Shown here: one piece after another, positions 1-64,000 of the stretch | Layout: every line of letters begins with the position of its first letter | Numbering within the stretch: position 1 is the stretch's first letter | Source of the DNA: a virus | Taxonomy: Duplodnaviria > Caudoviricetes | Reading direction: 5' to 3' (one strand) | DNA: 64,000 nucleotides | Virus record (IMG/VR): IMGVR_UViG_3300029305_003800 | Location: 1 to 64,000 of that record | The notes under the pieces: model-generated | The model's database searches: none | Seen by the model: only the letters and a program-made list of their open reading frames with translations | Told to the model about the DNA's origin: nothing | Position numbers and translations under genes: made by a program

Positions 1-408
1 ACAGTAGAAAACATTTCAATTCACACAGATTTTGGTGCTATAGCAGTTGAAAGAGATATAACATATTCTGTATTAGAAAGAATGTTGGGAAAACAATATC
101 TTACAGAACAAGGTATTAGCAATATTAAGGCAGCAATAAATGCACAATTACAAAGATATAAAACAAATGGATATCTTAATGTAGGTGCACAATACAGTGG
201 AAATGATTTAACAATCACATATAACAATGTAAAATATAATGTTATCAAAAATGGTGCAGCACTTCCACAAGGATTTTATATTTTCTCAGTTCCAATGAAT
301 AATATATCTGTAGCAGACAAACAAGCAAGAAAATTTACACCTATATATGTAATTCTTGAGACACAAAATGGTGCAAGAGTTGTTGAAATCACAGGTGAAG
401 TAAGATAA
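1..408 (+). CDS. Tail sheath protein, C-terminal part (DUF3383-like), 5'-truncated by window edge
   Basis: Frame open from base 1. C-terminus GFYIFSVPM..ISVADKQARKFTPIYVILETQNGARVVEITGEV resembles DUF3383 sheath C-termini. Confidence 0.7.
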   Translation, partial: TVENISIHTDFGAIAVERDITYSVLERMLGKQYLTEQGISNIKAAINAQLQRYKTNGYLNVGAQYSGNDLTITYNNVKYNVIKNGAALPQGFYIFSVPMNNISVADKQARKFTPIYVILETQNGARVVEITGEVR

Positions 409-423
409 TAGGAGGATTCTAAG

Positions 424-591
424 ATGATAAGTCCAGAATTCCCAAAGGCAACAGAGGTTGTAGCAAATACTTCAATAGAAAATGATAGTATTGAGTTAAT
501 TCCTGTAGAAGATGAAGATTCTATTGAAATTGTTGCAACCAAAGTTGTAATTGATTCTATTTCAACAGATAGTGGAAAAATTGGAGATTGA
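424..591 (+). CDS. Small acidic hypothetical protein (55 aa, not in ORF track)
   Basis: AGGAGG at 410-415, ATG 424, TGA 589-591. MISPEFPKATEVVANTSIENDSIELIPVEDEDSIEIVATK... Confidence 0.6.
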   Translation: MISPEFPKATEVVANTSIENDSIELIPVEDEDSIEIVATKVVIDSISTDSGKIGD

Positions 592-604
592 GGAGAATAG
601 AATT

Positions 605-931
605 ATGTATAAATATTATTTAATAAGGCATAATAATAAACAATATAAAGTTAGAGCAGAAAATGAAGACGCAGCAGTAGCGAAACTTAAAATTGTTTTG
701 GAAAATAAAGATCAGGAACTATTCACCACAAATGTAGATGATGGATTTGGAGATATAGCAAAAATATTAGGAGGAATTGCAGTAACAGCATTAGAAGGAA
801 AGAAAATGTTACAGTCAAGTTCTACACCACCTATATCTGAAAGTATTATGAAATCTATGGCAGTAATAGGAACTGACATTTTAGCAATGGGAGCAGAAGT
901 CGCAAATTTGGCAAAGAAAAATCTTAAGTAA
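605..931 (+). CDS. Small putative head-associated protein with shared 24-aa tag
   Basis: GAGGAG RBS before ATG 605. N-terminal YLIRHNNKQYKVRAENEDAAVAKL motif shared with three downstream proteins. Confidence 0.65.
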   Translation: MYKYYLIRHNNKQYKVRAENEDAAVAKLKIVLENKDQELFTTNVDDGFGDIAKILGGIAVTALEGKKMLQSSSTPPISESIMKSMAVIGTDILAMGAEVANLAKKNLK

Positions 932-948
932 GGAGGTAGATCAATAAG

Positions 949-2622
949 ATGAGCAACAGTTTAGAATCATTTATTAATTCTAGTGTGGGCAAAGGCAACA
1001 TGACTTCAAATATAAGATTATCTACCTCTATAAATAATTCAGAAACTTCAGCATTAGGAAAGACAGCAAAAATGATGGATGAAGCAATACAGGAAGGATT
1101 TGGATCAGTAAGAGTAAGAGATGGTTCATTTAACAATCCTGCAATGCAGACAGGTATGTCTAACTACATGTTGAATGGAGCATATTTTAGTGGAGATTTA
1201 ATTACATTTAGACGACAAGAATTGATGGCAATTTATAATGGTTGTTGGGTATTTAGGAAAATAGTGGATATTCCAGCAAGAGATATGTGGTCTAATGGAA
1301 TAGATATTAACACTGAAAGTGTAAATGATAATGAATTAGCAGGAGTTTATTCAAAATATAATATATTAAAAAGTAAACTCATATATGCAACAAAACAAGC
1401 AAGAATATTTGGTGGCGCAGCATCTTTAATAATGGTTGACGACGGAGAAGAAGATTTATCAAAACCATTAAAACTCTCAAATATTAAGAAAGGTTCAAAA
1501 ATAAATCTCTTGACAACAGACAGATGGTATGGATTAAGTTGGTCAAGTGAAGTTGTTGATGATTATAGAAGTTCTGAATTTGGATTACCAAAATATTACT
1601 CATTCTTTATAGATGGTGTAGAAGAAACACAACAAATACATCATTCAAGAGTTCTAAGATTTGTCAATAGAAAATCACCTAGAATAATTGAACAACAATT
1701 ACAAGGATGGGGAATATCTGAGTTAGAGCATATTCTACAAGATTTAATGAATCACGAGAACACAAAGAATTCTATTGCTTCATTATTAAATAAAGCACTA
1801 TTAGAAATCATTAAGTTAGACGGTATGAGAAATACATTTAGTGGTCTTAGTGCAGGAAATGCTCAATCAGCAGCAATGTTTGCAGCACAAATGGCAGCAT
1901 TAAATAATTACAGAACATCAAATAAACTTGTATTTATGGACAAACAAGATGAATATGAAAAGCAAGAATATTCATTTAGTGGATTATCTGAAATACTTGA
2001 AGCACAGAAAGATATTGTATCTGGTGCAGCAGAAATGCCAGAAGTATTATTGTTCGGAACAAATAGAGCAGGATTAAATGGTGATAAACCTATTGAATTA
2101 AGAATATATGATAACAACATTCAGGGAAAACAAGATGATGAATGTCGTCCTATATTAGATAAATTATTACCAGTAATTTTTAGAACTTGTGGTCTGGAAG
2201 TTCCAGCAGATTTATCTTATGAATTTATAAGTATGTTAGAAGATTCTGATGAGACAAGACAGAATTACTTAACAAACTTAGTAAATAATATAACATCATT
2301 ATTAGACAATAATTTAATAACTCATGAAACTGCCTTACAAGAAATTCAAGCATCAGTGAAGAAGACAGGATTTGGTCTTAAAATAACAGAAAAAGATATT
2401 GAAAGAGCAAAGAAAGCAGATGAGTTAGAAGCAAATAGTCCAGGAGAGGATGAGAATGGATTAGATCTAGGTCTAAATAATGGAGAAGAAGATATTGTAA
2501 CAGAAACTACAGAGAAAAATATAATTCCACAACAAAGGGCTGAAAATACCTTGAAAACGGACGATTATACAGAAGTAAAAAATAGAATTATAAGTGCAAC
2601 ATTGAGAGATAAAAGAAAATAA
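949..2622 (+). CDS. Portal protein (DUF1073-type)
   Basis: Y..W..RKIVDIPARDM, ARIFGGA, FGLPKYY, IHHSRVLRF, WGISEL, FSGLSEIL, SGAAEMP..LLFG motifs; 557 aa; in head module. Confidence 0.9.
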   Translation: MSNSLESFINSSVGKGNMTSNIRLSTSINNSETSALGKTAKMMDEAIQEGFGSVRVRDGSFNNPAMQTGMSNYMLNGAYFSGDLITFRRQELMAIYNGCWVFRKIVDIPARDMWSNGIDINTESVNDNELAGVYSKYNILKSKLIYATKQARIFGGAASLIMVDDGEEDLSKPLKLSNIKKGSKINLLTTDRWYGLSWSSEVVDDYRSSEFGLPKYYSFFIDGVEETQQIHHSRVLRFVNRKSPRIIEQQLQGWGISELEHILQDLMNHENTKNSIASLLNKALLEIIKLDGMRNTFSGLSAGNAQSAAMFAAQMAALNNYRTSNKLVFMDKQDEYEKQEYSFSGLSEILEAQKDIVSGAAEMPEVLLFGTNRAGLNGDKPIELRIYDNNIQGKQDDECRPILDKLLPVIFRTCGLEVPADLSYEFISMLEDSDETRQNYLTNLVNNITSLLDNNLITHETALQEIQASVKKTGFGLKITEKDIERAKKADELEANSPGEDENGLDLGLNNGEEDIVTETTEKNIIPQQRAENTLKTDDYTEVKNRIISATLRDKRK

Positions 2623-2663
2623 TTAAAAGAAATAAAAGTTATTCTTAATAGGAGGAAAATCAA

Positions 2664-3749
2664 ATGGATAATGATAACTTAATTAAAGTTCCAGCAGAAT
2701 ACGCAAGGACACTAGGAAGAATGGGACTTACAGAATACAAGATAGTTCAAGAAGATGCAGACGGAATAGTTATTTCGGCTCCAATTGAATTATGCAGGAC
2801 ATTGTTAAGAATGGGACTCGTTGATTACAAGGATGCAACTGACTCAAATTACTTAATTGTTAAAGCAACAAAATGTGAGTTTGTAGATATTGCAGAAGCA
2901 GTAATGGGAAATATTGCAGCAGTTACAAAACTAACACAAAGTGGTAATGATGTAGCAGTTAATGTTGAATTTGATGAATTAGTTGATATTGCATCTCCAG
3001 TTACAGGACAAACAAAGAAATATATTGTATTATTAGTTAAAACAAACTTTGATACAATTGTAGGTGCAAAATTCAATAATGTCACACTTACAGAAACTGA
3101 TGTTGAAAATGCAGCAAAATTAGGTGGAGCATCAGGAACTATTGCATGGTGGGTTGACGCAGCATCAATTAAGGGTGCAAAACTTACAGCAACAGTTGAA
3201 AAAGAAACTTATACCACAGAAACTATTTCAGTAACAGGAACAGATGTGTCAAAGTATAATTTAACTTATACAAATGAAGATAGTAATGTTACGGCAGTAT
3301 TTACAGGAGCAAATGGTAGAACGATTACTCCAGGTGAAGATGTCATCAATTTAGGTGAAACAGTAAATATGACACTAACCGCAACAAATAGTAAATTTAT
3401 TGATACTGTTACTGTTAACGGAGAAGAAGTAAATGTCGGAGCAACATCATTTACAGCACAGATTATAGAAAATGCTAATACTAATGTTACAGTAGTTGTA
3501 ACAGAGGTTGCAGGTGTAACATTGTCATATAATGCAAATGATGCAGAAGCAACAGGAACCACTGCAAGTCAAACAGTAGCAACAGGATATAAAGCAACAG
3601 TTGCAGCGAATGGATTTGAAGTTGCAGGAAAAGTATTCTCAAAATGGAATACAGCAAGTGATGGAACAGGAACTGATTATGATCCAGAAGTAGAAATAAC
3701 AATGACCGCAAATTTAGAGTTATTTGCTATATGGACAGCAGAATTATAA
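2664..3749 (+). CDS. Ig-like/InlB B-repeat-containing virion decoration protein
   Basis: C-terminal YNAN..ATGT..F...GKVFSKWNTASDGTGTDY..LELFAIW matches the Listeria-Bacteroides (InlB B) repeat; Thr/Val-rich beta domains. Confidence 0.7.
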   Translation: MDNDNLIKVPAEYARTLGRMGLTEYKIVQEDADGIVISAPIELCRTLLRMGLVDYKDATDSNYLIVKATKCEFVDIAEAVMGNIAAVTKLTQSGNDVAVNVEFDELVDIASPVTGQTKKYIVLLVKTNFDTIVGAKFNNVTLTETDVENAAKLGGASGTIAWWVDAASIKGAKLTATVEKETYTTETISVTGTDVSKYNLTYTNEDSNVTAVFTGANGRTITPGEDVINLGETVNMTLTATNSKFIDTVTVNGEEVNVGATSFTAQIIENANTNVTVVVTEVAGVTLSYNANDAEATGTTASQTVATGYKATVAANGFEVAGKVFSKWNTASDGTGTDYDPEVEITMTANLELFAIWTAEL

Positions 3750-3778
3750 TAAGTCATTAAAAATGGAGGAAAATTAAA

Positions 3779-4369
3779 ATGATTAAAAATAATGTTTTTA
3801 GAGGAGTAGTTTACACATTCCTTACAGCAATGATGGTATATGCAGGAGTAGTAGGTATAGGCATGATGGGTGGTTCATTAGAAATGACTGCAGCAGAATT
3901 ATATACAACTCTTGGATACACAGGATTATTAGTTCTTGCAGGGATAGTATTCTTTGGCATAAATATGCTTATATTTGCAATTAATAACTATAAACAATTT
4001 GTGTATTATACTGCAGGAAAAGTAGATAATAGAAAATACGGCAAGAAAGTATTTGCGAAACTGTATAAAGCAGTTATAGCAATTCTATTGCTTGCAGGAA
4101 TTATTGTATTATTTACAATAAAGATTAATTTAATTGAATTTATAAGATTTGGTGATATAAAGACAGTTGTATTAGCAGGATTAACATTAATAGCAGTTGT
4201 ATTGTTATTTGCATTTGAATTTGCTGAGTTAATTTTTACAATTAAAGCAAGAGGTCCAAAGAAACCAAAGGCAAAGAAAGTTAAGAAAGCAAAGCAAGTA
4301 GAACAACCAGTTGCACCAAAAGCAACAGAAGTTCAAGAAAAACCAGTATTTAGATTTGGTAAGAAATAA
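3779..4369 (+). CDS. Integral membrane protein (about 4 TM helices)
   Basis: Four long hydrophobic segments and a Lys-rich C-tail; GGAGG RBS. Confidence 0.7.
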   Translation: MIKNNVFRGVVYTFLTAMMVYAGVVGIGMMGGSLEMTAAELYTTLGYTGLLVLAGIVFFGINMLIFAINNYKQFVYYTAGKVDNRKYGKKVFAKLYKAVIAILLLAGIIVLFTIKINLIEFIRFGDIKTVVLAGLTLIAVVLLFAFEFAELIFTIKARGPKKPKAKKVKKAKQVEQPVAPKATEVQEKPVFRFGKK

Positions 4370-4383
4370 GGAGACTGTAAATT

Positions 4384-5916
4384 ATGAAAACTGTTGATGA
4401 GGAATTAAAACCAGAAACAGTTGAAACTTTAGATTTGAGAGGGGACATTGGGTTCCTTCTCAAAGATGAAGTTGAAGCAATAGATGGTTATGATAGAGTA
4501 TTAAAAAGAGCAGAATTAACAGAAGAACAGAAAAACATGTTAGAAGAAATTCGTAATGATGAATTAGAACATGTTGATAAGTTGAATGAAATTTACAGAA
4601 CCTTGGCTACAGGAGAAATAGAGGAGGGTAATGACATCGTGAAGTATAATAAAGATTCAAAAGTAAAAGATTATAAATCAAACGAACTTATTGCTCATAT
4701 CCGTGAATTATATAAGACTATTGGTAAAGATAAAATAGAACAATATAAGGAAATTCTTAAAAAGAAAGGTGGATACAGAGATTTAGGCACAAGATTAGCA
4801 TGGGATGCTTTACATGTAGCGACTCATAATGCAGGAGAAAGAATGTCTGATTGGTATGATAAATATGAAGTAAATGACAATCATATTGATTCTGCTGCTA
4901 AGAAAGTTCTAAGAGAGATGGGTGTATCTTTAGTTGATGCTAATAGAGTAAAAGATGAAGATCCTATTCAAAAGATAGTTGGCAGAAAATTAGAGACAGC
5001 ACTAGATGTCTTAGATTTAGTGAAAATATACTTAGGAAATTATAAGTGGCACAATAATCCAGATGGAACAATGACAGTTAGCACAGATGCAGGAAAATAT
5101 ATTATTAAATTCAAATATGAACCTAAAAATGAAGAAAATTCAGAAAGAGTTATTGTAAGTAATATTACAAAAATTGAAGATGATTTTACAGGAGCAGAAT
5201 TCAAAGAAGCAAATGTAAATGAACCATTAAATCCAATGTGTGATGAAGAAGTAGAAGATGGGTTCCTTGAAAATGTTTTAAGCAAGGGATTAGGAGTAGT
5301 TAATAATATGGTAAATCAATTAGACGAGGATACAGCAGAATTAGAATTAGGTGATGATATTCCAGTTGAAGAACAAATAAAAAGATATCTAAAAGAAAAT
5401 GGAAAAAGTGCAGGAAGATTAAAACTAGTAGGAATTAGTCAACCAGAGATTGAAGTTTATTTAGATAATGAATTTATTGGTAAGTGGAATAGAGAAAAGA
5501 AACAGATGGGTGACTCTGCTGAAATGGTAGAACAATTAAAACAAGAAGCAATAGAAGCACATGAAAGACTTACAGACACAGACACATCTAATGATATCGG
5601 ATTAATAGAGAAAGGAAATCAATATCGTTGGGAAGAAAAGTATGGTAATACTCTACTAACTGTCCTTAAGACGGATACAGAAATCAGACTTGCACTTGAT
5701 AGAAATGGAGCATATGTAGAAATTCCTAGAGAAAAGTTTGAAGAAATGATAAGATCTGGAAAATTAAAAGCAGTTGAAAGTGTAAACATAGAAGAATATA
5801 GCGATATTGAAACATTAAAAGATTACAAAGTTAAAGTTGGAGACAAGACATTTGTAGTAAGTGCAAAATCACCAAAAGATGCTAAAAATAAAGTAAAATC
5901 AAAATTAGGAGAGTAA
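4384..5916 (+). CDS. Modular putative internal head protein: N-terminal ferritin-like domain, C-terminal 24-aa tag
   Basis: LKDEVEAIDGY...LEEIRNDELEH (ferritin/rubrerythrin-like E..E and ExxH ligands); C-terminal YKVKVGDKTFVVSAKSPKDAKNKV. Confidence 0.6.
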   Translation: MKTVDEELKPETVETLDLRGDIGFLLKDEVEAIDGYDRVLKRAELTEEQKNMLEEIRNDELEHVDKLNEIYRTLATGEIEEGNDIVKYNKDSKVKDYKSNELIAHIRELYKTIGKDKIEQYKEILKKKGGYRDLGTRLAWDALHVATHNAGERMSDWYDKYEVNDNHIDSAAKKVLREMGVSLVDANRVKDEDPIQKIVGRKLETALDVLDLVKIYLGNYKWHNNPDGTMTVSTDAGKYIIKFKYEPKNEENSERVIVSNITKIEDDFTGAEFKEANVNEPLNPMCDEEVEDGFLENVLSKGLGVVNNMVNQLDEDTAELELGDDIPVEEQIKRYLKENGKSAGRLKLVGISQPEIEVYLDNEFIGKWNREKKQMGDSAEMVEQLKQEAIEAHERLTDTDTSNDIGLIEKGNQYRWEEKYGNTLLTVLKTDTEIRLALDRNGAYVEIPREKFEEMIRSGKLKAVESVNIEEYSDIETLKDYKVKVGDKTFVVSAKSPKDAKNKVKSKLGE

Positions 5917-5919
5917 ACT

Positions 5920-6531
5920 ATGAACATATTTGAAAGAAATAATAAACCTGCAATCAAACAAACAGTTAGAGATGCAGCAGAAGTAATAAATGAAGAAGTT
6001 GAACAAGTTGAGACTCCAGTTGAAGAACCAGTTGAGACCACTGAAAAGGTAGTTGAAACCAATGAACAAGAGATTATAACAGAACCTGTAGAAGAACAAA
6101 AGTTCCACAAATACAGAGTAAAATTCAATGGAAAGAAATACAGAGTTGTTGCTAAATCAGAAATTGAAGCATATGAAAAGATACAGAAGTTCTTTGAAAA
6201 TAAAATTATAGAACCTGCAAAAGAATTGAAAGAAGAAGATAAACAAATTATAATTAAAGTGAAAGATATCTTCAATGCTATAGCAGGAGAAATAACTCGC
6301 ATTGTAACAGTAGCACATCCAGAAACAGTAGATAACACATATGACAGATGGGTTGCAGTATTAACAGAAGAGTTAGGTGAAATCGTTCACGAAATAAATG
6401 ATGCATATGAGGGAAAACAACCTACAAAGAATACTTATGTAGAATGTGTTCAACTCGCAGCAGCAACAATACTACTTGCTAAAAAGTTCGCTAATGAGCA
6501 TCCGGAGATGTTTTCTGAGGAGGACAAGTAA
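5920..6531 (+). CDS. MazG-like NTP pyrophosphohydrolase domain protein with 24-aa tag
   Basis: WVAVLTEELGEIV...VECVQLAA matches the MazG-fold EExGE...ExxQ/D pattern; acidic N-terminus. Confidence 0.65.
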   Translation: MNIFERNNKPAIKQTVRDAAEVINEEVEQVETPVEEPVETTEKVVETNEQEIITEPVEEQKFHKYRVKFNGKKYRVVAKSEIEAYEKIQKFFENKIIEPAKELKEEDKQIIIKVKDIFNAIAGEITRIVTVAHPETVDNTYDRWVAVLTEELGEIVHEINDAYEGKQPTKNTYVECVQLAAATILLAKKFANEHPEMFSEEDK

Positions 6532-9474
6532 ATGTCATATATAGTAAAGACTAAGGGACGAAAATTCATAGTTGATGCAGACTCACACAAGGATGCTGTA
6601 AAGAAAGTAAGAGACAGTCTCTTGAAAGATGGCTATAGTTATGAAGACTTTGAGAAAGATCTTGAAAAGATGGGAATTAAAGGTCATACATCAACACTTT
6701 TTGCTGAGGCAAAGAGAGGACTCCCAAACTTAAAGAGAATAAAAGAACTCTCAGGAGGTTGGTGGAAGGATGTTGATGCTGAAAGGATTTACAAACTTGC
6801 AATGAATGTAAGAGACTCTGAATTATCTACAAACAAATATGAAAAAGAATTCGGACTTGTAGGAAGAACTCAAGACAAGTTAATTGAATCAGGCTCAGAG
6901 AAAGCATTACAAAAGAATATTGCAACTGAAATAAAAGCAGGAAAAGATCCAAAACAAGCAGCAGCAATAGCATACTCAATTCAAAGAGAGAATGATGGAA
7001 ATATAATTCCTAAAAATGCAAAAAAGATAGAATTTACATTCAAAAAAGATGGCGAGAAGTTAATTCTTGAAAATATGGGATACATGGGGTGGTCTAATAT
7101 AAATAAGAATGAAATATATCCAAATTCTTTGATAAATGACTATCTTAAATCAGGACTCGCAACTGTAAAAGTTATTGATTCAGCAATAAATGATGCAGAA
7201 ATACCTCATATAACAAAAGAACAATGGAATAAAATTCCAAAGGAATACAAAACAACAGATCCAAAAACAGGAAAGAAACAAGCATTTGCAGGAAGTTTGG
7301 GAATTGCTCCAGGTGGAACAACATTATTAACAGAAGGAATGCATTTTATAATTGACTCAGAAGAAAAGAATTATACTTATATAATGTTTGGAACTACAGG
7401 AGAAAAGAGAGTAGATAATCTTACAAAAGCAGAGGCAGAACATTTACTTAAGAATAATAAACTTTTAGGATATGATGGAAAAATAGTAGAAACAAAAACT
7501 CTAAAAGATGCAAAGCAAGAATATAGAGTAAATTATCACAATAGTTATACGGGAAGACATGCAGTAGATTATGTTGAAGCAAATAATGTAAAAGAAGCAT
7601 TAAGAAAGTTTGGAAGAGATGTAGCACTTAGAGGAGACGGAACAGCAAATATAAATGTTCATAGTATATCTCCTAATGAAGGATATCAAAGAATTTACGG
7701 AAAACTGAGCGAATTATTAAAGAATAAAGATTTTCAAGATTCTGTTGAAGATGATATCACCAACCAACAATATTTTACTGATAAAATTGAAAAAGCAAAA
7801 AATGTAGGAAAATTTACATTGTGGAAAGATGAAGAAGGAAACTATTATTTAGATGCAACAATTAGCAGAAGTGGAAAAAGACTTCAAAATCTCAAAACAA
7901 AAGACATAAATGAAGCAAGAAGAATTGCAAAAGAACATTTAGATTTTATTGAAGACTCAGCAATAGAAGATGAAACAAAAATAATAAATACAAAACTTTG
8001 GAATCCTGATTTTTACTTAGTTAAAGAACCAAATTTTAATGAAGTAAAAGAAGGAATAAGAAAAGTATTAAAGAACTCAGGACTTGAAGCAACATGGATA
8101 GAATTATCAGTATTTAATTCATATGTTACATTTAATCCTCGTGATAAAAGATTAGATAATGCTCCATTAAAGAAAGTTTTAAATGACCTACTAAAATATA
8201 TAAATAAAAATTTATATGTTGATAAATTAGTTTGTTCAGGTGGACAATTCAAATTTACAATAAAGGGATTTGAATATTTACTTAATAAATACAAAGTATT
8301 CAAAGATACTGCTGAAGAAATAGAAGATAAATCAGTATTCTCAGAAGAAACAATGAATTCTATGCAAGAAGGAATTGAAAAAGATTATGAGAGTATGGAA
8401 AATAGACTTGAAAAATTACATGATACATCTGCTCCAAAAGAAATAGAAGATTTACCTATTAAAGCAAGACAAGAGTTAAGAAATGCAAAAGAAAAAGGTC
8501 CAAAACTGTTAGAAATATTAAGTCAATTACAAGATATAGTAAATAAAGCATCTGCAGAAGAAAGGGCAGAAGTAAGATATAAGGCAGAAAAGATATTAGC
8601 AGATCTCAAAAAGCAGTTTGGATTAGAAAGAGAAACATACATTAAGTTAGATTCTGCAATTGAAGATGAAAGATTATCTCCAATGACTTATTCTAAATTA
8701 AAAGAGTTAGGATACGATCAAGATGATTGGAAAGATTTAACACAAGAACAAGCAAATGAATTAGTTGCAAAAGGTAGAAAAGAAACTACAAATGGAGAAA
8801 CTTCTAATGAAGAGAATTCTACAATAGAAACTAAATCTACGAATAAAAATATAGAGAAATATGAAGTTCCTGAAGAGTATGATGCAAGTAAATGGACAGA
8901 AACAGAAGAATATACTAAATTTATGAAAGAACAGTTCAAAACAGGAGATCCAAAAGTATCTGAATATGGAATTGAATTCAAAGGTAATTTTTCTAAAGAA
9001 GATTTAGATAAAGTAAGAAATTATTTTGATGGAGAAGGATTAGATATACTTGAAACCAAAAACGGAATCATGTTATCTCAAGGTGCAGATTATGTAGATG
9101 ATCAAGAAGAGTATGAAGAATTTGCAAAACAAAGAGAAGAATGGTTAAATCAAGAAAATAAACCAAAAATTGAAAATAATCCTGAAAATAGAGGAAGATG
9201 GTTGGAGTTAATTAAAAAGCAGTTTGACAAAGGAGAATTATCTGAAGAAGAGCGAAAAGAATTAGAAGAATTAGATGCAGTGATAAATCCACCAAAAACT
9301 GAAGAACAAAAAGAAAGGGATAAAGAGAAAACAAAACTCAATACTGAGTTAGAAACTCTTAAATCTGAGTTGAAACCAAATAATAGATATTATTGGAAGA
9401 AAAGTGAGATAAAAGAAAAAGAAGATAGAATTGCAGAATTAGAAAGAAAAATTGCAGAACTTGAATCTAAATAA
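6532..9474 (+). CDS. Large modular putative internal head polyprotein (980 aa)
   Basis: N-terminal tag; repeated DSAIED-like linkers; contains the small phage head-region domain [28 protein letters not shown]. Confidence 0.6.
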
Positions 9475-9479
9475 GAAAA

Positions 9480-9519
9480 TAAATTCCTCCTAAGACGAAA
9501 CTTTTGGGAGGAATTTTTG
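9480..9519 (+). terminator. Rho-independent terminator overlapping a promoter
   Basis: aaattcctcc ... ggaggaattt inverted repeat followed by T run. Confidence 0.65.
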
Positions 9520-9541
9520 TATAATGATTATAGAGGTAATT

Positions 9542-10507
9542 ATGAAACTAACAAAAAGTCAAGAAAGAAAATTGAGAAGAAAACTTAAATTAAAATCCTC
9601 AGCAGAAGATATATTTGTAGATATGTTCTTAAATGATGTAAAAAATGAAATAGGGAAGAAAATAAGAAATGCCAAAACATTAAGAGATGTGGATATAATA
9701 ATCTCTAATATAGATGTAAAAAACATAAAAAATTATGCAAAGAATTTAAGAAATAAAGTCCTTATAAGAAATAACATTGGATTTACAGAAATAATAAAAT
9801 CCATGACTCAAGGATTAACTCAAATAAGACAAAAACAAAAAGAAGCAAAGTTATTTAATAAAGAAATGAAAAATCTTGTTAAAAATCAGGGATTAACAAA
9901 ACCTTTATTAGATATATTTGAGCATAATATGACTTTAATTAAGAATTTACCGTCTGTATGTTATAACGAATTAAGAAAAGGATATCTAGAAGGAAAATCA
10001 TTTAGAGGCACAGAATTAGAACAAAAACTCTATGAAAAATTAGGAAGTAGAGCAAAACTAGTTGTAAGAACAGAAAGTGCAAAAGTAAATACAGCAATAA
10101 CAGAAGTTCGTTCAAGATCTCTAGGAGTCAAAGGTTATATATGGTCAAGTAGTGGTGATGCAAGAGTAAGAGACACACATTCTATGCTGGATGGAGTTTT
10201 AATATTTTGGGACGATGTTCCAACATTTATGTATACAACACAAAAAGGGACACAGTCAAATATGGTTGGGCATTGTGGAGAAACTCCAAACTGCAGATGT
10301 ATAGCAATTCCTATAATATATTTTAGTGATATAAAATTCCCTGTTAAAGTTGCAGAACATGTGACATTCAACACATGGTCAAGAAATGGTAAGAGTTATT
10401 CAAAGATAAGTGGTGGTAAGATACAATTATATAATAAACAACAATTCTTATTAAAGTATGGAGAAAGATTCCTTGAACCATCTGAATTAAGAAAATTATT
10501 AAAATAA
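9542..10507 (+). CDS. MuF / SPP1 gp7-family minor head protein
   Basis: RAKLVVRTESAK, YIWSSSGDARVRDTH..LDG..F.WD, GHCGETPNCRCIAIP. Confidence 0.9.
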   Translation: MKLTKSQERKLRRKLKLKSSAEDIFVDMFLNDVKNEIGKKIRNAKTLRDVDIIISNIDVKNIKNYAKNLRNKVLIRNNIGFTEIIKSMTQGLTQIRQKQKEAKLFNKEMKNLVKNQGLTKPLLDIFEHNMTLIKNLPSVCYNELRKGYLEGKSFRGTELEQKLYEKLGSRAKLVVRTESAKVNTAITEVRSRSLGVKGYIWSSSGDARVRDTHSMLDGVLIFWDDVPTFMYTTQKGTQSNMVGHCGETPNCRCIAIPIIYFSDIKFPVKVAEHVTFNTWSRNGKSYSKISGGKIQLYNKQQFLLKYGERFLEPSELRKLLK

Positions 10508-10591
10508 ATAAAAAATTCTTCATATGACGAAACTTTAATCTAAAAACACTGTATAATAATTATAGAATGTTATGAGGAGATAGGATTTTAC

Positions 10592-11242
10592 ATGACAAAG
10601 ACAGTGTGGGATAAAACAATAATAAATGATTTAACAAAAGTTTGTAATAAAGAGATTGAATTATCAGAATTCCTAAATATGCATTGGGAGAAATTCAAAC
10701 CTACATATATCAATGTATTTAAGTATATTGAAAGTGAAGGAGATGTATATCTTTTAGTGCATAAATTCTTCAGTAAAATACTGAGATCTGATGTTCAACC
10801 TCTTTTTCAATCTGACAATCAATTATTCAGTTATTTCAAAATATCTGCTAAAAATGAAAAATATGACATAGAGCATAAGAAAGAAATAAAAATGATCCCA
10901 TTCAGCGAATATTTTGATCCAATGATAGAGAATAATTCAGATGATCCCCCTGAAGATAAAATTCCAGAAACAGGAATGTTAATGGAAGACATTGTGCAAG
11001 GAGAAAGTATTGTGGAACAAATATTTACAGAAGTCTCAAAAATTCTATCAGAACCATACATTCAAGTATTGATATTACTATATAAAGAGTATTCACCAAA
11101 AGAAATAAGAAAAATGTTAGGAGTAAGTCTAACAACAGTTAGAGACAGAATAAATGTGATAAGAAAAACTCTTAAGGAAGATTTAGGTATTTCAGAGAAA
11201 AATTTATCTTTGGGTGAAGAAAAAGACAATTTTATTAAATAA
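10592..11242 (+). CDS. Sigma-70/ECF-like transcription factor
   Basis: Region 4-like HTH L..LYKEYSPKEIRKMLGVSLTTVRDRINVIRK; region 2-like FSYFKISAKN. Confidence 0.6.
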   Translation: MTKTVWDKTIINDLTKVCNKEIELSEFLNMHWEKFKPTYINVFKYIESEGDVYLLVHKFFSKILRSDVQPLFQSDNQLFSYFKISAKNEKYDIEHKKEIKMIPFSEYFDPMIENNSDDPPEDKIPETGMLMEDIVQGESIVEQIFTEVSKILSEPYIQVLILLYKEYSPKEIRKMLGVSLTTVRDRINVIRKTLKEDLGISEKNLSLGEEKDNFIK

Positions 11243-11278
11243 AAGTAGTAATATTAAGTAGAGGAGGTTGAAAGACTC

Positions 11279-12373
11279 ATGCGATTATTAGATAGCACAA
11301 GAACGACATTTGGAACTAAACTTAGTGATCATATCTGGAAAGACAACAACGGACAGTTAATTTGTCGTGATTGTATTATTGCTAGGACAGGTAGTTATGA
11401 CTATTTAGAAAGCGAAATAATTGAGGGTGGTGATAGAAACAAAATAGTTAAAGTCTTCAGGACTGACGACGAAGTGTTTGATCCAACATCAATAGCATCG
11501 TTTGAGAACAAACCATTTGTTGACGACCATCCTCTTGATAATGTGACTCCTGAGAATTACAGAGAATTAGCAAAGGGTTACATGATAAATGTTAGACGAG
11601 GCACAGATGATTTAGAAAACTGTCTCATGTGTGATGTAGTCATAACAGATCCAGACACAATAGACCTTGTAGTGTCGGGCAGAAAACGAGAATTGTCATT
11701 GGGATATGATACTGTTATTCAAAACAGAAGTGGGAACTATTACATGACAAAAATTCGTGGAAACCATCTAGCACTTGTTGATGATGGTAGGGCAGGATGT
11801 GCTACAATTAGAGACAGTGCAGAAAAGGTCAATGGAACAGGAGGAATTAAGAAAATGTCAAAGCAAAAAATTAAACTATTTGACGAAGACATCTTTGAAG
11901 TTGAAGAAATTAAAGAAGATGAAGATGTCGCAGTAGAAGAAGTTCCTCAAGAAATCGTCACAGAAACTGTTGAAGAAAAGCATGATGACGAACCTACACT
12001 TGCTGAAATCAAAGCAATGTTGTTAGAAATTAAAGATTTGTTAGTTGCTAAAAAAGACAGTGGTGAAGAAGTTGTTGAAGCAAAAGAAGAGGTAAAGCAA
12101 CCAGATGTTGTAGGTGATGAAGATCCTGTGGAAGAAATGAAAGAGGAAGAAGAAATCATTGAAGAACAAAATGATTGCAATGCCAAAGACGAAGACGGAG
12201 ACAAACTTCTTGACGCAGACGAAATTGAAGAGGAAGTAAAAGTCGCTAAAGATTCTAAATCTGTTTACACAAAATTCTCTAAGGTAACAGATAGTTCTGC
12301 AAAGAATAATAAAGCAGAAGATATCAATAAGAGTTTTCAAGACAGATACAACAGAGCAGCAAATAAGATATAG
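11279..12373 (+). CDS. Prohead protease/scaffold (DUF2213-type)
   Basis: IARTG.Y.Y, SFENKPFVDDHP, RELSLGYD, IRGNHLALVDDGRAG; acidic scaffold C-half. Confidence 0.9.
   Translation: MRLLDSTRTTFGTKLSDHIWKDNNGQLICRDCIIARTGSYDYLESEIIEGGDRNKIVKVFRTDDEVFDPTSIASFENKPFVDDHPLDNVTPENYRELAKGYMINVRRGTDDLENCLMCDVVITDPDTIDLVVSGRKRELSLGYDTVIQNRSGNYYMTKIRGNHLALVDDGRAGCATIRDSAEKVNGTGGIKKMSKQKIKLFDEDIFEVEEIKEDEDVAVEEVPQEIVTETVEEKHDDEPTLAEIKAMLLEIKDLLVAKKDSGEEVVEAKEEVKQPDVVGDEDPVEEMKEEEEIIEEQNDCNAKDEDGDKLLDADEIEEEVKVAKDSKSVYTKFSKVTDSSAKNNKAEDINKSFQDRYNRAANKI
11855..12373 (+). CDS. Possible nested in-frame scaffold protein
   Basis: AGGAGG at 11839-11844 and in-frame ATG 11855 just after the protease domain. Confidence 0.5.
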   Translation: MSKQKIKLFDEDIFEVEEIKEDEDVAVEEVPQEIVTETVEEKHDDEPTLAEIKAMLLEIKDLLVAKKDSGEEVVEAKEEVKQPDVVGDEDPVEEMKEEEEIIEEQNDCNAKDEDGDKLLDADEIEEEVKVAKDSKSVYTKFSKVTDSSAKNNKAEDINKSFQDRYNRAANKI

Positions 12374-12390
12374 GTAGGAGGAATTAGAAA

Positions 12391-12867
12391 ATGTCTAAAT
12401 TGATTTTAGGTCAAGCAGGATTTGACCAATTAGCATTAGGTTATGAAACAAATGTTAGCCAAATTAAGACAAGAGCATATACTGTTGCTGCAACAGAAAC
12501 AAATGGTATTGTTCCAGGTGATTTACTTGCATGCACTGCAAATACTCAAGTTTATAAAGTATTGACAAGTGCAACAGAAAAAATCGCAGGAATTGCTCTT
12601 GCAACAAATGTAAAAGTTGATCCTTTATTCCCACAAAGTGCAACTGAAGTTAAATTTATGCCAGGAGACCATGGCGCAGCACTTATCTATGGTGAAATGG
12701 CAGTTAAATTGTATGGAACTGCTCCAGCAGAAGGAGACAAAGTTTACTATGATTTAACACAAAAAGCATTCACAAAAACTTCAACAGATAATGTAGAAGT
12801 TCCAGGTGCAAGATTCATGGGAAGAACAAACGGTAACATCACAGTTATCTTCGTTCAATACATTTAA
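12391..12867 (+). CDS. Capsid cement/decoration protein
   Basis: 158 aa between scaffold and major capsid; GIALAT, GDKVYY beta-tulip-like pattern. Confidence 0.7.
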   Translation: MSKLILGQAGFDQLALGYETNVSQIKTRAYTVAATETNGIVPGDLLACTANTQVYKVLTSATEKIAGIALATNVKVDPLFPQSATEVKFMPGDHGAALIYGEMAVKLYGTAPAEGDKVYYDLTQKAFTKTSTDNVEVPGARFMGRTNGNITVIFVQYI

Positions 12868-12883
12868 TAGGAGGAATAGAAAG

Positions 12884-14002
12884 ATGGAAAGTATTTTAGA
12901 AGCAGTATCTCTTAGAGATTCAAAAGAGTCTATTACCTCAAGTGCACAAGAATGCAAGAAAGGTATTTCATTAAGAGACGCAAATCCAGGATTATATAAA
13001 AGTCTTGGTAAAACAAATGTTCATGACGCAAACTTTGCATTCGTTATGACAGAATTAAGTAAATTACATGAAAAAGTTTATGAACCAAAATACAACACAA
13101 CTTATGCTCAGGATATTCCAGTAAAAGTTGGTGGTGGTATGGTAGACTTCGTTGACTTCTTCACTGTAGAATGGGCAGGTATGCCGACAGATGCTAACTT
13201 AACAGGAAACAATGTTAACATTATTCCTAGAGTTAACGCAAAATTGAACCACAAGAAAGTTAATGTTTACAATTTTGAAATTGCATATGATATCAAATTC
13301 ATTGAAATTGACAAATTGAACAAACTTAACTTTGCTAAATCACTTGAAGCAATTTACAAAGATGCTATTCTTGCAGGATGGGATTTGTTCTGTGATAAAA
13401 TTGCTTATGAGGGTCCAAATGGTAATGATGGTCTATTTACATCAGGTAATGTATTGACAACTATTATTCCAAGAGGAACTGCAGATGCAACAGCAACAGG
13501 ATTTGCTCAAATGACAGACGCAGAAATTGTATCAACTATTAATGGTATTTTATCATTCTATTTGATCAATACAAACAATAACATTGATTTGTTACCAGAC
13601 ACATTCTTGTTACCAACAACTGATGCTACAGAATTGTCAAGCAGATTCAGCACACTTTACAGCAATACATTAAGAAACTTCTTGATGGAATTCAATGTAG
13701 GTATTGATGAAGCAAAAGCAGCAGGATTTGATAACTATAAATTAAGAATGAGAGGTCGTGCAAGACTTAATGGTGTAGGAACAAATGCTGCAGGAAGAAT
13801 TGTTGCTTACAAATTTGATGAAGATTATGTAAGAATGGACATTCCATATCCAGTTCAAGTTTACTACACAGGTCCAAACACAGACAAACTTTGCTATACA
13901 ACTTACTTTGTTGGTCAAGCAAGTGAGATTCAACTTCCATATAATACAGACAATGCAAACATTGGTCCTGTAACATATTGGGACTTCACAGCAGGACAAT
14001 AA
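12884..14002 (+). CDS. Major capsid protein (DUF2184-type, HK97 fold)
   Basis: AGGAGG before ATG 12884. ELSKLHEKVYEP, DKIAYEG..GLF, PDTFLLP, GRIVAY..DEDYVRMDIP; high-expression codon use. Confidence 0.9.
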   Translation: MESILEAVSLRDSKESITSSAQECKKGISLRDANPGLYKSLGKTNVHDANFAFVMTELSKLHEKVYEPKYNTTYAQDIPVKVGGGMVDFVDFFTVEWAGMPTDANLTGNNVNIIPRVNAKLNHKKVNVYNFEIAYDIKFIEIDKLNKLNFAKSLEAIYKDAILAGWDLFCDKIAYEGPNGNDGLFTSGNVLTTIIPRGTADATATGFAQMTDAEIVSTINGILSFYLINTNNNIDLLPDTFLLPTTDATELSSRFSTLYSNTLRNFLMEFNVGIDEAKAAGFDNYKLRMRGRARLNGVGTNAAGRIVAYKFDEDYVRMDIPYPVQVYYTGPNTDKLCYTTYFVGQASEIQLPYNTDNANIGPVTYWDFTAGQ

Positions 14003-14016
14003 TAATAAATTAAAAT

Positions 14017-14070
14017 CCATAACAAGTTATGGTCGGTAGAGAGATAAAACTCTCTACTGATACATATTTT
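14017..14070 (+). terminator. Tandem hairpins / terminator after the capsid gene
   Basis: ccataac-aa-gttatgg (14017-14032) and tcggtagagag-ataaaa-ctctctactga (14033-14060), then T-rich tract. Confidence 0.55.
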
Positions 14071-14125
14071 AATTTTGTTTTTATATTTAATAATTTAATA
14101 GAATAATATTAGGAGGACAATAATC

Positions 14126-14434
14126 ATGTCAGAAGTGAAAGAAGAAATGACTGAGGTTGTTGAAAAACCTCAGAAAGAAAAATTAGATCCTAGATATGTG
14201 GAGGGTCTATATAGAGCAAAACAACCTATTAGAGTTGTTAAAGAATTATCTCATATGGATAAGAAAAATAGCGATGGAACTATCGCAAGAACATTTGGAA
14301 CATGGGCAGCAAAACCAGAGAATTTTATATTCTTCAGTGATAAGACATCAGTAAAATTAACTAAAGAAGAATTAAAATTGACTCAAATTCAACAACTTAT
14401 AGACAACGGAACTATTTATAGAGTATTACAATAA
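14126..14434 (+). CDS. Hypothetical virion morphogenesis protein
   Basis: AGGAGG RBS; position after capsid. Confidence 0.6.
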   Translation: MSEVKEEMTEVVEKPQKEKLDPRYVEGLYRAKQPIRVVKELSHMDKKNSDGTIARTFGTWAAKPENFIFFSDKTSVKLTKEELKLTQIQQLIDNGTIYRVLQ

Positions 14435-14448
14435 GGAGGTAAACAACA

Positions 14449-14880
14449 ATGCTAAATGGCATTCCAACTCCTATTACTCCACCAGAATACAGTGTAAATA
14501 CATTTAAGTTATATATACCTAAATTAAAGTGGTGGGTAGAGGATTCTGAAAATACAGATTTATATAATCTTGCCGTCAATAAAATGAAACAAAGACTTAA
14601 TTACAGTTATTGGTTGGAAGATTGGGAAGAGGCAATGTCATTAGCAGTTGCTCACTTCATTATAACAACAGATCCTAGATTTGCTCAATCAACAGATTCA
14701 GATGCTACTGCAGGTGGTGTAATGAAAAGTAGATCAGTCGCAAATGTATCATACGATTACGATATTGAATATTTTGTTCCTAAAAATACAGGATATGAGA
14801 TGTGGGTAACAACAGGATACGGTAGACGACTTGTTGCACTCTCATTACAGAGAGGATATGTTGGAGTTGTAACATCTTAA
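14449..14880 (+). CDS. Head-tail adaptor (DUF4054-like)
   Basis: LAVAH, G..KSRSVANVSYDY, W.TTGYGRR motifs. Confidence 0.8.
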   Translation: MLNGIPTPITPPEYSVNTFKLYIPKLKWWVEDSENTDLYNLAVNKMKQRLNYSYWLEDWEEAMSLAVAHFIITTDPRFAQSTDSDATAGGVMKSRSVANVSYDYDIEYFVPKNTGYEMWVTTGYGRRLVALSLQRGYVGVVTS

Positions 14881-15419
14881 TGGAATTAGAATTAAAATCA
14901 TCAAGAAATGATGAAAAATTGATTGAGAACATTTTAGGATTTACAGGAAAAATACTAATAGGAGTTCCAGAAGATACAAATAGATATCTACAAACTTCAG
15001 GAAATACTAAAGAACAAATTGAAAATAGAGCAAATTCAAATATAAATAATGCTCAATTACTAGCAATTCTTGAAAACGGAAGTCCTGTAAAAAATCTTCC
15101 ACCTAGAAGAGTAATAGAACCAGTAATAAGAAAACATGAAGAACAAATCAGAGAAGTATTCAATAAGGTCTATCAGTTGCTAATTGAAGGAAGAAGAGAA
15201 GAGGCAGATAAGGAATTAGATGCTTTATCTCTTGCAGTTCAAGCATGGTGTCAAGCATTCTTTAGAGAAGATAATGGTTGGGAACCAGATAAACCAGCAA
15301 CAATACATGCTAAAAATAGAAGAGCAGGAAAACCTAAAGATGCTCCTACAACTACATTAATAGATACAGGATCTCTTAGAGGTGCAATACGAGGAATATA
15401 TGTAAAAGGTAGGAGGTAA
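14880..15419 (+). CDS. Neck / virion morphogenesis protein
   Basis: NAQLLAILENGSP..NLPPRR, PATIHAK, LIDTGSLR. Confidence 0.75.
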   Translation: MELELKSSRNDEKLIENILGFTGKILIGVPEDTNRYLQTSGNTKEQIENRANSNINNAQLLAILENGSPVKNLPPRRVIEPVIRKHEEQIREVFNKVYQLLIEGRREEADKELDALSLAVQAWCQAFFREDNGWEPDKPATIHAKNRRAGKPKDAPTTTLIDTGSLRGAIRGIYVKGRR

Positions 15420-15421
15420 AA

Positions 15422-16021
15422 ATGGATAATATTCAAACTAAAGAACAAATTGAAGATTTTATGCATGATGTTATTGCAAATATCTTACCTCACATAGAGA
15501 AATCAAATATTCGTCCTGCATTTCAAAAGACTAAAAGAAATAATCCTGCAGGAGCAAATGTTATATCTCAGAGTGGTGAGATAGATGGATTAAGAGGATT
15601 TACAAACAAAGATAATTTTATTTATTTTAGAGTCCTTGAAAATCCTCAGAACAATACAGAGTCAGAAGTAGAACCAGACGACACAACATCCTTTATAGAA
15701 CATATAGAATTAACAGTATACATATACGGTGAAAAAGCACAGAGAAATGCTTTATTATTAAAAGCACTGATGCGAACAACAAGAGTTCAAGATTATTTGA
15801 ATCTCAATGGCTATTATCAATTAGATGAAGGAGATATAACTCCACTATCAGAAAACAATAATGGTGAGTGGTGGGATAGGACTGATGTAAAATTCAATTT
15901 TACTCGTAAAGTTGTTATAGAGGTAGAACCAGAAGATGCAATTACAATAGCAAAGAGTTGTAATGAGGGTGTTTTACCAGAAGTAATAGTTGACGGAGGA
16001 GATAGAAATGCCAAAAAATAG
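15422..16021 (+). CDS. Tail terminator / neck protein
   Basis: YIYGEKA..NA..L and WWDRTDVKFNF; synteny. Confidence 0.6.
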   Translation: MDNIQTKEQIEDFMHDVIANILPHIEKSNIRPAFQKTKRNNPAGANVISQSGEIDGLRGFTNKDNFIYFRVLENPQNNTESEVEPDDTTSFIEHIELTVYIYGEKAQRNALLLKALMRTTRVQDYLNLNGYYQLDEGDITPLSENNNGEWWDRTDVKFNFTRKVVIEVEPEDAITIAKSCNEGVLPEVIVDGGDRNAKK

Positions 16022-16424
16022 TCCTATACATAATTTATATAGTAAACCAGATTTACAAGCATTTAGACAAGCATTAAGTTTATCATCAGCACTATATAAA
16101 GTTAAAAGAGAAATAACAAATCATTTTAACGATAAAGGAAGACCAGATTCAAAAGAACAGATCACTTATATAGAATTAGCAATAGTTCCAAAGGGAAATT
16201 ACACAGTAAATCAAAAAGAACAAGGTAGTTGGACAGCAGAAAGTTTTGAGATTAGTTATATCTATCCTGACTATTTACAAGTTGAAGATATTGTGTATCA
16301 TCCAAATTATGGAGAGTTAAGAGTTCTTGATATAAATGATATGAGAGAATATGGAGTTAGTTCAGCAACAGCAGTGAGAGTAAATTCTATAAGACAAATA
16401 AAGAATAGTGGCGAATGGATATAA
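16008..16424 (+). CDS. Head closure protein (putative)
   Basis: GGAGG before ATG 16008; C-terminal DMREYG pattern; synteny. Confidence 0.5.
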   Translation: MPKNSPIHNLYSKPDLQAFRQALSLSSALYKVKREITNHFNDKGRPDSKEQITYIELAIVPKGNYTVNQKEQGSWTAESFEISYIYPDYLQVEDIVYHPNYGELRVLDINDMREYGVSSATAVRVNSIRQIKNSGEWI

Positions 16425-16455
16425 ATCATACAATGCAAGACTATTCTTGTATCAT

Positions 16456-16494
16456 AGTCTGCATTAAGTAAAATTGATGCAGACTTTTATTTTA
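16456..16494 (+). terminator. Rho-independent terminator
   Basis: agtctgcattaa-gtaaaa-ttgatgcagact followed by T-rich tract. Confidence 0.65.
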
Positions 16495-16514
16495 TAATTA
16501 AGGAGAATTATATT

Positions 16515-16889
16515 ATGGAAGAAAAAGAAAATAAAATATATTGGGAAACTATTCACGAAGATATTTGTGATGGTGTCAAATTCAAATTTAAGAAATTAAA
16601 TACAGTTGAACATCTTAATTTAGTTACAAAGAATGTTGACTTTGAAAGACTTGATGGAGAAAAGGCAGAGTTCTTCATTAATAAGTGTCTTCAATACACA
16701 TTGTGGTCAAAAGATGGAAATAATTGGACTCAATTGATAGATGTGGAAGGAAATGCAAAATTGCCAGAATTAGAAAGAAATCCATCTATAGCATTAGATT
16801 TATTTTATATGTTTAAGAGGGATGTGCTTGCACCAGTTTTTACAGAATCCAAAACATTCCAGAACTTTATGAAGGATCAAGCAGAATAG
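16515..16889 (+). CDS. Tail assembly chaperone (G-like)
   Basis: Lies upstream of tape measure; followed by an overlapping -1-frame ORF. Confidence 0.7.
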   Translation: MEEKENKIYWETIHEDICDGVKFKFKKLNTVEHLNLVTKNVDFERLDGEKAEFFINKCLQYTLWSKDGNNWTQLIDVEGNAKLPELERNPSIALDLFYMFKRDVLAPVFTESKTFQNFMKDQAE

Positions 16890-17083
16890 ACACAAGTTTA
16901 TTTATACATCCAAAAAATGTATCTTATTGGGAATATTCACTAGTTGCAGGAGGATACGCAACTTTATCAGAAATAAGATATAAGTTCAATATTTGGGATG
17001 TTTTGGATTTATTAGAAATAATGACAGTGAAAGAAAGTAATACAAGAATTGCCAACGAGCAAATAGAAAATAAGAGAAGATAA
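16836..17083 (+). CDS. Tail assembly chaperone -1 frameshift extension (GT-like)
   Basis: -1 frame open from about 16817 to TAA 17081-17083 (..YWEYSLVAGGYATLSEIRYKFNIWDVLDLLEIM..), no own RBS/start; GTTTTT at 16836-16841. Confidence 0.6.
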
Positions 17084-17095
17084 GGAGATTAAAAG

Positions 17096-18253
17096 ATGGC
17101 AGAAAAAGTAATGGGATCTTACCTATACGAATTAAAACCATACATAGATAAAAAGAAGTGGAAAGATGCATCAGGTGAAATAGACACTGCCATCAAATCT
17201 ACTAAGATGTCTGCAGATGAATGGAAATCAAGAAAGAAAGAGTATGCAGAACAAATAAAAGAAATATCAAGACTTAAAGGTGAAATACAAGCACTTGAAA
17301 AAGAGGCAGCAAAATTAGAGAAATCAGGAAACACTGTTGCAGCAAATAAGATAAAAGATATGCTGCAAAAATTTACTACAGGTCCGGATGGTAAACTAAC
17401 TGTTGAAGGGAAGAAAGCAGATTTAGAAAACTTAACTAATAAAGCACAAGAAAATAAATTATATATGGATGCCATGGCAGGAAATGTTGATTGGAAGTCT
17501 AGTCTAGCAGGAAAGATGTCTTCATTTGCATCTGGAGTTACAGCAGCAACAGGAGCATTATCAGCACTATATAATGGCATGAAGAAAGCAATAACAGGAG
17601 CAATAGATTTAGTAGAACAACAAGCAGAATTATCTAATAAACTAAATGCATTTGGTTCATTCGGAAATATGGGAATAAGAGATACAATGTCAAGATTTGG
17701 TGTAAGTTCTCTTAGAGCAAATGCAATGCAATCTGTTATGGGATACATGGGAATAAGTGAATCAGATTTTGGTAGAATGACTGATGCACAAAGAAAGACA
17801 TATGATGAATTGATAAATTATTACGAACAAGGGATAAATAAAATAGATCCAACTAAATTAAAAGAATATTATGAAACAATGGACGAGTTCCAAACTAATT
17901 TAATAAAATTCAGAATGGATCTAAAATCAACAATATTAAAAATGTTTGCAGAAAGTGAGTCATTTAAGAAATTAACAGGATCACTTGAAAGATTCTTTGA
18001 GAAATTTATAGACTTTTTGGAAACTCCTATTGTTCAATGGTTCCTAGATACATTCCTTGAATTCTTAAGTTCACTAGTAGATATTGCTTCAGATATATTT
18101 AGCATATTCCCTGGAGGCAGTAAAAGTTCTACAACAAATACTACAAATAATTCTTCAACAAATACCTATTATATTTATGGAAGTGATTATTCAAGTAATA
18201 GCGAGTTAGCAAGATCTATAGCACTTGAACAACAAACAGGAGGAATAGGATAA
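17096..18253 (+). CDS. Tape measure protein (short, 385 aa)
   Basis: Helical, Ala/Gly-rich, amphipathic Phe-rich C-segment; between chaperone and baseplate genes. Confidence 0.7.
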   Translation: MAEKVMGSYLYELKPYIDKKKWKDASGEIDTAIKSTKMSADEWKSRKKEYAEQIKEISRLKGEIQALEKEAAKLEKSGNTVAANKIKDMLQKFTTGPDGKLTVEGKKADLENLTNKAQENKLYMDAMAGNVDWKSSLAGKMSSFASGVTAATGALSALYNGMKKAITGAIDLVEQQAELSNKLNAFGSFGNMGIRDTMSRFGVSSLRANAMQSVMGYMGISESDFGRMTDAQRKTYDELINYYEQGINKIDPTKLKEYYETMDEFQTNLIKFRMDLKSTILKMFAESESFKKLTGSLERFFEKFIDFLETPIVQWFLDTFLEFLSSLVDIASDIFSIFPGGSKSSTTNTTNNSSTNTYYIYGSDYSSNSELARSIALEQQTGGIG

Positions 18254-18930
18254 TGAATAAAGTATATATTTTAGATAAAACAACAAATATAACATATTAT
18301 CTTGTAGGAATAAAAGAAATAAGTCCTGCAAGATCTTCAACTGTGACAGAATATCCTGTTCCTGAGGGTGGATTTATAAGTGACCACATTTATAGAGATC
18401 CAGATAATCTAAACTTTTCAATGATAAGTGATGGATTTGATGCATTAAAGAAATCTTATTATATGACAGAAAATGGAAATATAGTTAATTTATCTTATCA
18501 AGCATTAAAAGATTTATTCAGAGATTGGTTAAATAATGGCACACAATTAGAAATACAGACAGTTCATGCGTTATTTAAGAATATGTGTCTAACTAGAGTA
18601 AGTTGGAGAGAATCAAATGATTCATGGTCAAAGTTTACACCAACATTGAATTTCAAAGAGGTAAGAATTGCTCAATTAGTAACAACTACAATGAATGCAC
18701 TTAATGTAGGTTATGGTGCTAGTTATTCTGTTGAAGATGAGACAGGAGAAACAAGTGGAAATGAAATAACAAGTCAAAGTGTTGTAGGAGGCACTCTTGC
18801 GTCTGCTGCAGTCGGAGCAGGATTAGGTGCTGCAATAGGAAGTATTATTCCAGGAGTAGGAACTGCTGTAGGTGCGGGAGTAGGTGCAGCAGCAGGAGCA
18901 GTTATAGGATTCTTTAAGAGTATATTTTAG
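18253..18930 (+). CDS. Baseplate / tube-initiator protein
   Basis: VTEYPVPEG..ISDH, NM.LT, F.EVRI motifs; C-terminal glycine zipper. Confidence 0.75.
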   Translation: MNKVYILDKTTNITYYLVGIKEISPARSSTVTEYPVPEGGFISDHIYRDPDNLNFSMISDGFDALKKSYYMTENGNIVNLSYQALKDLFRDWLNNGTQLEIQTVHALFKNMCLTRVSWRESNDSWSKFTPTLNFKEVRIAQLVTTTMNALNVGYGASYSVEDETGETSGNEITSQSVVGGTLASAAVGAGLGAAIGSIIPGVGTAVGAGVGAAAGAVIGFFKSIF

Positions 18931-18941
18931 GAGAGGTATAT

Positions 18942-19265
18942 ATGAAAATAAAAATGATACAATTTAAGACATATAAACAATATTCATTCTCTACAAATAT
19001 AAATGGCGAGAAGTATAGAGTCCATATAAGATATAACAGTTATTTAGATAACTACTATATAAATGTAGATCAATTTATAAACGGAGTTTATATAAACATA
19101 ATAAACAGTGTTATGCTTTATACAGGAGTAAATTTATTTCAACAACATCCTCAATTAAATCTTGGATATTTTTATGTGGTTCCAACAAAGGTAGAATTAT
19201 ATTCAGAAGATCCTAAATCTGCAACAATTCAAAACTTTATGATGTTATGGGTATCAGATAATTAG
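18942..19265 (+). CDS. Baseplate plug-like protein
   Basis: 107 aa; YNSY..YYI.V, GVNL..Q; synteny. Confidence 0.6.
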   Translation: MKIKMIQFKTYKQYSFSTNINGEKYRVHIRYNSYLDNYYINVDQFINGVYINIINSVMLYTGVNLFQQHPQLNLGYFYVVPTKVELYSEDPKSATIQNFMMLWVSDN

Positions 19266-19274
19266 AGGTGAATT

Positions 19275-20225
19275 ATGTTTGGTAGATTATTAAAGATTTC
19301 AATAAGAAATGCAGCAGGATCTTCTTTGATTCTTGTTGATCCAGAACAAGGAGTAAAAACATTAATAGCAGATGTAGATATAAAGTGTGTTCCAAACAAA
19401 GAAAGAACATCAGCAGTAATAAAAATAAATAATTTAGATAAATATACAAGAAATTTAATTAAGACAAATGGTTATAAATACATAACAGTAGAATTTGGTT
19501 ATAAAGATGTAGATGGTGGAATGTTAAGTAGTATTTTTGAAGGAACATTGCAAAGAATGATAACACAAAGACCATCTCCTGAAACTTCATTGACAATAAT
19601 GTATGCTTATGAACTTGGAGATGTATATAATTATGGCTTTTACAGTGGATTTTTCTCTAAAGGAACAAATCTATATAATGTTGCTCAATCCATTGCAAAC
19701 GAGGGAGAAGTGGCTATTCCATTGGTTCTGTCAGAGAAATTAAAATCTTATGTTCTTACAGAAGACAAGTCAATGTATGGAAGTCAGTTAGAACTACTTC
19801 AACAACTTGGAGAATCACTAAGTGGAATGCTTTTTATGCACACAATGGGAAAGGTATATATCATTACAACAAGAGAAAATGATAGTTCAGAAGTAATAAT
19901 TATGTCAGGAGTAGATGCACAAGGAAAATTAAAATCTACATCAGGATTAATAGGATTACCATCTCTTGAAGATGATGGAATAAGTTTTGAATGTTTAGTT
20001 AATCCAAAAATGAGAATTTACAGCACAGTTTTAATTGCAAATGACTTTATAAGTGATGCTCAAGAAGGATTTGAGAGAAAATCTTCAGCAGGAGCAGAAT
20101 ACGATGAAAATGGACTATATGTTGTAGTAAAGATAGACACACATATTACAAATGGTCCGAATGAAAGTAAAATGAATATTAGAGCACTTGCGAGAGATTA
20201 CTATTTAAGGAGTAATGAATCATGA
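19275..20225 (+). CDS. Baseplate hub protein
   Basis: A.IKINNL, IFEG, SGLIGLP, CLVNP, GLY.V motifs. Confidence 0.75.
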   Translation: MFGRLLKISIRNAAGSSLILVDPEQGVKTLIADVDIKCVPNKERTSAVIKINNLDKYTRNLIKTNGYKYITVEFGYKDVDGGMLSSIFEGTLQRMITQRPSPETSLTIMYAYELGDVYNYGFYSGFFSKGTNLYNVAQSIANEGEVAIPLVLSEKLKSYVLTEDKSMYGSQLELLQQLGESLSGMLFMHTMGKVYIITTRENDSSEVIIMSGVDAQGKLKSTSGLIGLPSLEDDGISFECLVNPKMRIYSTVLIANDFISDAQEGFERKSSAGAEYDENGLYVVVKIDTHITNGPNESKMNIRALARDYYLRSNES

Positions 20226-20866
20226 AACAATCAATGAATGTAAATACAGAGAATTTTGAACTAATATTTGAAACTTCAAATCAAAAAGTGATGAATAATT
20301 TAAGGGTGGGGACATTGGCAAGAGTTTTAGAAGTAAATAAATCAACAAAAACATTGTCAGTTCAACCTATTGTTCAGGAGAAAATAAATTGCGATAATGA
20401 ATTGGGATATAAATATATAAAACTTCCTGTAATTAAAAATATTCCATATATTGCAGGTCAATATCCACAAATAAATGATTATGTAGTCTGTATTCATTTA
20501 GATAGAACAAAATCAGGAATTGATTTAATAAATGACACTACATCATTTATAGAAAGTAATACAAATAGACACAACTTAAATGATTGTATAGCAATAGTTC
20601 TAAAGACAAAAGACGAGTGGGAATTGATAGGAAAATACACATCACAAATATCTAATGTAGATGTATCAAAGTATGAGAATATAAGAGCAATTTTAGTTTA
20701 TTCAAATATTCAATTATGTTCTCAAGAATTTAATTATTTAATTGCAAATACATGCATATTATCAGAGTCAACAACTTCAAAGTCTGCATCGTTTTATATT
20801 TTGAATAATGAATTAGATATTACAGCAATATCTGCAGACTGTGAATTATATCTATACGGAAGATAA
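20222..20866 (+). CDS. Baseplate spike (Gp138-like)
   Basis: SVQP, LPVIKNIP, HLDR, RHNLNDCIAI. Confidence 0.7.
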   Translation: MKQSMNVNTENFELIFETSNQKVMNNLRVGTLARVLEVNKSTKTLSVQPIVQEKINCDNELGYKYIKLPVIKNIPYIAGQYPQINDYVVCIHLDRTKSGIDLINDTTSFIESNTNRHNLNDCIAIVLKTKDEWELIGKYTSQISNVDVSKYENIRAILVYSNIQLCSQEFNYLIANTCILSESTTSKSASFYILNNELDITAISADCELYLYGR

Positions 20867-20913
20867 GAAAATAATTATGTGTTTTAATAGTTATATTATA
20901 TTAGGAGGAAATA

Positions 20914-21249
20914 ATGAGAGGGCATAACATAATACGAACAAAAGATGCTAGTGGCAAAATACAGAAAGAGTTTGATATAGCAAATTGTGTAGAAGATGCA
21001 GAAGTAGTTCGCAATAATATTGAAGCAAGATGCAGTGTTATTCGTGGTGAGTTAATGTATAATGTCTTACTTGGAATTCCTCTAAGAGTAGATAAGGATG
21101 ACATGGACTTAGCAGTTATGAATATAATTAATAACACAGCAGGAGTCAGAGAAATAAATAAGTTTTCAAGCAATATTGTGAATAAAGTTTATAGAGCAAA
21201 CATAATTGTAATAACTACAATGAGTGAAGTAATAAATGTGGAGGTCTAA
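20914..21249 (+). CDS. Baseplate wedge / sheath initiator (gp25-like)
   Basis: RGEL.YN...GIP; 111 aa upstream of baseplate J. Confidence 0.65.
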   Translation: MRGHNIIRTKDASGKIQKEFDIANCVEDAEVVRNNIEARCSVIRGELMYNVLLGIPLRVDKDDMDLAVMNIINNTAGVREINKFSSNIVNKVYRANIIVITTMSEVINVEV

Positions 21250-21252
21250 TAG

Positions 21253-22626
21253 ATGAATAACATTACAATAAATTCAATTTTATCATTTGATGAGCAAAGT
21301 GGATTGAAGATATCTTCAAAAGGAGAAATTCTTGAAGATTTAATAGCACTAACAAGAATAGCATATGGGGAAGATTATGCAATAGAACAAGGAAACGAAT
21401 GGTATTCATTTTTAGATTTGCTTGCAGGAAGTTTAGCAGATGTAGGTGGTTCTGTTCAACAGTTATATAATACTTTATCATTTACAGGAGCAAGTGGAAC
21501 AAACTTAGATAATGTTGTATCTTTTGTAGGTATTGCAAGAAAACCAAAAACAAATAGTTCTGTTATGATAAAAGCAACTATAGCAGACAATAGCACAATT
21601 GCAAGACCATATGCATTACAAGCAGGAGCAATAACTCTTGAAGATACAAATGGAAATAAATGGGTAAATAAAGAAGAACTTGTTGTAGAAAAATATAAAA
21701 ATACAGCAGATAATCCAGAAGAAGAGAATTATGTAGGAACAGCAACATTTGAAGCAACAAACGAAAATGCAGATCCTACAAACATTGTTTTGCAACCTTA
21801 TAACGACGGAACAAATAACAACTTAACAATTCTAACAAGTGGAATTCCAGAAGGAATAACATTTATAAATGAAGTTGCATCAAAATTAGGAAATCAAGAA
21901 GAGACTGATGCACAATTAAGAGCAAGATACAAAAAAGAACTTTACAGAGAATCAGTAGGAACAGTAGAAGGAGTTATAGCACAAATAGAGGAAGACACAA
22001 ATGCAAATTATGTTTACATAGTTGAAAATAACTCTTCTCAAGTAAATGATATAGGAATGGCTCCACACTCAATTTGGGTTATAACAAACGGAAAGAGTGA
22101 ATGGGATGGCACAGGAGATACAAGCGATTATCCAGATGACATAGCAATAGCACAAACAATATTAGATTATAAGTCATTAGGATGTGGAACTTCTATTCCT
22201 ACAGCAGCAAGATCTTATGATCCAAATACAGGAGAGGGACAAATAAGTGTTGATATAACAATAGATTCAACAACTTATACTATTCAATTCAGTAGAGCAA
22301 GTGGTGTTAGTTGTTATGTAAAATTAGAATTAGATACAAATCTTGAGGCAGGATCACAAAGAGATTCAATTGAATATCAAATAAAACAAAATATTGCAAA
22401 TTATATAAATAATCTTGGAATTAGTAATGATGTTTTATATAGTGGTGTATCTTCAGCAGTATACTCAGTTATTTCTACAAATAATTATGAAGATTTTGTA
22501 ATTGATATAGATTCATTAAATGTAGATAAAGTAAGTCCTGCAGCAGCAAAAAGAGTGCCTATTGATTATAATGAATATGCAAAAATTACAGCAGAAGATA
22601 TAACAATAACTTGGAATCAAATTTAG
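21253..22626 (+). CDS. Baseplate J/gp47-family protein
   Basis: ASGTNLD...GIARK, GNQEETDAQLRAR, PHSI, IA..I..YKSLGC. Confidence 0.85.
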   Translation: MNNITINSILSFDEQSGLKISSKGEILEDLIALTRIAYGEDYAIEQGNEWYSFLDLLAGSLADVGGSVQQLYNTLSFTGASGTNLDNVVSFVGIARKPKTNSSVMIKATIADNSTIARPYALQAGAITLEDTNGNKWVNKEELVVEKYKNTADNPEEENYVGTATFEATNENADPTNIVLQPYNDGTNNNLTILTSGIPEGITFINEVASKLGNQEETDAQLRARYKKELYRESVGTVEGVIAQIEEDTNANYVYIVENNSSQVNDIGMAPHSIWVITNGKSEWDGTGDTSDYPDDIAIAQTILDYKSLGCGTSIPTAARSYDPNTGEGQISVDITIDSTTYTIQFSRASGVSCYVKLELDTNLEAGSQRDSIEYQIKQNIANYINNLGISNDVLYSGVSSAVYSVISTNNYEDFVIDIDSLNVDKVSPAAAKRVPIDYNEYAKITAEDITITWNQI

Positions 22627-22642
22627 TATGGAGGAATTATAA

Positions 22643-23500
22643 ATGACAATAGCAGAAGTTGAAGAATTATATTTGCAAGAAAATAAGTATACTGAAATGA
22701 TTCCATCTTATTTAAGAGATTATCCTAAATTCATCAGATTGATGAAAATGTTCAGCAATTATATACAAAATTCTTGTAATGTAATTGAAACTATACTGTC
22801 AAAATTAAATCTACAAAGTGCGACAGGAGATATACTTGAAAAGATAGCACAAAGAATAAATATAAGTATAGAAAAACCACTAGATGAAAATGGAAATGTA
22901 AATCAATCTTTATATGAGCAACAACTTAAAATTGCGATATTGGGAAATGGATTAAAAAGAAATTCAAAGGCAACTAGAGAATCTTTGATGAAATTGACAA
23001 ATATATTTAGTTCAATTGTCAGATGTGAAATAACAGACTTCAGCAATTTTAAGGGATATGCAAATCCAATGATTGTTCAATTAGACATAATGGGAAATGC
23101 AGAAGTTTGGTCAAAAGAAATGTTAGAAAAGTATGTGTTACCAAATATAACAGGAATTGGAATAGTTGTAAATTATGTTCTTTACAATAATATCTACTTT
23201 GGATTTGATAAACATAATATTATTGATATTATTGGAACTATAAACTATGCTACATCAAGTGTCACACAAGAATTACTATATGCAAGAGCACAAGAATTAG
23301 GATATTCAAGTTCTGATTTATTATTAGGAATAACTCTAACAGATTTGGAAGGAAATGGATGGACATTTATTAATTCAACAGTAGGTTGGGAGAATAAAGG
23401 TGTTGTTCAAGATGGTGATTCTATAATTGATGAGGCAATAGGTTATGGAATACAAGGTTGGGATAAAGGTAAATGGATTACCACTACAGTCATTGAATAA
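22643..23500 (+). CDS. Baseplate wedge protein (DUF2612-like)
   Basis: ATGDILEKIA, YFGFD, GWDKGKW. Confidence 0.65.
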   Translation: MTIAEVEELYLQENKYTEMIPSYLRDYPKFIRLMKMFSNYIQNSCNVIETILSKLNLQSATGDILEKIAQRINISIEKPLDENGNVNQSLYEQQLKIAILGNGLKRNSKATRESLMKLTNIFSSIVRCEITDFSNFKGYANPMIVQLDIMGNAEVWSKEMLEKYVLPNITGIGIVVNYVLYNNIYFGFDKHNIIDIIGTINYATSSVTQELLYARAQELGYSSSDLLLGITLTDLEGNGWTFINSTVGWENKGVVQDGDSIIDEAIGYGIQGWDKGKWITTTVIE

Positions 23501-23516
23501 GGAGGAATAAAAGAAA

Positions 23517-24566
23517 ATGGATGTAAGAAATAAAATATCAATATTTGCAGAAAATGCAATTGAATCAGTCACTCAGCAATCAAGCGATAGTATTGGATAC
23601 TTTTATCCAGATAATACTTGGAAGGGAACTTATAGTGGAGATCAATTAGAACCATTCCCTGAAAGATATAAAGGTGCATATGAGGGCATTGCTTATTCTA
23701 TAAATTATAATACAGCACTAAGACAAGCAACATTTATGAGCACAGTTTTAGCAGAAATAATGGTAAAAAGAAATGCTGAATCAAATGTTTATCCTTACAT
23801 GAGTGCAAATGGTATAGGAACAATGTTTGATTCATCTGAAGGATCATTAGATAATCATGCTACAAATATAGCAGATATATTCAGTAAAGCAAACTTCCTT
23901 ATGGCAGGAGAAGTCACTACAGCAAAGATTAATGACAAAGCAGTCACTACAGCAAAAGTAAATGATTATGCAATAACATACCAAAAATTAGGCAGTGTGC
24001 TAGGAACAAAAACTTCTACATCAAACGGAATGACTGTAACATTATCTCAAACTAGTGATAGAGGTCAAATAAATATAAGTATATCAGGAAGTAATGTAAC
24101 AAATTCTGATAAAGCAAAAGTTCAAACATCAAACTCAAAGATTTATTTAGATGGAACATTAGGAACATCTGGATATCAAGATCATTATGCAAATTCAAAT
24201 GTTTATATGCAATCAGGAACAATATATTCTACAAACAATGTCGCTACAGGATATATGCAGGCACAATCATTCTATGCTACATCAGACGCAAGAAAGAAAT
24301 ACGATGTTTATTCTATAGATCACAATACTGTTAAAGAGATTATAGAAAATACAGAAATAAGACATTTCAAATATAAAGATTCAAATAGAGATTGTGTGGG
24401 AATTATAGCACAAGATGTAGAACATTTCAATTTAGATAACTTCAAACTTGCAGAAAAGGGACAAGATGGTTATTTGATGGTAAGTGAATCAAAGATAGTT
24501 TATATCTTGTGGGATTATATAAAACAACTAGAAAAGAGAGTAAGAGAGTTAGAAAATAAAAATTAA
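23517..24566 (+). CDS. Tail fibre with C-terminal intramolecular chaperone (peptidase S74-like)
   Basis: NTALRQATFM N-terminus; VTTAK repeats; TSDARKK, F.YK, GIIAQDVE and terminal coiled coil. Confidence 0.8.
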   Translation: MDVRNKISIFAENAIESVTQQSSDSIGYFYPDNTWKGTYSGDQLEPFPERYKGAYEGIAYSINYNTALRQATFMSTVLAEIMVKRNAESNVYPYMSANGIGTMFDSSEGSLDNHATNIADIFSKANFLMAGEVTTAKINDKAVTTAKVNDYAITYQKLGSVLGTKTSTSNGMTVTLSQTSDRGQINISISGSNVTNSDKAKVQTSNSKIYLDGTLGTSGYQDHYANSNVYMQSGTIYSTNNVATGYMQAQSFYATSDARKKYDVYSIDHNTVKEIIENTEIRHFKYKDSNRDCVGIIAQDVEHFNLDNFKLAEKGQDGYLMVSESKIVYILWDYIKQLEKRVRELENKN

Positions 24567-24578
24567 GGAGGAAAATAA

Positions 24579-25817
24579 GTGGCAAATTATTCTAATATAA
24601 CTGCAAATGGTAGAAGCATTTCAGATATTATTCAGGATTATGATAATAGAACAAATTCGGCTGATTTCTTTAGTGGTTATTATTCTGGAGAAAAAGTAAG
24701 ATTGGTAAATGGAGTCTGGACAGATGTCAATAATTATTCTGCAGTAAGATTTGCCACATATAATTCTAATTATCATCCATTTAATTATGTGACAAATATA
24801 AATGAATTCTTCCACAATTCATATGATAGTTCTGCGAATAAAGGATACATTCCAAATGGACTTGCACCAATACTAAATAATAGATATTCTGTAGCAGCAA
24901 ATAAGACAATAACTCTTAAATTCAAGGGAACAGGAAATTTATTAGATAACGGAACTTTATATTGGTATGAGGGAGATAGTCTTGTAAAAACATTTTCATG
25001 TCCTTCAAGTATAATCGTAGGTATTCAAGGTTCTGGAGGAGGTGGAGCAGGAGGTGGAGGATGGTATACTGGTAAAATCTCCTATGGTGGAGGTTGTGGA
25101 CCTTTATGCTATTTTCACATAGAAATGCCTTATACAAGAACAGCAGAAACAAATGTCTTACAAGTTGTATTGGGTTCTGGTGGATCTGGTGGTGGAAGAT
25201 GGAATTCAGGAAGTAATGGCTCTTCAACTACAATTAAGTTCTGGAATAATGATTGGGTCACAGTTGCAAGCGTAGAAGGAGGACATGGTGGATTAATAAC
25301 AGACAATAATGTTGTATATGCTCCTTCAGATGAACCTGCAATATCTAGAGTGACATTTTATCAAAGTATAAATTCAAGTATTTACGGCAACATAGGGATG
25401 GGTAGAATTACAGTAGTTCCAAATGGTAGATATTATTATGCTCCAAATGCTGGAACATTTGCATATATTCCTGGAAATTATACAAATGGAGCAATGAATG
25501 ATGCGTTTGTTCAGTATTTTAGAACAACTCCTAGAATATCTTCTGGATCTAATTCTTATGGATATATAAGTGGTTCATATGGACAAGATTATACATACAA
25601 TCAAAAATGGACTACAATAGCAAGAGTTTATAATGAATGGCATTGTGGATGGAGTAGTATATCTGGTGCTGGAGGTGGAATTACTGACGGATCAGATGGA
25701 AAAGCAGGAGGATGTGGTGCTGGAGGTGGTGCTGGTGCTCCTGCAACAAATATATTTGATGGTGGTGGAGGTTCTGGTGGATCTGGTGGTCCTGCTGGGA
25801 TAAAAATCTATTGGTAA
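24579..25817 (+). CDS. Glycine-rich tail fibre/spike protein
   Basis: GSGGGGAGGGG and GGSGGSGGPAG tracts; GTG start with AGGAGG. Confidence 0.7.
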   Translation: MANYSNITANGRSISDIIQDYDNRTNSADFFSGYYSGEKVRLVNGVWTDVNNYSAVRFATYNSNYHPFNYVTNINEFFHNSYDSSANKGYIPNGLAPILNNRYSVAANKTITLKFKGTGNLLDNGTLYWYEGDSLVKTFSCPSSIIVGIQGSGGGGAGGGGWYTGKISYGGGCGPLCYFHIEMPYTRTAETNVLQVVLGSGGSGGGRWNSGSNGSSTTIKFWNNDWVTVASVEGGHGGLITDNNVVYAPSDEPAISRVTFYQSINSSIYGNIGMGRITVVPNGRYYYAPNAGTFAYIPGNYTNGAMNDAFVQYFRTTPRISSGSNSYGYISGSYGQDYTYNQKWTTIARVYNEWHCGWSSISGAGGGITDGSDGKAGGCGAGGGAGAPATNIFDGGGGSGGSGGPAGIKIYW

Positions 25818-25828
25818 GGAGATTAAAT

Positions 25829-26383
25829 ATGGCATTAAAATTAAAAGATAATTCCTATGTTAAGTTAAATTTAGATGAGTGTTTTATAAATAAAAAAGGT
25901 GTATTTATATCTTATCTCAGATACAAAGATGTAGAACAAAGAGAATTAGAACAAAAATTACTTGCAAATTTTGAAGTAGTTCGTTCAAATTGCTTAGAAT
26001 ACATTTCAAAAATAAGAGATGAAATATACAAAGATTTATCAAAAGAACATAATTTGGAAGAATTAACTTCATTAGAAGAATTAAAATCGTATTTGACAGA
26101 AGAACAAAACCAAAAATTAGTGATAACAGAAAATCTTGAAAAGGATTTAGAATATTTACACAAAATAATTCAAATACATGAAGATATTTCAATGAAAAAT
26201 CTATTAAATGAAAAATTATTAAAAGATTTTGGATTAAATGTAGAATTGTATAAAAATTATTTTGAAAATCCAAATATAGAAATAAAATCCACATCAGCAT
26301 ATACAGGACAAAAGTTTACTTATGATTCTATGTATAAAGAATTGAAGAAGTTATTCAAAAAAGATGGATATGAAGATTGTTAG
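25829..26383 (+). CDS. Hypothetical protein (possible fibre assembly factor)
   Basis: AAGGAG RBS before ATG 25829. Confidence 0.55.
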   Translation: MALKLKDNSYVKLNLDECFINKKGVFISYLRYKDVEQRELEQKLLANFEVVRSNCLEYISKIRDEIYKDLSKEHNLEELTSLEELKSYLTEEQNQKLVITENLEKDLEYLHKIIQIHEDISMKNLLNEKLLKDFGLNVELYKNYFENPNIEIKSTSAYTGQKFTYDSMYKELKKLFKKDGYEDC

Positions 26384-26410
26384 AGTTATAATTAGTAGAG
26401 GAGGAAAGTA

Positions 26411-26806
26411 ATGTCAATATTATATGAAGCAACTAGTCCTAGAGCAGATCATGGAATTTGGGTTCTTACTTATGGACAACCTAGTAAAACTCCTTTTAAC
26501 TTTGATTGGAAAGGAAAAACTAGAGGAGGAGAACTAATAAATTTTGTTATAGGAACAAATTGTAATGTAATTTTTAATATAAAAGAATACATGAATGAAG
26601 ATCCTATAATATCAAAGAAAATACAAATGGGAGAAAATAATACAGTAATGTTAGAATTAACTTATGAAGATATGATGTTATTAAAGATGGAAAATAAATA
26701 TCATCTCACAGCAACTTTATATGACGATAGTGATAAGTTGATAAGAATATTACTCAGAGATCTTCCTATAAAAATCTTAGAAAGTGGGGTAGAAAACAAT
26801 GGATAA
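26411..26806 (+). CDS. Baseplate/fibre adaptor (BppU-like, tentative)
   Basis: 131 aa beta-rich ORF preceding the large fibre. Confidence 0.45.
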   Translation: MSILYEATSPRADHGIWVLTYGQPSKTPFNFDWKGKTRGGELINFVIGTNCNVIFNIKEYMNEDPIISKKIQMGENNTVMLELTYEDMMLLKMENKYHLTATLYDDSDKLIRILLRDLPIKILESGVENNG

Positions 26807-29792
26807 TACAATAAGTATAAATACAAGTGTTACTGTTGACAGTTATCAAGTAATTGATGACTTGAATATTGTAGATGAGGCAGTTCAAGTTAATATTGTA
26901 GATGCATTATTCACATCTACTCAACCTGATTGGAATATTGACGATCCTGATAGTCCTTATTACATAAAACACAAACCAACAAAGACAAGTGATTTTATAA
27001 ATGATGGTGCTAATGGCACAAGTAGATATGTAGAAGAAAGTGAATTAACAGACTTAAATAAAGTAAATGATGTTCAGATAAAGACAGTTGGAAGTTATGC
27101 ATCAGTTGTTATTGATAAAATAGCAAAAATAGATTTATCAAATTATGTCACAAAAGAATTTAAGACAGGATCAAGTTCTGTCTATAAAGTCTTAAGTGAT
27201 AATAATTTTACAGACGCAGAAAAGACTTTAATTAGTTATTTAAGAACAAATGGTGACGGATCTCAAGCATTAACAAATAATGGAACATATAAAGATTTAT
27301 ATAATATCTTAACAGTAAATGGAGTGGCTCCTGTAGATAAAAATGTTCAAATAAATACAGAGAACATTTATTATGGAGCAGATCCTCTTAAAACTCTGTT
27401 AGATAAGGTTGTAACATTTAATTCAATTGCAGATAAATCCATAATTCTTGATAATAATAAATTTATATTTGGTAAAAATACAACAAACACTTCTATTCAA
27501 TTATTAGGAGTAAATTCAAGCAATTCTATTATACTTGGTGATAATTCTTCATTATTAAATATATTATCTAGTGGCAGAATTACAGTAAATTCAAGTAATT
27601 CAATAGCATATTTAACAGATATAGTAAATTCTATTAGCGAGCATAATTCAAGTAATTTAGCACATTCAGATATAAGAGAAGAAATAGCAAATGTTGAATC
27701 ACATATGGTCATTAGAATGACTAATGCAGAGATGACAAATGTAATATCAGAAGATTCTCTTGAAAATAATTCAATTGTGACTCCAACAGATACAGGAACC
27801 TATACTCCTGGAAAGTTATATAGATATTATAATCAAGCATTTACATTATTGAGCAATTATCAAGTTGAAAACTTATATAGAACAAGTGCTCCAACATCTG
27901 CTACAGCAGGAGTCGCAGGACAAATCTGTTTTGATGTTATTAACTTAAAGATTTGGAGATGCACAAATTCAACTGCACCATACAATTGGACAGATATAAC
28001 TCCTGTAAGTTCTGGTGATTCTCAACTATTACAACAAGTTATAAATAATACACAAATAATATCAGACGCAAATGGTGGATTTACAGCAGGAAATAATTAT
28101 TTATTACTTGATTCAAATGGCATAATTCCTATTGAAAGAATTCCACAAGCAGTTTTACAAGGAATGACTTATGGTGGTTCATTTGATGGAAATGGTATAA
28201 TTACAGCAAGTTCAAGTGCTCAAGCAATTGATGGTCAAGTAATTGACACAATAAATAAAGCATACTATAAGAATTATTATTTCTTGGCGACAGCAACTTA
28301 TGTGCTAGATGGTGTAACCTATATTGCAGGAAACTTTGCATTATCAAGTGGAACAGAATGGGTAAAAATTGCAAACTCAGGACAAGTTGTGTCAGTAAAC
28401 GGATATGATGGAGTAGTAGTTTTAACTTATACAGATGTTAATGCAATAGGAGATGATAAACTAGTTACAAGTTGGAGTTCTACAACAAGTAATGATAATG
28501 TTCCTAGTGAAAAACTTGTAAAAGATTCATTAGATGGTAAACAAGATACATTGACTACAGCACAACAAAATGCAGTAGATAGTGGAATAACAAGTTCACT
28601 TGTAACTCAGATTGGAACAAACCAAACAAGCATTTCAAATATAAATGCACTTATCCCATCTCAAGCGACAGATCAAAATCAACTTGCAGATAAAGATTTT
28701 GTAAATAGTTCAATAAACGCACTTGCTGCATTCTATATTACTAGAAATGTTGCAGGAGATCCATTTAGAACAAAAGCAGAATTAGATGGAACTTCAACAT
28801 ATTATTCTGGTGGTCAAGTAAGAATTCCTACAACAAACGATTACTGTATTGTTTTAGCAGATATAACAAAAGCAACAGCAGTATCTGGATATAGTTCATT
28901 TACAACTACATCTCAATATGTTGGATATCATATAATCTATAATTATATAGATACACTTGTAACAGATACCAATAAAGATAGTTTGAGTATAGTTCCTGGA
29001 ACAACAGTATGCTATTATAAGATACCTACAACAAGATATAGTTATCAAGGTTCTCAATGGGAATTCCAGTATATTGTTAATGATACATCATTAACTGCTG
29101 CGCAACTTGCTGCATTGAATAGTGGAATCACAACATCTCTTGTTGCTCAAATAACTGCAAATGCAAATAATATAAGTGCATTACAACAAGGAACTGTAAC
29201 AAATGTAAGTTATAATACATCTACAAAAACATTACAAAAGACAGTAAATTCACAAGCAATTGATATAATTGCAATTTACAATACAACTACAGCAGGAAGT
29301 GAAAGTGTTACAATAAATACAAATACATTAAATGTAATGACAAGGGACACACAGCAAACTGTAAGTGGTAGAAAAAGTTTTAACAGTGTAGATAAAATAC
29401 TTCCTACAACAACTGCAACATATGATATAGGATCTTCTTCAAACTTCTGGAGAACATTATATTTATCTGGAAATTTATCAGACGGCACAAACTCTATAAG
29501 TATTTCAGGAATTATAAATAAAGCAAACAAAACTTCTGTAGCAGAATACACACTATATGCAGCAAGTTGGGTTGGAAATAATTATACTCTCGGTGTAACA
29601 GGAAAATCTTCAAGTAATAATGCTCTTGTAAGTAACAGTAATTCAGGAACAGATCAACAAGTTTTAGATAATGCAGAAGCAATAACTGATGCAAATATTT
29701 ACAAAATAGTTGATAATGGAAACTCTCTAACATTTACTTGTGAGACAGTTCCTACAGTTGATTTGAAGATTCAAGTGGAGGTGTATGACTAA
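26799..29792 (+). CDS. Large tail fibre protein (997 aa)
   Basis: QPDWN..YIKHKP, LSDNNFTDAEK, HN....AH.DIR, VVSVNGYDGVV.L fibre modules. Confidence 0.75.
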   Translation: MDNTISINTSVTVDSYQVIDDLNIVDEAVQVNIVDALFTSTQPDWNIDDPDSPYYIKHKPTKTSDFINDGANGTSRYVEESELTDLNKVNDVQIKTVGSYASVVIDKIAKIDLSNYVTKEFKTGSSSVYKVLSDNNFTDAEKTLISYLRTNGDGSQALTNNGTYKDLYNILTVNGVAPVDKNVQINTENIYYGADPLKTLLDKVVTFNSIADKSIILDNNKFIFGKNTTNTSIQLLGVNSSNSIILGDNSSLLNILSSGRITVNSSNSIAYLTDIVNSISEHNSSNLAHSDIREEIANVESHMVIRMTNAEMTNVISEDSLENNSIVTPTDTGTYTPGKLYRYYNQAFTLLSNYQVENLYRTSAPTSATAGVAGQICFDVINLKIWRCTNSTAPYNWTDITPVSSGDSQLLQQVINNTQIISDANGGFTAGNNYLLLDSNGIIPIERIPQAVLQGMTYGGSFDGNGIITASSSAQAIDGQVIDTINKAYYKNYYFLATATYVLDGVTYIAGNFALSSGTEWVKIANSGQVVSVNGYDGVVVLTYTDVNAIGDDKLVTSWSSTTSNDNVPSEKLVKDSLDGKQDTLTTAQQNAVDSGITSSLVTQIGTNQTSISNINALIPSQATDQNQLADKDFVNSSINALAAFYITRNVAGDPFRTKAELDGTSTYYSGGQVRIPTTNDYCIVLADITKATAVSGYSSFTTTSQYVGYHIIYNYIDTLVTDTNKDSLSIVPGTTVCYYKIPTTRYSYQGSQWEFQYIVNDTSLTAAQLAALNSGITTSLVAQITANANNISALQQGTVTNVSYNTSTKTLQKTVNSQAIDIIAIYNTTTAGSESVTINTNTLNVMTRDTQQTVSGRKSFNSVDKILPTTTATYDIGSSSNFWRTLYLSGNLSDGTNSISISGIINKANKTSVAEYTLYAASWVGNNYTLGVTGKSSSNNALVSNSNSGTDQQVLDNAEAITDANIYKIVDNGNSLTFTCETVPTVDLKIQVEVYD

Positions 29793-31170
29793 TGGCAGTA
29801 ACAAACTTTTTAGGGAGTGGTGGAGTAAATCTCTCTGCCACTCAAGCATTAGTTGATAGATTAGAAGAGGCAGTCGGAGTTTATCCATTACTAAATTATA
29901 GTGTTGTAAATACTCTATCTAATTGCTCAACGGATAATGATGCATCTACTGTTCAAGAAAACAGTTCTTATACTGCAAATATAACTGCAGGATCTGGATG
30001 GACATTAGAAGGAGCAAGTGTTTTAATAACTATGGGAGGAGTAGATATAACTTCTACAGCATATTCTAGTGGAACAATATCTATAGCAAGTGTAACAGGA
30101 GATCTGGCAATTACAGTAAGTGCAGTAGCAAGTGGAAGTCCTATTTATGGAGTAAGTTGGACAAATGACACTACAACTACAATGACTAGAACAGATGATT
30201 CAATAGGAAAAACTTTTGCAATAAATAGTTCTACTGGTGCTATATCAAGTGATTTTAATAGTGTATTCCCATGGAATGAAACAGAAATTGTTACAGATAA
30301 TTCTGGAAATAAATTATTACACTTCCCTGATATGTATTTCAGAATTGGTAAAGACGCAAATGGAGACATCAATTCAGTTGCTGTGAGTAAGACACAAGGC
30401 AGTGAAGGTAATTGGTATAAATGTGATGCATTTGACTATGGTATATATGGTGGTTCATTAAATGGAACAAAATTAGAAAGTAAAACAGGACAAACAAGAT
30501 TAGGTTCTGCAACTCGTGCTCAATTTAGAACATACGCAGGAAATAACAGTGAAACTGGTTATACCTATCATCAATTAGACTTAAAACACAAAATTGTCAC
30601 AATGTTCTTATGGTGGATAGAATGGGCAACAAAAGACAGTTCTACAATTATGACAGGACACATCTCAGGAAGTCCATCATCAAGTGGAGTTAAGTAGCAA
30701 CTGGTGGAACAGATTCAGTTACAACTCCATCTGGATATAATACTTCTACTTGGCAGATGAGATACCATTATATTGAAGATTTTATAGGAAATCAGTTAGA
30801 GTTTATAGATGGCATTTATGCAGGAACAACAAGTGTAGCAGACTATGTAACAGATAATCCTGCTTACTTCAGTGACTCAACTACAAATATGACTCAATTA
30901 TCTTGGGTAGATCCTGCATCTAACTGCATTAAGGCATTTGGTATGGATGATAATAAACCATTCTTAGTTATGCCTACTAAGACTACAGGTGCAACAGATT
31001 ACACTCAAGCATTCTGTGATAGAATTTATAATACTACTTCAAATTATCCCGTTGTCTACTCTGGTGCTTCCTACGGCTATGCCAATGCTAGCTTTGGTCT
31101 GTCTGCCTTCAATCGTAGCGCTGTGTTTTCCTCCTCTGGCATCCTTGGTGGTCGCCTTTTAAGACAGTAG
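29792..31170 (+). pseudogene. DGR1 target (Ig-like + CLec/FGE-like receptor-binding protein), split by a 1-nt frameshift at about 30694
   Basis: ORF 29792-30697 stops at TAG. The -1 frame (GTA at 30694: VATGGTDSVTTPSG..MRYHYIEDFIGNQLEFIDG) continues to the VR and stop at 31170. Confidence 0.75.
31049..31155 (+). repeat. DGR1 variable repeat (VR1)
   Basis: 107-bp ungapped match to 31260-31366; 19 mismatches, 17 opposite TR adenines. Confidence 0.95.
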
Positions 31171-31176
31171 GAGGTG

Positions 31177-31195
31177 ACGGAGGATGTGCCTCCGT
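31177..31195 (+). other. DGR1 target-recognition hairpin
   Basis: acggagg-atgtg-cctccgt, GC-rich stem just downstream of VR1. Confidence 0.75.
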
Positions 31196-31259
31196 GGAAT
31201 TATAACAAATAATTCTGAAAAGCACATAAATTAAATATAGGGTTCTGATTCCTTGATCA

Positions 31260-31366
31260 CCGTTGTCTACTCTGGTGCTAACTACAACAATGCCAATGCT
31301 AACAATGGTCTGTCTTACTTCAATCGTAACAATGTGTCTAACTCCTATGACATCATTGGTGGTCGC
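31260..31366 (+). repeat. DGR1 template repeat (TR1)
   Basis: AAC/AAT-rich copy of VR1, upstream of RT1; 27 adenines. Confidence 0.95.
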
Positions 31367-31533
31367 AATTTTATAAAATTATTATCTATTTTAGGAATCA
31401 GTTATCCTTACCACTTGGTAGAAAATATCATCTTGGCATTTAATAGTTTAGTAGGTATTTACTCGGAAGACTACGCTAAGAATAAAAAGATAATAGCACT
31501 TAAATGTGAACAAATATAAAAGGAGAATTAGTT

Positions 31534-32583
31534 TTGAAGAGAGTTGGGAATCTTTATGAAAAGATTTATGAAATGAGCAACTTAGAAAGAGCATTAAAGA
31601 ATGCTGCAAGAAACAAGAAGAATAGATCTGGAGTCAAAAAGATTCTCAACAATCCAAAACAATTCTTACTAATTCTTCAAGACATGTTAATAAATGAAAC
31701 ATATAATTTACATCCAGCATATGAAAAGAAGATAAGAGAATACACAAAAGAAAGACAAATAAAAATTCCAAAATTCTTCCCTGATCAAATTATTCATTGG
31801 GCAATAAGTTTAGTTGTTGAAAAGTATATAAACAAGGGTATGTATAAATATTGTTGTGGCAGTGTGAAGGGAAGAGGAATTCATTACTGTAAAAGTTATA
31901 TAGATTCATTTTATCGCAAGAAAGGAAGAAGAAAATATCTATTAAAGATAGATATCAGAAAGTTTTATCAACATGTAGATCATGAAAAATTAAAAGAAAA
32001 ATTCAGAAGAAAATTCAAAGATAAGAAATTATTAAGACTACTTGATTCAATAATTGATAATGGAGGAGAAGGAATTCCTATTGGATTTTATACTAGTCAG
32101 TGGTTCTCAAACTTTTACTTAGAACAATTAGATCATTTTATTAAAGAAATTCTTCATGTGAAGTATTATGCAAGATATGTAGATGATATGGTTCTTATAG
32201 ATTATAACAAAAGAAAACTACATAGAGCAAGATTACAAATAGAAGAAATGTTAAATATTCTTAATTGTTCTATGGAGCATAAGTGGCAGTTATGGAGAAT
32301 GCATAGTAGACCATTAGATTTTGTTGGGTATAAGTTTTATCCTAATAAAACATTATTACGAAAGAAAATATTCATAAAATTAAATAGAATTGCAAGAAGA
32401 ATGAAAGATAAATTGTGTTTAAAGAGATGTAGAATATTCTTATCTCTATATGGTTGGTTCTCACACTTAAAGTCTTGTGTTCATTATTACAATTCATACA
32501 TAATAAAATATGTCTCTATAAGACAAATGAAAAGATTAATATCTAAAAGTCAGTTATTATTAAATAGGAGTATAAGAGTATGA
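31534..32583 (+). CDS. DGR reverse transcriptase 1
   Basis: TTG start with AAAGGAG; KER.I, D.I.H, GRG.H, LKIDIRKFY, GIPIGFYTSQWFSN, YARYVDD, DFVGY. Confidence 0.95.
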   Translation: MKRVGNLYEKIYEMSNLERALKNAARNKKNRSGVKKILNNPKQFLLILQDMLINETYNLHPAYEKKIREYTKERQIKIPKFFPDQIIHWAISLVVEKYINKGMYKYCCGSVKGRGIHYCKSYIDSFYRKKGRRKYLLKIDIRKFYQHVDHEKLKEKFRRKFKDKKLLRLLDSIIDNGGEGIPIGFYTSQWFSNFYLEQLDHFIKEILHVKYYARYVDDMVLIDYNKRKLHRARLQIEEMLNILNCSMEHKWQLWRMHSRPLDFVGYKFYPNKTLLRKKIFIKLNRIARRMKDKLCLKRCRIFLSLYGWFSHLKSCVHYYNSYIIKYVSIRQMKRLISKSQLLLNRSIRV

Positions 32584-32840
32584 TTTATAAAGACAAAACA
32601 AATCCAGATATTGAAAGAATGAAACAACAGTTAAATCTTACAGGAGATGTCTATATTTACAACGAACATTTCATTGAAAGTTTAGAGAGTCATAAGAATT
32701 TGATTCATGATTCTATTGCGTTGACTATTGAACAAGCATATGAAGAAAGAGTTCAATGGGAACAAGAACAAGCAGAGAAACGAAGAATTGAAATGGAAAA
32801 ATATAGGGCAGAACATCCTGAAGAGTTTGAGGAGGAATAA
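32580..32840 (+). CDS. Hypothetical protein coupled to the RT1 stop
   Basis: ATGA overlap; AGGAG RBS. Confidence 0.6.
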   Translation: MIYKDKTNPDIERMKQQLNLTGDVYIYNEHFIESLESHKNLIHDSIALTIEQAYEERVQWEQEQAEKRRIEMEKYRAEHPEEFEEE

Positions 32841-32843
32841 TCT

Positions 32844-33371
32844 ATGTCAAAGATAAACGACTTAAATACAGAATTAGAAGAATATGTAGAAGATGCAGAG
32901 GCAATAAAGACTAAAATACAAACTGTAGCAACTGCAAAAGACATTTCAATTACAAGAGGGACAGATACACCATCTTATGTGTTGGATAAAATAAATGCAG
33001 GGACAGTAAAAACTCCATCTGGAACAAAAAATATAGATTCAAATGGAATTACAGATGTATCTTTATTTCAATATGCAGATGTAAATGTTTCTCCTAATGT
33101 AAGTGAGAAGACAATAACTAATAACGGAACATATTTGGCAAGTGATGAAAATGTAGATGGATTTAGTAAAGTTGTTGTAGATGTTCAAGGTGGTGGAGCA
33201 GAACCTGTGCAAAGATATTTAGTTGTTCAAAACGCAGATGGAAGTATAGATATAACTACAACATCTTCAATGAATCCTGCAACTTATTATCAAGCAGAAG
33301 GATCTGCATTACAAACTGAATCACAAGCAATAAAATTAGATCAATATTTTACAATACCTAGGGTGTCATAA
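32844..33371 (+). CDS. Tail fibre-associated structural protein
   Basis: PSGT..I.SNG..DV..Y..ADVNV and KTITNNGTY..DGFSKV.VDV fibre repeats. Confidence 0.6.
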   Translation: MSKINDLNTELEEYVEDAEAIKTKIQTVATAKDISITRGTDTPSYVLDKINAGTVKTPSGTKNIDSNGITDVSLFQYADVNVSPNVSEKTITNNGTYLASDENVDGFSKVVVDVQGGGAEPVQRYLVVQNADGSIDITTTSSMNPATYYQAEGSALQTESQAIKLDQYFTIPRVS

Positions 33372-33387
33372 AAGGAGGAATTAAAAT

Positions 33388-34809
33388 ATGGCAATAGATA
33401 CAAGTAAGACAGTTACAGCAATAAGAATTGATGGTGTAAATTTACCATTAGCAACAGCAGGAGTTACAGTAACAAGTTCAACAAATACTGGATATGTGAT
33501 AGTTGTAGCAGACATAGGTGGCACAACAATAACTACAAGAGATTCTAATTCAACAGTTATAGATACATATACGACTCCAACAGGAGGAGGTTCAAAGACA
33601 ATCTCTGTTAGTGCTACAGGAACATATACCGTCACAGCAGAAAGAGGTGGTTCTACAGTGTGGAATACAACAGTTACAATCACAGGAATAGGAGCAGTTT
33701 GTGCAAAAGTTCCATTAACAGATTATACTGCAGCAGAAATACATGAAGCATGTCAAGCAGGAATATTCAGTATTATGTTTGATATTAAAAATGAGTGGAA
33801 ATTTGTTCAAACAGGAAGTATATTTAATAATGCTATATTCTTAGTTGAGAAAATAGAAACAATAAATGGCAAAAATATAGTTCAATTTAGAAAGAAATTC
33901 CCTTATTCTTCAACTTACATGTGGGATCCTTATTTCACTTATCTATCAAGTGCTACAGCATCTTCATTTAGTTCGACATATTCATCTGCTGGTGGTTATA
34001 AGTATTCAGATTTAAGACAAAAATTTATGAAACAAGGTGATGCTGTTTATATTCAAGCAACAGGTATTAAACCAACAGGAAGTTCTATTTCAACAGGAAT
34101 TGAATTTGATAAAATATACTATACAGATGGAAATGGAACTACAAGTGGTGTATATACCTATAATCCATCTTCAGATACATTCACACAAGATACAGAAATG
34201 ACATATTTTGCAAGTCAAAGTGCTGCACAATCTGGAGTAAAATTCTTAAAAGGATACTTCAAATCAGTAGGATCAGGAATAGGACAAGCAACTTTTGATG
34301 CAGGATATTATTATACTAGATCTACAGTATCACAAGGATATGTGTATACAAGAGCAACAACCTACAATGCTTCTACAACTTATTATGGATTTTATGAGAC
34401 ACTTCAAGAAGATGGTATATTCTATGGAGCATTTAGTTCAATTCAAACATATATGGTCAAATTTAGTGATTATTCAAGCACAGGATTGAATCAAACAACT
34501 TATTTATCATTGACTGAAGATTATACTGATATTAACTGCGTAGAAGAATTTACTGGATTAAATAGAACATCTGTATTAAAGAGTGGAACGGGTGCAACCA
34601 CAATGAATTATTATAACATCGCAGGTGAGGGTGGCAAATATCCTGCTTATGAAAGTATATATGATATCTTCATGGGTCAAGATGAATGGACTCGTTCAGT
34701 TTACTCCACTAGCACTACCAGTGCTTGCTATCTTTACTATATTGGTTCTGTCATTACCAGTGTTGTCAACAGTAGTTATCGTGTTCGTCCAGGCTTTAGA
34801 ATTGCCTAA
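33388..34809 (+). CDS. DGR2 target receptor-binding protein (CLec-fold C-terminus)
   Basis: C-terminal WTRS....A.Y.....G.....VRPGFRI encodes VR2. Confidence 0.9.
   Translation: MAIDTSKTVTAIRIDGVNLPLATAGVTVTSSTNTGYVIVVADIGGTTITTRDSNSTVIDTYTTPTGGGSKTISVSATGTYTVTAERGGSTVWNTTVTITGIGAVCAKVPLTDYTAAEIHEACQAGIFSIMFDIKNEWKFVQTGSIFNNAIFLVEKIETINGKNIVQFRKKFPYSSTYMWDPYFTYLSSATASSFSSTYSSAGGYKYSDLRQKFMKQGDAVYIQATGIKPTGSSISTGIEFDKIYYTDGNGTTSGVYTYNPSSDTFTQDTEMTYFASQSAAQSGVKFLKGYFKSVGSGIGQATFDAGYYYTRSTVSQGYVYTRATTYNASTTYYGFYETLQEDGIFYGAFSSIQTYMVKFSDYSSTGLNQTTYLSLTEDYTDINCVEEFTGLNRTSVLKSGTGATTMNYYNIAGEGGKYPAYESIYDIFMGQDEWTRSVYSTSTTSACYLYYIGSVITSVVNSSYRVRPGFRIA
34692..34797 (+). repeat. DGR2 variable repeat (VR2)
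   Basis: 106-bp ungapped match to 35509-35614; 17 mismatches, all opposite TR adenines. Confidence 0.97.
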
Positions 34810-34813
34810 AACC

Positions 34814-34853
34814 TTATTCCTATTGCACTTACGAAAGTATAGTGCAGGAATAA
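34814..34853 (+). other. DGR2 target-recognition hairpin
   Basis: ttattcc..tgcact-tac-GAAA-gta-t-agtgca-ggaataa downstream of VR2. Confidence 0.75.
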
Positions 34854-34923
34854 AAATCTTATGAATTTGAGAAACTTTTATAAGAATTCCTGTATAATAA
34901 GATATAGGAGGACGAAAGGGAGG

Positions 34924-35472
34924 ATGTCAAATGTAATAAAAGCAAAGAGAACATTGAGTTCAGCACAATTCTTACAAACATCAAGAGAATTAGTAAAGGT
35001 ATCCATAACGAGATATAACAAGTGTTCCAAAAGAATGAAAGATTATATGCTGCAAACATTTATAATTCCTGTTACAAAACTTTACATGGATGTATTTTAT
35101 GTGAAGAAATTATATTCTAAGTTTGATGTAAATTGTATCTTAAGAGTGAAACTATGTGAAAAGATCTTAGCAAGACTTGAATATTTGTCTAGTATGCTAG
35201 ATCTATACAAAGTATTTGATCAAGCATCTCTTGAAATAACAGATAAACAATGGGATGAATGGCAAAATCTTATAAATGAAGATATGATGTATATATCAGG
35301 ACTAAAGAAGAAAGAATTAACTAATTTTAGAGAAAAACATTTTAATCCTCTGGATTTTAGTGATGAAAATGCTGCAGCAAAACTTCAAAAACTTGAAAAA
35401 CAGTTAGGAATATCTATGTTTGAAGAAGATTTAATTGCGGAATTAAATTTAGCAAATGATGAAATAATGTAG
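34924..35472 (+). CDS. avd: DGR accessory variability determinant (Avd-like)
   Basis: MSNVIKAKRTLSSAQF N-terminus; basic helical protein between target and TR; GGAGG upstream of ATG 34924. Confidence 0.75.
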   Translation: MSNVIKAKRTLSSAQFLQTSRELVKVSITRYNKCSKRMKDYMLQTFIIPVTKLYMDVFYVKKLYSKFDVNCILRVKLCEKILARLEYLSSMLDLYKVFDQASLEITDKQWDEWQNLINEDMMYISGLKKKELTNFREKHFNPLDFSDENAAAKLQKLEKQLGISMFEEDLIAELNLANDEIM

Positions 35473-35508
35473 ATTTATATAAAAGTCGTTCATGGGTGTG
35501 AACTATTG

Positions 35509-35614
35509 TCGTTCAGTTAACTCCAATAACACTAACAATGCTTGCTATCTTAACAATAATGGTAATGTCAATAACAATAATGTCAACAATAGTTATCGTG
35601 TTCGTCCAGGATTT
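35509..35614 (+). repeat. DGR2 template repeat (TR2)
   Basis: 15 AAy codons, 37 adenines; between avd and RT2. Confidence 0.97.
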
Positions 35615-35766
35615 GAAGACACTATGCATTAAGAAGTAGTATGAAATAGGACAAAAACAGTGCGTCTTCAAAGGAGTTCACTCCCGTCTGCTTAGCAGAG
35701 AAACAGATATAGATGCAGTAGGGCAATAGACTACCAGACTGCTGTAAACTATTGGAGATTTATACT

Positions 35767-36822
35767 ATGACTTGTAATACTCTTGAAGAATTATTCTCAT
35801 TTACACATGTTTATAATAGTGCAAAGAGATGCACACATCAAGTTAGATGGAAAACAAGCACACAAAACTTCGAGGCATTGATGATGTCTAATGTGTGTCA
35901 ACTAAGAAGAGATGTTATAAGTGAAACATATAAAAGTAGTGGATTTCATAGATTTGTAATCAGAGAAAGAGGAAAAGTCCGCAAAATAATGTCAGTTCAT
36001 ATTACAGAAAGGACAGTTCAAAAGACTCTATGTGATTACTACTTAATTCCTAAAATAACTCCAAAATTGATTTACGATAATGGAGCATGTCTTAAAAGAA
36101 AGGGAACTAGTTTTGCTATTAAAAGATTAAGAAAGCATTTGCACAAGTATTATCTTGAAAATGGCAGTGATGGTTATATATTACAATTTGATATAAAAGA
36201 TTTCTTCAATTCTATAAATCATAAATTATTGATAGATAAGATGAGAAAGATAATAGAAGATGATAAAATCTTCAAATTATATAGTTATTTTGTAAATTGT
36301 TTTGATGGAGATACTGGAATAGGATTAGGGAGTCAAATATCACAAGTAAGTGCCTCATTTTATCTAAATGAATTAGATCATTTAATAAAAGATAAATTAG
36401 GATTTAAGTATTATGGAAGATATATGGATGACGGTTATATTATTTGCAATTCAAAAGAACAATTAAAGGAATGCCTAAGAGAAATAAAAGAATTATTTGA
36501 AAAACTAAAACTAACATTAAATCCAAAGAAAACACTAATTATAAGTCTTAAACATGGATTTACTTACATGAAAAGAAGATTTAATCTAAAAGAAGATGGA
36601 TATATTTCTATGAAACCATATAAGAAAAACATTTTAAGATATAAAAGAAAATATAAGAAATTGATGTTAAAGAATGTAGAAGATAAAGTTCTCGCAGATT
36701 TAAGACAGACATTCAAAGGATATCTCAAAGAATTTAATTATGTTGATAGATATACAAGGAGGATAGAAAAAGATGTATCAATTAAGGAGAGACATAGAGA
36801 ATTTAGCAGACAGAACTGTTAA
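35767..36822 (+). CDS. DGR reverse transcriptase 2
   Basis: ERGKVR.I, ERTVQK, NGACL.RKG, LQFDIKDFF, GIGLGSQISQ, YGRYMDD, LNPKKT. Start 35767 (or TTG 35752). Confidence 0.95.
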   Translation: MTCNTLEELFSFTHVYNSAKRCTHQVRWKTSTQNFEALMMSNVCQLRRDVISETYKSSGFHRFVIRERGKVRKIMSVHITERTVQKTLCDYYLIPKITPKLIYDNGACLKRKGTSFAIKRLRKHLHKYYLENGSDGYILQFDIKDFFNSINHKLLIDKMRKIIEDDKIFKLYSYFVNCFDGDTGIGLGSQISQVSASFYLNELDHLIKDKLGFKYYGRYMDDGYIICNSKEQLKECLREIKELFEKLKLTLNPKKTLIISLKHGFTYMKRRFNLKEDGYISMKPYKKNILRYKRKYKKLMLKNVEDKVLADLRQTFKGYLKEFNYVDRYTRRIEKDVSIKERHREFSRQNC

Positions 36823-36997
36823 TGAAAACATTTTTGTAAAAGACAGAACAGTTTATATTGAAGACAAGTTCAAATATCATGATGATAATTGGTATGAAAA
36901 TGCAGATGGAAACTGGATAAACTTACAAGGTGGAATACCAGATTACAGAGTAGAAACAAATTTAGATCCAGATATATTTGTGGAAGAAAATAAATAA
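36773..36997 (+). CDS. Hypothetical protein overlapping the RT2 3' end
   Basis: AAGGAGG RBS before ATG 36773. Confidence 0.55.
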   Translation: MYQLRRDIENLADRTVNENIFVKDRTVYIEDKFKYHDDNWYENADGNWINLQGGIPDYRVETNLDPDIFVEENK

Positions 36998-37031
36998 TCA
37001 CAAATTGAGTTATATTAATTAGGAGGACAAA

Positions 37032-37766
37032 ATGGAGGATAAATTAAAAGATATTAAAATAAATTCTTCTAATGTAACAATTCAAAATAAGCAGACTACA
37101 ACAGGACCTATTGCAGTGAAAGAAGATGATAAAAATGTCAATAATGCAGTTAATGACATCATTATTCAAAATGCTAGACAATCAACAGATGTTAAAAATG
37201 TTATTGATCTTGCTGCAACAAGTAAGGCATTACAAAATGAAAAGACTGTAGATAAAATTGTTAAAGAGAAGACAGACGAACTTATTACAGATGCAGAAAA
37301 GAAAAAGATTGAAGCAGAAACTGAGAAAATTCGTCAAGAGGCAGAAAAAGTAAAGCAGGAGAAAGAAAAAGAGATTGCTGCTCTGGAAAAGATTAAAAGT
37401 AAACTTGAAGGAGAAGTAGCAAATCTTAAGGCAGAAGATGACAAAGCAAATGCATTCTTTGAAGCAAATAAATCTATTCTTAAATGTGTAGGTGTAAGAG
37501 AAAAACTATCTCTAAAAGCGATGCAATGGCTAATGGTTCCTGCAGGAATAGTGTTTACAATATTCCAAATCTTACTATTACCATTTTCTTTGATAGGATT
37601 TGCAATTGAATCATTAATGACAATAGTTACAGCAGTCTGTGGTAAAATCGCAAAAGGTGGATGGAAGATTGCTATGTCTATTCTAGTTACAGTTGTAATA
37701 GTTGCAATGCTAGCAGGAATATACTATCTTGTTGTCCATTATTCTGGAGTAATATTTAATAATTAG
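37032..37766 (+). CDS. Coiled-coil membrane protein (possible lysis function)
   Basis: Coiled coil plus 2-3 C-terminal TM segments. Confidence 0.6.
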   Translation: MEDKLKDIKINSSNVTIQNKQTTTGPIAVKEDDKNVNNAVNDIIIQNARQSTDVKNVIDLAATSKALQNEKTVDKIVKEKTDELITDAEKKKIEAETEKIRQEAEKVKQEKEKEIAALEKIKSKLEGEVANLKAEDDKANAFFEANKSILKCVGVREKLSLKAMQWLMVPAGIVFTIFQILLLPFSLIGFAIESLMTIVTAVCGKIAKGGWKIAMSILVTVVIVAMLAGIYYLVVHYSGVIFNN

Positions 37767-37776
37767 GAGATAAGTT

Positions 37777-38193
37777 ATGGAAATTAAAGAGAAAATAGAA
37801 TACTACTTAAATCAAAATAAATTAGTAGAAGAAACTAAAACAAAATTGATTGATGCACATATTGAACAAATCAATAAAGTTATTGAAGATAAAATTCTTG
37901 CATTGCGAAATGAATTAAGAGAAAGTGCTATAAATGAAGTGTGTGGCGAAGAATATAATGTTCTTAATAAAGAAATTGAAAAGAACAATAGACATATAGC
38001 AATTCTTACTGAAATAGAAGAGGAAACTGATTTTATTGATGTCTTAAAAGAAATTATTCCTGTTACCACTGAGAATGGCTCTGAAATGGCTGAAGATAAA
38101 TTGCCAGAGGATTTACCAAAAGATAATACAATCACAGAAGAAACAGTTACAGAAAACACTAATAAAGATAATTTAGATGGAATGTTAAATTAA
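37777..38193 (+). CDS. Hypothetical coiled-coil protein
   Basis: ORF with AGGAG RBS. Confidence 0.6.
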   Translation: MEIKEKIEYYLNQNKLVEETKTKLIDAHIEQINKVIEDKILALRNELRESAINEVCGEEYNVLNKEIEKNNRHIAILTEIEEETDFIDVLKEIIPVTTENGSEMAEDKLPEDLPKDNTITEETVTENTNKDNLDGMLN

Positions 38194-38207
38194 GGAGAAT
38201 ATAGATT

Positions 38208-38819
38208 ATGGAGTTTACAGAATTATTTAGAAACTTTGGAAGTCTATTTGAGACATTTCAATGGTGGTCATTATTATTGATTGTAGGAGTTGTTATTGTG
38301 ATGGTTCCTATAAACATTTTACTAAAGAAAATAATGAAAGATGAAAAGATTGCAAGATTAAGAAAAATTACAGCATTTATATCTGTGTATCTTGTATCAA
38401 TAGCAGTTGTCGCTTTATTTACAGCAATAGCAACTAGCACAGCAATTACAGCAACTTACTTATTTGGTGCAGCACTTGCTTTAGGATTTTGTTCACAGTT
38501 TGTATGGGAAATTGTTAAAATCATTAGAGACTACGGATTTAAGAAATTTATTGTTTGGTTAAGTAGAAAAATTAATGAAGAAAAACTCATTAAAAAAATT
38601 GCAACAAAATACAGTATAGACGAAAAACTTGTCAAAGGACTAGTTGCTGAAGCAAAGAATCAAATAAAAGATATTGATACATCTGAAATAGATAGAGTAT
38701 TCAAAGAAGATACAGAGTTTATGACAAGTATAAAACAAAGACTTGAAAGTGTTGTATACGCAGAAAACTTAAATGAAGCATTAAATGAAGTAATAACTAT
38801 TGTTAAAGAATATAAATAA
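38208..38819 (+). CDS. Holin-like membrane protein (3 TM)
   Basis: Three hydrophobic helices and a charged C-terminus; last gene of the late block. Confidence 0.5.
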   Translation: MEFTELFRNFGSLFETFQWWSLLLIVGVVIVMVPINILLKKIMKDEKIARLRKITAFISVYLVSIAVVALFTAIATSTAITATYLFGAALALGFCSQFVWEIVKIIRDYGFKKFIVWLSRKINEEKLIKKIATKYSIDEKLVKGLVAEAKNQIKDIDTSEIDRVFKEDTEFMTSIKQRLESVVYAENLNEALNEVITIVKEYK

Positions 38820-38835
38820 AAAACAATAATTATAT

Positions 38836-38866
38836 AAAGGGATCACAAAATAGTGGTCTCTTTTTA
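38836..38866 (+). terminator. Late-region terminator
   Basis: aaagggatcac-aaaata-gtggtctcttttt hairpin plus T run. Confidence 0.7.
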
Positions 38867-38900
38867 TATGCTAAAAATTCTTCATGTGAAGAAAATATTC

Positions 38901-38928
38901 TTGAGGTGAAGATAAATTTAATTATAAT
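38901..38928 (+). promoter_or_regulatory. TTGAGG-N16-TATAAT promoter (also 44075, 46897, 55361, 58681)
   Basis: Five copies with identical 16-nt spacing in intergenic gaps. Confidence 0.7.
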
Positions 38929-38972
38929 AAAATAGGAAACGAAAAAAATAATTCAAAAAAAATCAAAGAAAT

Positions 38973-39014
38973 TCGTCTGATCCTCTTGCCTTTTTTCGGT
39001 AAATAGAATATAAT
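38973..39014 (+). promoter_or_regulatory. Sigma-70-type promoter, copy 1 of a 42-bp repeat
   Basis: TTGCCT-N17-TATAAT; 41/42 identical to 54400-54441. Confidence 0.8.
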
Positions 39015-39057
39015 GATAATAGAAAAGTAAAAACTTACTTTTCAAAAGGAGAACAAA

Positions 39058-39768
39058 ATGGAATTCAAATTATTAGAAAAATGGATGCAAGATTATGAAG
39101 AAAATAGATATAATCAAATCACAAAGACACAAAACTTAATGAATAAATGGAAGGAAGAGAAAAAGAAACAGAAGACATTAGATGTAAATTATCCTAGTTA
39201 CAATAAAGATTCAGTTCCTGTGATAATTCCTGAAATGAAACAACACTGTTGTGCTACAATATCTCCAAATTGGAAAAGAGTTACAGAACAAGCAACTGTA
39301 AGAGATAGAAATGTTGAAGGAATAAAATACAAAGTAGTTGAGACAACAGTAATAATAGATCAAATTGAAGTTAATGGAAAACTTTATGAGGATTATGTTA
39401 CTGGTGGAGATTATTACAGGATGCAACAAAAGTATAATGGACTTGAGAAATTGCTATCTGATAATCAATGTTCAATGTCAGATTACACTTGGCTATTGAT
39501 TATTAGAACAGACACAGAAATACATAATAAAGCACATAAAGACATGCTAAATCAAAAGAAAGCAATTGAAGCAAAGATTAGAAAAATATGTGGAGATGAA
39601 TTTACTCACATAGATGATACAACTGGAGATCTCTATGTTAGAGGAATAAACGGAAGAACAGCACACATTTGGGCAATAACTGCTGGTGGATATAATCAAG
39701 ATATTATTGTAAATGAAAGACATGGTCAATGTTTACATATTAGAATATTAGTTAAGGAGGTAAAATAA
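39058..39768 (+). CDS. Hypothetical early protein
   Basis: C-terminal I.AGGYN...Q.LH.R.LV motif seen in phage proteins; AAGGAG RBS. Confidence 0.65.
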   Translation: MEFKLLEKWMQDYEENRYNQITKTQNLMNKWKEEKKKQKTLDVNYPSYNKDSVPVIIPEMKQHCCATISPNWKRVTEQATVRDRNVEGIKYKVVETTVIIDQIEVNGKLYEDYVTGGDYYRMQQKYNGLEKLLSDNQCSMSDYTWLLIIRTDTEIHNKAHKDMLNQKKAIEAKIRKICGDEFTHIDDTTGDLYVRGINGRTAHIWAITAGGYNQDIIVNERHGQCLHIRILVKEVK

Positions 39769-39769
39769 C

Positions 39770-39991
39770 ATGATACTTAATAAAAATGTGACAAAAGAAG
39801 AATTTACAAAAGCAATTATTGAAGAGGTAAACAACGGAAAAGCAAGTGTCGGACAAAAGATCCAGACACTTGTAAAAATCCGTAGAGAAAGTCACGGAAA
39901 TGATGTTATACAAGATAAATGCAACAAATACTTAGATGAATTATATAATAAGAAGTATGAAATGCTAAGTAAAGGAGAATCAATATGGTAA
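39770..39991 (+). CDS. Hypothetical protein
   Basis: AAGGAGG RBS; tight packing. Confidence 0.6.
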   Translation: MILNKNVTKEEFTKAIIEEVNNGKASVGQKIQTLVKIRRESHGNDVIQDKCNKYLDELYNKKYEMLSKGESIW

Positions 39992-40152
39992 AGTATCAAG
40001 TGTGTTTTGATGTTGACTTTTACGGATGTCATGAAACAAGGGTGTGTTACGAAACTAATTCTGAATATGACGCACAATGTTATATAGGTGAAATGTATCA
40101 TTTAGGAGATTATTCAAATTATTACATTAGGGAGGTAAATAAGAATGATTAA
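39985..40152 (+). CDS. Small hypothetical protein (55 aa, not in ORF track)
   Basis: AAAGGAG RBS; MVKYQVCFDVDFYGCHETRVCY...; fills gap between neighbours. Confidence 0.55.
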   Translation: MVKYQVCFDVDFYGCHETRVCYETNSEYDAQCYIGEMYHLGDYSNYYIREVNKND

Positions 40153-40591
40153 ATATAATGCAAATCCAAAGGGATGGAAAACAGATGACTGTGTTATAAG
40201 AGCAATAGCACTAGCAACAAATCAAACTTGGGATAAGGTATTCACTGACTTAAATGAAATCGCATTCAAGAAGAAGAGAGTATTTAATGATCCTATTGTA
40301 TATAATGAATACCTGAGACAACTTGGATGGAATAAACAATCTCAACCTAGAGCAAGATATTATGACAATGGTTATTATGACACATATAAGAAATACACAG
40401 TTTATGAATTTATTCGTGATCTAAATCATAAAATGCTTGTTGGTGGATGGGAACATGAAAGTTATATTATAACAGTTGCTCACCATATAACATGTGTAAA
40501 ACTAAGTGAGGATAAAACTAGATACGACTTATATGATATATGGGATTGTGGTGAAAAGACAATAGGAAATTATTGGATAAAGGAGAATTGA
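40145..40591 (+). CDS. Conserved phage hypothetical protein (NP..DCVIRA family)
   Basis: YNANPKG..TDDCVIRAI, H.TCV, YD.WDCG. Confidence 0.65.
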   Translation: MIKYNANPKGWKTDDCVIRAIALATNQTWDKVFTDLNEIAFKKKRVFNDPIVYNEYLRQLGWNKQSQPRARYYDNGYYDTYKKYTVYEFIRDLNHKMLVGGWEHESYIITVAHHITCVKLSEDKTRYDLYDIWDCGEKTIGNYWIKEN

Positions 40592-40593
40592 TT

Positions 40594-40968
40594 ATGTTAA
40601 CTTATGGAGATTTAGATTTAAGACATTTAAGAGAAGTGTGTAACATTGATTTTGCACACTTCACATATAAGAAACATCAATGTTCTTGTTGTTATGGACC
40701 AAAAGATTTGTCAGCAAGATATTGGAGAAATCATATAATACCTGAAGGAGATGATTATTCATACATACTATTTAAGAATGCTGAAAATGGCAGTGGCACA
40801 GTGACTAAACATGATGAAATAAAAGACCATTGTTGTATTTCATGGGATTTAACTGATGAGCAGTTAGATAAAGTTTGTGAAGAATTGACAAGACAATTAA
40901 AAGGTCATTATGAGGTAATAAAACCTAAAGACAAGTATACTTGTATTCAACTAATGAGGAGGGTATAA
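40594..40968 (+). CDS. Hypothetical Cys-containing protein
   Basis: CSCCYGP motif; AAGGAG RBS. Confidence 0.6.
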   Translation: MLTYGDLDLRHLREVCNIDFAHFTYKKHQCSCCYGPKDLSARYWRNHIIPEGDDYSYILFKNAENGSGTVTKHDEIKDHCCISWDLTDEQLDKVCEELTRQLKGHYEVIKPKDKYTCIQLMRRV

Positions 40969-40970
40969 TT

Positions 40971-41237
40971 ATGGAAAGAATAATTAACCTTAAGAGTATA
41001 GCATTACACAATCCAACAGAAGTAGAATGTGAAGGAAAAATATTGTTAACACAGGGACTAAGTATACATCAATTAGTTGAATTATGGAAATGGTATTACA
41101 ATATTGCACCATTTGATACAATATTGTTAGTTGCAGGAGAGAAAAATTACAACGCTATGCAACAACCACCTTTATCTAGTGCCAAAAGTGTTTTAGAAAT
41201 ATTTACAGAGTTAGGTGTTCAAGTTGTAAAAGAATAG
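40971..41237 (+). CDS. Hypothetical protein
   Basis: GAGGAGG RBS before ATG 40971. Confidence 0.55.
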   Translation: MERIINLKSIALHNPTEVECEGKILLTQGLSIHQLVELWKWYYNIAPFDTILLVAGEKNYNAMQQPPLSSAKSVLEIFTELGVQVVKE

Positions 41238-41247
41238 GAGAATAATT

Positions 41248-41733
41248 ATGGAAGATACAAGAAAAGTTTTATTAAAACAAATAGAAAATGCTTTATATAA
41301 AAATCAAGATTTAGGAAATGTAATAGATAACGATGATTTCTTAACTGAAGTAGAAGGAATATTAAAGTTATATAAAATAGAACAAGGTGATTTAAGATAC
41401 TATAACATAAATCAAAATAATGTTGAGGGTCATCTTATAAGAAATGATGATGTAGATGCATTTATATCTATTCAAGCATACAATTTAGATAGTGCTAAAG
41501 CAATAGCGAGAGAAATACTTGCTCCATATAGAGACTATTGTCCTTGTTGTGGATATAGATGGGATGATGACTATCTAACTGCAGGTAAATCTACAGACGA
41601 ACCTTATGTAAGAGGAGAACCTTACAAGAAACAAAATGATCCATTTTGGTGTAAGAATAATAAACTTATTATCTACAAATATGATGGCACAAAAGAAGTA
41701 TATGACTTAAATCAAAATTTGAAGGAGAAATAA
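41248..41733 (+). CDS. Hypothetical protein with YCPCCG.RW motif
   Basis: QNN..G and YCPCCGYRW, a recurrent phage small-protein pattern. Confidence 0.6.
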   Translation: MEDTRKVLLKQIENALYKNQDLGNVIDNDDFLTEVEGILKLYKIEQGDLRYYNINQNNVEGHLIRNDDVDAFISIQAYNLDSAKAIAREILAPYRDYCPCCGYRWDDDYLTAGKSTDEPYVRGEPYKKQNDPFWCKNNKLIIYKYDGTKEVYDLNQNLKEK

Positions 41734-41735
41734 TT

Positions 41736-42239
41736 ATGAAAGACATTATTGATAAGTATAAAGAAAAAGAATCAAATATAGATGAAGTAAACTATCGTAG
41801 AAAATTGATAATTGGAACTATTGAACAACTATTAAAAAGAAATCAAAATTCTGATGGAGTTATAGATAATGAAAACTTTATGAGAAGTATTAGAGAAGAA
41901 CTAAGAAAATACGAGTTTAGAAAACCTAATACAACCTTTTCAGAATTGTGTTATATCCTTCAAAAGTGTAATTCGTATGATGTTGCAAAATTTGTTTGTT
42001 ATCCTTATATTATTGATGAAATAACTGACAAATTTATTTCATATTCAAATGACTATTTATTTCTTACAAATGGACTTGTTATGATACAATACGATAAATC
42101 AGATAAAATACTTGAAATCAACACTTTTGATTACACAGATGTAAGTTCAAGTTCAGTAAATACCTTTTATAGAAATGTTGCATTTAGTGTAAAAGAAAAT
42201 AGATTCAGAAGACTTATGGATTTTGTAAAGGAGAAATAG
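41736..42239 (+). CDS. Hypothetical protein
   Basis: ORF with RBS. Confidence 0.6.
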   Translation: MKDIIDKYKEKESNIDEVNYRRKLIIGTIEQLLKRNQNSDGVIDNENFMRSIREELRKYEFRKPNTTFSELCYILQKCNSYDVAKFVCYPYIIDEITDKFISYSNDYLFLTNGLVMIQYDKSDKILEINTFDYTDVSSSSVNTFYRNVAFSVKENRFRRLMDFVKEK

Positions 42240-42241
42240 TT

Positions 42242-42466
42242 ATGGAAAACGAATTAACCGAATATCAGAAATATAGATTACAAACTCAGAGATTATATCA
42301 AAGAAAACTTCTTAGAAGAGCAGTTCAAATTGCAATAGAGAGATGTGAAGATTTTTATTATGATATGCATAGAAAATATAATGGTAAGAAATATCCAATA
42401 TACATAAATGAATGTATTGAAGAAGTTATAAAAGAGGCACAAGCAGAATTAAGAGAGGAAAAATAA
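42242..42466 (+). CDS. Hypothetical protein
   Basis: ORF with RBS. Confidence 0.55.
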   Translation: MENELTEYQKYRLQTQRLYQRKLLRRAVQIAIERCEDFYYDMHRKYNGKKYPIYINECIEEVIKEAQAELREEK

Positions 42467-42467
42467 C

Positions 42468-43394
42468 ATGTATTATTGTTCAATAAAAGATATTCCTAAA
42501 TATGAAGATCTAGAAATGTTTTCTAGTTTTCATATTAAAACGACTGATGAAATTGTTCTTGAATTAAGAACGCATAACATACAAGGTATTCCTGAAGCAA
42601 TATGTGTTTATAAACATACAAAAGATAATACTGAACTATTATTCTCGGGGAGATTAAATAGAAATTGTTATAATGGTGCTATGAGAATATTAAAAGAACA
42701 TTACTTCTATTATCGTTTATGGAAGAATACAGAAAAACTTGAAACCAAAGATAAGGAGGAAATAAAAGTGGTAACAAGTAGTTTAGATAAAAATCAACCT
42801 ATTTATATTTCAGAAAAGGGCAGAGAAGAATTATTTAATTACATTCTTCTACAAGAAAAATCAGATACACTTCAACGAGTTTGGAAAGACATTGATGGTC
42901 TTTATGAATACATGTTCAGTGCAGAAAATCTTGAAAGATATTGTCTTGGTGCAACAAACAGAGCAGATTATGCTTATAAGAAAATAAGCAAACTTTTAAG
43001 AAAAGAATATGAGGAATGGAAAGCAGATAAATGTGTAGTAGGAGGATTCAAAGATAAGAATGGGAAAGATCTTCATGTCGGAGACAGAGTTAGATATTAC
43101 ACTTATCCTGATTATGATAAATACTACAATGCAATAATAGAAAAATTTGCGTCAACAACTGTAAGAGTTCTAATTCACGGGAAAGTTCCTAGATATACAC
43201 AAAGTAGATATCTTGAATTGATTACAGATGATTCTATTGAATTATTAACAATCAGCAGAGGAGACCTAAAAGAATTGCTCAAACTTATAAATGAAAACAA
43301 TATGAATGGAAGACTTAACTCTATTGCATATAAAATAAACAAAATTATTGATTTAGGAGAAATGAAATGGAAAGATTGCAAGGATACGAAATGA
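42468..43394 (+). CDS. Hypothetical protein with YopX-like segment
   Basis: GFKDKNGKDLHVGDRV. Confidence 0.55.
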   Translation: MYYCSIKDIPKYEDLEMFSSFHIKTTDEIVLELRTHNIQGIPEAICVYKHTKDNTELLFSGRLNRNCYNGAMRILKEHYFYYRLWKNTEKLETKDKEEIKVVTSSLDKNQPIYISEKGREELFNYILLQEKSDTLQRVWKDIDGLYEYMFSAENLERYCLGATNRADYAYKKISKLLRKEYEEWKADKCVVGGFKDKNGKDLHVGDRVRYYTYPDYDKYYNAIIEKFASTTVRVLIHGKVPRYTQSRYLELITDDSIELLTISRGDLKELLKLINENNMNGRLNSIAYKINKIIDLGEMKWKDCKDTK

Positions 43395-43828
43395 GAAATA
43401 TGAGAAGTAAACTCAAATTCATAAGTTATGGTGAGTCAAGCAAAGGAAACATTAGAGCAAATCTCGCTCTTAAAAATAGTGATAAGGCAACTTATTATCA
43501 CTGGTTAAATGATGAAGAAAAAGCAAAATTCAAAAGTTCTGAATATTATAATCCAAAATATAAAGTAAATAATACTAAAACTTATTTGAAATGCTTTGAA
43601 CTAAGTGAGAATTCAATTGATAAAGTTTACAATGAAATTAAATTGCCTGGAGAACCCAGATATTACAGAATATATCAAGTTGATCCTTGGAGATACAGTA
43701 TTGAAATAACTAGAGCAAATACGCAAATAAATTTGCGAGTTACAAAAGAACAAATGGACGAATTGCAAGATTGGTTAGATGGTTATAATTATATTGATGA
43801 TACGGAGGAATATAATGATGAAGAATAA
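43367..43828 (+). CDS. Hypothetical protein
   Basis: ORF with AGGAG RBS. Confidence 0.55.
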   Translation: MERLQGYEMRNMRSKLKFISYGESSKGNIRANLALKNSDKATYYHWLNDEEKAKFKSSEYYNPKYKVNNTKTYLKCFELSENSIDKVYNEIKLPGEPRYYRIYQVDPWRYSIEITRANTQINLRVTKEQMDELQDWLDGYNYIDDTEEYNDEE

Positions 43829-44051
43829 TTCTGATCAAATAAAAATGGATTTAGATGATCTTTTTGATAAGAGAAAATATTATGCAGAACTTTTATATTG
43901 GAATGGAACAAAAGAAACTATTGAAATAAGAAAGAAATTTATTCAAGATATAGTTGATGCAGTTAGAGGACAATTCACATTTATAAATAGAGAGACAGGA
44001 CTCTGTGTTTATGGAGGATCTATTCACACAGTCAATATTTATGTAAAATAA
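43815..44051 (+). CDS. Hypothetical protein
   Basis: GGAGG RBS before ATG 43815. Confidence 0.55.
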   Translation: MMKNNSDQIKMDLDDLFDKRKYYAELLYWNGTKETIEIRKKFIQDIVDAVRGQFTFINRETGLCVYGGSIHTVNIYVK

Positions 44052-44122
44052 TTCATCACATGAAGAAAAATTACTTGAGGTAAAGATAAAGACAGTTATA
44101 ATAATGTAGAGGAGGAAATGAT

Positions 44123-44335
44123 ATGAGCACAACTGAACTAAGAAAAGAAATCAGAAGAATGCTTAAAAAAGATCCAAAAGTAAAAGAATACATATCTAAA
44201 TTTGAACAATTTACAGGATTAAGATATTCTGGAAGACTTACTGTAGAACAGTTGAATGATCTTATTATTTGGTGCACTAACGAACAAATAAGTGCAGAAA
44301 GAAACTACAGAAAAAGTCTTGGAGGAATTATATGA
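44123..44335 (+). CDS. Small basic hypothetical protein
   Basis: First gene after promoter 44075; GAGGAGG RBS. Confidence 0.6.
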   Translation: MSTTELRKEIRRMLKKDPKVKEYISKFEQFTGLRYSGRLTVEQLNDLIIWCTNEQISAERNYRKSLGGII

Positions 44336-45207
44336 TAGGAGATAAATTATATTTTGAAGATCTAGGAGTTGATGTCTCTGAATGTAATTCTATAGAAGAA
44401 GTCTTGAACAAAAGTAAGTTAAATTATTCAGTTGAAAAACAAAGTATATACTTAAAAGACGGCAGAGAAATAAAAGATAACTATGCTACAGTAAAGAATA
44501 ATGAAACAGTATTGGGAGTTGTAGGCAAAGATTATACAGTTCTAAGTAATTCAGAAGGATTTGATTTTGTGGATGAATTAATAAATACATATAATTTTAA
44601 GTTTGTTAGAGCAGGAGAATGGAGTAAGGGAGAAAGATCTTTTATTGTATTGTCTATGCCAGAAATAGAATTATTTGGAGATAAACTTATTCCATATGTT
44701 TTACTAACAAATTGTTATGATGGTAGTGGATCAGTAAAGGCAATTATAACTCCTGTAATCAATAATAATGTTATTATGTTTGGCGATTATAAATATCTTA
44801 TAAGACATAGTAAAAATGTTAAAGATAGACCTGTGTTATGTGAACAACTTTATGCATTCTTTAATTCAATTATTAGATCCGTCGCAGAACAAGCAGAAAT
44901 ATTTAACATAAAGAACTTTACTAAAGATGAATTTATCACCATTCTGAGCCATATTCTAGGTATAAACAAGTCTATTTCAAATATTAAAAGAGAAAGAGCA
45001 GAACAAACTATGCAGGAAATTATGAGTAGATATTATTCAGAAGAAATGAACAAGTTTGGAGAAACATTTTGGAGAGCAGTTTTATGTATAGCAGGACAGG
45101 AATGTCAAAGACAGACACTAAGAGATACAGGAAATTCAGAAATATTCTTATATAGAATTCTTAATGGAATGAAAATGTTAAATCAGTTTATAGAAGAGGT
45201 GAAATAG
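44332..45207 (+). CDS. DUF932/DUF945-family protein
   Basis: LGVVGKDYTVLSN.EGFDF, AG..KG.R, YVLLTN.YDGSGS. Confidence 0.8.
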   Translation: MIGDKLYFEDLGVDVSECNSIEEVLNKSKLNYSVEKQSIYLKDGREIKDNYATVKNNETVLGVVGKDYTVLSNSEGFDFVDELINTYNFKFVRAGEWSKGERSFIVLSMPEIELFGDKLIPYVLLTNCYDGSGSVKAIITPVINNNVIMFGDYKYLIRHSKNVKDRPVLCEQLYAFFNSIIRSVAEQAEIFNIKNFTKDEFITILSHILGINKSISNIKRERAEQTMQEIMSRYYSEEMNKFGETFWRAVLCIAGQECQRQTLRDTGNSEIFLYRILNGMKMLNQFIEEVK

Positions 45208-46893
45208 ATGTTAGAAATAGATATAAGAAGAGCAATTACTGTTCCTGGAATATATGCTTGTTTTTTGAAATTCTCTACTTACAATGAAAATTGGGTGGCA
45301 GTCATAAGATCATTTAACTGTAGAAAATATTATGCAGAAACAAGAGAGTGGGAATTCCCATTTTATAATTTAGGAGACATAATAAGTAGATATCCAAATC
45401 TTGAAATCAAAATTCACTTCAAAAAAGAGAAATTAGAAAATGATATTCTTGAAGTTCCAAAATTAGATCTTAAAAAAGAATTATTTAATCACCAAAAGAT
45501 AGCAGTTGAATATGGTATAAATCATCCTAAATATCTCTTATTGGATACTATGGGATTAGGTAAAACTGCATCTATCATTGCTGAGGCAATAGCACTTAAA
45601 AAATTAGGAAAAATCAGACAATGTTTGATTATTTGTTGTGTAAGTGACTTACAATATAACTGGGAAGAAGAAATAAAGAAATTCTCAGATGAATCTTGTT
45701 ATATTTTAGGTTCAAGATATCGTAAAAACGGAAAAAGATATGCAGGATCTATCAATGAAAGAATAGAAGATCTCAAAACACATAAAGAGTTCTTCTTAAT
45801 TACAAATGCTGAAACATTACAAAAAGATAAATTTGTAGATACAGTAAATAATGAATTCAAGAAAACTCCAACTACAATAGACTTCCTTGCTATTGATGAG
45901 TGTCATAAGAAAACTGGAAATCCAGATAATCTTATGGGGAAAAATCTTATGAAATTAAGTGGTATTCCGTATATTGTTCCAATGACAGGAACATTGATTA
46001 GAAATCGTCCTACAGATGCTTGGGTTCCACTAACTCTTATAGGAAAAGAACATTCAACCTATAGTCAATTCAAACATTATTATTGTGAATTTGGGGAGTA
46101 TAATGAAGTCACTTCTTATAGAAATTTAGATGCTCTTCAAATGCAGTTATCTCAATGTTCTTTGCGTAGAGTAAAAGAAGATGTATTAGATTTACCACCA
46201 AAACTTTATGAAAATGTTTATGTTACAATGAACGAAAGACAACAGATGATTTATGATGAAGTCTATAATCAACTTTTGGAAAATATAGATAGAATTGAAG
46301 AAAGTCCAAATCCTTTGGCAATGCTTATAAGATTAAGACAAGCAACTGGATTTACAGGTATTTTATCTACAAGTATTCTTGAAAGTGCAAAGATGGACAG
46401 AATTGAAGAAGATGTTGATGAAATTGTTGAAAATAATAAAAAAGTTATTATTTATTCAAATTGGACAGAAATGACAGATGAATTGCAAAGAAGACTTGAA
46501 AAGAAATATAAAGTCTTATCTGTTGCAGGAAACACAGTGAAAAGTGGAGATCAAGTTGAAGAAATAAAGAGAAAATTCCAACAGGATCCTGAATATAAAA
46601 TTATCATAGGAACAACAGGAAAACTCGGAACAGGACATACTTTAACAGCAGCAGATTATATTCTATTCCTAGATGAACCATGGACTATGGCAGATAAAGA
46701 TCAAGCAACAGATAGAGCACATCGTCCTGGACTCACTCACTGTGTCAATATTAGAACTTATATTACAAAGGATACTATTGACGAAAAAGTAAATGAAATT
46801 GTAGAAGAAAAGGGTGCAGTAGCAGACTTTATTGTTGACGGTAAATCTAAAGATAATAGAAAACTTGCAAGATTCTTGCTAAACTTAGAATAA
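45208..46893 (+). CDS. SNF2-family helicase
   Basis: MGLGKT, DECH, MTGT, LRQA, GTGHTLT, QATDRAHR.G. Confidence 0.9.
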   Translation: MLEIDIRRAITVPGIYACFLKFSTYNENWVAVIRSFNCRKYYAETREWEFPFYNLGDIISRYPNLEIKIHFKKEKLENDILEVPKLDLKKELFNHQKIAVEYGINHPKYLLLDTMGLGKTASIIAEAIALKKLGKIRQCLIICCVSDLQYNWEEEIKKFSDESCYILGSRYRKNGKRYAGSINERIEDLKTHKEFFLITNAETLQKDKFVDTVNNEFKKTPTTIDFLAIDECHKKTGNPDNLMGKNLMKLSGIPYIVPMTGTLIRNRPTDAWVPLTLIGKEHSTYSQFKHYYCEFGEYNEVTSYRNLDALQMQLSQCSLRRVKEDVLDLPPKLYENVYVTMNERQQMIYDEVYNQLLENIDRIEESPNPLAMLIRLRQATGFTGILSTSILESAKMDRIEEDVDEIVENNKKVIIYSNWTEMTDELQRRLEKKYKVLSVAGNTVKSGDQVEEIKRKFQQDPEYKIIIGTTGKLGTGHTLTAADYILFLDEPWTMADKDQATDRAHRPGLTHCVNIRTYITKDTIDEKVNEIVEEKGAVADFIVDGKSKDNRKLARFLLNLE

Positions 46894-46944
46894 TTCTTGA
46901 GGTGAAGAAAAATTAAATTACAATAAAACACGGAGGAATATCTT

Positions 46945-49014
46945 GTGCTAAATAAAATAGGTATAATAAAAAATATAGACTACGAGGCATTAAAAATAGA
47001 GTTGAAATCTCTTAATAGAGAGCAGAGACTTGACAAATATTGGAGAGATAATTTATCTAAAATTCAAACAATAAAATTAGATGATGAGAAAACTATTAGT
47101 CAAGGGGTTGAATTACTTTGTCCTTCTGGCTTTTATAATACATCAGAACAATGTTTTGAAGTGACTGAAAGGGAATTAAATAAAATCTTAAAAGCAGAAA
47201 AACATTACAAGTCTTTAAATAATTATTTTGAAATAAGGTATATCAATGAAGACTTTGTTGCTTTTCTATATTCTTCTGAAAATGTTGCTGTTATACCTAG
47301 AAAATTTGTTGAAGTAGAATTTGCAAAAGACTACTCTATGTTGACTGTAAATGAAATAAGAAAGAAATTAACAACTAATTCTGAGAATTTGCCAGTAAAC
47401 TTTAATGAAAACTTATCTCTAAAAGATTATGAGAAGAATTTAGTTAAATGCGAAGAAGAATTAAAATTACAAGAAGAAAAGGCAAAACAAGAATTAGATG
47501 CATTTAAACAAGAAATGTATAGAAAAGAACAAGAATTAAGAGAAAAGCAGGAACACATGCTTGCAGAGTATAGAGCAAAAATGGAGTCTATGAAAGATCA
47601 AATATACATACTTGAAATGAATATTCTTGCTCTTAGAAGTTATTTTGGAGAAACATTTTCTATATCACAAATATTTAAGGGTAAAAATGCTTCAGATGAT
47701 ATTCCACTTATACTATTTCAAAAATTTAGATATATGGATGAAGATCTTGCAAGATTATCAGCAAATTCAGAATTTTCTACAGATAAAGTAGGAATAGAAG
47801 ACTTATTCAAACATTATGGGAAATTATTTATTGAAACATTTTGTCCAAATGAAAAATGTATTACATTTTTTAAGGCAAGTAAAGATAACAAAAAATTAAG
47901 TTATTGTAAAGATAATGATTGTATAAAAGAATTAGAATATTACCACGGAAATCAATTAGGAATGCTTATTAGAAATGGTGAAAACTTTTACACCTCATTT
48001 ATTGATGAAGAAATAAAATTACAGGATAATTTATTTATGTCAAATTCTTCAACAAATTCAGAAAAACCTGTAGAAATAGGCAAATCAAAATTAAGAGATC
48101 CAGAAGTAAAGAATGTATTTAATAGAAGACATATATTTATTATTTTACAAGCACTTATTAAAAATACAAATATATTTAATTCATTGAAATCAGAAGACAT
48201 ATTCAATAGTAAAAATATTGTGTTTAGTAATGCAGATGGTCAAATTGAAAGTAATAAGTATCCGTCATTTACAGAATTCTTTTATAACAATAGTGGTAGG
48301 TTCTATGACAAAATAAAAGAGGGTGATTTTATATTCATAGATGAAAACCATGCAGGATCTAAAATGGAGAATGACTATTGGGGATATGGATATCACGAAC
48401 AACATAGAGGAGTTGGATACAGAAACACTGGAAGAGACGCATCTATACATATGGGAATATCTAAAATAAGCATTATGAATAAACAATCTAATGGTTATTT
48501 TGTTGAATATATTGAAAATGGCACAACATATAAAAAACATATATACAATTTAGACGACGAACTTGTAAAAATGGGAAGTAAGTATTACCCAAAAATAGAA
48601 GTTGAATATTATACTTCTTGCAAGAGAGATATACAAGAATGGCAAAAAACTATTAGATGGGACGGAACCTACGCAAAAGTAAATAATGCAAATCTAAGAC
48701 TGTGGGAAGATGAGTTTATGTCAATTATGTGGTGCAATTCTAACTATGTTCAACAGTGGATAGATCATAAAGACTCAGGAAATGGAAAAAATTATGTTTA
48801 CTTTGTAAAACAGTTAAAAGAACTTAAAGATTATTTACTTCAAAGAGAATGTAGAGAGTTCAATTTAATTAATAGTTTTCATAATATTGAAAACAGTGTT
48901 GAAAACAAAGACATCTTACTAAATTGGAAGATTAAAAACAATGTTAGAAATATCACAGAATATCAAGCAAAGCGATTTGTAAAATATTATAAGGAGGAAG
49001 TATTTCATGAATAA
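46945..49014 (+). CDS. Large hypothetical protein with central coiled coil
   Basis: 689 aa; GTG start with GGAGG; own promoter at 46897. Confidence 0.7.
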   Translation: MLNKIGIIKNIDYEALKIELKSLNREQRLDKYWRDNLSKIQTIKLDDEKTISQGVELLCPSGFYNTSEQCFEVTERELNKILKAEKHYKSLNNYFEIRYINEDFVAFLYSSENVAVIPRKFVEVEFAKDYSMLTVNEIRKKLTTNSENLPVNFNENLSLKDYEKNLVKCEEELKLQEEKAKQELDAFKQEMYRKEQELREKQEHMLAEYRAKMESMKDQIYILEMNILALRSYFGETFSISQIFKGKNASDDIPLILFQKFRYMDEDLARLSANSEFSTDKVGIEDLFKHYGKLFIETFCPNEKCITFFKASKDNKKLSYCKDNDCIKELEYYHGNQLGMLIRNGENFYTSFIDEEIKLQDNLFMSNSSTNSEKPVEIGKSKLRDPEVKNVFNRRHIFIILQALIKNTNIFNSLKSEDIFNSKNIVFSNADGQIESNKYPSFTEFFYNNSGRFYDKIKEGDFIFIDENHAGSKMENDYWGYGYHEQHRGVGYRNTGRDASIHMGISKISIMNKQSNGYFVEYIENGTTYKKHIYNLDDELVKMGSKYYPKIEVEYYTSCKRDIQEWQKTIRWDGTYAKVNNANLRLWEDEFMSIMWCNSNYVQQWIDHKDSGNGKNYVYFVKQLKELKDYLLQRECREFNLINSFHNIENSVENKDILLNWKIKNNVRNITEYQAKRFVKYYKEEVFHE

Positions 49015-49294
49015 GTATGAAAAACAGTTTGAACAACTAATTGCAGGAACATTGAGTGATAAAGATTATGATTCAGAATGTAATATTGAAAAATGTATGG
49101 GATGTTCTGCAGGAACATGTCCATTTAAGCAGAAAATTAAAGAAGAATATATGCTAAATTTGATGCTTGAAAATATGTGTTCTACAGATGAAGAAAAAGA
49201 AATACTAAGAAATGCAATAAAGAACAAAGAACCAGAGGCACTAGAATTATTAAATCAATTTATAGAATTGAGCAAATCTAAAATTCAATTATAA
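49007..49294 (+). CDS. Hypothetical Cys-cluster protein
   Basis: C...KC.GC...TCP. Confidence 0.55.
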   Translation: MNKYEKQFEQLIAGTLSDKDYDSECNIEKCMGCSAGTCPFKQKIKEEYMLNLMLENMCSTDEEKEILRNAIKNKEPEALELLNQFIELSKSKIQL

Positions 49295-49311
49295 TAAATA
49301 TGGAGGATATT

Positions 49312-49716
49312 ATGGAAGAAATTAAAAACTATACGGAAGAAGAAATTGCAACTATGAAAAAGGAATTGGCAGAACTCAGTTTGTCAATGAAAGAGAGCAA
49401 TTTGAAGAAGAAAGAATTTACAAATAAACTTGATTTACAAAAGGAAAGATTCAAAGAACTAGCAGATATTCTTGGTGTAAATGAATATCATGATGAATTT
49501 GTAAAGGTTACAATCACAGAAATTGATAAATCATTTTTGAGAGAAGATGAAACATTAGATTATTTAAGAAAGAATAATCTTACAGAGTATATTCATACAA
49601 AAGAATTCTTTGATTATGCAGAACTTGAAATGGCAGCCGTTCAAAAGAAAATTAAACCACAAGATCTTGCACAATTTAAGGAAGAAAAATCAGAGAGAAG
49701 AATTAATATAAAATAA
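49312..49716 (+). CDS. Hypothetical protein (coiled-coil N-terminus)
   Basis: GGAGG before ATG 49312. Confidence 0.6.
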   Translation: MEEIKNYTEEEIATMKKELAELSLSMKESNLKKKEFTNKLDLQKERFKELADILGVNEYHDEFVKVTITEIDKSFLREDETLDYLRKNNLTEYIHTKEFFDYAELEMAAVQKKIKPQDLAQFKEEKSERRINIK

Positions 49717-49729
49717 TTTTGGAAATCTC

Positions 49730-49758
49730 TTGTCTTTTGTCTTAAATAAGAGTAAAAT
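49730..49758 (+). promoter_or_regulatory. Sigma-70-type promoter TTGTCT-N17-TAAAAT
   Basis: Resembles the CTCTTGCCTTTT promoters; precedes the structured leader. Confidence 0.55.
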
Positions 49759-49807
49759 TAGTATTATGAAGTTAAAATAGTGAAAATAGTAACATTTTAT
49801 CATAATA

Positions 49808-49940
49808 GGCTCTGTATTTGAATTTGCCTCTTCAAATACAGAGAAAGAATTCAATACAGAGTCTTTAATTAGACTATACTGGATTATCCTGAGGCAACAC
49901 GAAAGTGTAGAAATAATTTGGTATAGTCTTTTTATTTTAT
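49808..49940 (+). ncRNA. Structured leader RNA / attenuator upstream of replication operon
   Basis: 13-bp perfect stem 49810-49843, alternative partner 49848-49863, terminator-like stem 49871-49929 plus U run, 7-nt loop complementarity. Confidence 0.55.
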
Positions 49941-49957
49941 TTTGGGAGAACTTTTAT

Positions 49958-50248
49958 ATGAATATTAAGGATTATGAAAATAAATTAAAAGAAAATAAAA
50001 TAGATGTAGTTGATTTTGGGATCACACAAGCATACTATATAAAAACTAATTTAGGAGTGATTCATATAAACAAAGAAGGAATTATCACATCTATTACAGG
50101 AAATGATAATACTAGAATAAAACTATGTGAGATATTTAATTATCCTACCCAAAGAACAAAGAAAAGATGGGAATATAAAGTTGATTACTTAGAAAGTAGA
50201 ATAGCATATTTAGAACAATTACTGAAATCAAATAACATTCAATACTAA
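49958..50248 (+). CDS. Hypothetical protein
   Basis: GGGAG RBS. Confidence 0.55.
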
Positions 50249-50298
50249 AATTACACCTATTGGTGAAATCACCAATACCTATTAATCAGGAGGAAATT

Positions 50299-51363
50299 AT
50301 GAATCAAAATAGAGATTTTAAGGGAGTTTGGATACCAAAAGAAGTCTGGTTAGATGAAAGATTAAATATGCTAGATAAAGGTATTCTGATGGAAATTGAT
50401 AGTTTAGATAATGGAAAAGGATGCTATGCAAAAAACGAATATTTAGCAAAGTTTTGTCAATGTAGTGAGTCTAAAATATCAGAAACAGTTAGTAAGTTAA
50501 TAAAACTTGAATATATAAGATTAGAAAACTTTGATGGCAGAACAAGAATTCTTAAGTCAAATCTTAGATACAGTAATCTGCCTACTATTTTTAACAAGTC
50601 TGATAACAATTATTCTGATGAAAATAAGTCTGCCTGCTATAATATAGGCACTAATATTAATATGAATCAATTAGATCCTTCTATAGAAATAGAAGTCTCT
50701 AATAAAGATTCAATTAATAATATAATAAATAATAAAGAGAGAGAGCAGTTTGCTGATGCAAACAGCACACATACTATTAAAATAAAAGATGAAAATACTG
50801 TTAAAGAAATTACTAAAAATGAAAATAAAGAATTAAATGTAGAGGCAGACTCATTGTTTGATGTATTTAGTTCAGGATATAAAGGAGACACAAGTCAAAG
50901 AGCAAGACTTAGACAAACAATGAATTCAAATGGCACAGTAGCAAAAGAGTTATTTGATTATTGGAATAGTAAAAAACTTAGAGTGCATCATCAATATCAA
51001 TCTCATTACTTAGAAAGATTAGATAAGTATTTATTGACAAATACAATTGAAACACTATATAAAGCAATAGATAATTATGAAAAAGTTCAACATGATAAAG
51101 AATTCTTTTGGGATTATGTATGGGACTTACAAGATTTTATAGATATAAAACAAAAGAGATATGAGAGATTTTTAGATGGTGGAGATATTTGGGATAAGTA
51201 TAGAGCAGGAACAAAAGATCAACAAGCATTTAGAAGAACGGCATTCCATAATGAAGAATACAATAAAGCAAGAGCAGAAGGAAAAAGTCTAAAAGAATTA
51301 GACGATAAAATTGCAAAAGAACAAGAGGAATGGCGAAAGAGACCTGATGTAATTCACTTATAA
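50299..51363 (+). CDS. Replication initiator (N-terminal winged HTH)
   Basis: [16 protein letters not shown]...K.IL.EIDSL..GCYA.NEYLA; upstream of DnaC-like gene. Confidence 0.75.
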
Positions 51364-51384
51364 TAAAATTGATGGAGGAAATCA

Positions 51385-52089
51385 ATGGACAACAAAGATT
51401 ATACATATGAATTTGACTTAGATTTATGTTGTTGGAAGAATGTCTGTGGTATAAAGAATACAAGTCATTGTAATGTGACATGTCCTAGATATTCTAAGAT
51501 GCACTATTTGTTGGGTAACAGTTTATTACCAAAACAATGGTGGTATCCGAAACCATTTGATACATATGAAACACATGTAGATTATGAAGCACATTTAAGA
51601 TGTTTTAAGATTAAGAATGAAATTGTAGATTTTGTAGAGAAGGGAAAACAACTAATAATTTATGGAAAGAATTCAGGATCTGGAAAGACACACATTTCAA
51701 CAAGATTACTATTGTCCTATTTTGGTAAAATATGGGAACTTACTTCATTTAGACCACGAGGATTGTTTATAGATGTTCAAAAATTATTTGATGAATCAAA
51801 GAAATTTAATTCAGATTATAAAGAATTTATAATGGCAAATATATCTACAGTAGATTTAGTAGTGTGGGACGATTTAGGAGTAAAAGATTCAGTTGGCGAA
51901 AAGAATATGGATATTTTATTCACCATGATAAATGAAAGAGAATTAAATGGCAAAGCAAATATATTTACAACAAATAAAAATTCAGAAGAGTTATTTGACT
52001 ACTTAGGTGAACGATTATACAGCAGAATAGTTAGATCAGCAGAGACCATAGAGTTCAAGTCACAAGACAACAGGAGGTTGAAAGCATGA
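51385..52089 (+). CDS. DnaC/IstB-like helicase loader ATPase
   Basis: Cys-rich N-terminus, GSGKT, LVVWDDLG, IFTTN, RLYSRI. Confidence 0.85.
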   Translation: MDNKDYTYEFDLDLCCWKNVCGIKNTSHCNVTCPRYSKMHYLLGNSLLPKQWWYPKPFDTYETHVDYEAHLRCFKIKNEIVDFVEKGKQLIIYGKNSGSGKTHISTRLLLSYFGKIWELTSFRPRGLFIDVQKLFDESKKFNSDYKEFIMANISTVDLVVWDDLGVKDSVGEKNMDILFTMINERELNGKANIFTTNKNSEELFDYLGERLYSRIVRSAETIEFKSQDNRRLKA

Positions 52090-53411
52090 TTGAGGTTCAA
52101 GTATTATGTGCGTGTTTGGATAGAAAAGACTTTTCATTTTTAAGACTTAACGATATTGATGAGCAATACTTCCCAAATTATAAAGAAGAATATAAATTTA
52201 TTGAAAATCATGTTAATAAATTTGGTAATGTTCCAGATAAGGCAACATTTATAGATAAGTTTAGAGAATTTACATTTGAAGAAGTGTATGAAACAACAAA
52301 TTATCTTGTAGATAAAATCCGTGAAGAGCATATATTTAATATTTTTGCACAAATGTTAAATGATGTTGCTAAGAAATTGAAGAATGGTGAAGACTCTCGT
52401 GAAGTCGCATCTTATATGATATCTAAAATTCCTGATTTGCAAAAGAAACTTAATTTTGAAGCAACAGATTTGATTCATAATTTTGAGTCAAGATATAAGA
52501 AATATGAAGAAAGATCATTAAATCCAGAAAAAGCATTCTTCAAATTTGGTATTCCAGAACTAGATGCAGTTACGGGTGGTATAGATAGAAATGAAGATTT
52601 AGGTGTTATTTCAGCATCTACAGGACAAGGAAAATCATGGTGGGCAATATTTATAGGATTGTCAGTAGCAAAGCAAGGATATAAAGTGGGATATTATGCA
52701 GGAGAAATGTCAAAAGATCTCGTAGGTTGGAGAATTGATACAATGCATAGTCATATATCAAACTTTGCGTTAACTAGAGGAAATATTCATATAAAAGATG
52801 ATTATAAACATGCTCTTGAAGATTTAAGAAAGAATACTACAGGACAATTTTGGTGTGCGACTCCTGAAGATTTTGGAGACGCACCAACAGTTGCAAAATT
52901 AGGAGCATTTATTGAGAAATTTGATTTGGATATGCTTATTGTAGATCAGTTATCTTTAGTTAAAGACTCGGGTCCAATGAAGAAAAGAGATGAAGCATAT
53001 GCAAACATTTCAAAAGATATGAAACTTTTACAAGTAAGAAAAAGAATTCCTATTTACGAGGTGTCTCAATTAAATAGAGGAGCATCTGCTAAGGATGTTG
53101 TAGATCCAGGAACAGAACATATGGCAGGATCTAATAGAATATCAGAAGATGCCACATTGGCATTATCTATAAAGCAGAAACAACCAAATACACTAGAGAT
53201 AAGAATAATGAAGGGAAGAAATGTTCCTGCTGGAAGTAAGTTAACATACAATTGGAATATAGACACATTTAATTTAGTATATGTAAAAACAGAAGATGAT
53301 GTGTATACAGAACACTTAAAGAAACTAGAAAAGAAAGGTATAAAACAAGATCCACAACCAACAGAAAAAGAAGTATATAAAGATAATTATGAAGGAACAG
53401 ATCCATTTTAA
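52086..53411 (+). CDS. Replicative DnaB-like helicase
   Basis: ASTGQGKS, GEM, IVDQL, SQLNR, KGRN. Confidence 0.9.
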   Translation: MIEVQVLCACLDRKDFSFLRLNDIDEQYFPNYKEEYKFIENHVNKFGNVPDKATFIDKFREFTFEEVYETTNYLVDKIREEHIFNIFAQMLNDVAKKLKNGEDSREVASYMISKIPDLQKKLNFEATDLIHNFESRYKKYEERSLNPEKAFFKFGIPELDAVTGGIDRNEDLGVISASTGQGKSWWAIFIGLSVAKQGYKVGYYAGEMSKDLVGWRIDTMHSHISNFALTRGNIHIKDDYKHALEDLRKNTTGQFWCATPEDFGDAPTVAKLGAFIEKFDLDMLIVDQLSLVKDSGPMKKRDEAYANISKDMKLLQVRKRIPIYEVSQLNRGASAKDVVDPGTEHMAGSNRISEDATLALSIKQKQPNTLEIRIMKGRNVPAGSKLTYNWNIDTFNLVYVKTEDDVYTEHLKKLEKKGIKQDPQPTEKEVYKDNYEGTDPF

Positions 53412-53419
53412 GGAGTATT

Positions 53420-54385
53420 ATGCTAAGAGTAGGAAATAAAGTGGTCAAGGCAACTGTAACTGAGATTTTAGAAAGATTTAGAGAATATGCATTTGACCAC
53501 GATATCAAATGTTTTAATGAAATTCATTTCAAAGGTTCAGATATACTTGTAACTTGTCCTAATAGAAATCACAAAAATATGTGTGAGAGAAATCCTAGTT
53601 GCTATATAGCAAACAAAGATATAGGAACAGTAAGAGAAGGAACAGTCCACTGCTTTAGTTGTGGATATAAAGCATCTCTTGATTATACATTAAGTCAATG
53701 TATGGGAATAAGAGATGATGGTGAGTGGGGCAGAACTTGGATTTTAGAGAACTTTATAAATTCAGATGAGTTTTCAAGAGATATAGAAATAGATTTAATA
53801 GAAACAAAAGAAGAGCAACACTTCATAACAGATGCAGAATTAGATCAGTATAGATACAATCATCCATATTGGCAGAAAAGAAAAATTGATGAAGAAACAA
53901 TGATAAAATTTGATTTAGGATATGATAGATATTCAAAATCAATTACAATGCCATGTTGGGATTATCAAGGAAGATGTATAGGTGTAACAAAAAGAAAAGT
54001 GTCTTCAAAATGGTTTTATATTCCAGAGGGAGTCACCAAACCAATTTATTTAATGAATTATGCACTTAAAGAGGGATGGAAAGATATTTATCTATGCGAG
54101 AGTCAAATAAATGCTCTTTACATGAATAGTTTAGGTTATCATGCTTGTGCATGTTTTGGAACAGGTTCAGAAGAACAAGCGAGAGACTTAAATAGATTAG
54201 GAATAAGGTCTATTGTGTTTTGTTTTGATGGAGACAATCCAGGAAGAATTGGTAGAGAACGAATGAAAAAACAATTATCAAATAGAATAATATGTAGTTA
54301 TATAGATTTACCAGAAGGAAAAGATATGAACGATTTGAGTCCGGAAGAAGTCCACCAAATTGTTAAGACGGCAAAATTATTTTAG
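53420..54385 (+). CDS. DNA primase (Zn finger + TOPRIM)
   Basis: CP..H...NPSC, HCFSCG, CES..NAL, FDGD.PG, KDMND. Confidence 0.9.
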   Translation: MLRVGNKVVKATVTEILERFREYAFDHDIKCFNEIHFKGSDILVTCPNRNHKNMCERNPSCYIANKDIGTVREGTVHCFSCGYKASLDYTLSQCMGIRDDGEWGRTWILENFINSDEFSRDIEIDLIETKEEQHFITDAELDQYRYNHPYWQKRKIDEETMIKFDLGYDRYSKSITMPCWDYQGRCIGVTKRKVSSKWFYIPEGVTKPIYLMNYALKEGWKDIYLCESQINALYMNSLGYHACACFGTGSEEQARDLNRLGIRSIVFCFDGDNPGRIGRERMKKQLSNRIICSYIDLPEGKDMNDLSPEEVHQIVKTAKLF

Positions 54386-54399
54386 AAAATTAAAAAAAC

Positions 54400-54441
54400 T
54401 CGTCTGATCCTCTTGCCTTTTTTCGGTAAAAAGAATATAAT
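54400..54441 (+). promoter_or_regulatory. Sigma-70-type promoter, copy 2 of the 42-bp repeat
   Basis: TTGCCT-N17-TATAAT; matches 38973-39014. Confidence 0.8.
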
Positions 54442-54484
54442 AGTAGTAGATGGTAGGAAATCATCTGAAAGGAGAATTAAAATT

Positions 54485-55345
54485 ATGTTAGAAACTTACA
54501 AACAATTCAAAAGAGCAACAGAAGACAAGTATGTTGCAAAGACTAATGAAGAATTAGTTGAAATCTACAAAGGTGCAAAGATGGAATATGAAAGATCTCA
54601 ATCTATTGGAGCATTATTTGTAAAGAACTTCCCACAAATAATAAAGATTACAAGTAAATATGATTATTTGGAATCATCAGAAAAAGCAGGAAGAGTAGCA
54701 TTAGAATTAGTAAAATCATTAGAAGAATATAATGGCGAGACTAAATTCATAACCTACTTAACCACAAGAATAAATAATTTGTTTTTATGGGATTTAGGAA
54801 GCAATGGAAAGAAAATAAAATTCTTTAATGAGATGGAAAGCATAAGTCAACACGAATGTTTAGATAAAGATGGTCATTTTTCTTCAAATCAAAATGAGCA
54901 TTACATGCAAATTGAAGATAAATATGAAACACAAAGATATAAAGCAATAGAATTAAGAATAAACATAGAAAAGGCATTTGAAGATGAATTAAATTCTTAT
55001 GCTGGAACATCAGAATATAGTAAACAAAAGAAAAGAATTGAGTTTAATAAAACAGTTTTAGAAATATTATCTGAAGATCCATCTTTGTGTGCATCACAAA
55101 TAGCACGAAAAATGGGACTATTTAGAAAGAAAGAAGAATATGAAGAAAGACAATCTGCACCAGATGTAGAAATTATAGTAAAGAAAGATGAAAACGGAAA
55201 TGTTGTAACAGATAAGTTTGGCAGAGTTATGTTAGAAGAAAAAGTTACAACATTGGTAAGAAAAGCGAATTGGAATAGAGTTCAAAAGGCAATAAGAGAA
55301 ATTCGCGAAATGTTTATAAATTATAATGTTTGTTCAGAACTTTAA
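54485..55345 (+). CDS. Sigma-like transcription factor
   Basis: TNEELV, region 2-like Y...TKFITYLTTRINN, HTH ASQIARKMG..NRVQKAIREIR. Confidence 0.6.
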   Translation: MLETYKQFKRATEDKYVAKTNEELVEIYKGAKMEYERSQSIGALFVKNFPQIIKITSKYDYLESSEKAGRVALELVKSLEEYNGETKFITYLTTRINNLFLWDLGSNGKKIKFFNEMESISQHECLDKDGHFSSNQNEHYMQIEDKYETQRYKAIELRINIEKAFEDELNSYAGTSEYSKQKKRIEFNKTVLEILSEDPSLCASQIARKMGLFRKKEEYEERQSAPDVEIIVKKDENGNVVTDKFGRVMLEEKVTTLVRKANWNRVQKAIREIREMFINYNVCSEL

Positions 55346-55429
55346 TATTCTAATAAAAGTTTGAGGTAATGGATGAATTCATTATAATAAAGTAGAGCCA
55401 AAAATAATGTATAAGGAGGACATGAAGTA

Positions 55430-56266
55430 ATGTCAGTAAAATTAAGTGGCGAAAGCATGCAAAAGAAAGAATCTAATTTTGAATTTGGATTCTTCAAATT
55501 GGAGAATAATCATGACAAAGCAATAGTAAGATTTCTCCATGAAGACTATGAGGACTTTAGCAGGAGACCAGTCCATTATGTTAAGGTTCCAGATCAGAAA
55601 TACAGAGTTGCAATCAACTGTTTAAGAGCAGATGATCAACCAGCAGATGTGTGTCCATTCTGTGCTTGTGATGTAGATACAAGCATCATAGGAAAAAGAA
55701 GCAAGAGAATTTATATTGAATTCCTTGTATATAAAATAATGGACAAAAATGGTAAAGTATTAAAAGATTATACTGAAGAACCAAAAAGAATGGTGTGGGA
55801 AAAAGAAAGAAAGTTTGACGATAAGATTTTCTCATTAACATCAAGATATCCACATATTTGTGACACAGTATTCCAAGTGGAAAGATTTGGTGAGAAAGGA
55901 TCTACAGAAACAACTTACGATATTTATCCTATTAACTTTGATCCAAAAGATTATCCATTTAATCTTCCAGAAAAATTGTATGATCCAGATGGAATTCAAG
56001 TTAAAGATAAAACAGCAGATGAAATGAACTATTATATTGAAAATGAATACAAATTCCCTCCAACCTCAGAAGATGATGGCGAAGTAGTTGAAAGAAGAAG
56101 AGATGTGGCTCAAAACTCTACTCCAGTTCAACAAACAGAACCAACAGTTGTAAGAGAAGAACCAGTTCAATCACAAGTTGTTCAACCTCAACCAGCATCC
56201 GTAGAACAACCAGTTCAACAAGAACCAGTTGCTCAACCAGCAGTGACTAGAAGAAGGAGTATTTAG
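55430..56266 (+). CDS. Single-stranded DNA-binding protein (gp32-like)
   Basis: FFKL....KA.VRFL, CL..CPFC, R.G.KGST.TTY; between primase region and polymerase. Confidence 0.7.
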   Translation: MSVKLSGESMQKKESNFEFGFFKLENNHDKAIVRFLHEDYEDFSRRPVHYVKVPDQKYRVAINCLRADDQPADVCPFCACDVDTSIIGKRSKRIYIEFLVYKIMDKNGKVLKDYTEEPKRMVWEKERKFDDKIFSLTSRYPHICDTVFQVERFGEKGSTETTYDIYPINFDPKDYPFNLPEKLYDPDGIQVKDKTADEMNYYIENEYKFPPTSEDDGEVVERRRDVAQNSTPVQQTEPTVVREEPVQSQVVQPQPASVEQPVQQEPVAQPAVTRRRSI

Positions 56267-56268
56267 CA

Positions 56269-58674
56269 ATGTATGAAATATCTTTATTTGAAGACATAAA
56301 TCCAAGAAGTTCAAGAGATACTGATAAGAAATTAACAAGTAAATTGAGCGATAAGAAACCATCTTCAATTAAAGGTAACACAATAAGAGATAAGATGGAA
56401 CTTATACAAAGAGAAGTAGAGAACCACTTATCTTTTTTATTTGATGTTACAGAAGAATGCAGATCGGAAGAAAGATTATCAAATTGCGTTGATAATTTTA
56501 CACAGCAAGATAAAGGAACAGTTGATACAGAAACATTAGGTGTTGACTACTTTAACGACAAGATATTTGGATTTTCACTTTATGCAGAAGGAGATAAGTC
56601 AATTTATATTCCAGTATTACATAAGGGAATGGTCACAGGACAATTATTAGATGATCAATTAGAGAAGTCTCAAATAGCAAAACAATTAGAGCGAATAAAA
56701 AACTCAAATACAAAATTATTATTCCACAACGGAAAATTTGATTTACACATGATATATCATAATTTTGGAGTTATGCTACCTATATATTGGGATTCAATGA
56801 TTGCTTCAAGATTATTACACAGTTCAGAGAAAGATCATTCACTTAAATATCAATATGCAGTTAAAGTAAAAGGTGAAACAGGAAAGTCATATAATTTTAA
56901 GAGTTTGTTTGATGGAGTGCCACCAGAAATGGTTCCTATTAAAACAATGACTCCATATGCTGCAGGAGATACATTTGAAACAATGGCATTACAGGAATTC
57001 CAGGAAAAAGAATTCAAAAAGTATCCAGGTATATATAAAGTATTTCAATTAGAAATGAAATTATTACCACTTCTGATAGAGATGGAAGAAAATGGTGTGA
57101 GCATTGATAAAGAACAATTAGATTACATGACAGAAAAATATACTAAAAAACTGCAGGATGCAATGAATGGTTGTTATAAAGAACTAGAAAAATATCAGGA
57201 TAAATTAAATAGATTTAATTTACAACATCCAGGAAAATTAAGTAATCCTGTAAATCTTAGTAGTCCACAACAATTATCTATTATACTTTATGATATTATA
57301 GGGATGGCAGAATTACCTAAATATAAGAGAGGAACAGGAAAAGAAGTCATCAAGGTATTTAAGGAAAAGAATGAATTCTGTAAAAGATTGGCAGAAGTAA
57401 AAGAAGTAGAAAAGTTAGTTAATGGATTTATAAAATCAATTCCAAAATTTATTAGAGAAGATGGAAAGGTTCATTCAGATTTTGTTCAAGTAAAAGGGAC
57501 AGGAAATACTTCTGAAGAAGATGAAGAGTCCGGAGCAGATACAGGTCGTTTTAGTTGTAAGGATCCAAATCTACAACAAATTCCAGGTAGAGGAGAAAAG
57601 TCAGAATTAAGAAAAATGTTCTGTGCAAGTCCGGGATATGTTATGTTTTCAAGCGACTATTCGCAGCAAGAACCTCGTATGTTGGCACACTGCAGTCAGG
57701 ATAAGGAAATGTTATCAGCATATAGAGAAGGAAAAGATTTATATGCTCTTATGGCATCAAAGATATATCATAAAACTTATGAAGAATGTCTAGAATTCTA
57801 TCCAGAAGGAACTAAAATAATTATAGATGGTAAAGAAGTTATCTGTGGAAAGAAAGAACACACAAACAAAGAAGGAAAAGCAAGAAGAAGTGCAACTAAG
57901 GCAGTGCTGCTCGGATTAATGTATGGCAGAGGACAAGCAAGTATCGCAGAACAGACAGGTTCAACTGTTGAAGAGGCAAAAGAACTTATTGACACATTCT
58001 ATAACGAATTCCCAAATGTTAGAAAATGGATGACAAAAGTTGAAGAAGATTGTAGAAAGAATGGATATGTAGATACTATATTTGGAAGAAGAAGAGAACT
58101 ACCAGATGCAATGTTACCAGAATATGCATTTAAGAGTAGAGGTGGAAAACCAAAAGGATTTAATCCTCTTGACTTTTCAATGACAGCAAGTAATGAGTTA
58201 GATTTTACTGTGGATGAAGAAACACAGAAATATTATATAAACAAATTACACAAAGCATTTGGATGGAAAGCAAAAGACGAAATAATTCAACAAGCAAAAG
58301 CAGAAGGAATAGAAATAAAAGATAATAGTCAATATGTAGCAAAAGCAATGCGACAAGCAGTTAATTCAACAATTCAAGGTGGAAGTGCTGATATGAGCAA
58401 GTTAGCCATGTTGAAATGTTATGAAAATGAAGAGTTAAGAAGATTAGGATTTAGAATTCTATTCCCTGTTCACGATGAAATTATTGCTGAAGCACCAAAA
58501 GAAAATGCAAAAAGATGTGGAGAGTTAATGGCACAGTTAATGGTTGAAGCAGCAGCAGAAATTTGTCCATCAGTTCCTTATAAATGTGATGTAGAATATT
58601 TTGTAAATTGGGCAGGAGATTCATTGGACTATAATGAAGAAACAGGAGAGTGGTATGTAAAGGACTCTCATTAA
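56269..58674 (+). CDS. polA: DNA polymerase family A with 3'-5' exonuclease
   Basis: DTET, HNGKFD, YAAGD, TGRFS..PNLQQIP, DYSQQEPR, KAVLLGLMYG, IQGGSAD, VHDE. Confidence 0.95.
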   Translation: MYEISLFEDINPRSSRDTDKKLTSKLSDKKPSSIKGNTIRDKMELIQREVENHLSFLFDVTEECRSEERLSNCVDNFTQQDKGTVDTETLGVDYFNDKIFGFSLYAEGDKSIYIPVLHKGMVTGQLLDDQLEKSQIAKQLERIKNSNTKLLFHNGKFDLHMIYHNFGVMLPIYWDSMIASRLLHSSEKDHSLKYQYAVKVKGETGKSYNFKSLFDGVPPEMVPIKTMTPYAAGDTFETMALQEFQEKEFKKYPGIYKVFQLEMKLLPLLIEMEENGVSIDKEQLDYMTEKYTKKLQDAMNGCYKELEKYQDKLNRFNLQHPGKLSNPVNLSSPQQLSIILYDIIGMAELPKYKRGTGKEVIKVFKEKNEFCKRLAEVKEVEKLVNGFIKSIPKFIREDGKVHSDFVQVKGTGNTSEEDEESGADTGRFSCKDPNLQQIPGRGEKSELRKMFCASPGYVMFSSDYSQQEPRMLAHCSQDKEMLSAYREGKDLYALMASKIYHKTYEECLEFYPEGTKIIIDGKEVICGKKEHTNKEGKARRSATKAVLLGLMYGRGQASIAEQTGSTVEEAKELIDTFYNEFPNVRKWMTKVEEDCRKNGYVDTIFGRRRELPDAMLPEYAFKSRGGKPKGFNPLDFSMTASNELDFTVDEETQKYYINKLHKAFGWKAKDEIIQQAKAEGIEIKDNSQYVAKAMRQAVNSTIQGGSADMSKLAMLKCYENEELRRLGFRILFPVHDEIIAEAPKENAKRCGELMAQLMVEAAAEICPSVPYKCDVEYFVNWAGDSLDYNEETGEWYVKDSH

Positions 58675-58724
58675 AAGTTATTGAGATGTGATTTTAATTC
58701 ATTATAATATTATAGGAGGAAAGA

Positions 58725-60122
58725 ATGGATTTATTTGATGAGAATTTTGAACTAGATAAAGTTAAAGAATCAAATATAACTGAAAAAACAGATAAAGTTG
58801 AAGAAAATACAACTGAAATTGCAGTTATTGAAGATGAAGATTTTAGTGATGCAGATGTTCAAGAATTAGAAGAAAATGAACAAGAAATAGAAACTGAACA
58901 AGAAAATAGTTCAGAGAATTTAATATCTGATGATCTATTTACAATGAAGAAAAAACCAAAAGTCGTTGTAAAACCAGATAGAAATAAAAAATACGATATG
59001 ATTCCAAAGATCACACAACAATTTAGATTTTGTGGAAATCCATTTAGAATAGATTGTTACAAGGGTTGTGATTTTGGATGTAAATATTGTTTTGCTAATG
59101 CTTCAAATCTTTTAGGAAGAAAGGGATGGCAAACAGGAGATATTGATAGACTTGAAAGATTTATGGCGAGAGCATTAGATAAGGATGAAAATGGAAACTA
59201 CAAATGTGAAACAAATAGTTTATCAATGGAATGTGTAAGACATAGAGTTCCAATGCATTGTGGAGGACTTAGCGATCCATTCCAAGATAGAGAGTGGGAA
59301 TTAGGAATAACTTATAGACTTATTCAATTAAGTAATAAATATAATTATCCTATTGTATTTAGCACAAAGGGAGTTATTCCATCTGATTCAAAATATTGGG
59401 ATATTCTTAATCCAAAAATTCACACATTTCAATTAAGTTTGATAAGTAAACATACTGAGTTTTTACACAGGTATGAAACAAATACAGGAACAGCAGAGCA
59501 AAGAATAGCATTTGCAAGAGAATTAAAAAGAAGAGGATTTTGGGTAGCAATAAGAATTCAACCATGTATAGACTTAAATGAAGCATTACAATTAGTTGAA
59601 GAAATAAGTGGTGATGTAAACTATATTACAGTAGAGCATTTGAAAATTGATATTGGAAATGATATGATAAAAGAATTATTTGCAGATCAATTAGATAGTG
59701 GGGATTACCATAGAATATCTACAATGCTATTTGAAATGGAGACTGAGAAGAAAATTCGTGATGTTGAAGCAATTAAGAAGATAAGTAAATGTCCTATAGG
59801 TTGTGGAGATAATGATATTCATTATTTATCTGATTCAGATTGTTGTTGTGGAATTGATACTATGGGACCAGAATTTGAAAATTGGATAAAATATAATATG
59901 ACATATATTTCACATCATATGAATGATGATAATGAAAAACTTTGGACTCCTGATCAAAGTTGCACAGAATGTTTTTTCAAAGGTTCATTTGGAAATAAGG
60001 TTAGTGCAAAAGATATTAAGAATTTGAACTTCAAACAATTTGTAGCAGAATATTGTAGAAGACATCCAGAATTTATGAAACGAAAAGAAAGATATGTAAA
60101 TGATTTATTTGGTGAAGATTAA
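58725..60122 (+). CDS. Radical SAM protein (SPL-like), acidic N-terminus
   Basis: GCDFGCKYC (CxxxCxxC), GGLSDPFQ, STKG, RIQP. Confidence 0.85.
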   Translation: MDLFDENFELDKVKESNITEKTDKVEENTTEIAVIEDEDFSDADVQELEENEQEIETEQENSSENLISDDLFTMKKKPKVVVKPDRNKKYDMIPKITQQFRFCGNPFRIDCYKGCDFGCKYCFANASNLLGRKGWQTGDIDRLERFMARALDKDENGNYKCETNSLSMECVRHRVPMHCGGLSDPFQDREWELGITYRLIQLSNKYNYPIVFSTKGVIPSDSKYWDILNPKIHTFQLSLISKHTEFLHRYETNTGTAEQRIAFARELKRRGFWVAIRIQPCIDLNEALQLVEEISGDVNYITVEHLKIDIGNDMIKELFADQLDSGDYHRISTMLFEMETEKKIRDVEAIKKISKCPIGCGDNDIHYLSDSDCCCGIDTMGPEFENWIKYNMTYISHHMNDDNEKLWTPDQSCTECFFKGSFGNKVSAKDIKNLNFKQFVAEYCRRHPEFMKRKERYVNDLFGED

Positions 60123-60133
60123 TAGGAGGAAAG

Positions 60134-61183
60134 ATGGAAAAGAAAAGCATAGAAAAGTTATATTCAAATGAGATTGTGTTCCGTGGTCATCCAGATAAAG
60201 TATGTGATGAAATTGCAGGAGCAATATTAAGGGAATACATTAAGAGAGATCAACATACTCATGCAGGAATTGAAGTGTGTGGAGGAAAAGGCAAGATATT
60301 CATCACAGGAGAAGTGTCAAGTTTAGCAAGAGTAAATGTAAAGAAAATTGCTAAGAAAGTTTTGAAATCAGTGGGATATAGAACAAATTATAAGATAATT
60401 AATAATATTGGATTGCAAAGTCCAGATATTAATCAAGGTGTAACACAGTCTTCAGGAGAAATAGGTGCAGGTGATCAAGGTATGATGTTTGGTTATGCTT
60501 GTAATGATACTGAAGAAATGTTGCCAACAGCAATGGTTATACTTCAAAGATTATCAAAAACATACGACGATTTGAGAAGAGAAAATCCAAAAGACTTTTA
60601 TCCAGATGGTAAAGCACAAATAACAGGAGTCTATGATGAAAACTTCAGATTAAAGAGAATTAAAACATTTGTGATTAGTTATCAAAATGCAGAAATAAAC
60701 AGAGAGAAAACAGATGAACTATTAAAATCTATCGCAAGTGGTATAGCAAAAGACTTCAATATTGAAGTAGAGGAATTTTTAATCAATCCTACAGGAAAGT
60801 TTTTAATAGGTGGATTTGATGGAGATGCTGGATTAACAGGAAGAAAGATAGTTGTAGATGCTTATCAATCATTTGCCAATGTTGGTGGTGGAAATATGAA
60901 TGGTAAAGATCCATCAAAAGTAGATTTCAGTGCAGCACATAAGGCAAGACAATTAGCAAAGAGAATTGTTAAGAATATGAAACTTAAATGGGCAGAAGTT
61001 CAATTAAGTTATGCTATAGGTGTAGCAGAGCCAGTTGCAATTTATATTGATTCAAATAGAGGAAATATAGAACCACCAAAAACATGGTATAAAGAATGTA
61101 AACCAGCAAATATCATCAAAGAATTAGGACTTTTAGAAGTAGATTATGAAGAATTAGCAAAGTTTGGTCATTTCACAGATTAG
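60134..61183 (+). CDS. metK: S-adenosylmethionine synthetase
   Basis: GHPDK.CD, QSPDI.QGV, GAGDQG.MFGYA, PDGK.Q, NPTG.F.IGG..GDAGLTGRK, GKDPSKVD, FGHF. Confidence 0.95.
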   Translation: MEKKSIEKLYSNEIVFRGHPDKVCDEIAGAILREYIKRDQHTHAGIEVCGGKGKIFITGEVSSLARVNVKKIAKKVLKSVGYRTNYKIINNIGLQSPDINQGVTQSSGEIGAGDQGMMFGYACNDTEEMLPTAMVILQRLSKTYDDLRRENPKDFYPDGKAQITGVYDENFRLKRIKTFVISYQNAEINREKTDELLKSIASGIAKDFNIEVEEFLINPTGKFLIGGFDGDAGLTGRKIVVDAYQSFANVGGGNMNGKDPSKVDFSAAHKARQLAKRIVKNMKLKWAEVQLSYAIGVAEPVAIYIDSNRGNIEPPKTWYKECKPANIIKELGLLEVDYEELAKFGHFTD

Positions 61184-61193
61184 GAGATAATTT

Positions 61194-61691
61194 ATGTATA
61201 TAGATTATATAACGAGAGATGATTATGCAGAATTAATGATCATTTGGAGAAGTCAAAGTGATAAGGCATCTGGATATATATTTGGAATCCCATATAAAAC
61301 AGAAATTTATGAAATGATAGATGAAAAGAGATTTTTATGCGTCAGAGATAATAACAAAATGATTGCTATTTGTGGGTTCAAAGTCCAAAAGAGAAATCCC
61401 ATTGTTAAATTGTGCAATATATGGGTAGATCCAAATTACCGTAGAAAAAGAATTGCCACAACGATGATGGCAGAAGTATTGAAGAGAGTGGATGAAAGTT
61501 ATTATCCAGTCATTAGTTGTAAAGATGGTGCAGAAAATAACAGTTTTTATGAATCATTAAAATTACAAAATTATACAATAAAATCAACGAATGTTATGAA
61601 AGTTAGAACATACATTCTTGATAGAGAAAAAATAAACAATAAAATAAATATAGAATTAAAATTTACAAATCAAGGAGGAAATAAAGAATGA
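61194..61691 (+). CDS. GNAT-family acetyltransferase
   Basis: IWVDPNYRRKRIAT (motif A), NNSFYESL. Confidence 0.8.
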   Translation: MYIDYITRDDYAELMIIWRSQSDKASGYIFGIPYKTEIYEMIDEKRFLCVRDNNKMIAICGFKVQKRNPIVKLCNIWVDPNYRRKRIATTMMAEVLKRVDESYYPVISCKDGAENNSFYESLKLQNYTIKSTNVMKVRTYILDREKINNKINIELKFTNQGGNKE

Positions 61692-62782
61692 GTAAATTTG
61701 AAATCGGAACAGAAAAATTAACAGAGGCAGTAAACAGAGCAAGTAAAGGAGTAGGAAACATAGGAATATTTGTTATTACATCAGTTATGGGGTTAGAAGG
61801 AAAAGATGGTAATCTTATTCTTACAACAACAGATAATTCAACAAATCTTACCGTAACAGTAAAAGATGTTTTACCAAAAGATTTAACATTTTACACTGCA
61901 ACAGAGGCAGCATTGCTAAAAGCACTTGTAAATAAAACAACATCCGCAACAATAGAATTAGATATTCAAGAAGATAAAATTGTATTTAGTGGAAACTGTG
62001 ATGCAAATCTTCCTATTGTTCAAAATGATGAAGGAACAGGTCCAGCAAGAATTAGAAAGACTCTTGTAGAAGGAGAACCACAAACAGTAAAAGTATCAGA
62101 TCTTAAAAAGTTCTTAAGATACTTAAAAGGCACATTACCAACAAGTAGTGAAAATCCACAATATTTAGCATATAGAGTCGGAAATAATTTTGCTATGACT
62201 TATGACAATTTTGGATCAAACTTAATTGAAATTGAATGGAATCCAGGTGATATTTTAATTCCATCACAAATAGTAAATTTATTTGATTTACTTAAAGATG
62301 AGACTGCTAAAATAACTGTAGCAGATGGAAAAATCAAAGTTGAAACAGATGAAATTGTTGTTACAGGATCATTAAGAGCAGATGTGGATAAATATCCAAC
62401 AGAAAGATTTACAAGAATTGTTTATTCAACAGAAATGTTTAATACAGAGGTCACTATAGATAAATCAAGACTTGTAGATGCATTAGATCGTTTATCATTG
62501 TTTGTAACAAAAGATACAGAATATAAATTTACTGCAGAAATTGGAAAAGATTCAATTATGTTGTTAACAAATGATAGAAACTATGTAGAAAAAGTTGAAT
62601 TTGAAAAGAGTGATGCATCAGTTGCAGAAGTAGAAAGAATTGTAGGACTTGCAACTCTTAAGGCAGCAGTATCAGCATTAAGTGGAGACAAAGTTGTAGT
62701 TAACTTTGGTGAAAATGGTGGTATGAGAATTACAGAGGACAAGGCATACATGGTTGTTCCATATGCAAGAAAGTTGAATTAA
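61688..62782 (+). CDS. Sliding clamp (DnaN/beta-like)
   Basis: 364 aa; L.LTTTD, KYP, L.DALDR.SL, terminal V.P. Confidence 0.75.
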   Translation: MSKFEIGTEKLTEAVNRASKGVGNIGIFVITSVMGLEGKDGNLILTTTDNSTNLTVTVKDVLPKDLTFYTATEAALLKALVNKTTSATIELDIQEDKIVFSGNCDANLPIVQNDEGTGPARIRKTLVEGEPQTVKVSDLKKFLRYLKGTLPTSSENPQYLAYRVGNNFAMTYDNFGSNLIEIEWNPGDILIPSQIVNLFDLLKDETAKITVADGKIKVETDEIVVTGSLRADVDKYPTERFTRIVYSTEMFNTEVTIDKSRLVDALDRLSLFVTKDTEYKFTAEIGKDSIMLLTNDRNYVEKVEFEKSDASVAEVERIVGLATLKAAVSALSGDKVVVNFGENGGMRITEDKAYMVVPYARKLN

Positions 62783-62793
62783 GGAGATAAAAG

Positions 62794-63612
62794 ATGAGCA
62801 GTTCAGCAAAAAGAGATTTATTTTCAATGATAAGTGCAGCAGTTGATGAATTGCCACCAGAGGAATCATTTTTATCAGACTTGAGAAATACAGTTCAGAA
62901 ATGTAATCCTCCAAGAAAGGGAAGTAGATTTTATAAACCATCTTCTATGAACTGTAATAGGTGTATGTTTTATATAGCAAAGGGAACAGATCCTGATGAT
63001 TCATTACCTAGTTACAGTTCTGTGAGGATTACAGAGTCTGGAACTTCCAGTCACGAGAAAATACAATATTATGTAAGTCAAATGAGAAATAAAGGATTTG
63101 ACTGTGATTGGATAGATCCTAAGTGGTATGTAAAGAACAAATGTCTAAATTACTTAAGAATTCAAGATGAAGAATTTTGTAAAGAATTTGGATTTGAGTA
63201 TCATGGAGAAAAAGAATTTGAAACAAAATTCTTTGATACAAGATATAATTTATCTTTTATGTGTGATGGAATTATTAGATATAAGGGAAAGTATTATATA
63301 CTTGAAATAAAAACTGAAACAGATTATAAAAATATGAACAGAACAGAGGCAGATGAAAAGCATAGAAATCAGTCTGTTTGTTATTCTTTATCTTTGGGAA
63401 TAGAAGATATTATGTGGATTTATGAAAGTAGAAACATTTGCAATCCTCAGGTATTTCACACAAAAGTAACAGATAAAGAAAGAGAAGAAATGGTATTGAA
63501 AATTGAATATGTAGATGATTGTGTTAGAAATAATATTCTACCTCCAAAGGTGGATGATCATAAAGCATGTCAATACTGTTCATTTAGAGGAATTTGTTCA
63601 AGGAGTAAGTAA
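62794..63612 (+). CDS. Cas4-like PD-(D/E)XK exonuclease
   Basis: PSSMNC.R, GT..H, CDGII, LEIKT, Q..Y, C.YC....C. Confidence 0.8.
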   Translation: MSSSAKRDLFSMISAAVDELPPEESFLSDLRNTVQKCNPPRKGSRFYKPSSMNCNRCMFYIAKGTDPDDSLPSYSSVRITESGTSSHEKIQYYVSQMRNKGFDCDWIDPKWYVKNKCLNYLRIQDEEFCKEFGFEYHGEKEFETKFFDTRYNLSFMCDGIIRYKGKYYILEIKTETDYKNMNRTEADEKHRNQSVCYSLSLGIEDIMWIYESRNICNPQVFHTKVTDKEREEMVLKIEYVDDCVRNNILPPKVDDHKACQYCSFRGICSRSK

Positions 63613-64000
63613 TGGCTAAATCAAGAGGAAAGGAATTTGAAAAGAACTTCAGTGATACAGTAAAAGAGTTACAAGCACAGGGATTTCAAGTAGATATTCA
63701 AAGACTATATGATGTTGTAGGGAAGAAAACTATAAATCAACCATCAGATTTTACATGTTATTATTATCCAAATGAAATATATGTAGAATGTAAGTCAACA
63801 AATGATTCTTCTTTTAGTTATTATTATCAACCTCAATATCCAAGACTTATAGAGAAGTCAAAAATACGAGGAATAAAAGCAGGAATGCTTATTTGGTTCG
63901 TAAAATATAAAAGAGTCTTTTGGGTAGATATTGATTGGATGCAGGGATTATTTAATTCTTCAGGAGTGAAGTCATTCACAGTAAATAGACTAAGTGAGGC
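63612..64000 (+). CDS. RecU-like Holliday junction resolvase, 3'-truncated
   Basis: MAKSRGKEFE..RLYD..PSDF..VECKS..Q..L..AG..IWF; open to window end. Confidence 0.7.
   Translation, partial: MAKSRGKEFEKNFSDTVKELQAQGFQVDIQRLYDVVGKKTINQPSDFTCYYYPNEIYVECKSTNDSSFSYYYQPQYPRLIEKSKIRGIKAGMLIWFVKYKRVFWVDIDWMQGLFNSSGVKSFTVNRLSE

What the first reader, a model, noticed from the sequence alone, without database searches (positions are those of the whole stretch)
605..6620. A shared 24-aa tag on four otherwise unrelated head-region proteins: candidate capsid-targeting signal
Seen, ungapped: YLIRHNNKQYKVRAENEDAAVAKL (gene 605, N-term), YKVKVGDKTFVVSAKSPKDAKNKV (gene 4384, C-term), YRVKFNGKKYRVVAKSEIEAYEKI (gene 5920, internal), [24 protein letters not shown] (gene 6532, N-term). 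Consensus Yx[VI][KR]xxx[KR]x[YF]xVxAx[SN]xxxAxxK[LVI], predicted beta-beta-alpha. A looser copy lies at about 7519-7612. The tag is position-independent and fused to different cargo (amphipathic helices, ferritin-like, MazG-like, polyprotein). Known: T4 internal proteins and encapsulin cargo use short targeting peptides. Inference: a portable packaging domain that loads cargo into the prohead for injection. I do not recognise a described system of this form.
Basis: partly seen in the sequence, partly recalled or inferred. Interest (0 to 1): 0.85.

Follow-up and report, generated by a model that had tools for sequence, protein, structure and literature searches.

The report
Shared end-tag on phage head cargo
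A 100-kb cattle-rumen phage and its relatives put the same 28-residue folded mini-domain on the very end of many unrelated proteins encoded among their head-assembly genes; it is probably an address label that loads these proteins into the capsid, but neither loading nor injection has been measured.

Summary
All four copies lie at the stated coordinates. A profile built without it finds a fifth copy in the same genome, just outside the window. A search of 1.84 billion proteins finds only this family: 36 true hits, all from related uncultured phages.

The tag is a basic beta-hairpin plus helix (AlphaFold pLDDT 80-88). In g5920 it is flanked by disordered linkers. It is not position-independent: 33 of 37 non-redundant copies sit at the extreme N- or C-terminus (3.5 expected), and some polyproteins carry one at each end.

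Every genomic context I could retrieve places it among or on head-assembly genes:
- two completely scanned genomes;
- four metagenome contigs with only about 45% portal identity;
- one protein in which the sole DUF2213 head protein is fused to cargo modules ending in the tag.

Cargo modules are swapped at D-S-A-I-x-D linkers while the tag stays. The MazG-like cargo occurs in both orders relative to the tag.

Portability and head linkage are therefore supported. Capsid loading, cleavage and injection remain inference.

It resembles T4's capsid-targeting sequence and polyvalent proteins but is a member of neither. This scan has noted analogous "address plus cut-here" systems, with different tags, in other phages. 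The looser copy at 7519-7612 is not confirmed.

The parts
617..688 (+). Tag copy 1, N-terminus (aa 5-28) of the 108-aa protein g605 (gene 605-931). The rest of the protein is predicted amphipathic helices.
   Evidence: Orthologues P0006 and P0043-45 keep it. It is the weakest copy in the leave-one-out test.
5824..5895 (+). Tag copy 2, C-terminus (aa 481-504 of 510) of g4384 (gene 4384-5916). The protein has a two-helix ferritin/rubrerythrin-like motif at its N-terminus.
   Evidence: Orthologues P0002, P0004, P0051 and the relative P0031 also end in the tag. The rubrerythrin hit is weak (P0031, E 0.0087).
6112..6183 (+). Tag copy 3, internal (aa 65-88 of 203) in g5920 (gene 5920-6531). It lies between a disordered acidic leader and a helical, weakly MazG-like cargo.
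   Evidence: All 27 orthologues share this architecture. AlphaFold: aa 1-60 disordered, tag E63-69 E72-78 H81-93, aa 95-106 disordered, helices 114-198.
6538..6609 (+). Tag copy 4, N-terminus (aa 3-26) of the 980-aa modular polyprotein g6532 (gene 6532-9474).
   Evidence: Orthologues P0008, P0009, P0047 and P0053 all start with it although the modules behind it differ.
7177..8667 (+). Four D-S-A-I-x-D type linkers inside g6532, at aa 216, 403, 475 and 707 (nt 7177-7194, 7738-7755, 7954-7971, 8650-8667). They mark module boundaries.
   Evidence: The regex finds 6 sites in the genome: 4 here and 1 in the 251-aa tag protein (shuffle mean 2.2). Breakpoints of mosaic orthologues fall at these sites.
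949..2622 (+). Portal protein (Phage_portal_3 / DUF1073).
   Evidence: Pfam PF06381, E 1.3e-73.
9524..10507 (+). MuF / SPP1 gp7-like head morphogenesis protein, directly after the polyprotein.
   Evidence: Pfam PF04233, E 8.9e-13; phrog_324.
11279..12373 (+). DUF2213 domain fused to an acidic scaffold-like half. It is a homologue of the Pa193 gp24 capsid-interior scaffolding protein. The domain ends in GRAGCATIRDSA (nt 11786-11821). A conserved acidic hairpin-like motif lies at nt 11861-11911.
   Evidence: Pfam PF09979, E 1.8e-43. PHROG label 'head maturation protease'. PDB 9b40_G, E 4e-8; PMC11456595. Conservation in 92 distinct orthologues.
12391..14002 (+). Cement/decoration protein (12391-12867) and the ORF read as major capsid protein (start uncertain; ORF 12806-14002).
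   Evidence: For 12391-12867: phrog_563 / phrog_122. For both genes: tblastn to L014 homologues that lie next to each other. The window's MCP itself was not scanned against Pfam. The PF09950 match was obtained on the L004 counterpart.

Best explanation
The tag is a small, basic, independently folding beta-hairpin-plus-helix module of about 28 residues. Its consensus is K-x-[YF]-x-[VI]-K-x-G-[DN]-[RK]-x-[FY]-x-V-x-A-x-[SN]-x-x-[DE]-A-[VI]-x-K-[VL]-[KR].

Proposed function: an assembly address. It sits at a free end of cargo proteins and cargo polyproteins and docks them onto a component of the assembling prohead core. My first guess for that component is the acidic scaffold part of the DUF2213 protein. 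Portal, MuF and the inner capsid wall are alternatives.

Proposed sequence of events: the cargo is enclosed when the shell forms. The D-S-A-I-x-D linkers then let a head protease cut the chains into separate modules and cut the tag off. The modules stay with the DNA and are delivered at infection.

Shown here: the family, its fold, its terminal position, its portability, its restriction to this phage group, and its linkage to head genes.

Inferred: docking, the partner, cleavage, packaging and injection.
For: 1. The family is real and narrow. It has 36 true hits at E<=1e-3 in 1.84 billion proteins, all modular phage proteins from 50-100 kb contigs.

2. It sits at the termini. 33 of 37 copies among 50%-identity representatives are terminal, against 3.5 expected. 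Five polyproteins carry a tag at both ends.

3. It folds on its own. pLDDT is 83-88 for the isolated tag. In g5920 it lies between two disordered stretches and is not part of the cargo fold.

4. It is portable.
- The N-terminal tag is kept in five mosaic orthologues whose next module differs.
- The MazG-like cargo is leader-tag-cargo in the window lineage (27 of 27 orthologues) but cargo-tag in the L014 lineage.
- Other cargo includes LRV/HEAT repeats (P0027) and a rubrerythrin-like module.

5. It is linked to head genes.
- In the complete genome G000 all five strict copies lie in one 8.8-kb arc, from just after the large ORF read as terminase by position to just before MuF. None lies in the other 91 kb.
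- In relatives with 45% portal identity, five tags on four proteins all lie between portal and DUF2213, on both sides of MuF.
- In G001 and L004 a polyprotein with a short tag variant follows the capsid gene directly.

6. A natural fusion points the same way. The only DUF2213 protein of the complete 58-kb genome G001 (P0035) has no fused scaffold. It carries cargo modules and ends in the tag (39.8 bits), and the scaffold is a separate gene. DUF2213 proteins are capsid-interior proteins: Pa193 gp24 was found in virions by LC-MS and cryo-EM (PMC11456595).

7. Charges are complementary. The tag has a mean net charge of +4.1. The scaffold half is strongly acidic and begins with the near-invariant motif L[FY]D[ED]D[IV][FY]EVEE.

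8. The linker resembles the conserved C-terminal end of the DUF2213 domain itself...ATIRDSA in the window and ...RIIDSVADA in P0035.
Against: - There is no experimental datum of any kind. These phages are uncultured, so there is no virion proteome.
- Gene position among head genes is shared by descent within each lineage. The independent contexts number about three, not dozens.
- For L014-L017 only the 21 kb around DUF2213 was seen, so tags elsewhere in those genomes would have been missed.
- In G001 the tagged DUF2213 gene lies between baseplate and tail-fibre genes, not in a tidy head module.
- That DUF2213 is a protease rests on a PHROG label only. The Pa193 paper calls its homologue a scaffolding protein and never mentions a protease.
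- No cleavage has been seen at any linker.
- If the linkers are cut, only the end module stays attached to the tag, so the tag must act before cutting.
- The proposed pairing with the scaffold hairpin is my own pattern-matching and was not computed.
- g5920 carries the tag internally, and P0029 has a truly internal copy.
Confidence: 0.5

Rival explanations
1. It is a DNA-tethering mini-domain. The basic beta-beta-alpha unit has the size and topology of a zinc-less zinc finger. It binds nucleic acid, so cargo rides on the packaged DNA, or acts on host or phage DNA after entry. It is not an address for the protein core of the prohead.
For: Mean net charge is +4.1 over 28 residues. K25 is near-invariant and the basic position 10 is near-invariant as R or K. 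T4 internal proteins and many ejection proteins are basic DNA binders (established knowledge; PMC3012670, PMC7697877 listed). The head-gene linkage fits this reading equally well.
Against: A DNA binder need not sit at a chain end, yet 33 of 37 copies do. No hit to any nucleic-acid-binding family. The fold search gives only generic Z<=5 matches. The DUF2213 fusion P0035 is easier to explain by protein-protein targeting.
Confidence: 0.15
2. It is a structural end-cap or self-association module with no addressing role. A stable mini-domain protects the free ends of long, loosely folded modular chains from exoproteolysis. Alternatively, it pairs tag with tag, joining tagged proteins into bundles or closing a chain that carries one at each end.
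For: Terminal bias. Tags at both ends of five polyproteins and a tandem pair in P0026. A 28-residue beta-beta-alpha unit is at the lower size limit for autonomous folding and may need a partner strand (general knowledge).
Against: This does not explain why small, well-folded single-domain cargo (g5920, the LRV-repeat protein P0027) needs the same cap. It does not explain why the module is confined to proteins encoded among head genes. It does not explain why the DUF2213 protein that lost its scaffold gained one.
Confidence: 0.15
3. It is a divergent, shortened DpnD/PcfM-like domain. That family, of unknown function, occurs on conjugative plasmids and in restriction cassettes. On this reading the tag acts inside the host as part of the cargo's own anti-defence or regulatory function, not as an address.
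For: One tag gives a sub-threshold Pfam hit to PF14207 (E 0.15). The ESM Atlas structural neighbour with the best query TM is a DpnD/PcfM cluster (TM 0.85 over 32 residues). In pCF10, PcfM lies two genes from an AcrIIA9-family gene.
Against: The Pfam score is 12.5 bits against a cut-off of 25. Only 1 of 5 window tags and 0 of 17 members of alignment A4 give the hit. No match in the genome-wide scan. hhalign against pCF10 PcfM gives 1.9% probability, aligning only 14 columns. The tag lacks the C-terminal strands of the 46-residue domain. A TM score means little for 32 residues.
Confidence: 0.08
4. It is a by-product of recombination. The tag and the linkers are simply the sequences at which these phages shuffle modules. 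They are kept by descent and local duplication and have no function of their own.
For: Copies are clustered in one region, and module breakpoints coincide with the linkers.
Against: The copies share only 25-50% identity within one genome, yet the structural core is conserved: A16 and A22 invariant, K25 in 36 of 37, V14 in 34 of 37, aromatic residues at positions 3 and 12. That is purifying selection on a fold, not recent copying. The tag persists in lineages with only about 45% portal identity. The terminal bias is unexplained.
Confidence: 0.05

Closest known systems
Phage T4 capsid targeting sequence (CTS) of the internal proteins IPI, IPII, IPIII and Alt, removed by the gp21 prohead protease (reviews PMC3012670, PMC9958956, PMC9026906)
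   Same: A short shared element on otherwise unrelated proteins. On the present reading it directs them into the prohead core and is followed by a site where it could be cut off. It is portable to foreign cargo in T4, and naturally shuffled here.
   Different: The T4 CTS is an unstructured peptide of about 10 residues. It is N-terminal only and ends in the L/I-x-E gp21 site. The tag here is a folded 28-residue beta-beta-alpha unit used at either terminus, sometimes both. The phages have a DUF1073 portal, DUF2213 protein and DUF2184 capsid rather than T4-type head genes. There is no sequence similarity. Function here is untested.
Polyvalent proteins of phages and conjugative elements (Iyer, Burroughs, Anand, de Souza, Aravind 2017, PMC5512222)
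   Same: Long chains of many small unrelated domains, encoded next to portal and MuF genes and predicted to be packaged and delivered. Their architectures are highly mosaic between relatives.
   Different: That work does not describe a shared terminal address domain or a repeated linker. None of its named domains is found here above threshold; the only trace is LPD26 at E 0.0017 in one protein. The tag also marks single-domain cargo, not only polyproteins.
Coat-binding domain of the phage P22 scaffolding protein, and the helix-turn-helix of Pa193 gp24 (PDB 2GP8, 9B40; PMC11456595)
   Same: A terminal mini-domain of about 30-40 residues whose job is to hold a protein on the inside of the assembling shell, largely through charge. 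The P22 domain is basic, like the tag here; the visible turn of Pa193 gp24 is acidic. The window's DUF2213 protein is a sequence homologue of Pa193 gp24 (E 4e-8).
   Different: Those domains are helix-turn-helix, they belong to the scaffold itself, and they are not shared among many cargo proteins. The tag is beta-beta-alpha and sits on cargo.
Propeptides and S/A/G-x-E processing of inner-body and ejection proteins in giant phages (phiKZ, SPN3US; PMC5694885, PMC7411985, PMC10052503)
   Same: Many head-internal proteins are processed by one prohead protease at a short repeated motif. The N-terminal parts are discarded after assembly.
   Different: The protease family and the cut motif differ. 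No common folded tag is known there. Cleavage is measured by mass spectrometry in those phages but not here.
DpnD/PcfM family (Pfam PF14207)
   Same: A beta-hairpin followed by a helix carrying a V-x-A-x-S-x-x-x-A motif. It is the closest predicted-structure neighbour in the ESM Atlas (TM 0.85 over 32 residues). It occurs on mobile elements.
   Different: The Pfam domain is 46 residues long and has further C-terminal strands. Sequence and profile tests are not significant. Its function is unknown, so the comparison explains nothing yet.

Membership tests
T4-type capsid targeting sequence | Located only at the N-terminus of the precursor | tested here: not met
   13 of 64 strict copies are C-terminal and 6 are internal. 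Five polyproteins carry one at each end.
T4-type capsid targeting sequence | Short unstructured peptide of about 10 residues ending in an L/I-x-E site for a gp21-family protease | tested here: not met
   The tag is a 28-residue predicted beta-beta-alpha unit, pLDDT 83-88. It is followed by [KR]-D-[SA], not L/I-x-E. The candidate head protease/scaffold is DUF2213; no gp21-family search was run.
T4-type capsid targeting sequence | Sufficient to carry a foreign protein into the head | not testable with these tools
   This needs a tag-reporter packaging assay.
Polyvalent proteins (Iyer et al. 2017) | Two to fifteen unrelated domains in one polypeptide with mosaic architectures between relatives | tested here: met
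   g6532 and P0008, P0009, P0047, P0053 share some modules and differ in others, with breakpoints at the linkers. P0010, P0025 and P0036 are similar.
Polyvalent proteins (Iyer et al. 2017) | Encoded with portal-terminase packaging and MuF genes | tested here: met
   Window gene order. L014-L017.
Polyvalent proteins (Iyer et al. 2017) | Contains the named effector or LPD domains of that collection | tested here: inconclusive
   Only LPD26 at 18.9 bits (cut-off 27) in P0017. Nothing in the other 20 or so proteins scanned.
DpnD/PcfM (PF14207) | Score above the Pfam gathering threshold (25 bits) | tested here: not met
   Best score 12.5 bits, E 0.15, for one of five tags. No match in the genome-wide scan. 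None among 17 members of A4.
DpnD/PcfM (PF14207) | Profile-level or fold-level similarity over the whole 46-residue domain | tested here: inconclusive
   hhalign against pCF10 PcfM gives 1.9% probability over 14 columns. ESM Atlas gives TM 0.85 over residues 1-32 only.
Encapsulin cargo-loading peptide | Short C-terminal peptide binding a pocket of an encapsulin shell protein encoded next to it | tested here: not met
   Most copies are N-terminal. The shell here is that of a tailed phage, with portal, large-terminase-like ORF, sheath and PF09950-type capsid neighbours. The tag is a folded unit.

The most novel reading that the evidence does not exclude
A natural, modular 'address plus cut-here' code of a new type. 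A 28-residue folded beta-beta-alpha domain works at either end of a chain and docks any cargo onto the acidic scaffold of DUF2213-type proheads. D-S-A-I-x-D linkers are cut by the DUF2213 protein, which releases a changeable kit of small proteins that is injected with the DNA. This would give a whole, abundant group of gut and rumen phages a plug-in system for virion-delivered effectors. It would also give engineers a second, structurally defined capsid-loading tag besides T4's.
Probability: 0.3. Interest if true: 0.8.

Novelty: new variant of a known kind. Interest (0 to 1): 0.62.

Why it matters
How tailed phages choose which proteins to enclose with their DNA is understood in detail only for T4 and partly for P22, P1 and the giant phages.

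Here a sequence-defined, foldable tag marks the candidate cargo of an abundant but uncultured group of rumen and human-gut phages. One profile would therefore list their likely injected proteins: MazG-like, ferritin-like and repeat proteins, and dozens of unknown modules.

If the function holds, three things follow:
- It shows that capsid addressing evolved more than once and with different chemistry: a folded domain, usable at either terminus.
- It explains how cargo sets are reshuffled quickly in the arms race with host defences.
- It offers a compact tag for loading foreign proteins into phage capsids.

If it fails, the family is still a new, well-delimited mini-domain with an unusual positional rule.

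Tried and rejected
- **Context look-ups.** The contigs behind most tag proteins (ENA/Logan, up to 100 kb) could not be read.
- **Contig scans that found nothing.** IMG/VR scans with the portal, a tag-based alignment and P0011 found nothing. The first JGI metagenome scan with the tag alignment also found nothing. The five-tag alignment alone was too variable to scan with.
- **P0010 in IMG/VR.** It returned only loci sharing one internal module. One of them, L004, turned out to be informative.
- **Cultured phages.** No relative exists in the 50,697 deposited phage genomes. The portal is below 32% identical to anything there, and g4384 has no match.
- **Protein-family libraries.** Pfam, PHROGs and PDB sequence searches give no family for the tag.
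- **Fold searches.** Only generic matches appeared: PDB Z<=5.0 (ribosomal LX, PurS, GB1, designed EEH mini-proteins) and BFVD E>=0.3. I do not read these as relationships.
- **DpnD/PcfM.** I considered membership and set it aside as unproven.
- **Looser copies.** The copies at 7519-7612 and in the 110-aa ORF (genome 97294-97626) could not be tied to the family: hhalign probability 10% and 2.4%.
- **Scaffold comparison.** BLAST between the separate scaffold of G001 and the acidic half of the window's DUF2213 protein is collinear but not significant (E 1.5). That equivalence rests on position and composition only.
- **MazG identity of g5920.** It stays suggestive only.


Full report
**What the window is.** The window is the first 64 kb of a complete 99,786-bp virus record. 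Earlier notes of this scan describe it as a cattle-rumen phage. It is AT-rich (about 30% G+C), and the large ORFs of the region studied all lie on the + strand.

Gene order around the finding, with genome coordinates where outside the window:
- a 683-aa ORF read as large terminase by size and position only, not scanned (94931-96982)
- small membrane protein
- 110-aa ORF
- 251-aa ORF
- virion protein (phrog_280)
- tail sheath, split over the record's ends
- g605
- portal (949-2622, PF06381)
- 361-aa ORF
- membrane protein
- g4384
- g5920
- g6532
- MuF (9524-10507)
- sigma-like protein
- DUF2213 protein (11279-12373)
- cement protein
- an ORF read as capsid protein

They share only 6-12 of 24 residues.

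Profiles built from three copies recover the fourth as the best non-training hit in the six-frame translation of the window for g4384, g5920 and g6532 (E 0.012, 8e-4, 0.006). The g605 copy is not separable from noise in that test.

Three independent results settle the matter:
- The four-copy profile finds a fifth, untrained copy at the N-terminus of the 251-aa ORF just outside the window (31 bits, E 1.5e-8). It finds no other hit in the whole genome.
- The five-copy profile, run against 1.84 billion representative proteins, returns 37 proteins at E<=1e-3. One is an Ig-repeat false positive. The rest are visibly the same kind of protein.
- Orthologues of g605 keep the tag.

The family consensus from 37 distinct copies is K-x-[YF]-x-[VI]-K-x-G-[DN]-[RK]-x-[FY]-x-V-x-A-x-[SN]-x-x-[DE]-A-[VI]-x-K-[VL]-[KR]. 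A16 and A22 are invariant, K25 is present in 36 of 37, and the mean net charge is +4.1.

The 'looser copy' at 7519-7612 is not supported.

**Anatomy.** The tag is not position-independent.
- Among the 62 proteins fetched up to that point, 45 strict copies start within the first four residues, 13 end within 12 residues of the C-terminus, and 6 are internal.
- Of the 6 internal copies, three are g5920 orthologues, two are the second unit of an N-terminal tandem pair, and one is truly internal.
- Among representatives clustered at 50% identity, 33 of 37 copies are terminal where 3.5 would be expected for random placement. Relatedness inflates that P value, but not the pattern.
- Five polyproteins carry a tag at each end.

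In g5920, modelled with 27 orthologues, the tag is a separate unit. Residues 1-60 and 95-106 are disordered, the tag (63-93) has pLDDT of about 80, and the helical cargo (114-198) has pLDDT 81-95.

The proteins behind the tag are chains of modules joined by D-S-A-I-x-D-type linkers.
- In this genome a strict linker pattern occurs six times. Four are in g6532 and one is in the 251-aa tag protein.
- Comparison of g6532 with four orthologues shows modules added, dropped and exchanged at these linkers.
- The N-terminal tag is always kept, even when the very next module differs.

(a) G000, the complete genome of the window. All five strict copies lie in one 8.8-kb arc of the 99.8-kb genome, between the terminase-like ORF and MuF. 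For five random points that has a chance of about 3e-4 (my arithmetic).

(b) Four metagenome contigs, one of them from a human gut, found through DUF2213.
- They are only 45% (portal), 42% (MuF) and 47-49% (DUF2213) identical to the window.
- They carry five tags on four proteins, all between portal and DUF2213 and on both sides of MuF.
- Their cargo is largely different from the window's.
- Their MazG-like protein has the order cargo-tag, the reverse of the window's leader-tag-cargo.
- Only 21 kb per contig could be seen, so this shows presence in the head block, not absence elsewhere.

(c) G001, a complete 58-kb phage.
- Its only DUF2213 protein (P0035) has no scaffold half. It continues into linker-separated modules and ends in the tag.
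- A separate acidic scaffold gene, a cement gene (PF22758) and a capsid gene (PF09950) are followed directly by a polyprotein.
- That polyprotein begins with a shortened tag variant (13 bits).
- A whole-record scan found no further copy.
- The same arrangement is on the fragment L004.

The DUF2213 protein is a sequence homologue (E 4e-8) of Pa193 gp24. That protein was found in virions by LC-MS, and its helix-turn-helix was seen by cryo-EM under the capsid five-fold vertices (PMC11456595). The natural fusion in G001 therefore puts tagged cargo on a capsid-interior protein.

**Most likely mechanism.** I read the tag as an assembly address.
- It is a folded, basic end-module that docks cargo onto the prohead core before the shell closes.
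- The linkers are the places where the chain is later cut.

The G001 fusion is the best single argument. Where DUF2213 lost its fused scaffold, it ends in the tag.

The linker resembles the conserved C-terminal boundary of the DUF2213 domain itself (GRAGCATIRD-SA in 92 distinct orthologues, RIIDSVADA in P0035). That would fit self-processing at that point. It would also fit the PHROG label 'head maturation protease'. But that label is the only evidence that DUF2213 is a protease, and no cut has been observed.

A specific but speculative docking partner is the near-invariant acidic motif L[FY]D[ED]D[IV][FY]EVEE that opens the scaffold half. It also opens the separate scaffold genes of G001 and L004. 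Its alternation of hydrophobic residues mirrors the basic hairpin of the tag. I did not compute this pairing.

**Rivals.**
- A DNA-binding role fits the charge but not the terminal rule.
- An end-cap or self-pairing role fits the terminal rule and the double-ended polyproteins. It does not fit the restriction to head-gene neighbourhoods or the G001 fusion.
- DpnD/PcfM kinship rests on one sub-threshold hit and a 32-residue structural overlay, and it fails profile tests.
- Pure recombination debris is contradicted by the conserved structural core at low overall identity.

**Comparison with known systems.**
- It works like the T4 capsid targeting sequence, but it fails that family's defining features: N-terminal only, unstructured, L/I-x-E site.
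- The chains match the definition of polyvalent proteins (PMC5512222) in architecture and neighbourhood, but they carry none of that collection's named domains above threshold.
- Neither description includes a shared folded end-tag used at both termini.
- No Pfam, PHROG or PDB entry covers the tag.

Other agents of this scan have reported 'address tag plus cut-here linker' polyproteins in other phages, with unrelated tags. The general idea is therefore recurrent in this scan, but those notes are unchecked and are not evidence here.

**Verdict.** It is a new variant of a known kind.

Noticed in passing
window 11786-11911 (DUF2213 protein aa 170-211): In 92 distinct orthologues the DUF2213 domain ends in GRAGCATIRD[SKN][AS]. 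A short variable stretch follows, ending in GG..M, and then the near-invariant acidic motif L[FY]D[ED]D[IV][FY]EVEE. The conserved Met suggests an in-frame internal start giving a separate scaffold protein, as in lambda C/Nu3. G001 and L004 encode the scaffold as its own gene starting with the same motif.
   Followed up: partly
window 5920-5943 (g5920 aa 1-8): All 27 orthologues of the MazG-like protein begin with a conserved M-[NG]-[IML]-[FL]-x-[KR] peptide. It comes before a leader of very variable length and sequence (mostly acidic) and then the tag. This may be a second, separate signal.
   Followed up: no
window 6880-6996 (g6532 aa 117-155): A module with the core [19 protein letters not shown] matches phrog_2423 (E 9e-15). 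It recurs in polyproteins of other lineages (P0009, P0010, P0016, P0031, P0036). It is the only cargo module here with a hit in a phage family library, and that family's function is unknown.
   Followed up: no
window 1-408 and genome 98397-99786: The tail sheath (phrog_205; only its C-terminal part in the window was scanned) and a virion protein (phrog_280) lie between the terminase-like ORF and the portal. The sheath-like ORF runs off the end of the record and resumes at its start. The two ORFs are not in phase across the junction, so a few bases may be missing or repeated at the ends. L014 has the same order: virion protein, sheath-like ORF, portal.
   Followed up: partly
window 10592-11242: A sigma-70 region-4-like / HTH protein (phrog_1740, E 1e-6) sits between MuF and the DUF2213 protein, inside the head gene block.
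   Followed up: no
L014:6890-7477 (and L015-L017): In the distant lineage the MazG-like domain (EEFGEFAQEIND motif) comes first and the tag follows it, with a further roughly 80-residue region behind. This is the opposite domain order to the window's g5920.
   Followed up: partly
genome 97294-97626 (outside the window) and window 7519-7612: Two segments resemble each other more than they resemble the tag: KKFRVTKVDGTVEIIEANNMENAISLARNKFG and [31 protein letters not shown]. They may form a second beta-beta-alpha-like module family. Similar units (SILVRANSEEQAKHKLL) occur inside P0010, P0013 and P0022.
   Followed up: partly
L009:5033-6031 (G001): The 58-kb relative G001 carries a tyrosine-recombinase-like ORF between its tail-fibre genes and its capsid genes, so that lineage may be temperate. 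Its structural genes are scattered: the portal lies 10 kb upstream of DUF2213 with tail genes in between, and MuF is on the other strand.
   Followed up: no

Follow-up and report, generated by a model that had tools for sequence, protein, structure and literature searches.

The window analysed here is a 64,000-nucleotide stretch of a closed phage record of 99,786 bp, which has a 155-bp terminal overlap and is rated 100% complete by CheckV. The phage comes from the cattle gut; it is myovirus-like, has a genome of ~100 kb and is apparently lytic. Its distal tail-fibre module carries two diversity-generating retroelements (DGRs) side by side, termed DGR1 and DGR2, each with a target gene, a variable repeat (VR), a template repeat (TR) and a reverse transcriptase (RT). 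Both target genes sit downstream of the baseplate wedge, DUF2612 and S74-chaperone fibre genes. Neither a third RT nor a further VR was found in the whole 99,786-bp genome, and the window contains no tRNA genes. The features of the region are as follows.

26799..29792, + strand: 997-aa distal tail protein, encoded downstream of baseplate and tail-fibre genes; conserved anchor on the left side of the variable RBP region
29792..30697, + strand: target 1, N-terminal part; 301 codons, stop TAG
30691..30693 (within 30691-30697), + strand: frameshift site of target 1; 1-base deletion, TTAAG here and TTAAAG elsewhere
30694..31170, + strand: target 1, C-terminal part; -1 frame, C-type-lectin/FGE-like domain, ending in GGRLLRQ
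31049..31157, + strand: VR1, pairing with TR1
31177..31195, + strand: hairpin 3' of VR1; 7-bp stem, 5-nt loop, z -3.1; kept in L079
31260..31368, + strand: TR1; 29 adenines over the full repeat
31409..31489, + strand: RT-18-like structured RNA in the TR1-RT1 spacer; 29.9 bits against RF03021
31534..32583, + strand: RT1, DGR-type RT of an Avd-less lineage; IGFYTSQ and YVDD
32580..32840, + strand: 86-aa acidic protein (P0005); found after the RT in L026-L031
32844..33371, + strand: 175-aa protein upstream of target 2; 95% conserved in L079
33388..34809, + strand: target 2, 473 aa, putative DUF6273-type variable protein; intact
34692..34797, + strand: VR2, pairing with TR2
34814..34853, + strand: hairpin 3' of VR2; GAAA loop, z -3.9
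34924..35472, + strand: Avd-family accessory protein, 182 aa; four-helix bundle with a ~45-aa C-terminal extension
35509..35614, + strand: TR2; 37 adenines; identical in another strain
35615..35751, + strand: TR2-RT2 spacer; blocks conserved in L038-L040
35752..36822, + strand: RT2, DGR-type RT of an Avd-associated lineage; LGSQISQ and YMDD
36773..36997, + strand: 74-aa ORF, conserved 3' of RT2-type RTs (L039, L076, L080)
37032..38819, + strand: conserved gene trio (244, 138 and 203 aa); right anchor of the variable region

Homologues of the 997-aa protein occupy the same position in related phages of ~100 kb. Promoter and terminator scans of the region performed no better than shuffled sequences, and no convincing recombination sites or repeats were detected on the flanks of the cassettes.

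Components of the two cassettes

Both VR/TR pairs are adenine-specific. Over the full repeat, VR1 and TR1 differ at 21 positions, 19 of which are TR adenines (hypergeometric p ~4e-12), leaving two non-adenine mismatches in the VR1 of the window. Within the bounds chosen in an earlier sequence-only reading, the count is 17 of 19, as given there. For VR2 and TR2, all mismatches fall on TR adenines (17/17; p ~8e-10), again as first described, and the adenine totals of that reading (27 for TR1 within its bounds, 37 for TR2) were reproduced. In other strains, TR1 has two additional adenines, at 31346 and 31353. The adenines of both TRs occupy codon positions 1 and 2, in AAY codons, where no substitution yields a stop codon. 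The repeats share GC-rich ends, GGTGGTCGC and CGTGTTCGTCCAGG, which are putative homing elements, and the hairpin proposed 3' of each VR was recovered in both cases.

The two RTs both carry the DGR motif xGxxxSQ, in the form [ILV]GxxxSQ together with YxDD; the YVDD of RT1 and the YMDD of RT2 had been read correctly. They match phrog_1423 at 5.5e-96 (RT1) and 1.7e-80 (RT2), and for both the best solved match is the bRT of phage BPP-1 (8ub7_A), with E-values of 1.4e-24 and 5e-15 for the two proteins. As regards a grouping of RT1 with non-DGR RTs, raised earlier as a possible objection, the best solved match of RT1 is a DGR enzyme, which speaks against it. With these repeats and RTs, the claim of two genuine DGRs holds.

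The further claim that both are complete fails, since this genome has a frameshift in target 1. Its N-terminal part is homologous to the N-terminal part of single-ORF targets in the loci L022, L026-L031 and L001, and all target 1 homologues consist of one open frame. Contigs X1, X3 and X8, from three other studies, have one more A at 30691, which yields a 459-aa gene, and comparison of L066 with the window finds target 1 intact there too. An exact look-up of the truncated 301-aa product matched no record, and run X14, the apparent source sample, provided no contig over 30691. The frameshift allele may be an assembly error of one base; if the 1-base deletion is real, the gene into which DGR1 currently writes is broken. 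As the two parts lie in different frames, stop-codon recoding is not needed to account for the split. An intact target gene is lacking for DGR1 in this assembly only, and DGR2 has one.

Structural modelling of the intact 459-aa protein (from L066) predicts a C-type-lectin/FGE-like fold whose C-terminal surface is formed by the VR. The best match is TaqVP (5vf4; E 2e-6, probability 1.0), followed by PvdO, FGE and Mtd. In this model, pLDDT is mostly 75-97 in the CLec domain and lower over the VR tip; an N-terminal region of ~115 residues is modelled with low confidence. Position in the tail-fibre module, together with the folds, makes it plausible that both targets are receptor-binding adhesins.

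Between TR1 and RT1, the RT-18-like RNA scores below the gathering score of RF03021 (29.9 as against 41.3 bits), and an RT-18 RNA lies at the equivalent position in 9/9 RT1-relative loci tested, at 48-69 bits. The small acidic protein P0005 follows a target-1-like gene without RT in L080, and survives the RT1 deletion in L079; by its distribution, it travels with target-1-type genes and not with the RT. The 175-aa protein upstream of target 2 has a homologue in L080 that appears fused to the N-terminus of a target-2-like gene.

Target 2 shares 32-42% identity with the targets of L038-L040; PF19789 (DUF6273) is matched by two of the latter, at 1.6e-14 and 3.6e-11. In bits, the family model gives 54.6, 43.6 and 24.3 for L038, L040 and L039, and 15.4 (E 0.017) for target 2 of the window; the cut-off is 23.5. 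For avd, the start lies at 34924 rather than at 34861. Sequence and profile searches with Avd against PDB and Pfam gave chance helical matches only, Foldseek alone returned nothing for the model at E <= 0.001, and a word-index search returned the query itself. Its identity rests on hhalign, fold comparison and the Pfam matches of family members: the window family aligns with the Avd of Roseburia phage Shimadzu at 94.9% probability (hhalign), superposition of the model on bAvd 4dwl_D gives an rmsd of 2.0 across 107/107 residues (Z 13.6; Z 14.0 for 8ub8_D), and members of the family match PF22296 and PF05635.

Assembly, natural activity and turnover

Tandem cassettes may arise from an assembly chimera or a recent duplication, and several samples do have contigs that break at VR1 and VR2; in a few contigs of low depth, the conserved motifs of the two RTs are joined to each other. 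The dual cassette is not chimeric, since contigs assembled independently in other studies contain both elements: a 10.8-kb contig from another study covers 29500-37000, a 50-kb contig covers 29500-34701, L067 covers the interval from the RT1 end to the RT2 start, and every junction is bridged by others, including the interval of 32.6-33.4 kb for which a chimera had been raised as a possibility. The source record itself is closed and complete. The RTs are only 29% identical (over 209 residues), and no similarity is detectable between targets 1 and 2. Either explanation is thus scarcely credible, and the earlier view that the tandem is not a recent duplication stands.

Both VRs, when examined for variation as had been suggested, vary between samples at template-adenine sites. 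This comparison was made between samples, from contigs. Of the 22 sites at which VR1 differs, 20 correspond to TR1 adenines; for VR2, pairwise comparison of three strains gives 18-22 differing sites, of which 16-21 are at TR2 adenines. TR2 is identical in the strain where it is comparable, TR1 differs at two sites, and the DNA flanking the VRs differs by ~1% between samples. In L066, 23/23 mismatches between TR1 and VR1 are at adenines. Variation of the VRs almost exclusively at TR adenines, with near-constant TRs, indicates that both elements have recently been active in natural populations.

The relatives place this activity in a wider context. Among those with the same tail module, the site has no RT or one RT, and two RTs occur only in this lineage; the single-RT relatives L076 and L080 are confirmed as DGR2-type. 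Single whole cassettes of either type are present in other phages. The tail-fibre site is a hot spot for gain and loss of DGR cassettes, and the distribution supports separate gain or loss of the two, in keeping with the independent acquisition proposed at the outset. In the near relative L079, TR1 and codons 1-260 of RT1 are deleted, and VR1, now frozen, shows 6-7 mismatches at positions other than adenines; from this deletion, DGR1 may be leaving this lineage. L080 has a target-1-like gene and no RT1. By megablast, the dual-DGR region had no counterpart among 50,697 phage records, and in IMG/VR neither the 997-aa protein nor the portal protein, used as queries, retrieved any relative. In INPHARED, 121 RT1-like and 131 RT2-like phage records were found, every one matched at a single place. 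Among 65 IMG/VR relatives, one (L055) has two avd-RT pairs; a second TR/VR pair was not found within that locus.

It could be argued from these data that DGR2 alone matters, with DGR1 a decaying passenger whose target is truly broken and the dual state a short-lived stage of cassette turnover. The split target 1, the remnants in L079 and L080, and the presence of DGR2-type cassettes in more of the relatives examined are all compatible with such decay. However, an intact 459-aa target 1 accompanies intact TR1 and RT1 in three samples from three studies, the exact look-up found the frameshift allele in no other record and it may be an error, the mismatches in L066 are without exception at adenines, and the strain differences in VR1, almost all at adenine sites, point to recent activity. 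This reading is considered rather unlikely.

Relationship between the two elements

On the evidence above, the locus very probably holds two separate DGRs from distant lineages, placed together in the distal tail-fibre module and recently active; we infer that they are also independent. RT1 and RT2 fall into two deep clades of a FastTree tree, and an HMM of the Avd family has matches in 0/37 RT1-type loci, in 26/28 RT2-type loci and, within this genome, in a single gene. That gene lies between target and TR in DGR2 only, DGR1 having none. With RTs in two deep clades, targets without detectable similarity and different accessory equipment, DGR1 and DGR2 represent deeply separated lineages and are not copies of recent origin.

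DGR1 is made up of target 1, VR1, the hairpin, TR1, the RT-18-like RNA and RT1; as an element of an Avd-less lineage, it rewrites 17 codons of a tip with C-type-lectin fold (~1e16 proteins). DGR2, comprising target 2, VR2, the hairpin, Avd, TR2, the spacer and RT2, is a canonical Avd-type element and rewrites ~19 codons of a putative DUF6273-type tip (~1e20 proteins). In both cases, the RT would copy the TR RNA of its element and make errors at adenines, after which the cDNA would replace the VR of that element.

Coupling into one composite system, in which the Avd of DGR2 also serves DGR1 or the two RTs cross-prime, is suggested by the fact that DGR1 lacks an Avd while the only Avd-family gene of the genome lies 2.3 kb downstream of RT1, in an adjacent cassette on the same strand. 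Against this, none of the 37 RT1-type loci has this Avd family and such cassettes stand alone in other phages; RT1 relatives carry the RT-18 RNA instead, and Avd-less DGR lineages have been described (Wu et al. 2018, PMC5758913). The 3' ends of TR1 and TR2 and their spacers are, moreover, unrelated. Coupling is accordingly judged highly improbable. Since TR 3' ends, flanking RNAs and helper equipment all differ, the two DGRs are most likely independent, and may be orthogonal.

A more far-reaching reading is that an Avd-independent, RT-18-RNA-type DGR and an Avd-dependent DGR are both active in one virus without cross-talk. As an orthogonal pair occurring in nature, they would generate combinations of two diversified tail-tip proteins (~1e36). 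The locus would in addition be a plug-in hot spot that gains and loses whole DGR-plus-target cassettes, with both routes of decay caught in the act: a target frameshift here, and a TR/RT deletion in the sibling. As a whole, this reading is put forward tentatively, its chances being somewhat short of even.

Comparison with known DGR systems

DGRs are, to our knowledge, the sole natural system by which prokaryotes and their viruses hypermutate proteins in a targeted way, and are under development as tools for directed evolution. Two mechanistically different DGRs only 4 kb apart constitute a natural test of orthogonality, and raise the question of which RNA features and helper proteins bind an RT to its own template. 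Within this one hot spot of the tail-fibre region, the cassettes behave like accessory modules, with partial-loss intermediates in existence, and the frameshift in target 1 illustrates that seemingly complete cassettes need checking against population data. The dual DGR is a rare arrangement of a well-known system; as the known DGR mechanism is unchanged by the findings, their value is moderate.

DGR2 agrees part for part with the DGR of Bordetella phage BPP-1 (mtd-VR, avd, TR, brt), in the order target with 3' VR, hairpin, Avd-fold helper, TR, spacer and RT, and mutagenesis is adenine-specific in both. The present system differs in the second, unrelated cassette 2 kb upstream, in a target of probable DUF6273 type instead of Mtd, in the extra ~45-aa C-terminal extension of Avd, and in the ~100-kb, myovirus-like phage. 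Roseburia phage Shimadzu, with tail fibre (DUF6273), Avd, RT and small ORF, has the layout of DGR2, and its RT is 39% identical to RT2; the family of its target homologue is annotated as tail fibre. Shimadzu and related DGRs with DUF6273 targets belong to gut phages of Bacillota. In contrast to the phage described here, Shimadzu is a 45-kb temperate phage with a single cassette, and the target proteins are not alignable pairwise.

DGR1 may be likened to the Avd-less DGRs of Lineage 3 (Wu et al. 2018, PMC5758913), given its lack of Avd and its compact layout of target, TR and RT; with the RTs of Lactobacillus phage LBR48 and of crAss-like phages, RT1 shares 38-43% identity. Its target shares with TaqVP, of the Thermus aquaticus DGR (PDB 5vf4), the C-type-lectin/FGE-like fold and a C-terminal VR, at 13% identity, and differs in its additional N-terminal region of ~115 residues.

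Several DGRs per genome have been reported for ~10% of DGR-bearing complete genomes (PMC5758913) and for 25% of Bacteroides isolates (10.1101/2024.11.15.621889), and the Zeta crAss-like phage Lera has several TR-VR pairs on one RT (PMC12386605). These cases concern separate mobile elements of a cell, near-identical copies, or one common RT, whereas the phage described here has RTs from two distant lineages in a single viral genome, at a distance of 4 kb.

Two repeat pairs and two reverse transcriptases

Two direct-repeat pairs are prominent within 29–38 kb of the window, each made up of a template repeat (TR) and the variable repeat (VR) rewritten from it:

VR1, 31049–31157, pairs with TR1
TR1, 31260–31368, 21 mismatches to VR1, of which 19 at TR adenines (hypergeometric p ~4e-12)
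VR2, 34692–34797, pairs with TR2
TR2, 35509–35614, 17 mismatches to VR2, 17/17 at adenines (hypergeometric p ~8e-10)

The adenine bias on which the sequence-only reading had built its case is thereby confirmed for both pairs. The adenines of both templates lie at codon positions 1 and 2, chiefly in AAY codons, and a stop codon is unreachable by any substitution at them. The computed repertoires amount to ~9e15 proteins for VR1 and ~1e20 for VR2. No further VR for TR1 or TR2 was found anywhere in the whole genome, which contains only two reverse transcriptase (RT) genes. At 31346 and 31353, TR1 has T in the window and A in strains X1, X3 and X8, which are the same phage in contigs of three other studies; the TR1 template itself is therefore polymorphic, with two extra mutable positions in these strains.

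RT1 (349 aa) carries the motifs IGFYTSQ and YVDD, and RT2 (356 aa) LGSQISQ and YMDD. Both match the phage RT family phrog_1423 (5.5e-96 and 1.7e-80). Among solved structures, each matches RT 8ub7_A of the Bordetella phage DGR best (1.4e-24 and 5e-15), with group II intron, retron and DRT enzymes scoring behind it; a grouping of RT1 with non-DGR RTs is thus not borne out. The two RTs are 29% identical across 209 residues. They fall into two deeply separated clades of a 60-RT tree, which comprises IMG/VR relatives, Lactobacillus phage LBR48, Roseburia phage Shimadzu and BPP-1, all without non-DGR outgroups; with midpoint rooting, bRT groups on the RT2 side. Similarity between target 1 and target 2 is undetectable, and the earlier view that this is not a recent duplication holds. 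A few low-depth metagenome contigs fuse conserved motifs of RT1 and RT2 (window 32012–32536 to 36357–36634). These may reflect recombination between the two RTs; most likely, they derive from other organisms' RT genes or are artefacts of assembly.

Continuity of the assembly and variation between strains

The window takes up the initial 64 kb of a source record with 99,786 bp and 30% G+C; ~90% of the record's coding sequence is on one strand, and its CheckV completeness is 100%. A 155-bp terminal overlap (window 1–155 = genome 99632–99786) indicates a closed genome, circularly permuted or terminally redundant. Portal, prohead protease, major head protein and baseplate wedge protein are encoded; genes upstream of the DGR region include one for a DUF2612 protein and one for a fibre carrying an S74 chaperone domain. 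Metagenomes of cattle gut and faeces contain the phage in 13 studies.

The sequence-only reading would have been refuted by a chimeric assembly across 32.6–33.4 kb. The region 29500–37000 is covered in one piece by a 10.8-kb contig of another study, a 50-kb contig covers 29500–34701, and L067 runs from the last part of RT1 through to where RT2 begins. Given these bridging contigs, the tandem arrangement is not a chimera.

Natural variation was assessed from contigs, by comparison between samples. VR1 differs between the window and X1 at 22 sites, 20 of them at TR1 adenines; the remaining two restore the TR base, and within the X1 strain all TR1/VR1 mismatches (23/23) are at adenines. Among three strains, VR2 shows 18–22 pairwise differences, 16–21 at TR2 adenines. 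TR2 is identical between the strains compared while VR2 varies, and the remaining 3.3 kb differs by ~1%. As expected by the sequence-only reading, both VRs vary nearly always at template adenines, and these between-sample differences show that both elements have been active recently. In several samples contigs end at VR1 and at VR2, which may reflect mixed VR variants.

Targets and accessory components

Target 1 is split in the window:

N-terminal part, 29792–30697, ORF ending in stop TAG
C-terminal lectin domain, from 30694, −1 frame

Both parts share one frame in every homologous locus, and the X1, X3 and X8 contigs have one additional A behind 30691, with the gene called as 459 aa; the window thus has a 1-base deletion. 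This may be an assembly error or a true null allele; the run that resembles the source sample yielded no contig across this position, and a look-up found the truncated product absent from all other records. The claim of two complete DGRs in tandem therefore stands as to two real DGRs, and fails in that the assembly carries target 1 with a frameshift. Modelled with 21 homologues, intact target 1 has the DGR variable protein TaqVP (5vf4, E 2e-6) as its top match, followed by PvdO, formylglycine-generating enzymes and Mtd. Target 2 is 32–42% identical to the targets of L038–L040 (RT2-type relatives), which match DUF6273; its own DUF6273 match is below threshold.

In DGR2, the cassette with RT2, a genuine Avd (the DGR helper protein) is encoded between target 2 and TR2, as shown by profile, fold model and family Pfam matches. 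Profile comparison with hhalign aligns this Avd full-length to the one annotated in Roseburia phage Shimadzu (94.9%, E 4e-8). The predicted structure (pLDDT 71.7) has four long helices and a C-terminal extension; superposition gives Z 14.8 with 2rld, an IVP-family protein, Z 14.0 with the bAvd chain of a DGR ribonucleoprotein (8ub8_D) and Z 13.6 with 4dwl_D (rmsd 2.0, 107/107 residues), matches that count only alongside other evidence because helical bundles generally score high. The family has 594 representatives, mostly of ~135 aa; among 73 scanned members, PF22296 (bAvd) occurs in 3 and PF05635 in 4. The start of avd is at 34924 instead of 34861; one base at 34918 is missing in other strains, where the gene encodes 182 aa.

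On this genome the Avd-family HMM finds one gene, and it matches 26 of 28 RT2-type loci versus 0 of 37 RT1-type loci; Avd-less DGR lineages have been described previously (Wu et al. 2018, PMC5758913). DGR1, the cassette with RT1, instead has an Rfam RT-18 match of 29.9 bits, below threshold, directly upstream of RT1; RT-18 is above threshold at the equivalent position in 9/9 RT1 relatives tested. The TR2–RT2 spacer (35615–35751) is without an Rfam match. It shares conserved blocks with L038–L040 (GAAGGAGTG...CCC, ACCA, GCTATAAAC), which suggests a possible structured RNA different from RT-18.

Related phages and known systems

Homologues of the 997-aa protein encoded just ahead of the DGR region are found on contigs that share its tail-module gene order, and several of these contigs are ~97–102 kb long. 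Their variable content sits between this protein and a conserved gene trio (244, 138 and 203 aa).

Content of the variable site in related contigs
L075, L077, L078: other fibre-like genes, without RT
L076, L080: one DGR2-type cassette, one VR/TR pair each
L080: additional target-1-like gene, then an 86-aa acidic gene, without RT1
ENA contig: one RT gene, with a 138-aa gene before it
L079 (~90–95% identical DNA): intact 459-aa target 1; TR1, RT-18 region and RT1 codons 1–260 deleted (~1040 nt)

VR1 of L079 is frozen, with 6–7 non-adenine mismatches to TR1. The deletion lies at L079:14356–14540 (Logan SRR23253229 contig, matching window 26.3–34.7 kb), and this sibling phage still has both the hairpin after VR1 and the 86-aa gene. 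The content of L079 and L080 implies that the 86-aa gene after RT1 accompanies the target rather than the RT. L080:9940–14292 holds three candidate fibre-tip genes alongside a single RT and a single detectable VR/TR pair. The three encode a 388-aa target-1-like protein, a DUF6273 protein of 301 aa and a 597-aa protein, apparently a fusion of an N-terminus like P0006 (the 175-aa protein upstream of target 2) with a target-2-like body. At L076:15093–16135 the RT alignment is split into two segments that lie in different frames, which points to either a broken gene or a sequencing error. L076 is an NCBI contig (GCA_036649855.1) binned in a Bacilli MAG, a weak hint of Bacilli as host.

The relatives compared at this site carry zero or one RT; within this set, only the lineage of the window itself shows the dual-DGR state. 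Single whole cassettes of DGR1 type and of DGR2 type exist in other phages, and the cassettes act as accessory modules, each of which can be acquired or lost without the other. INPHARED records have a single RT place in 121/121 cases with RT1-like matches and in 131/131 with RT2-like matches. The search for dual cassettes in related phages yielded two avd–RT pairs in 1 of 65 IMG/VR relatives, L055 (IMGVR_UViG_3300031555_002205, 62 kb), in tandem at 4400–9056 and with RTs of different sub-clades. Within the 14.6 kb examined it has one VR/TR pair only (4148–4277 / 4934–5063); for the second avd–RT pair, the target may be far away or absent.

The dual-DGR finding is real and well supported, the target 1 frameshift being the single error of detail. 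Orthogonality and combinatorial host recognition of the two DGRs are reasonable inferences. The literature searches turned up multi-DGR cellular genomes (PMC5758913; 10.1101/2024.11.15.621889) and multi-TR phages (PMC12386605), and no account of a phage carrying two complete DGRs from different lineages. The mechanism is the known DGR mechanism, present twice.
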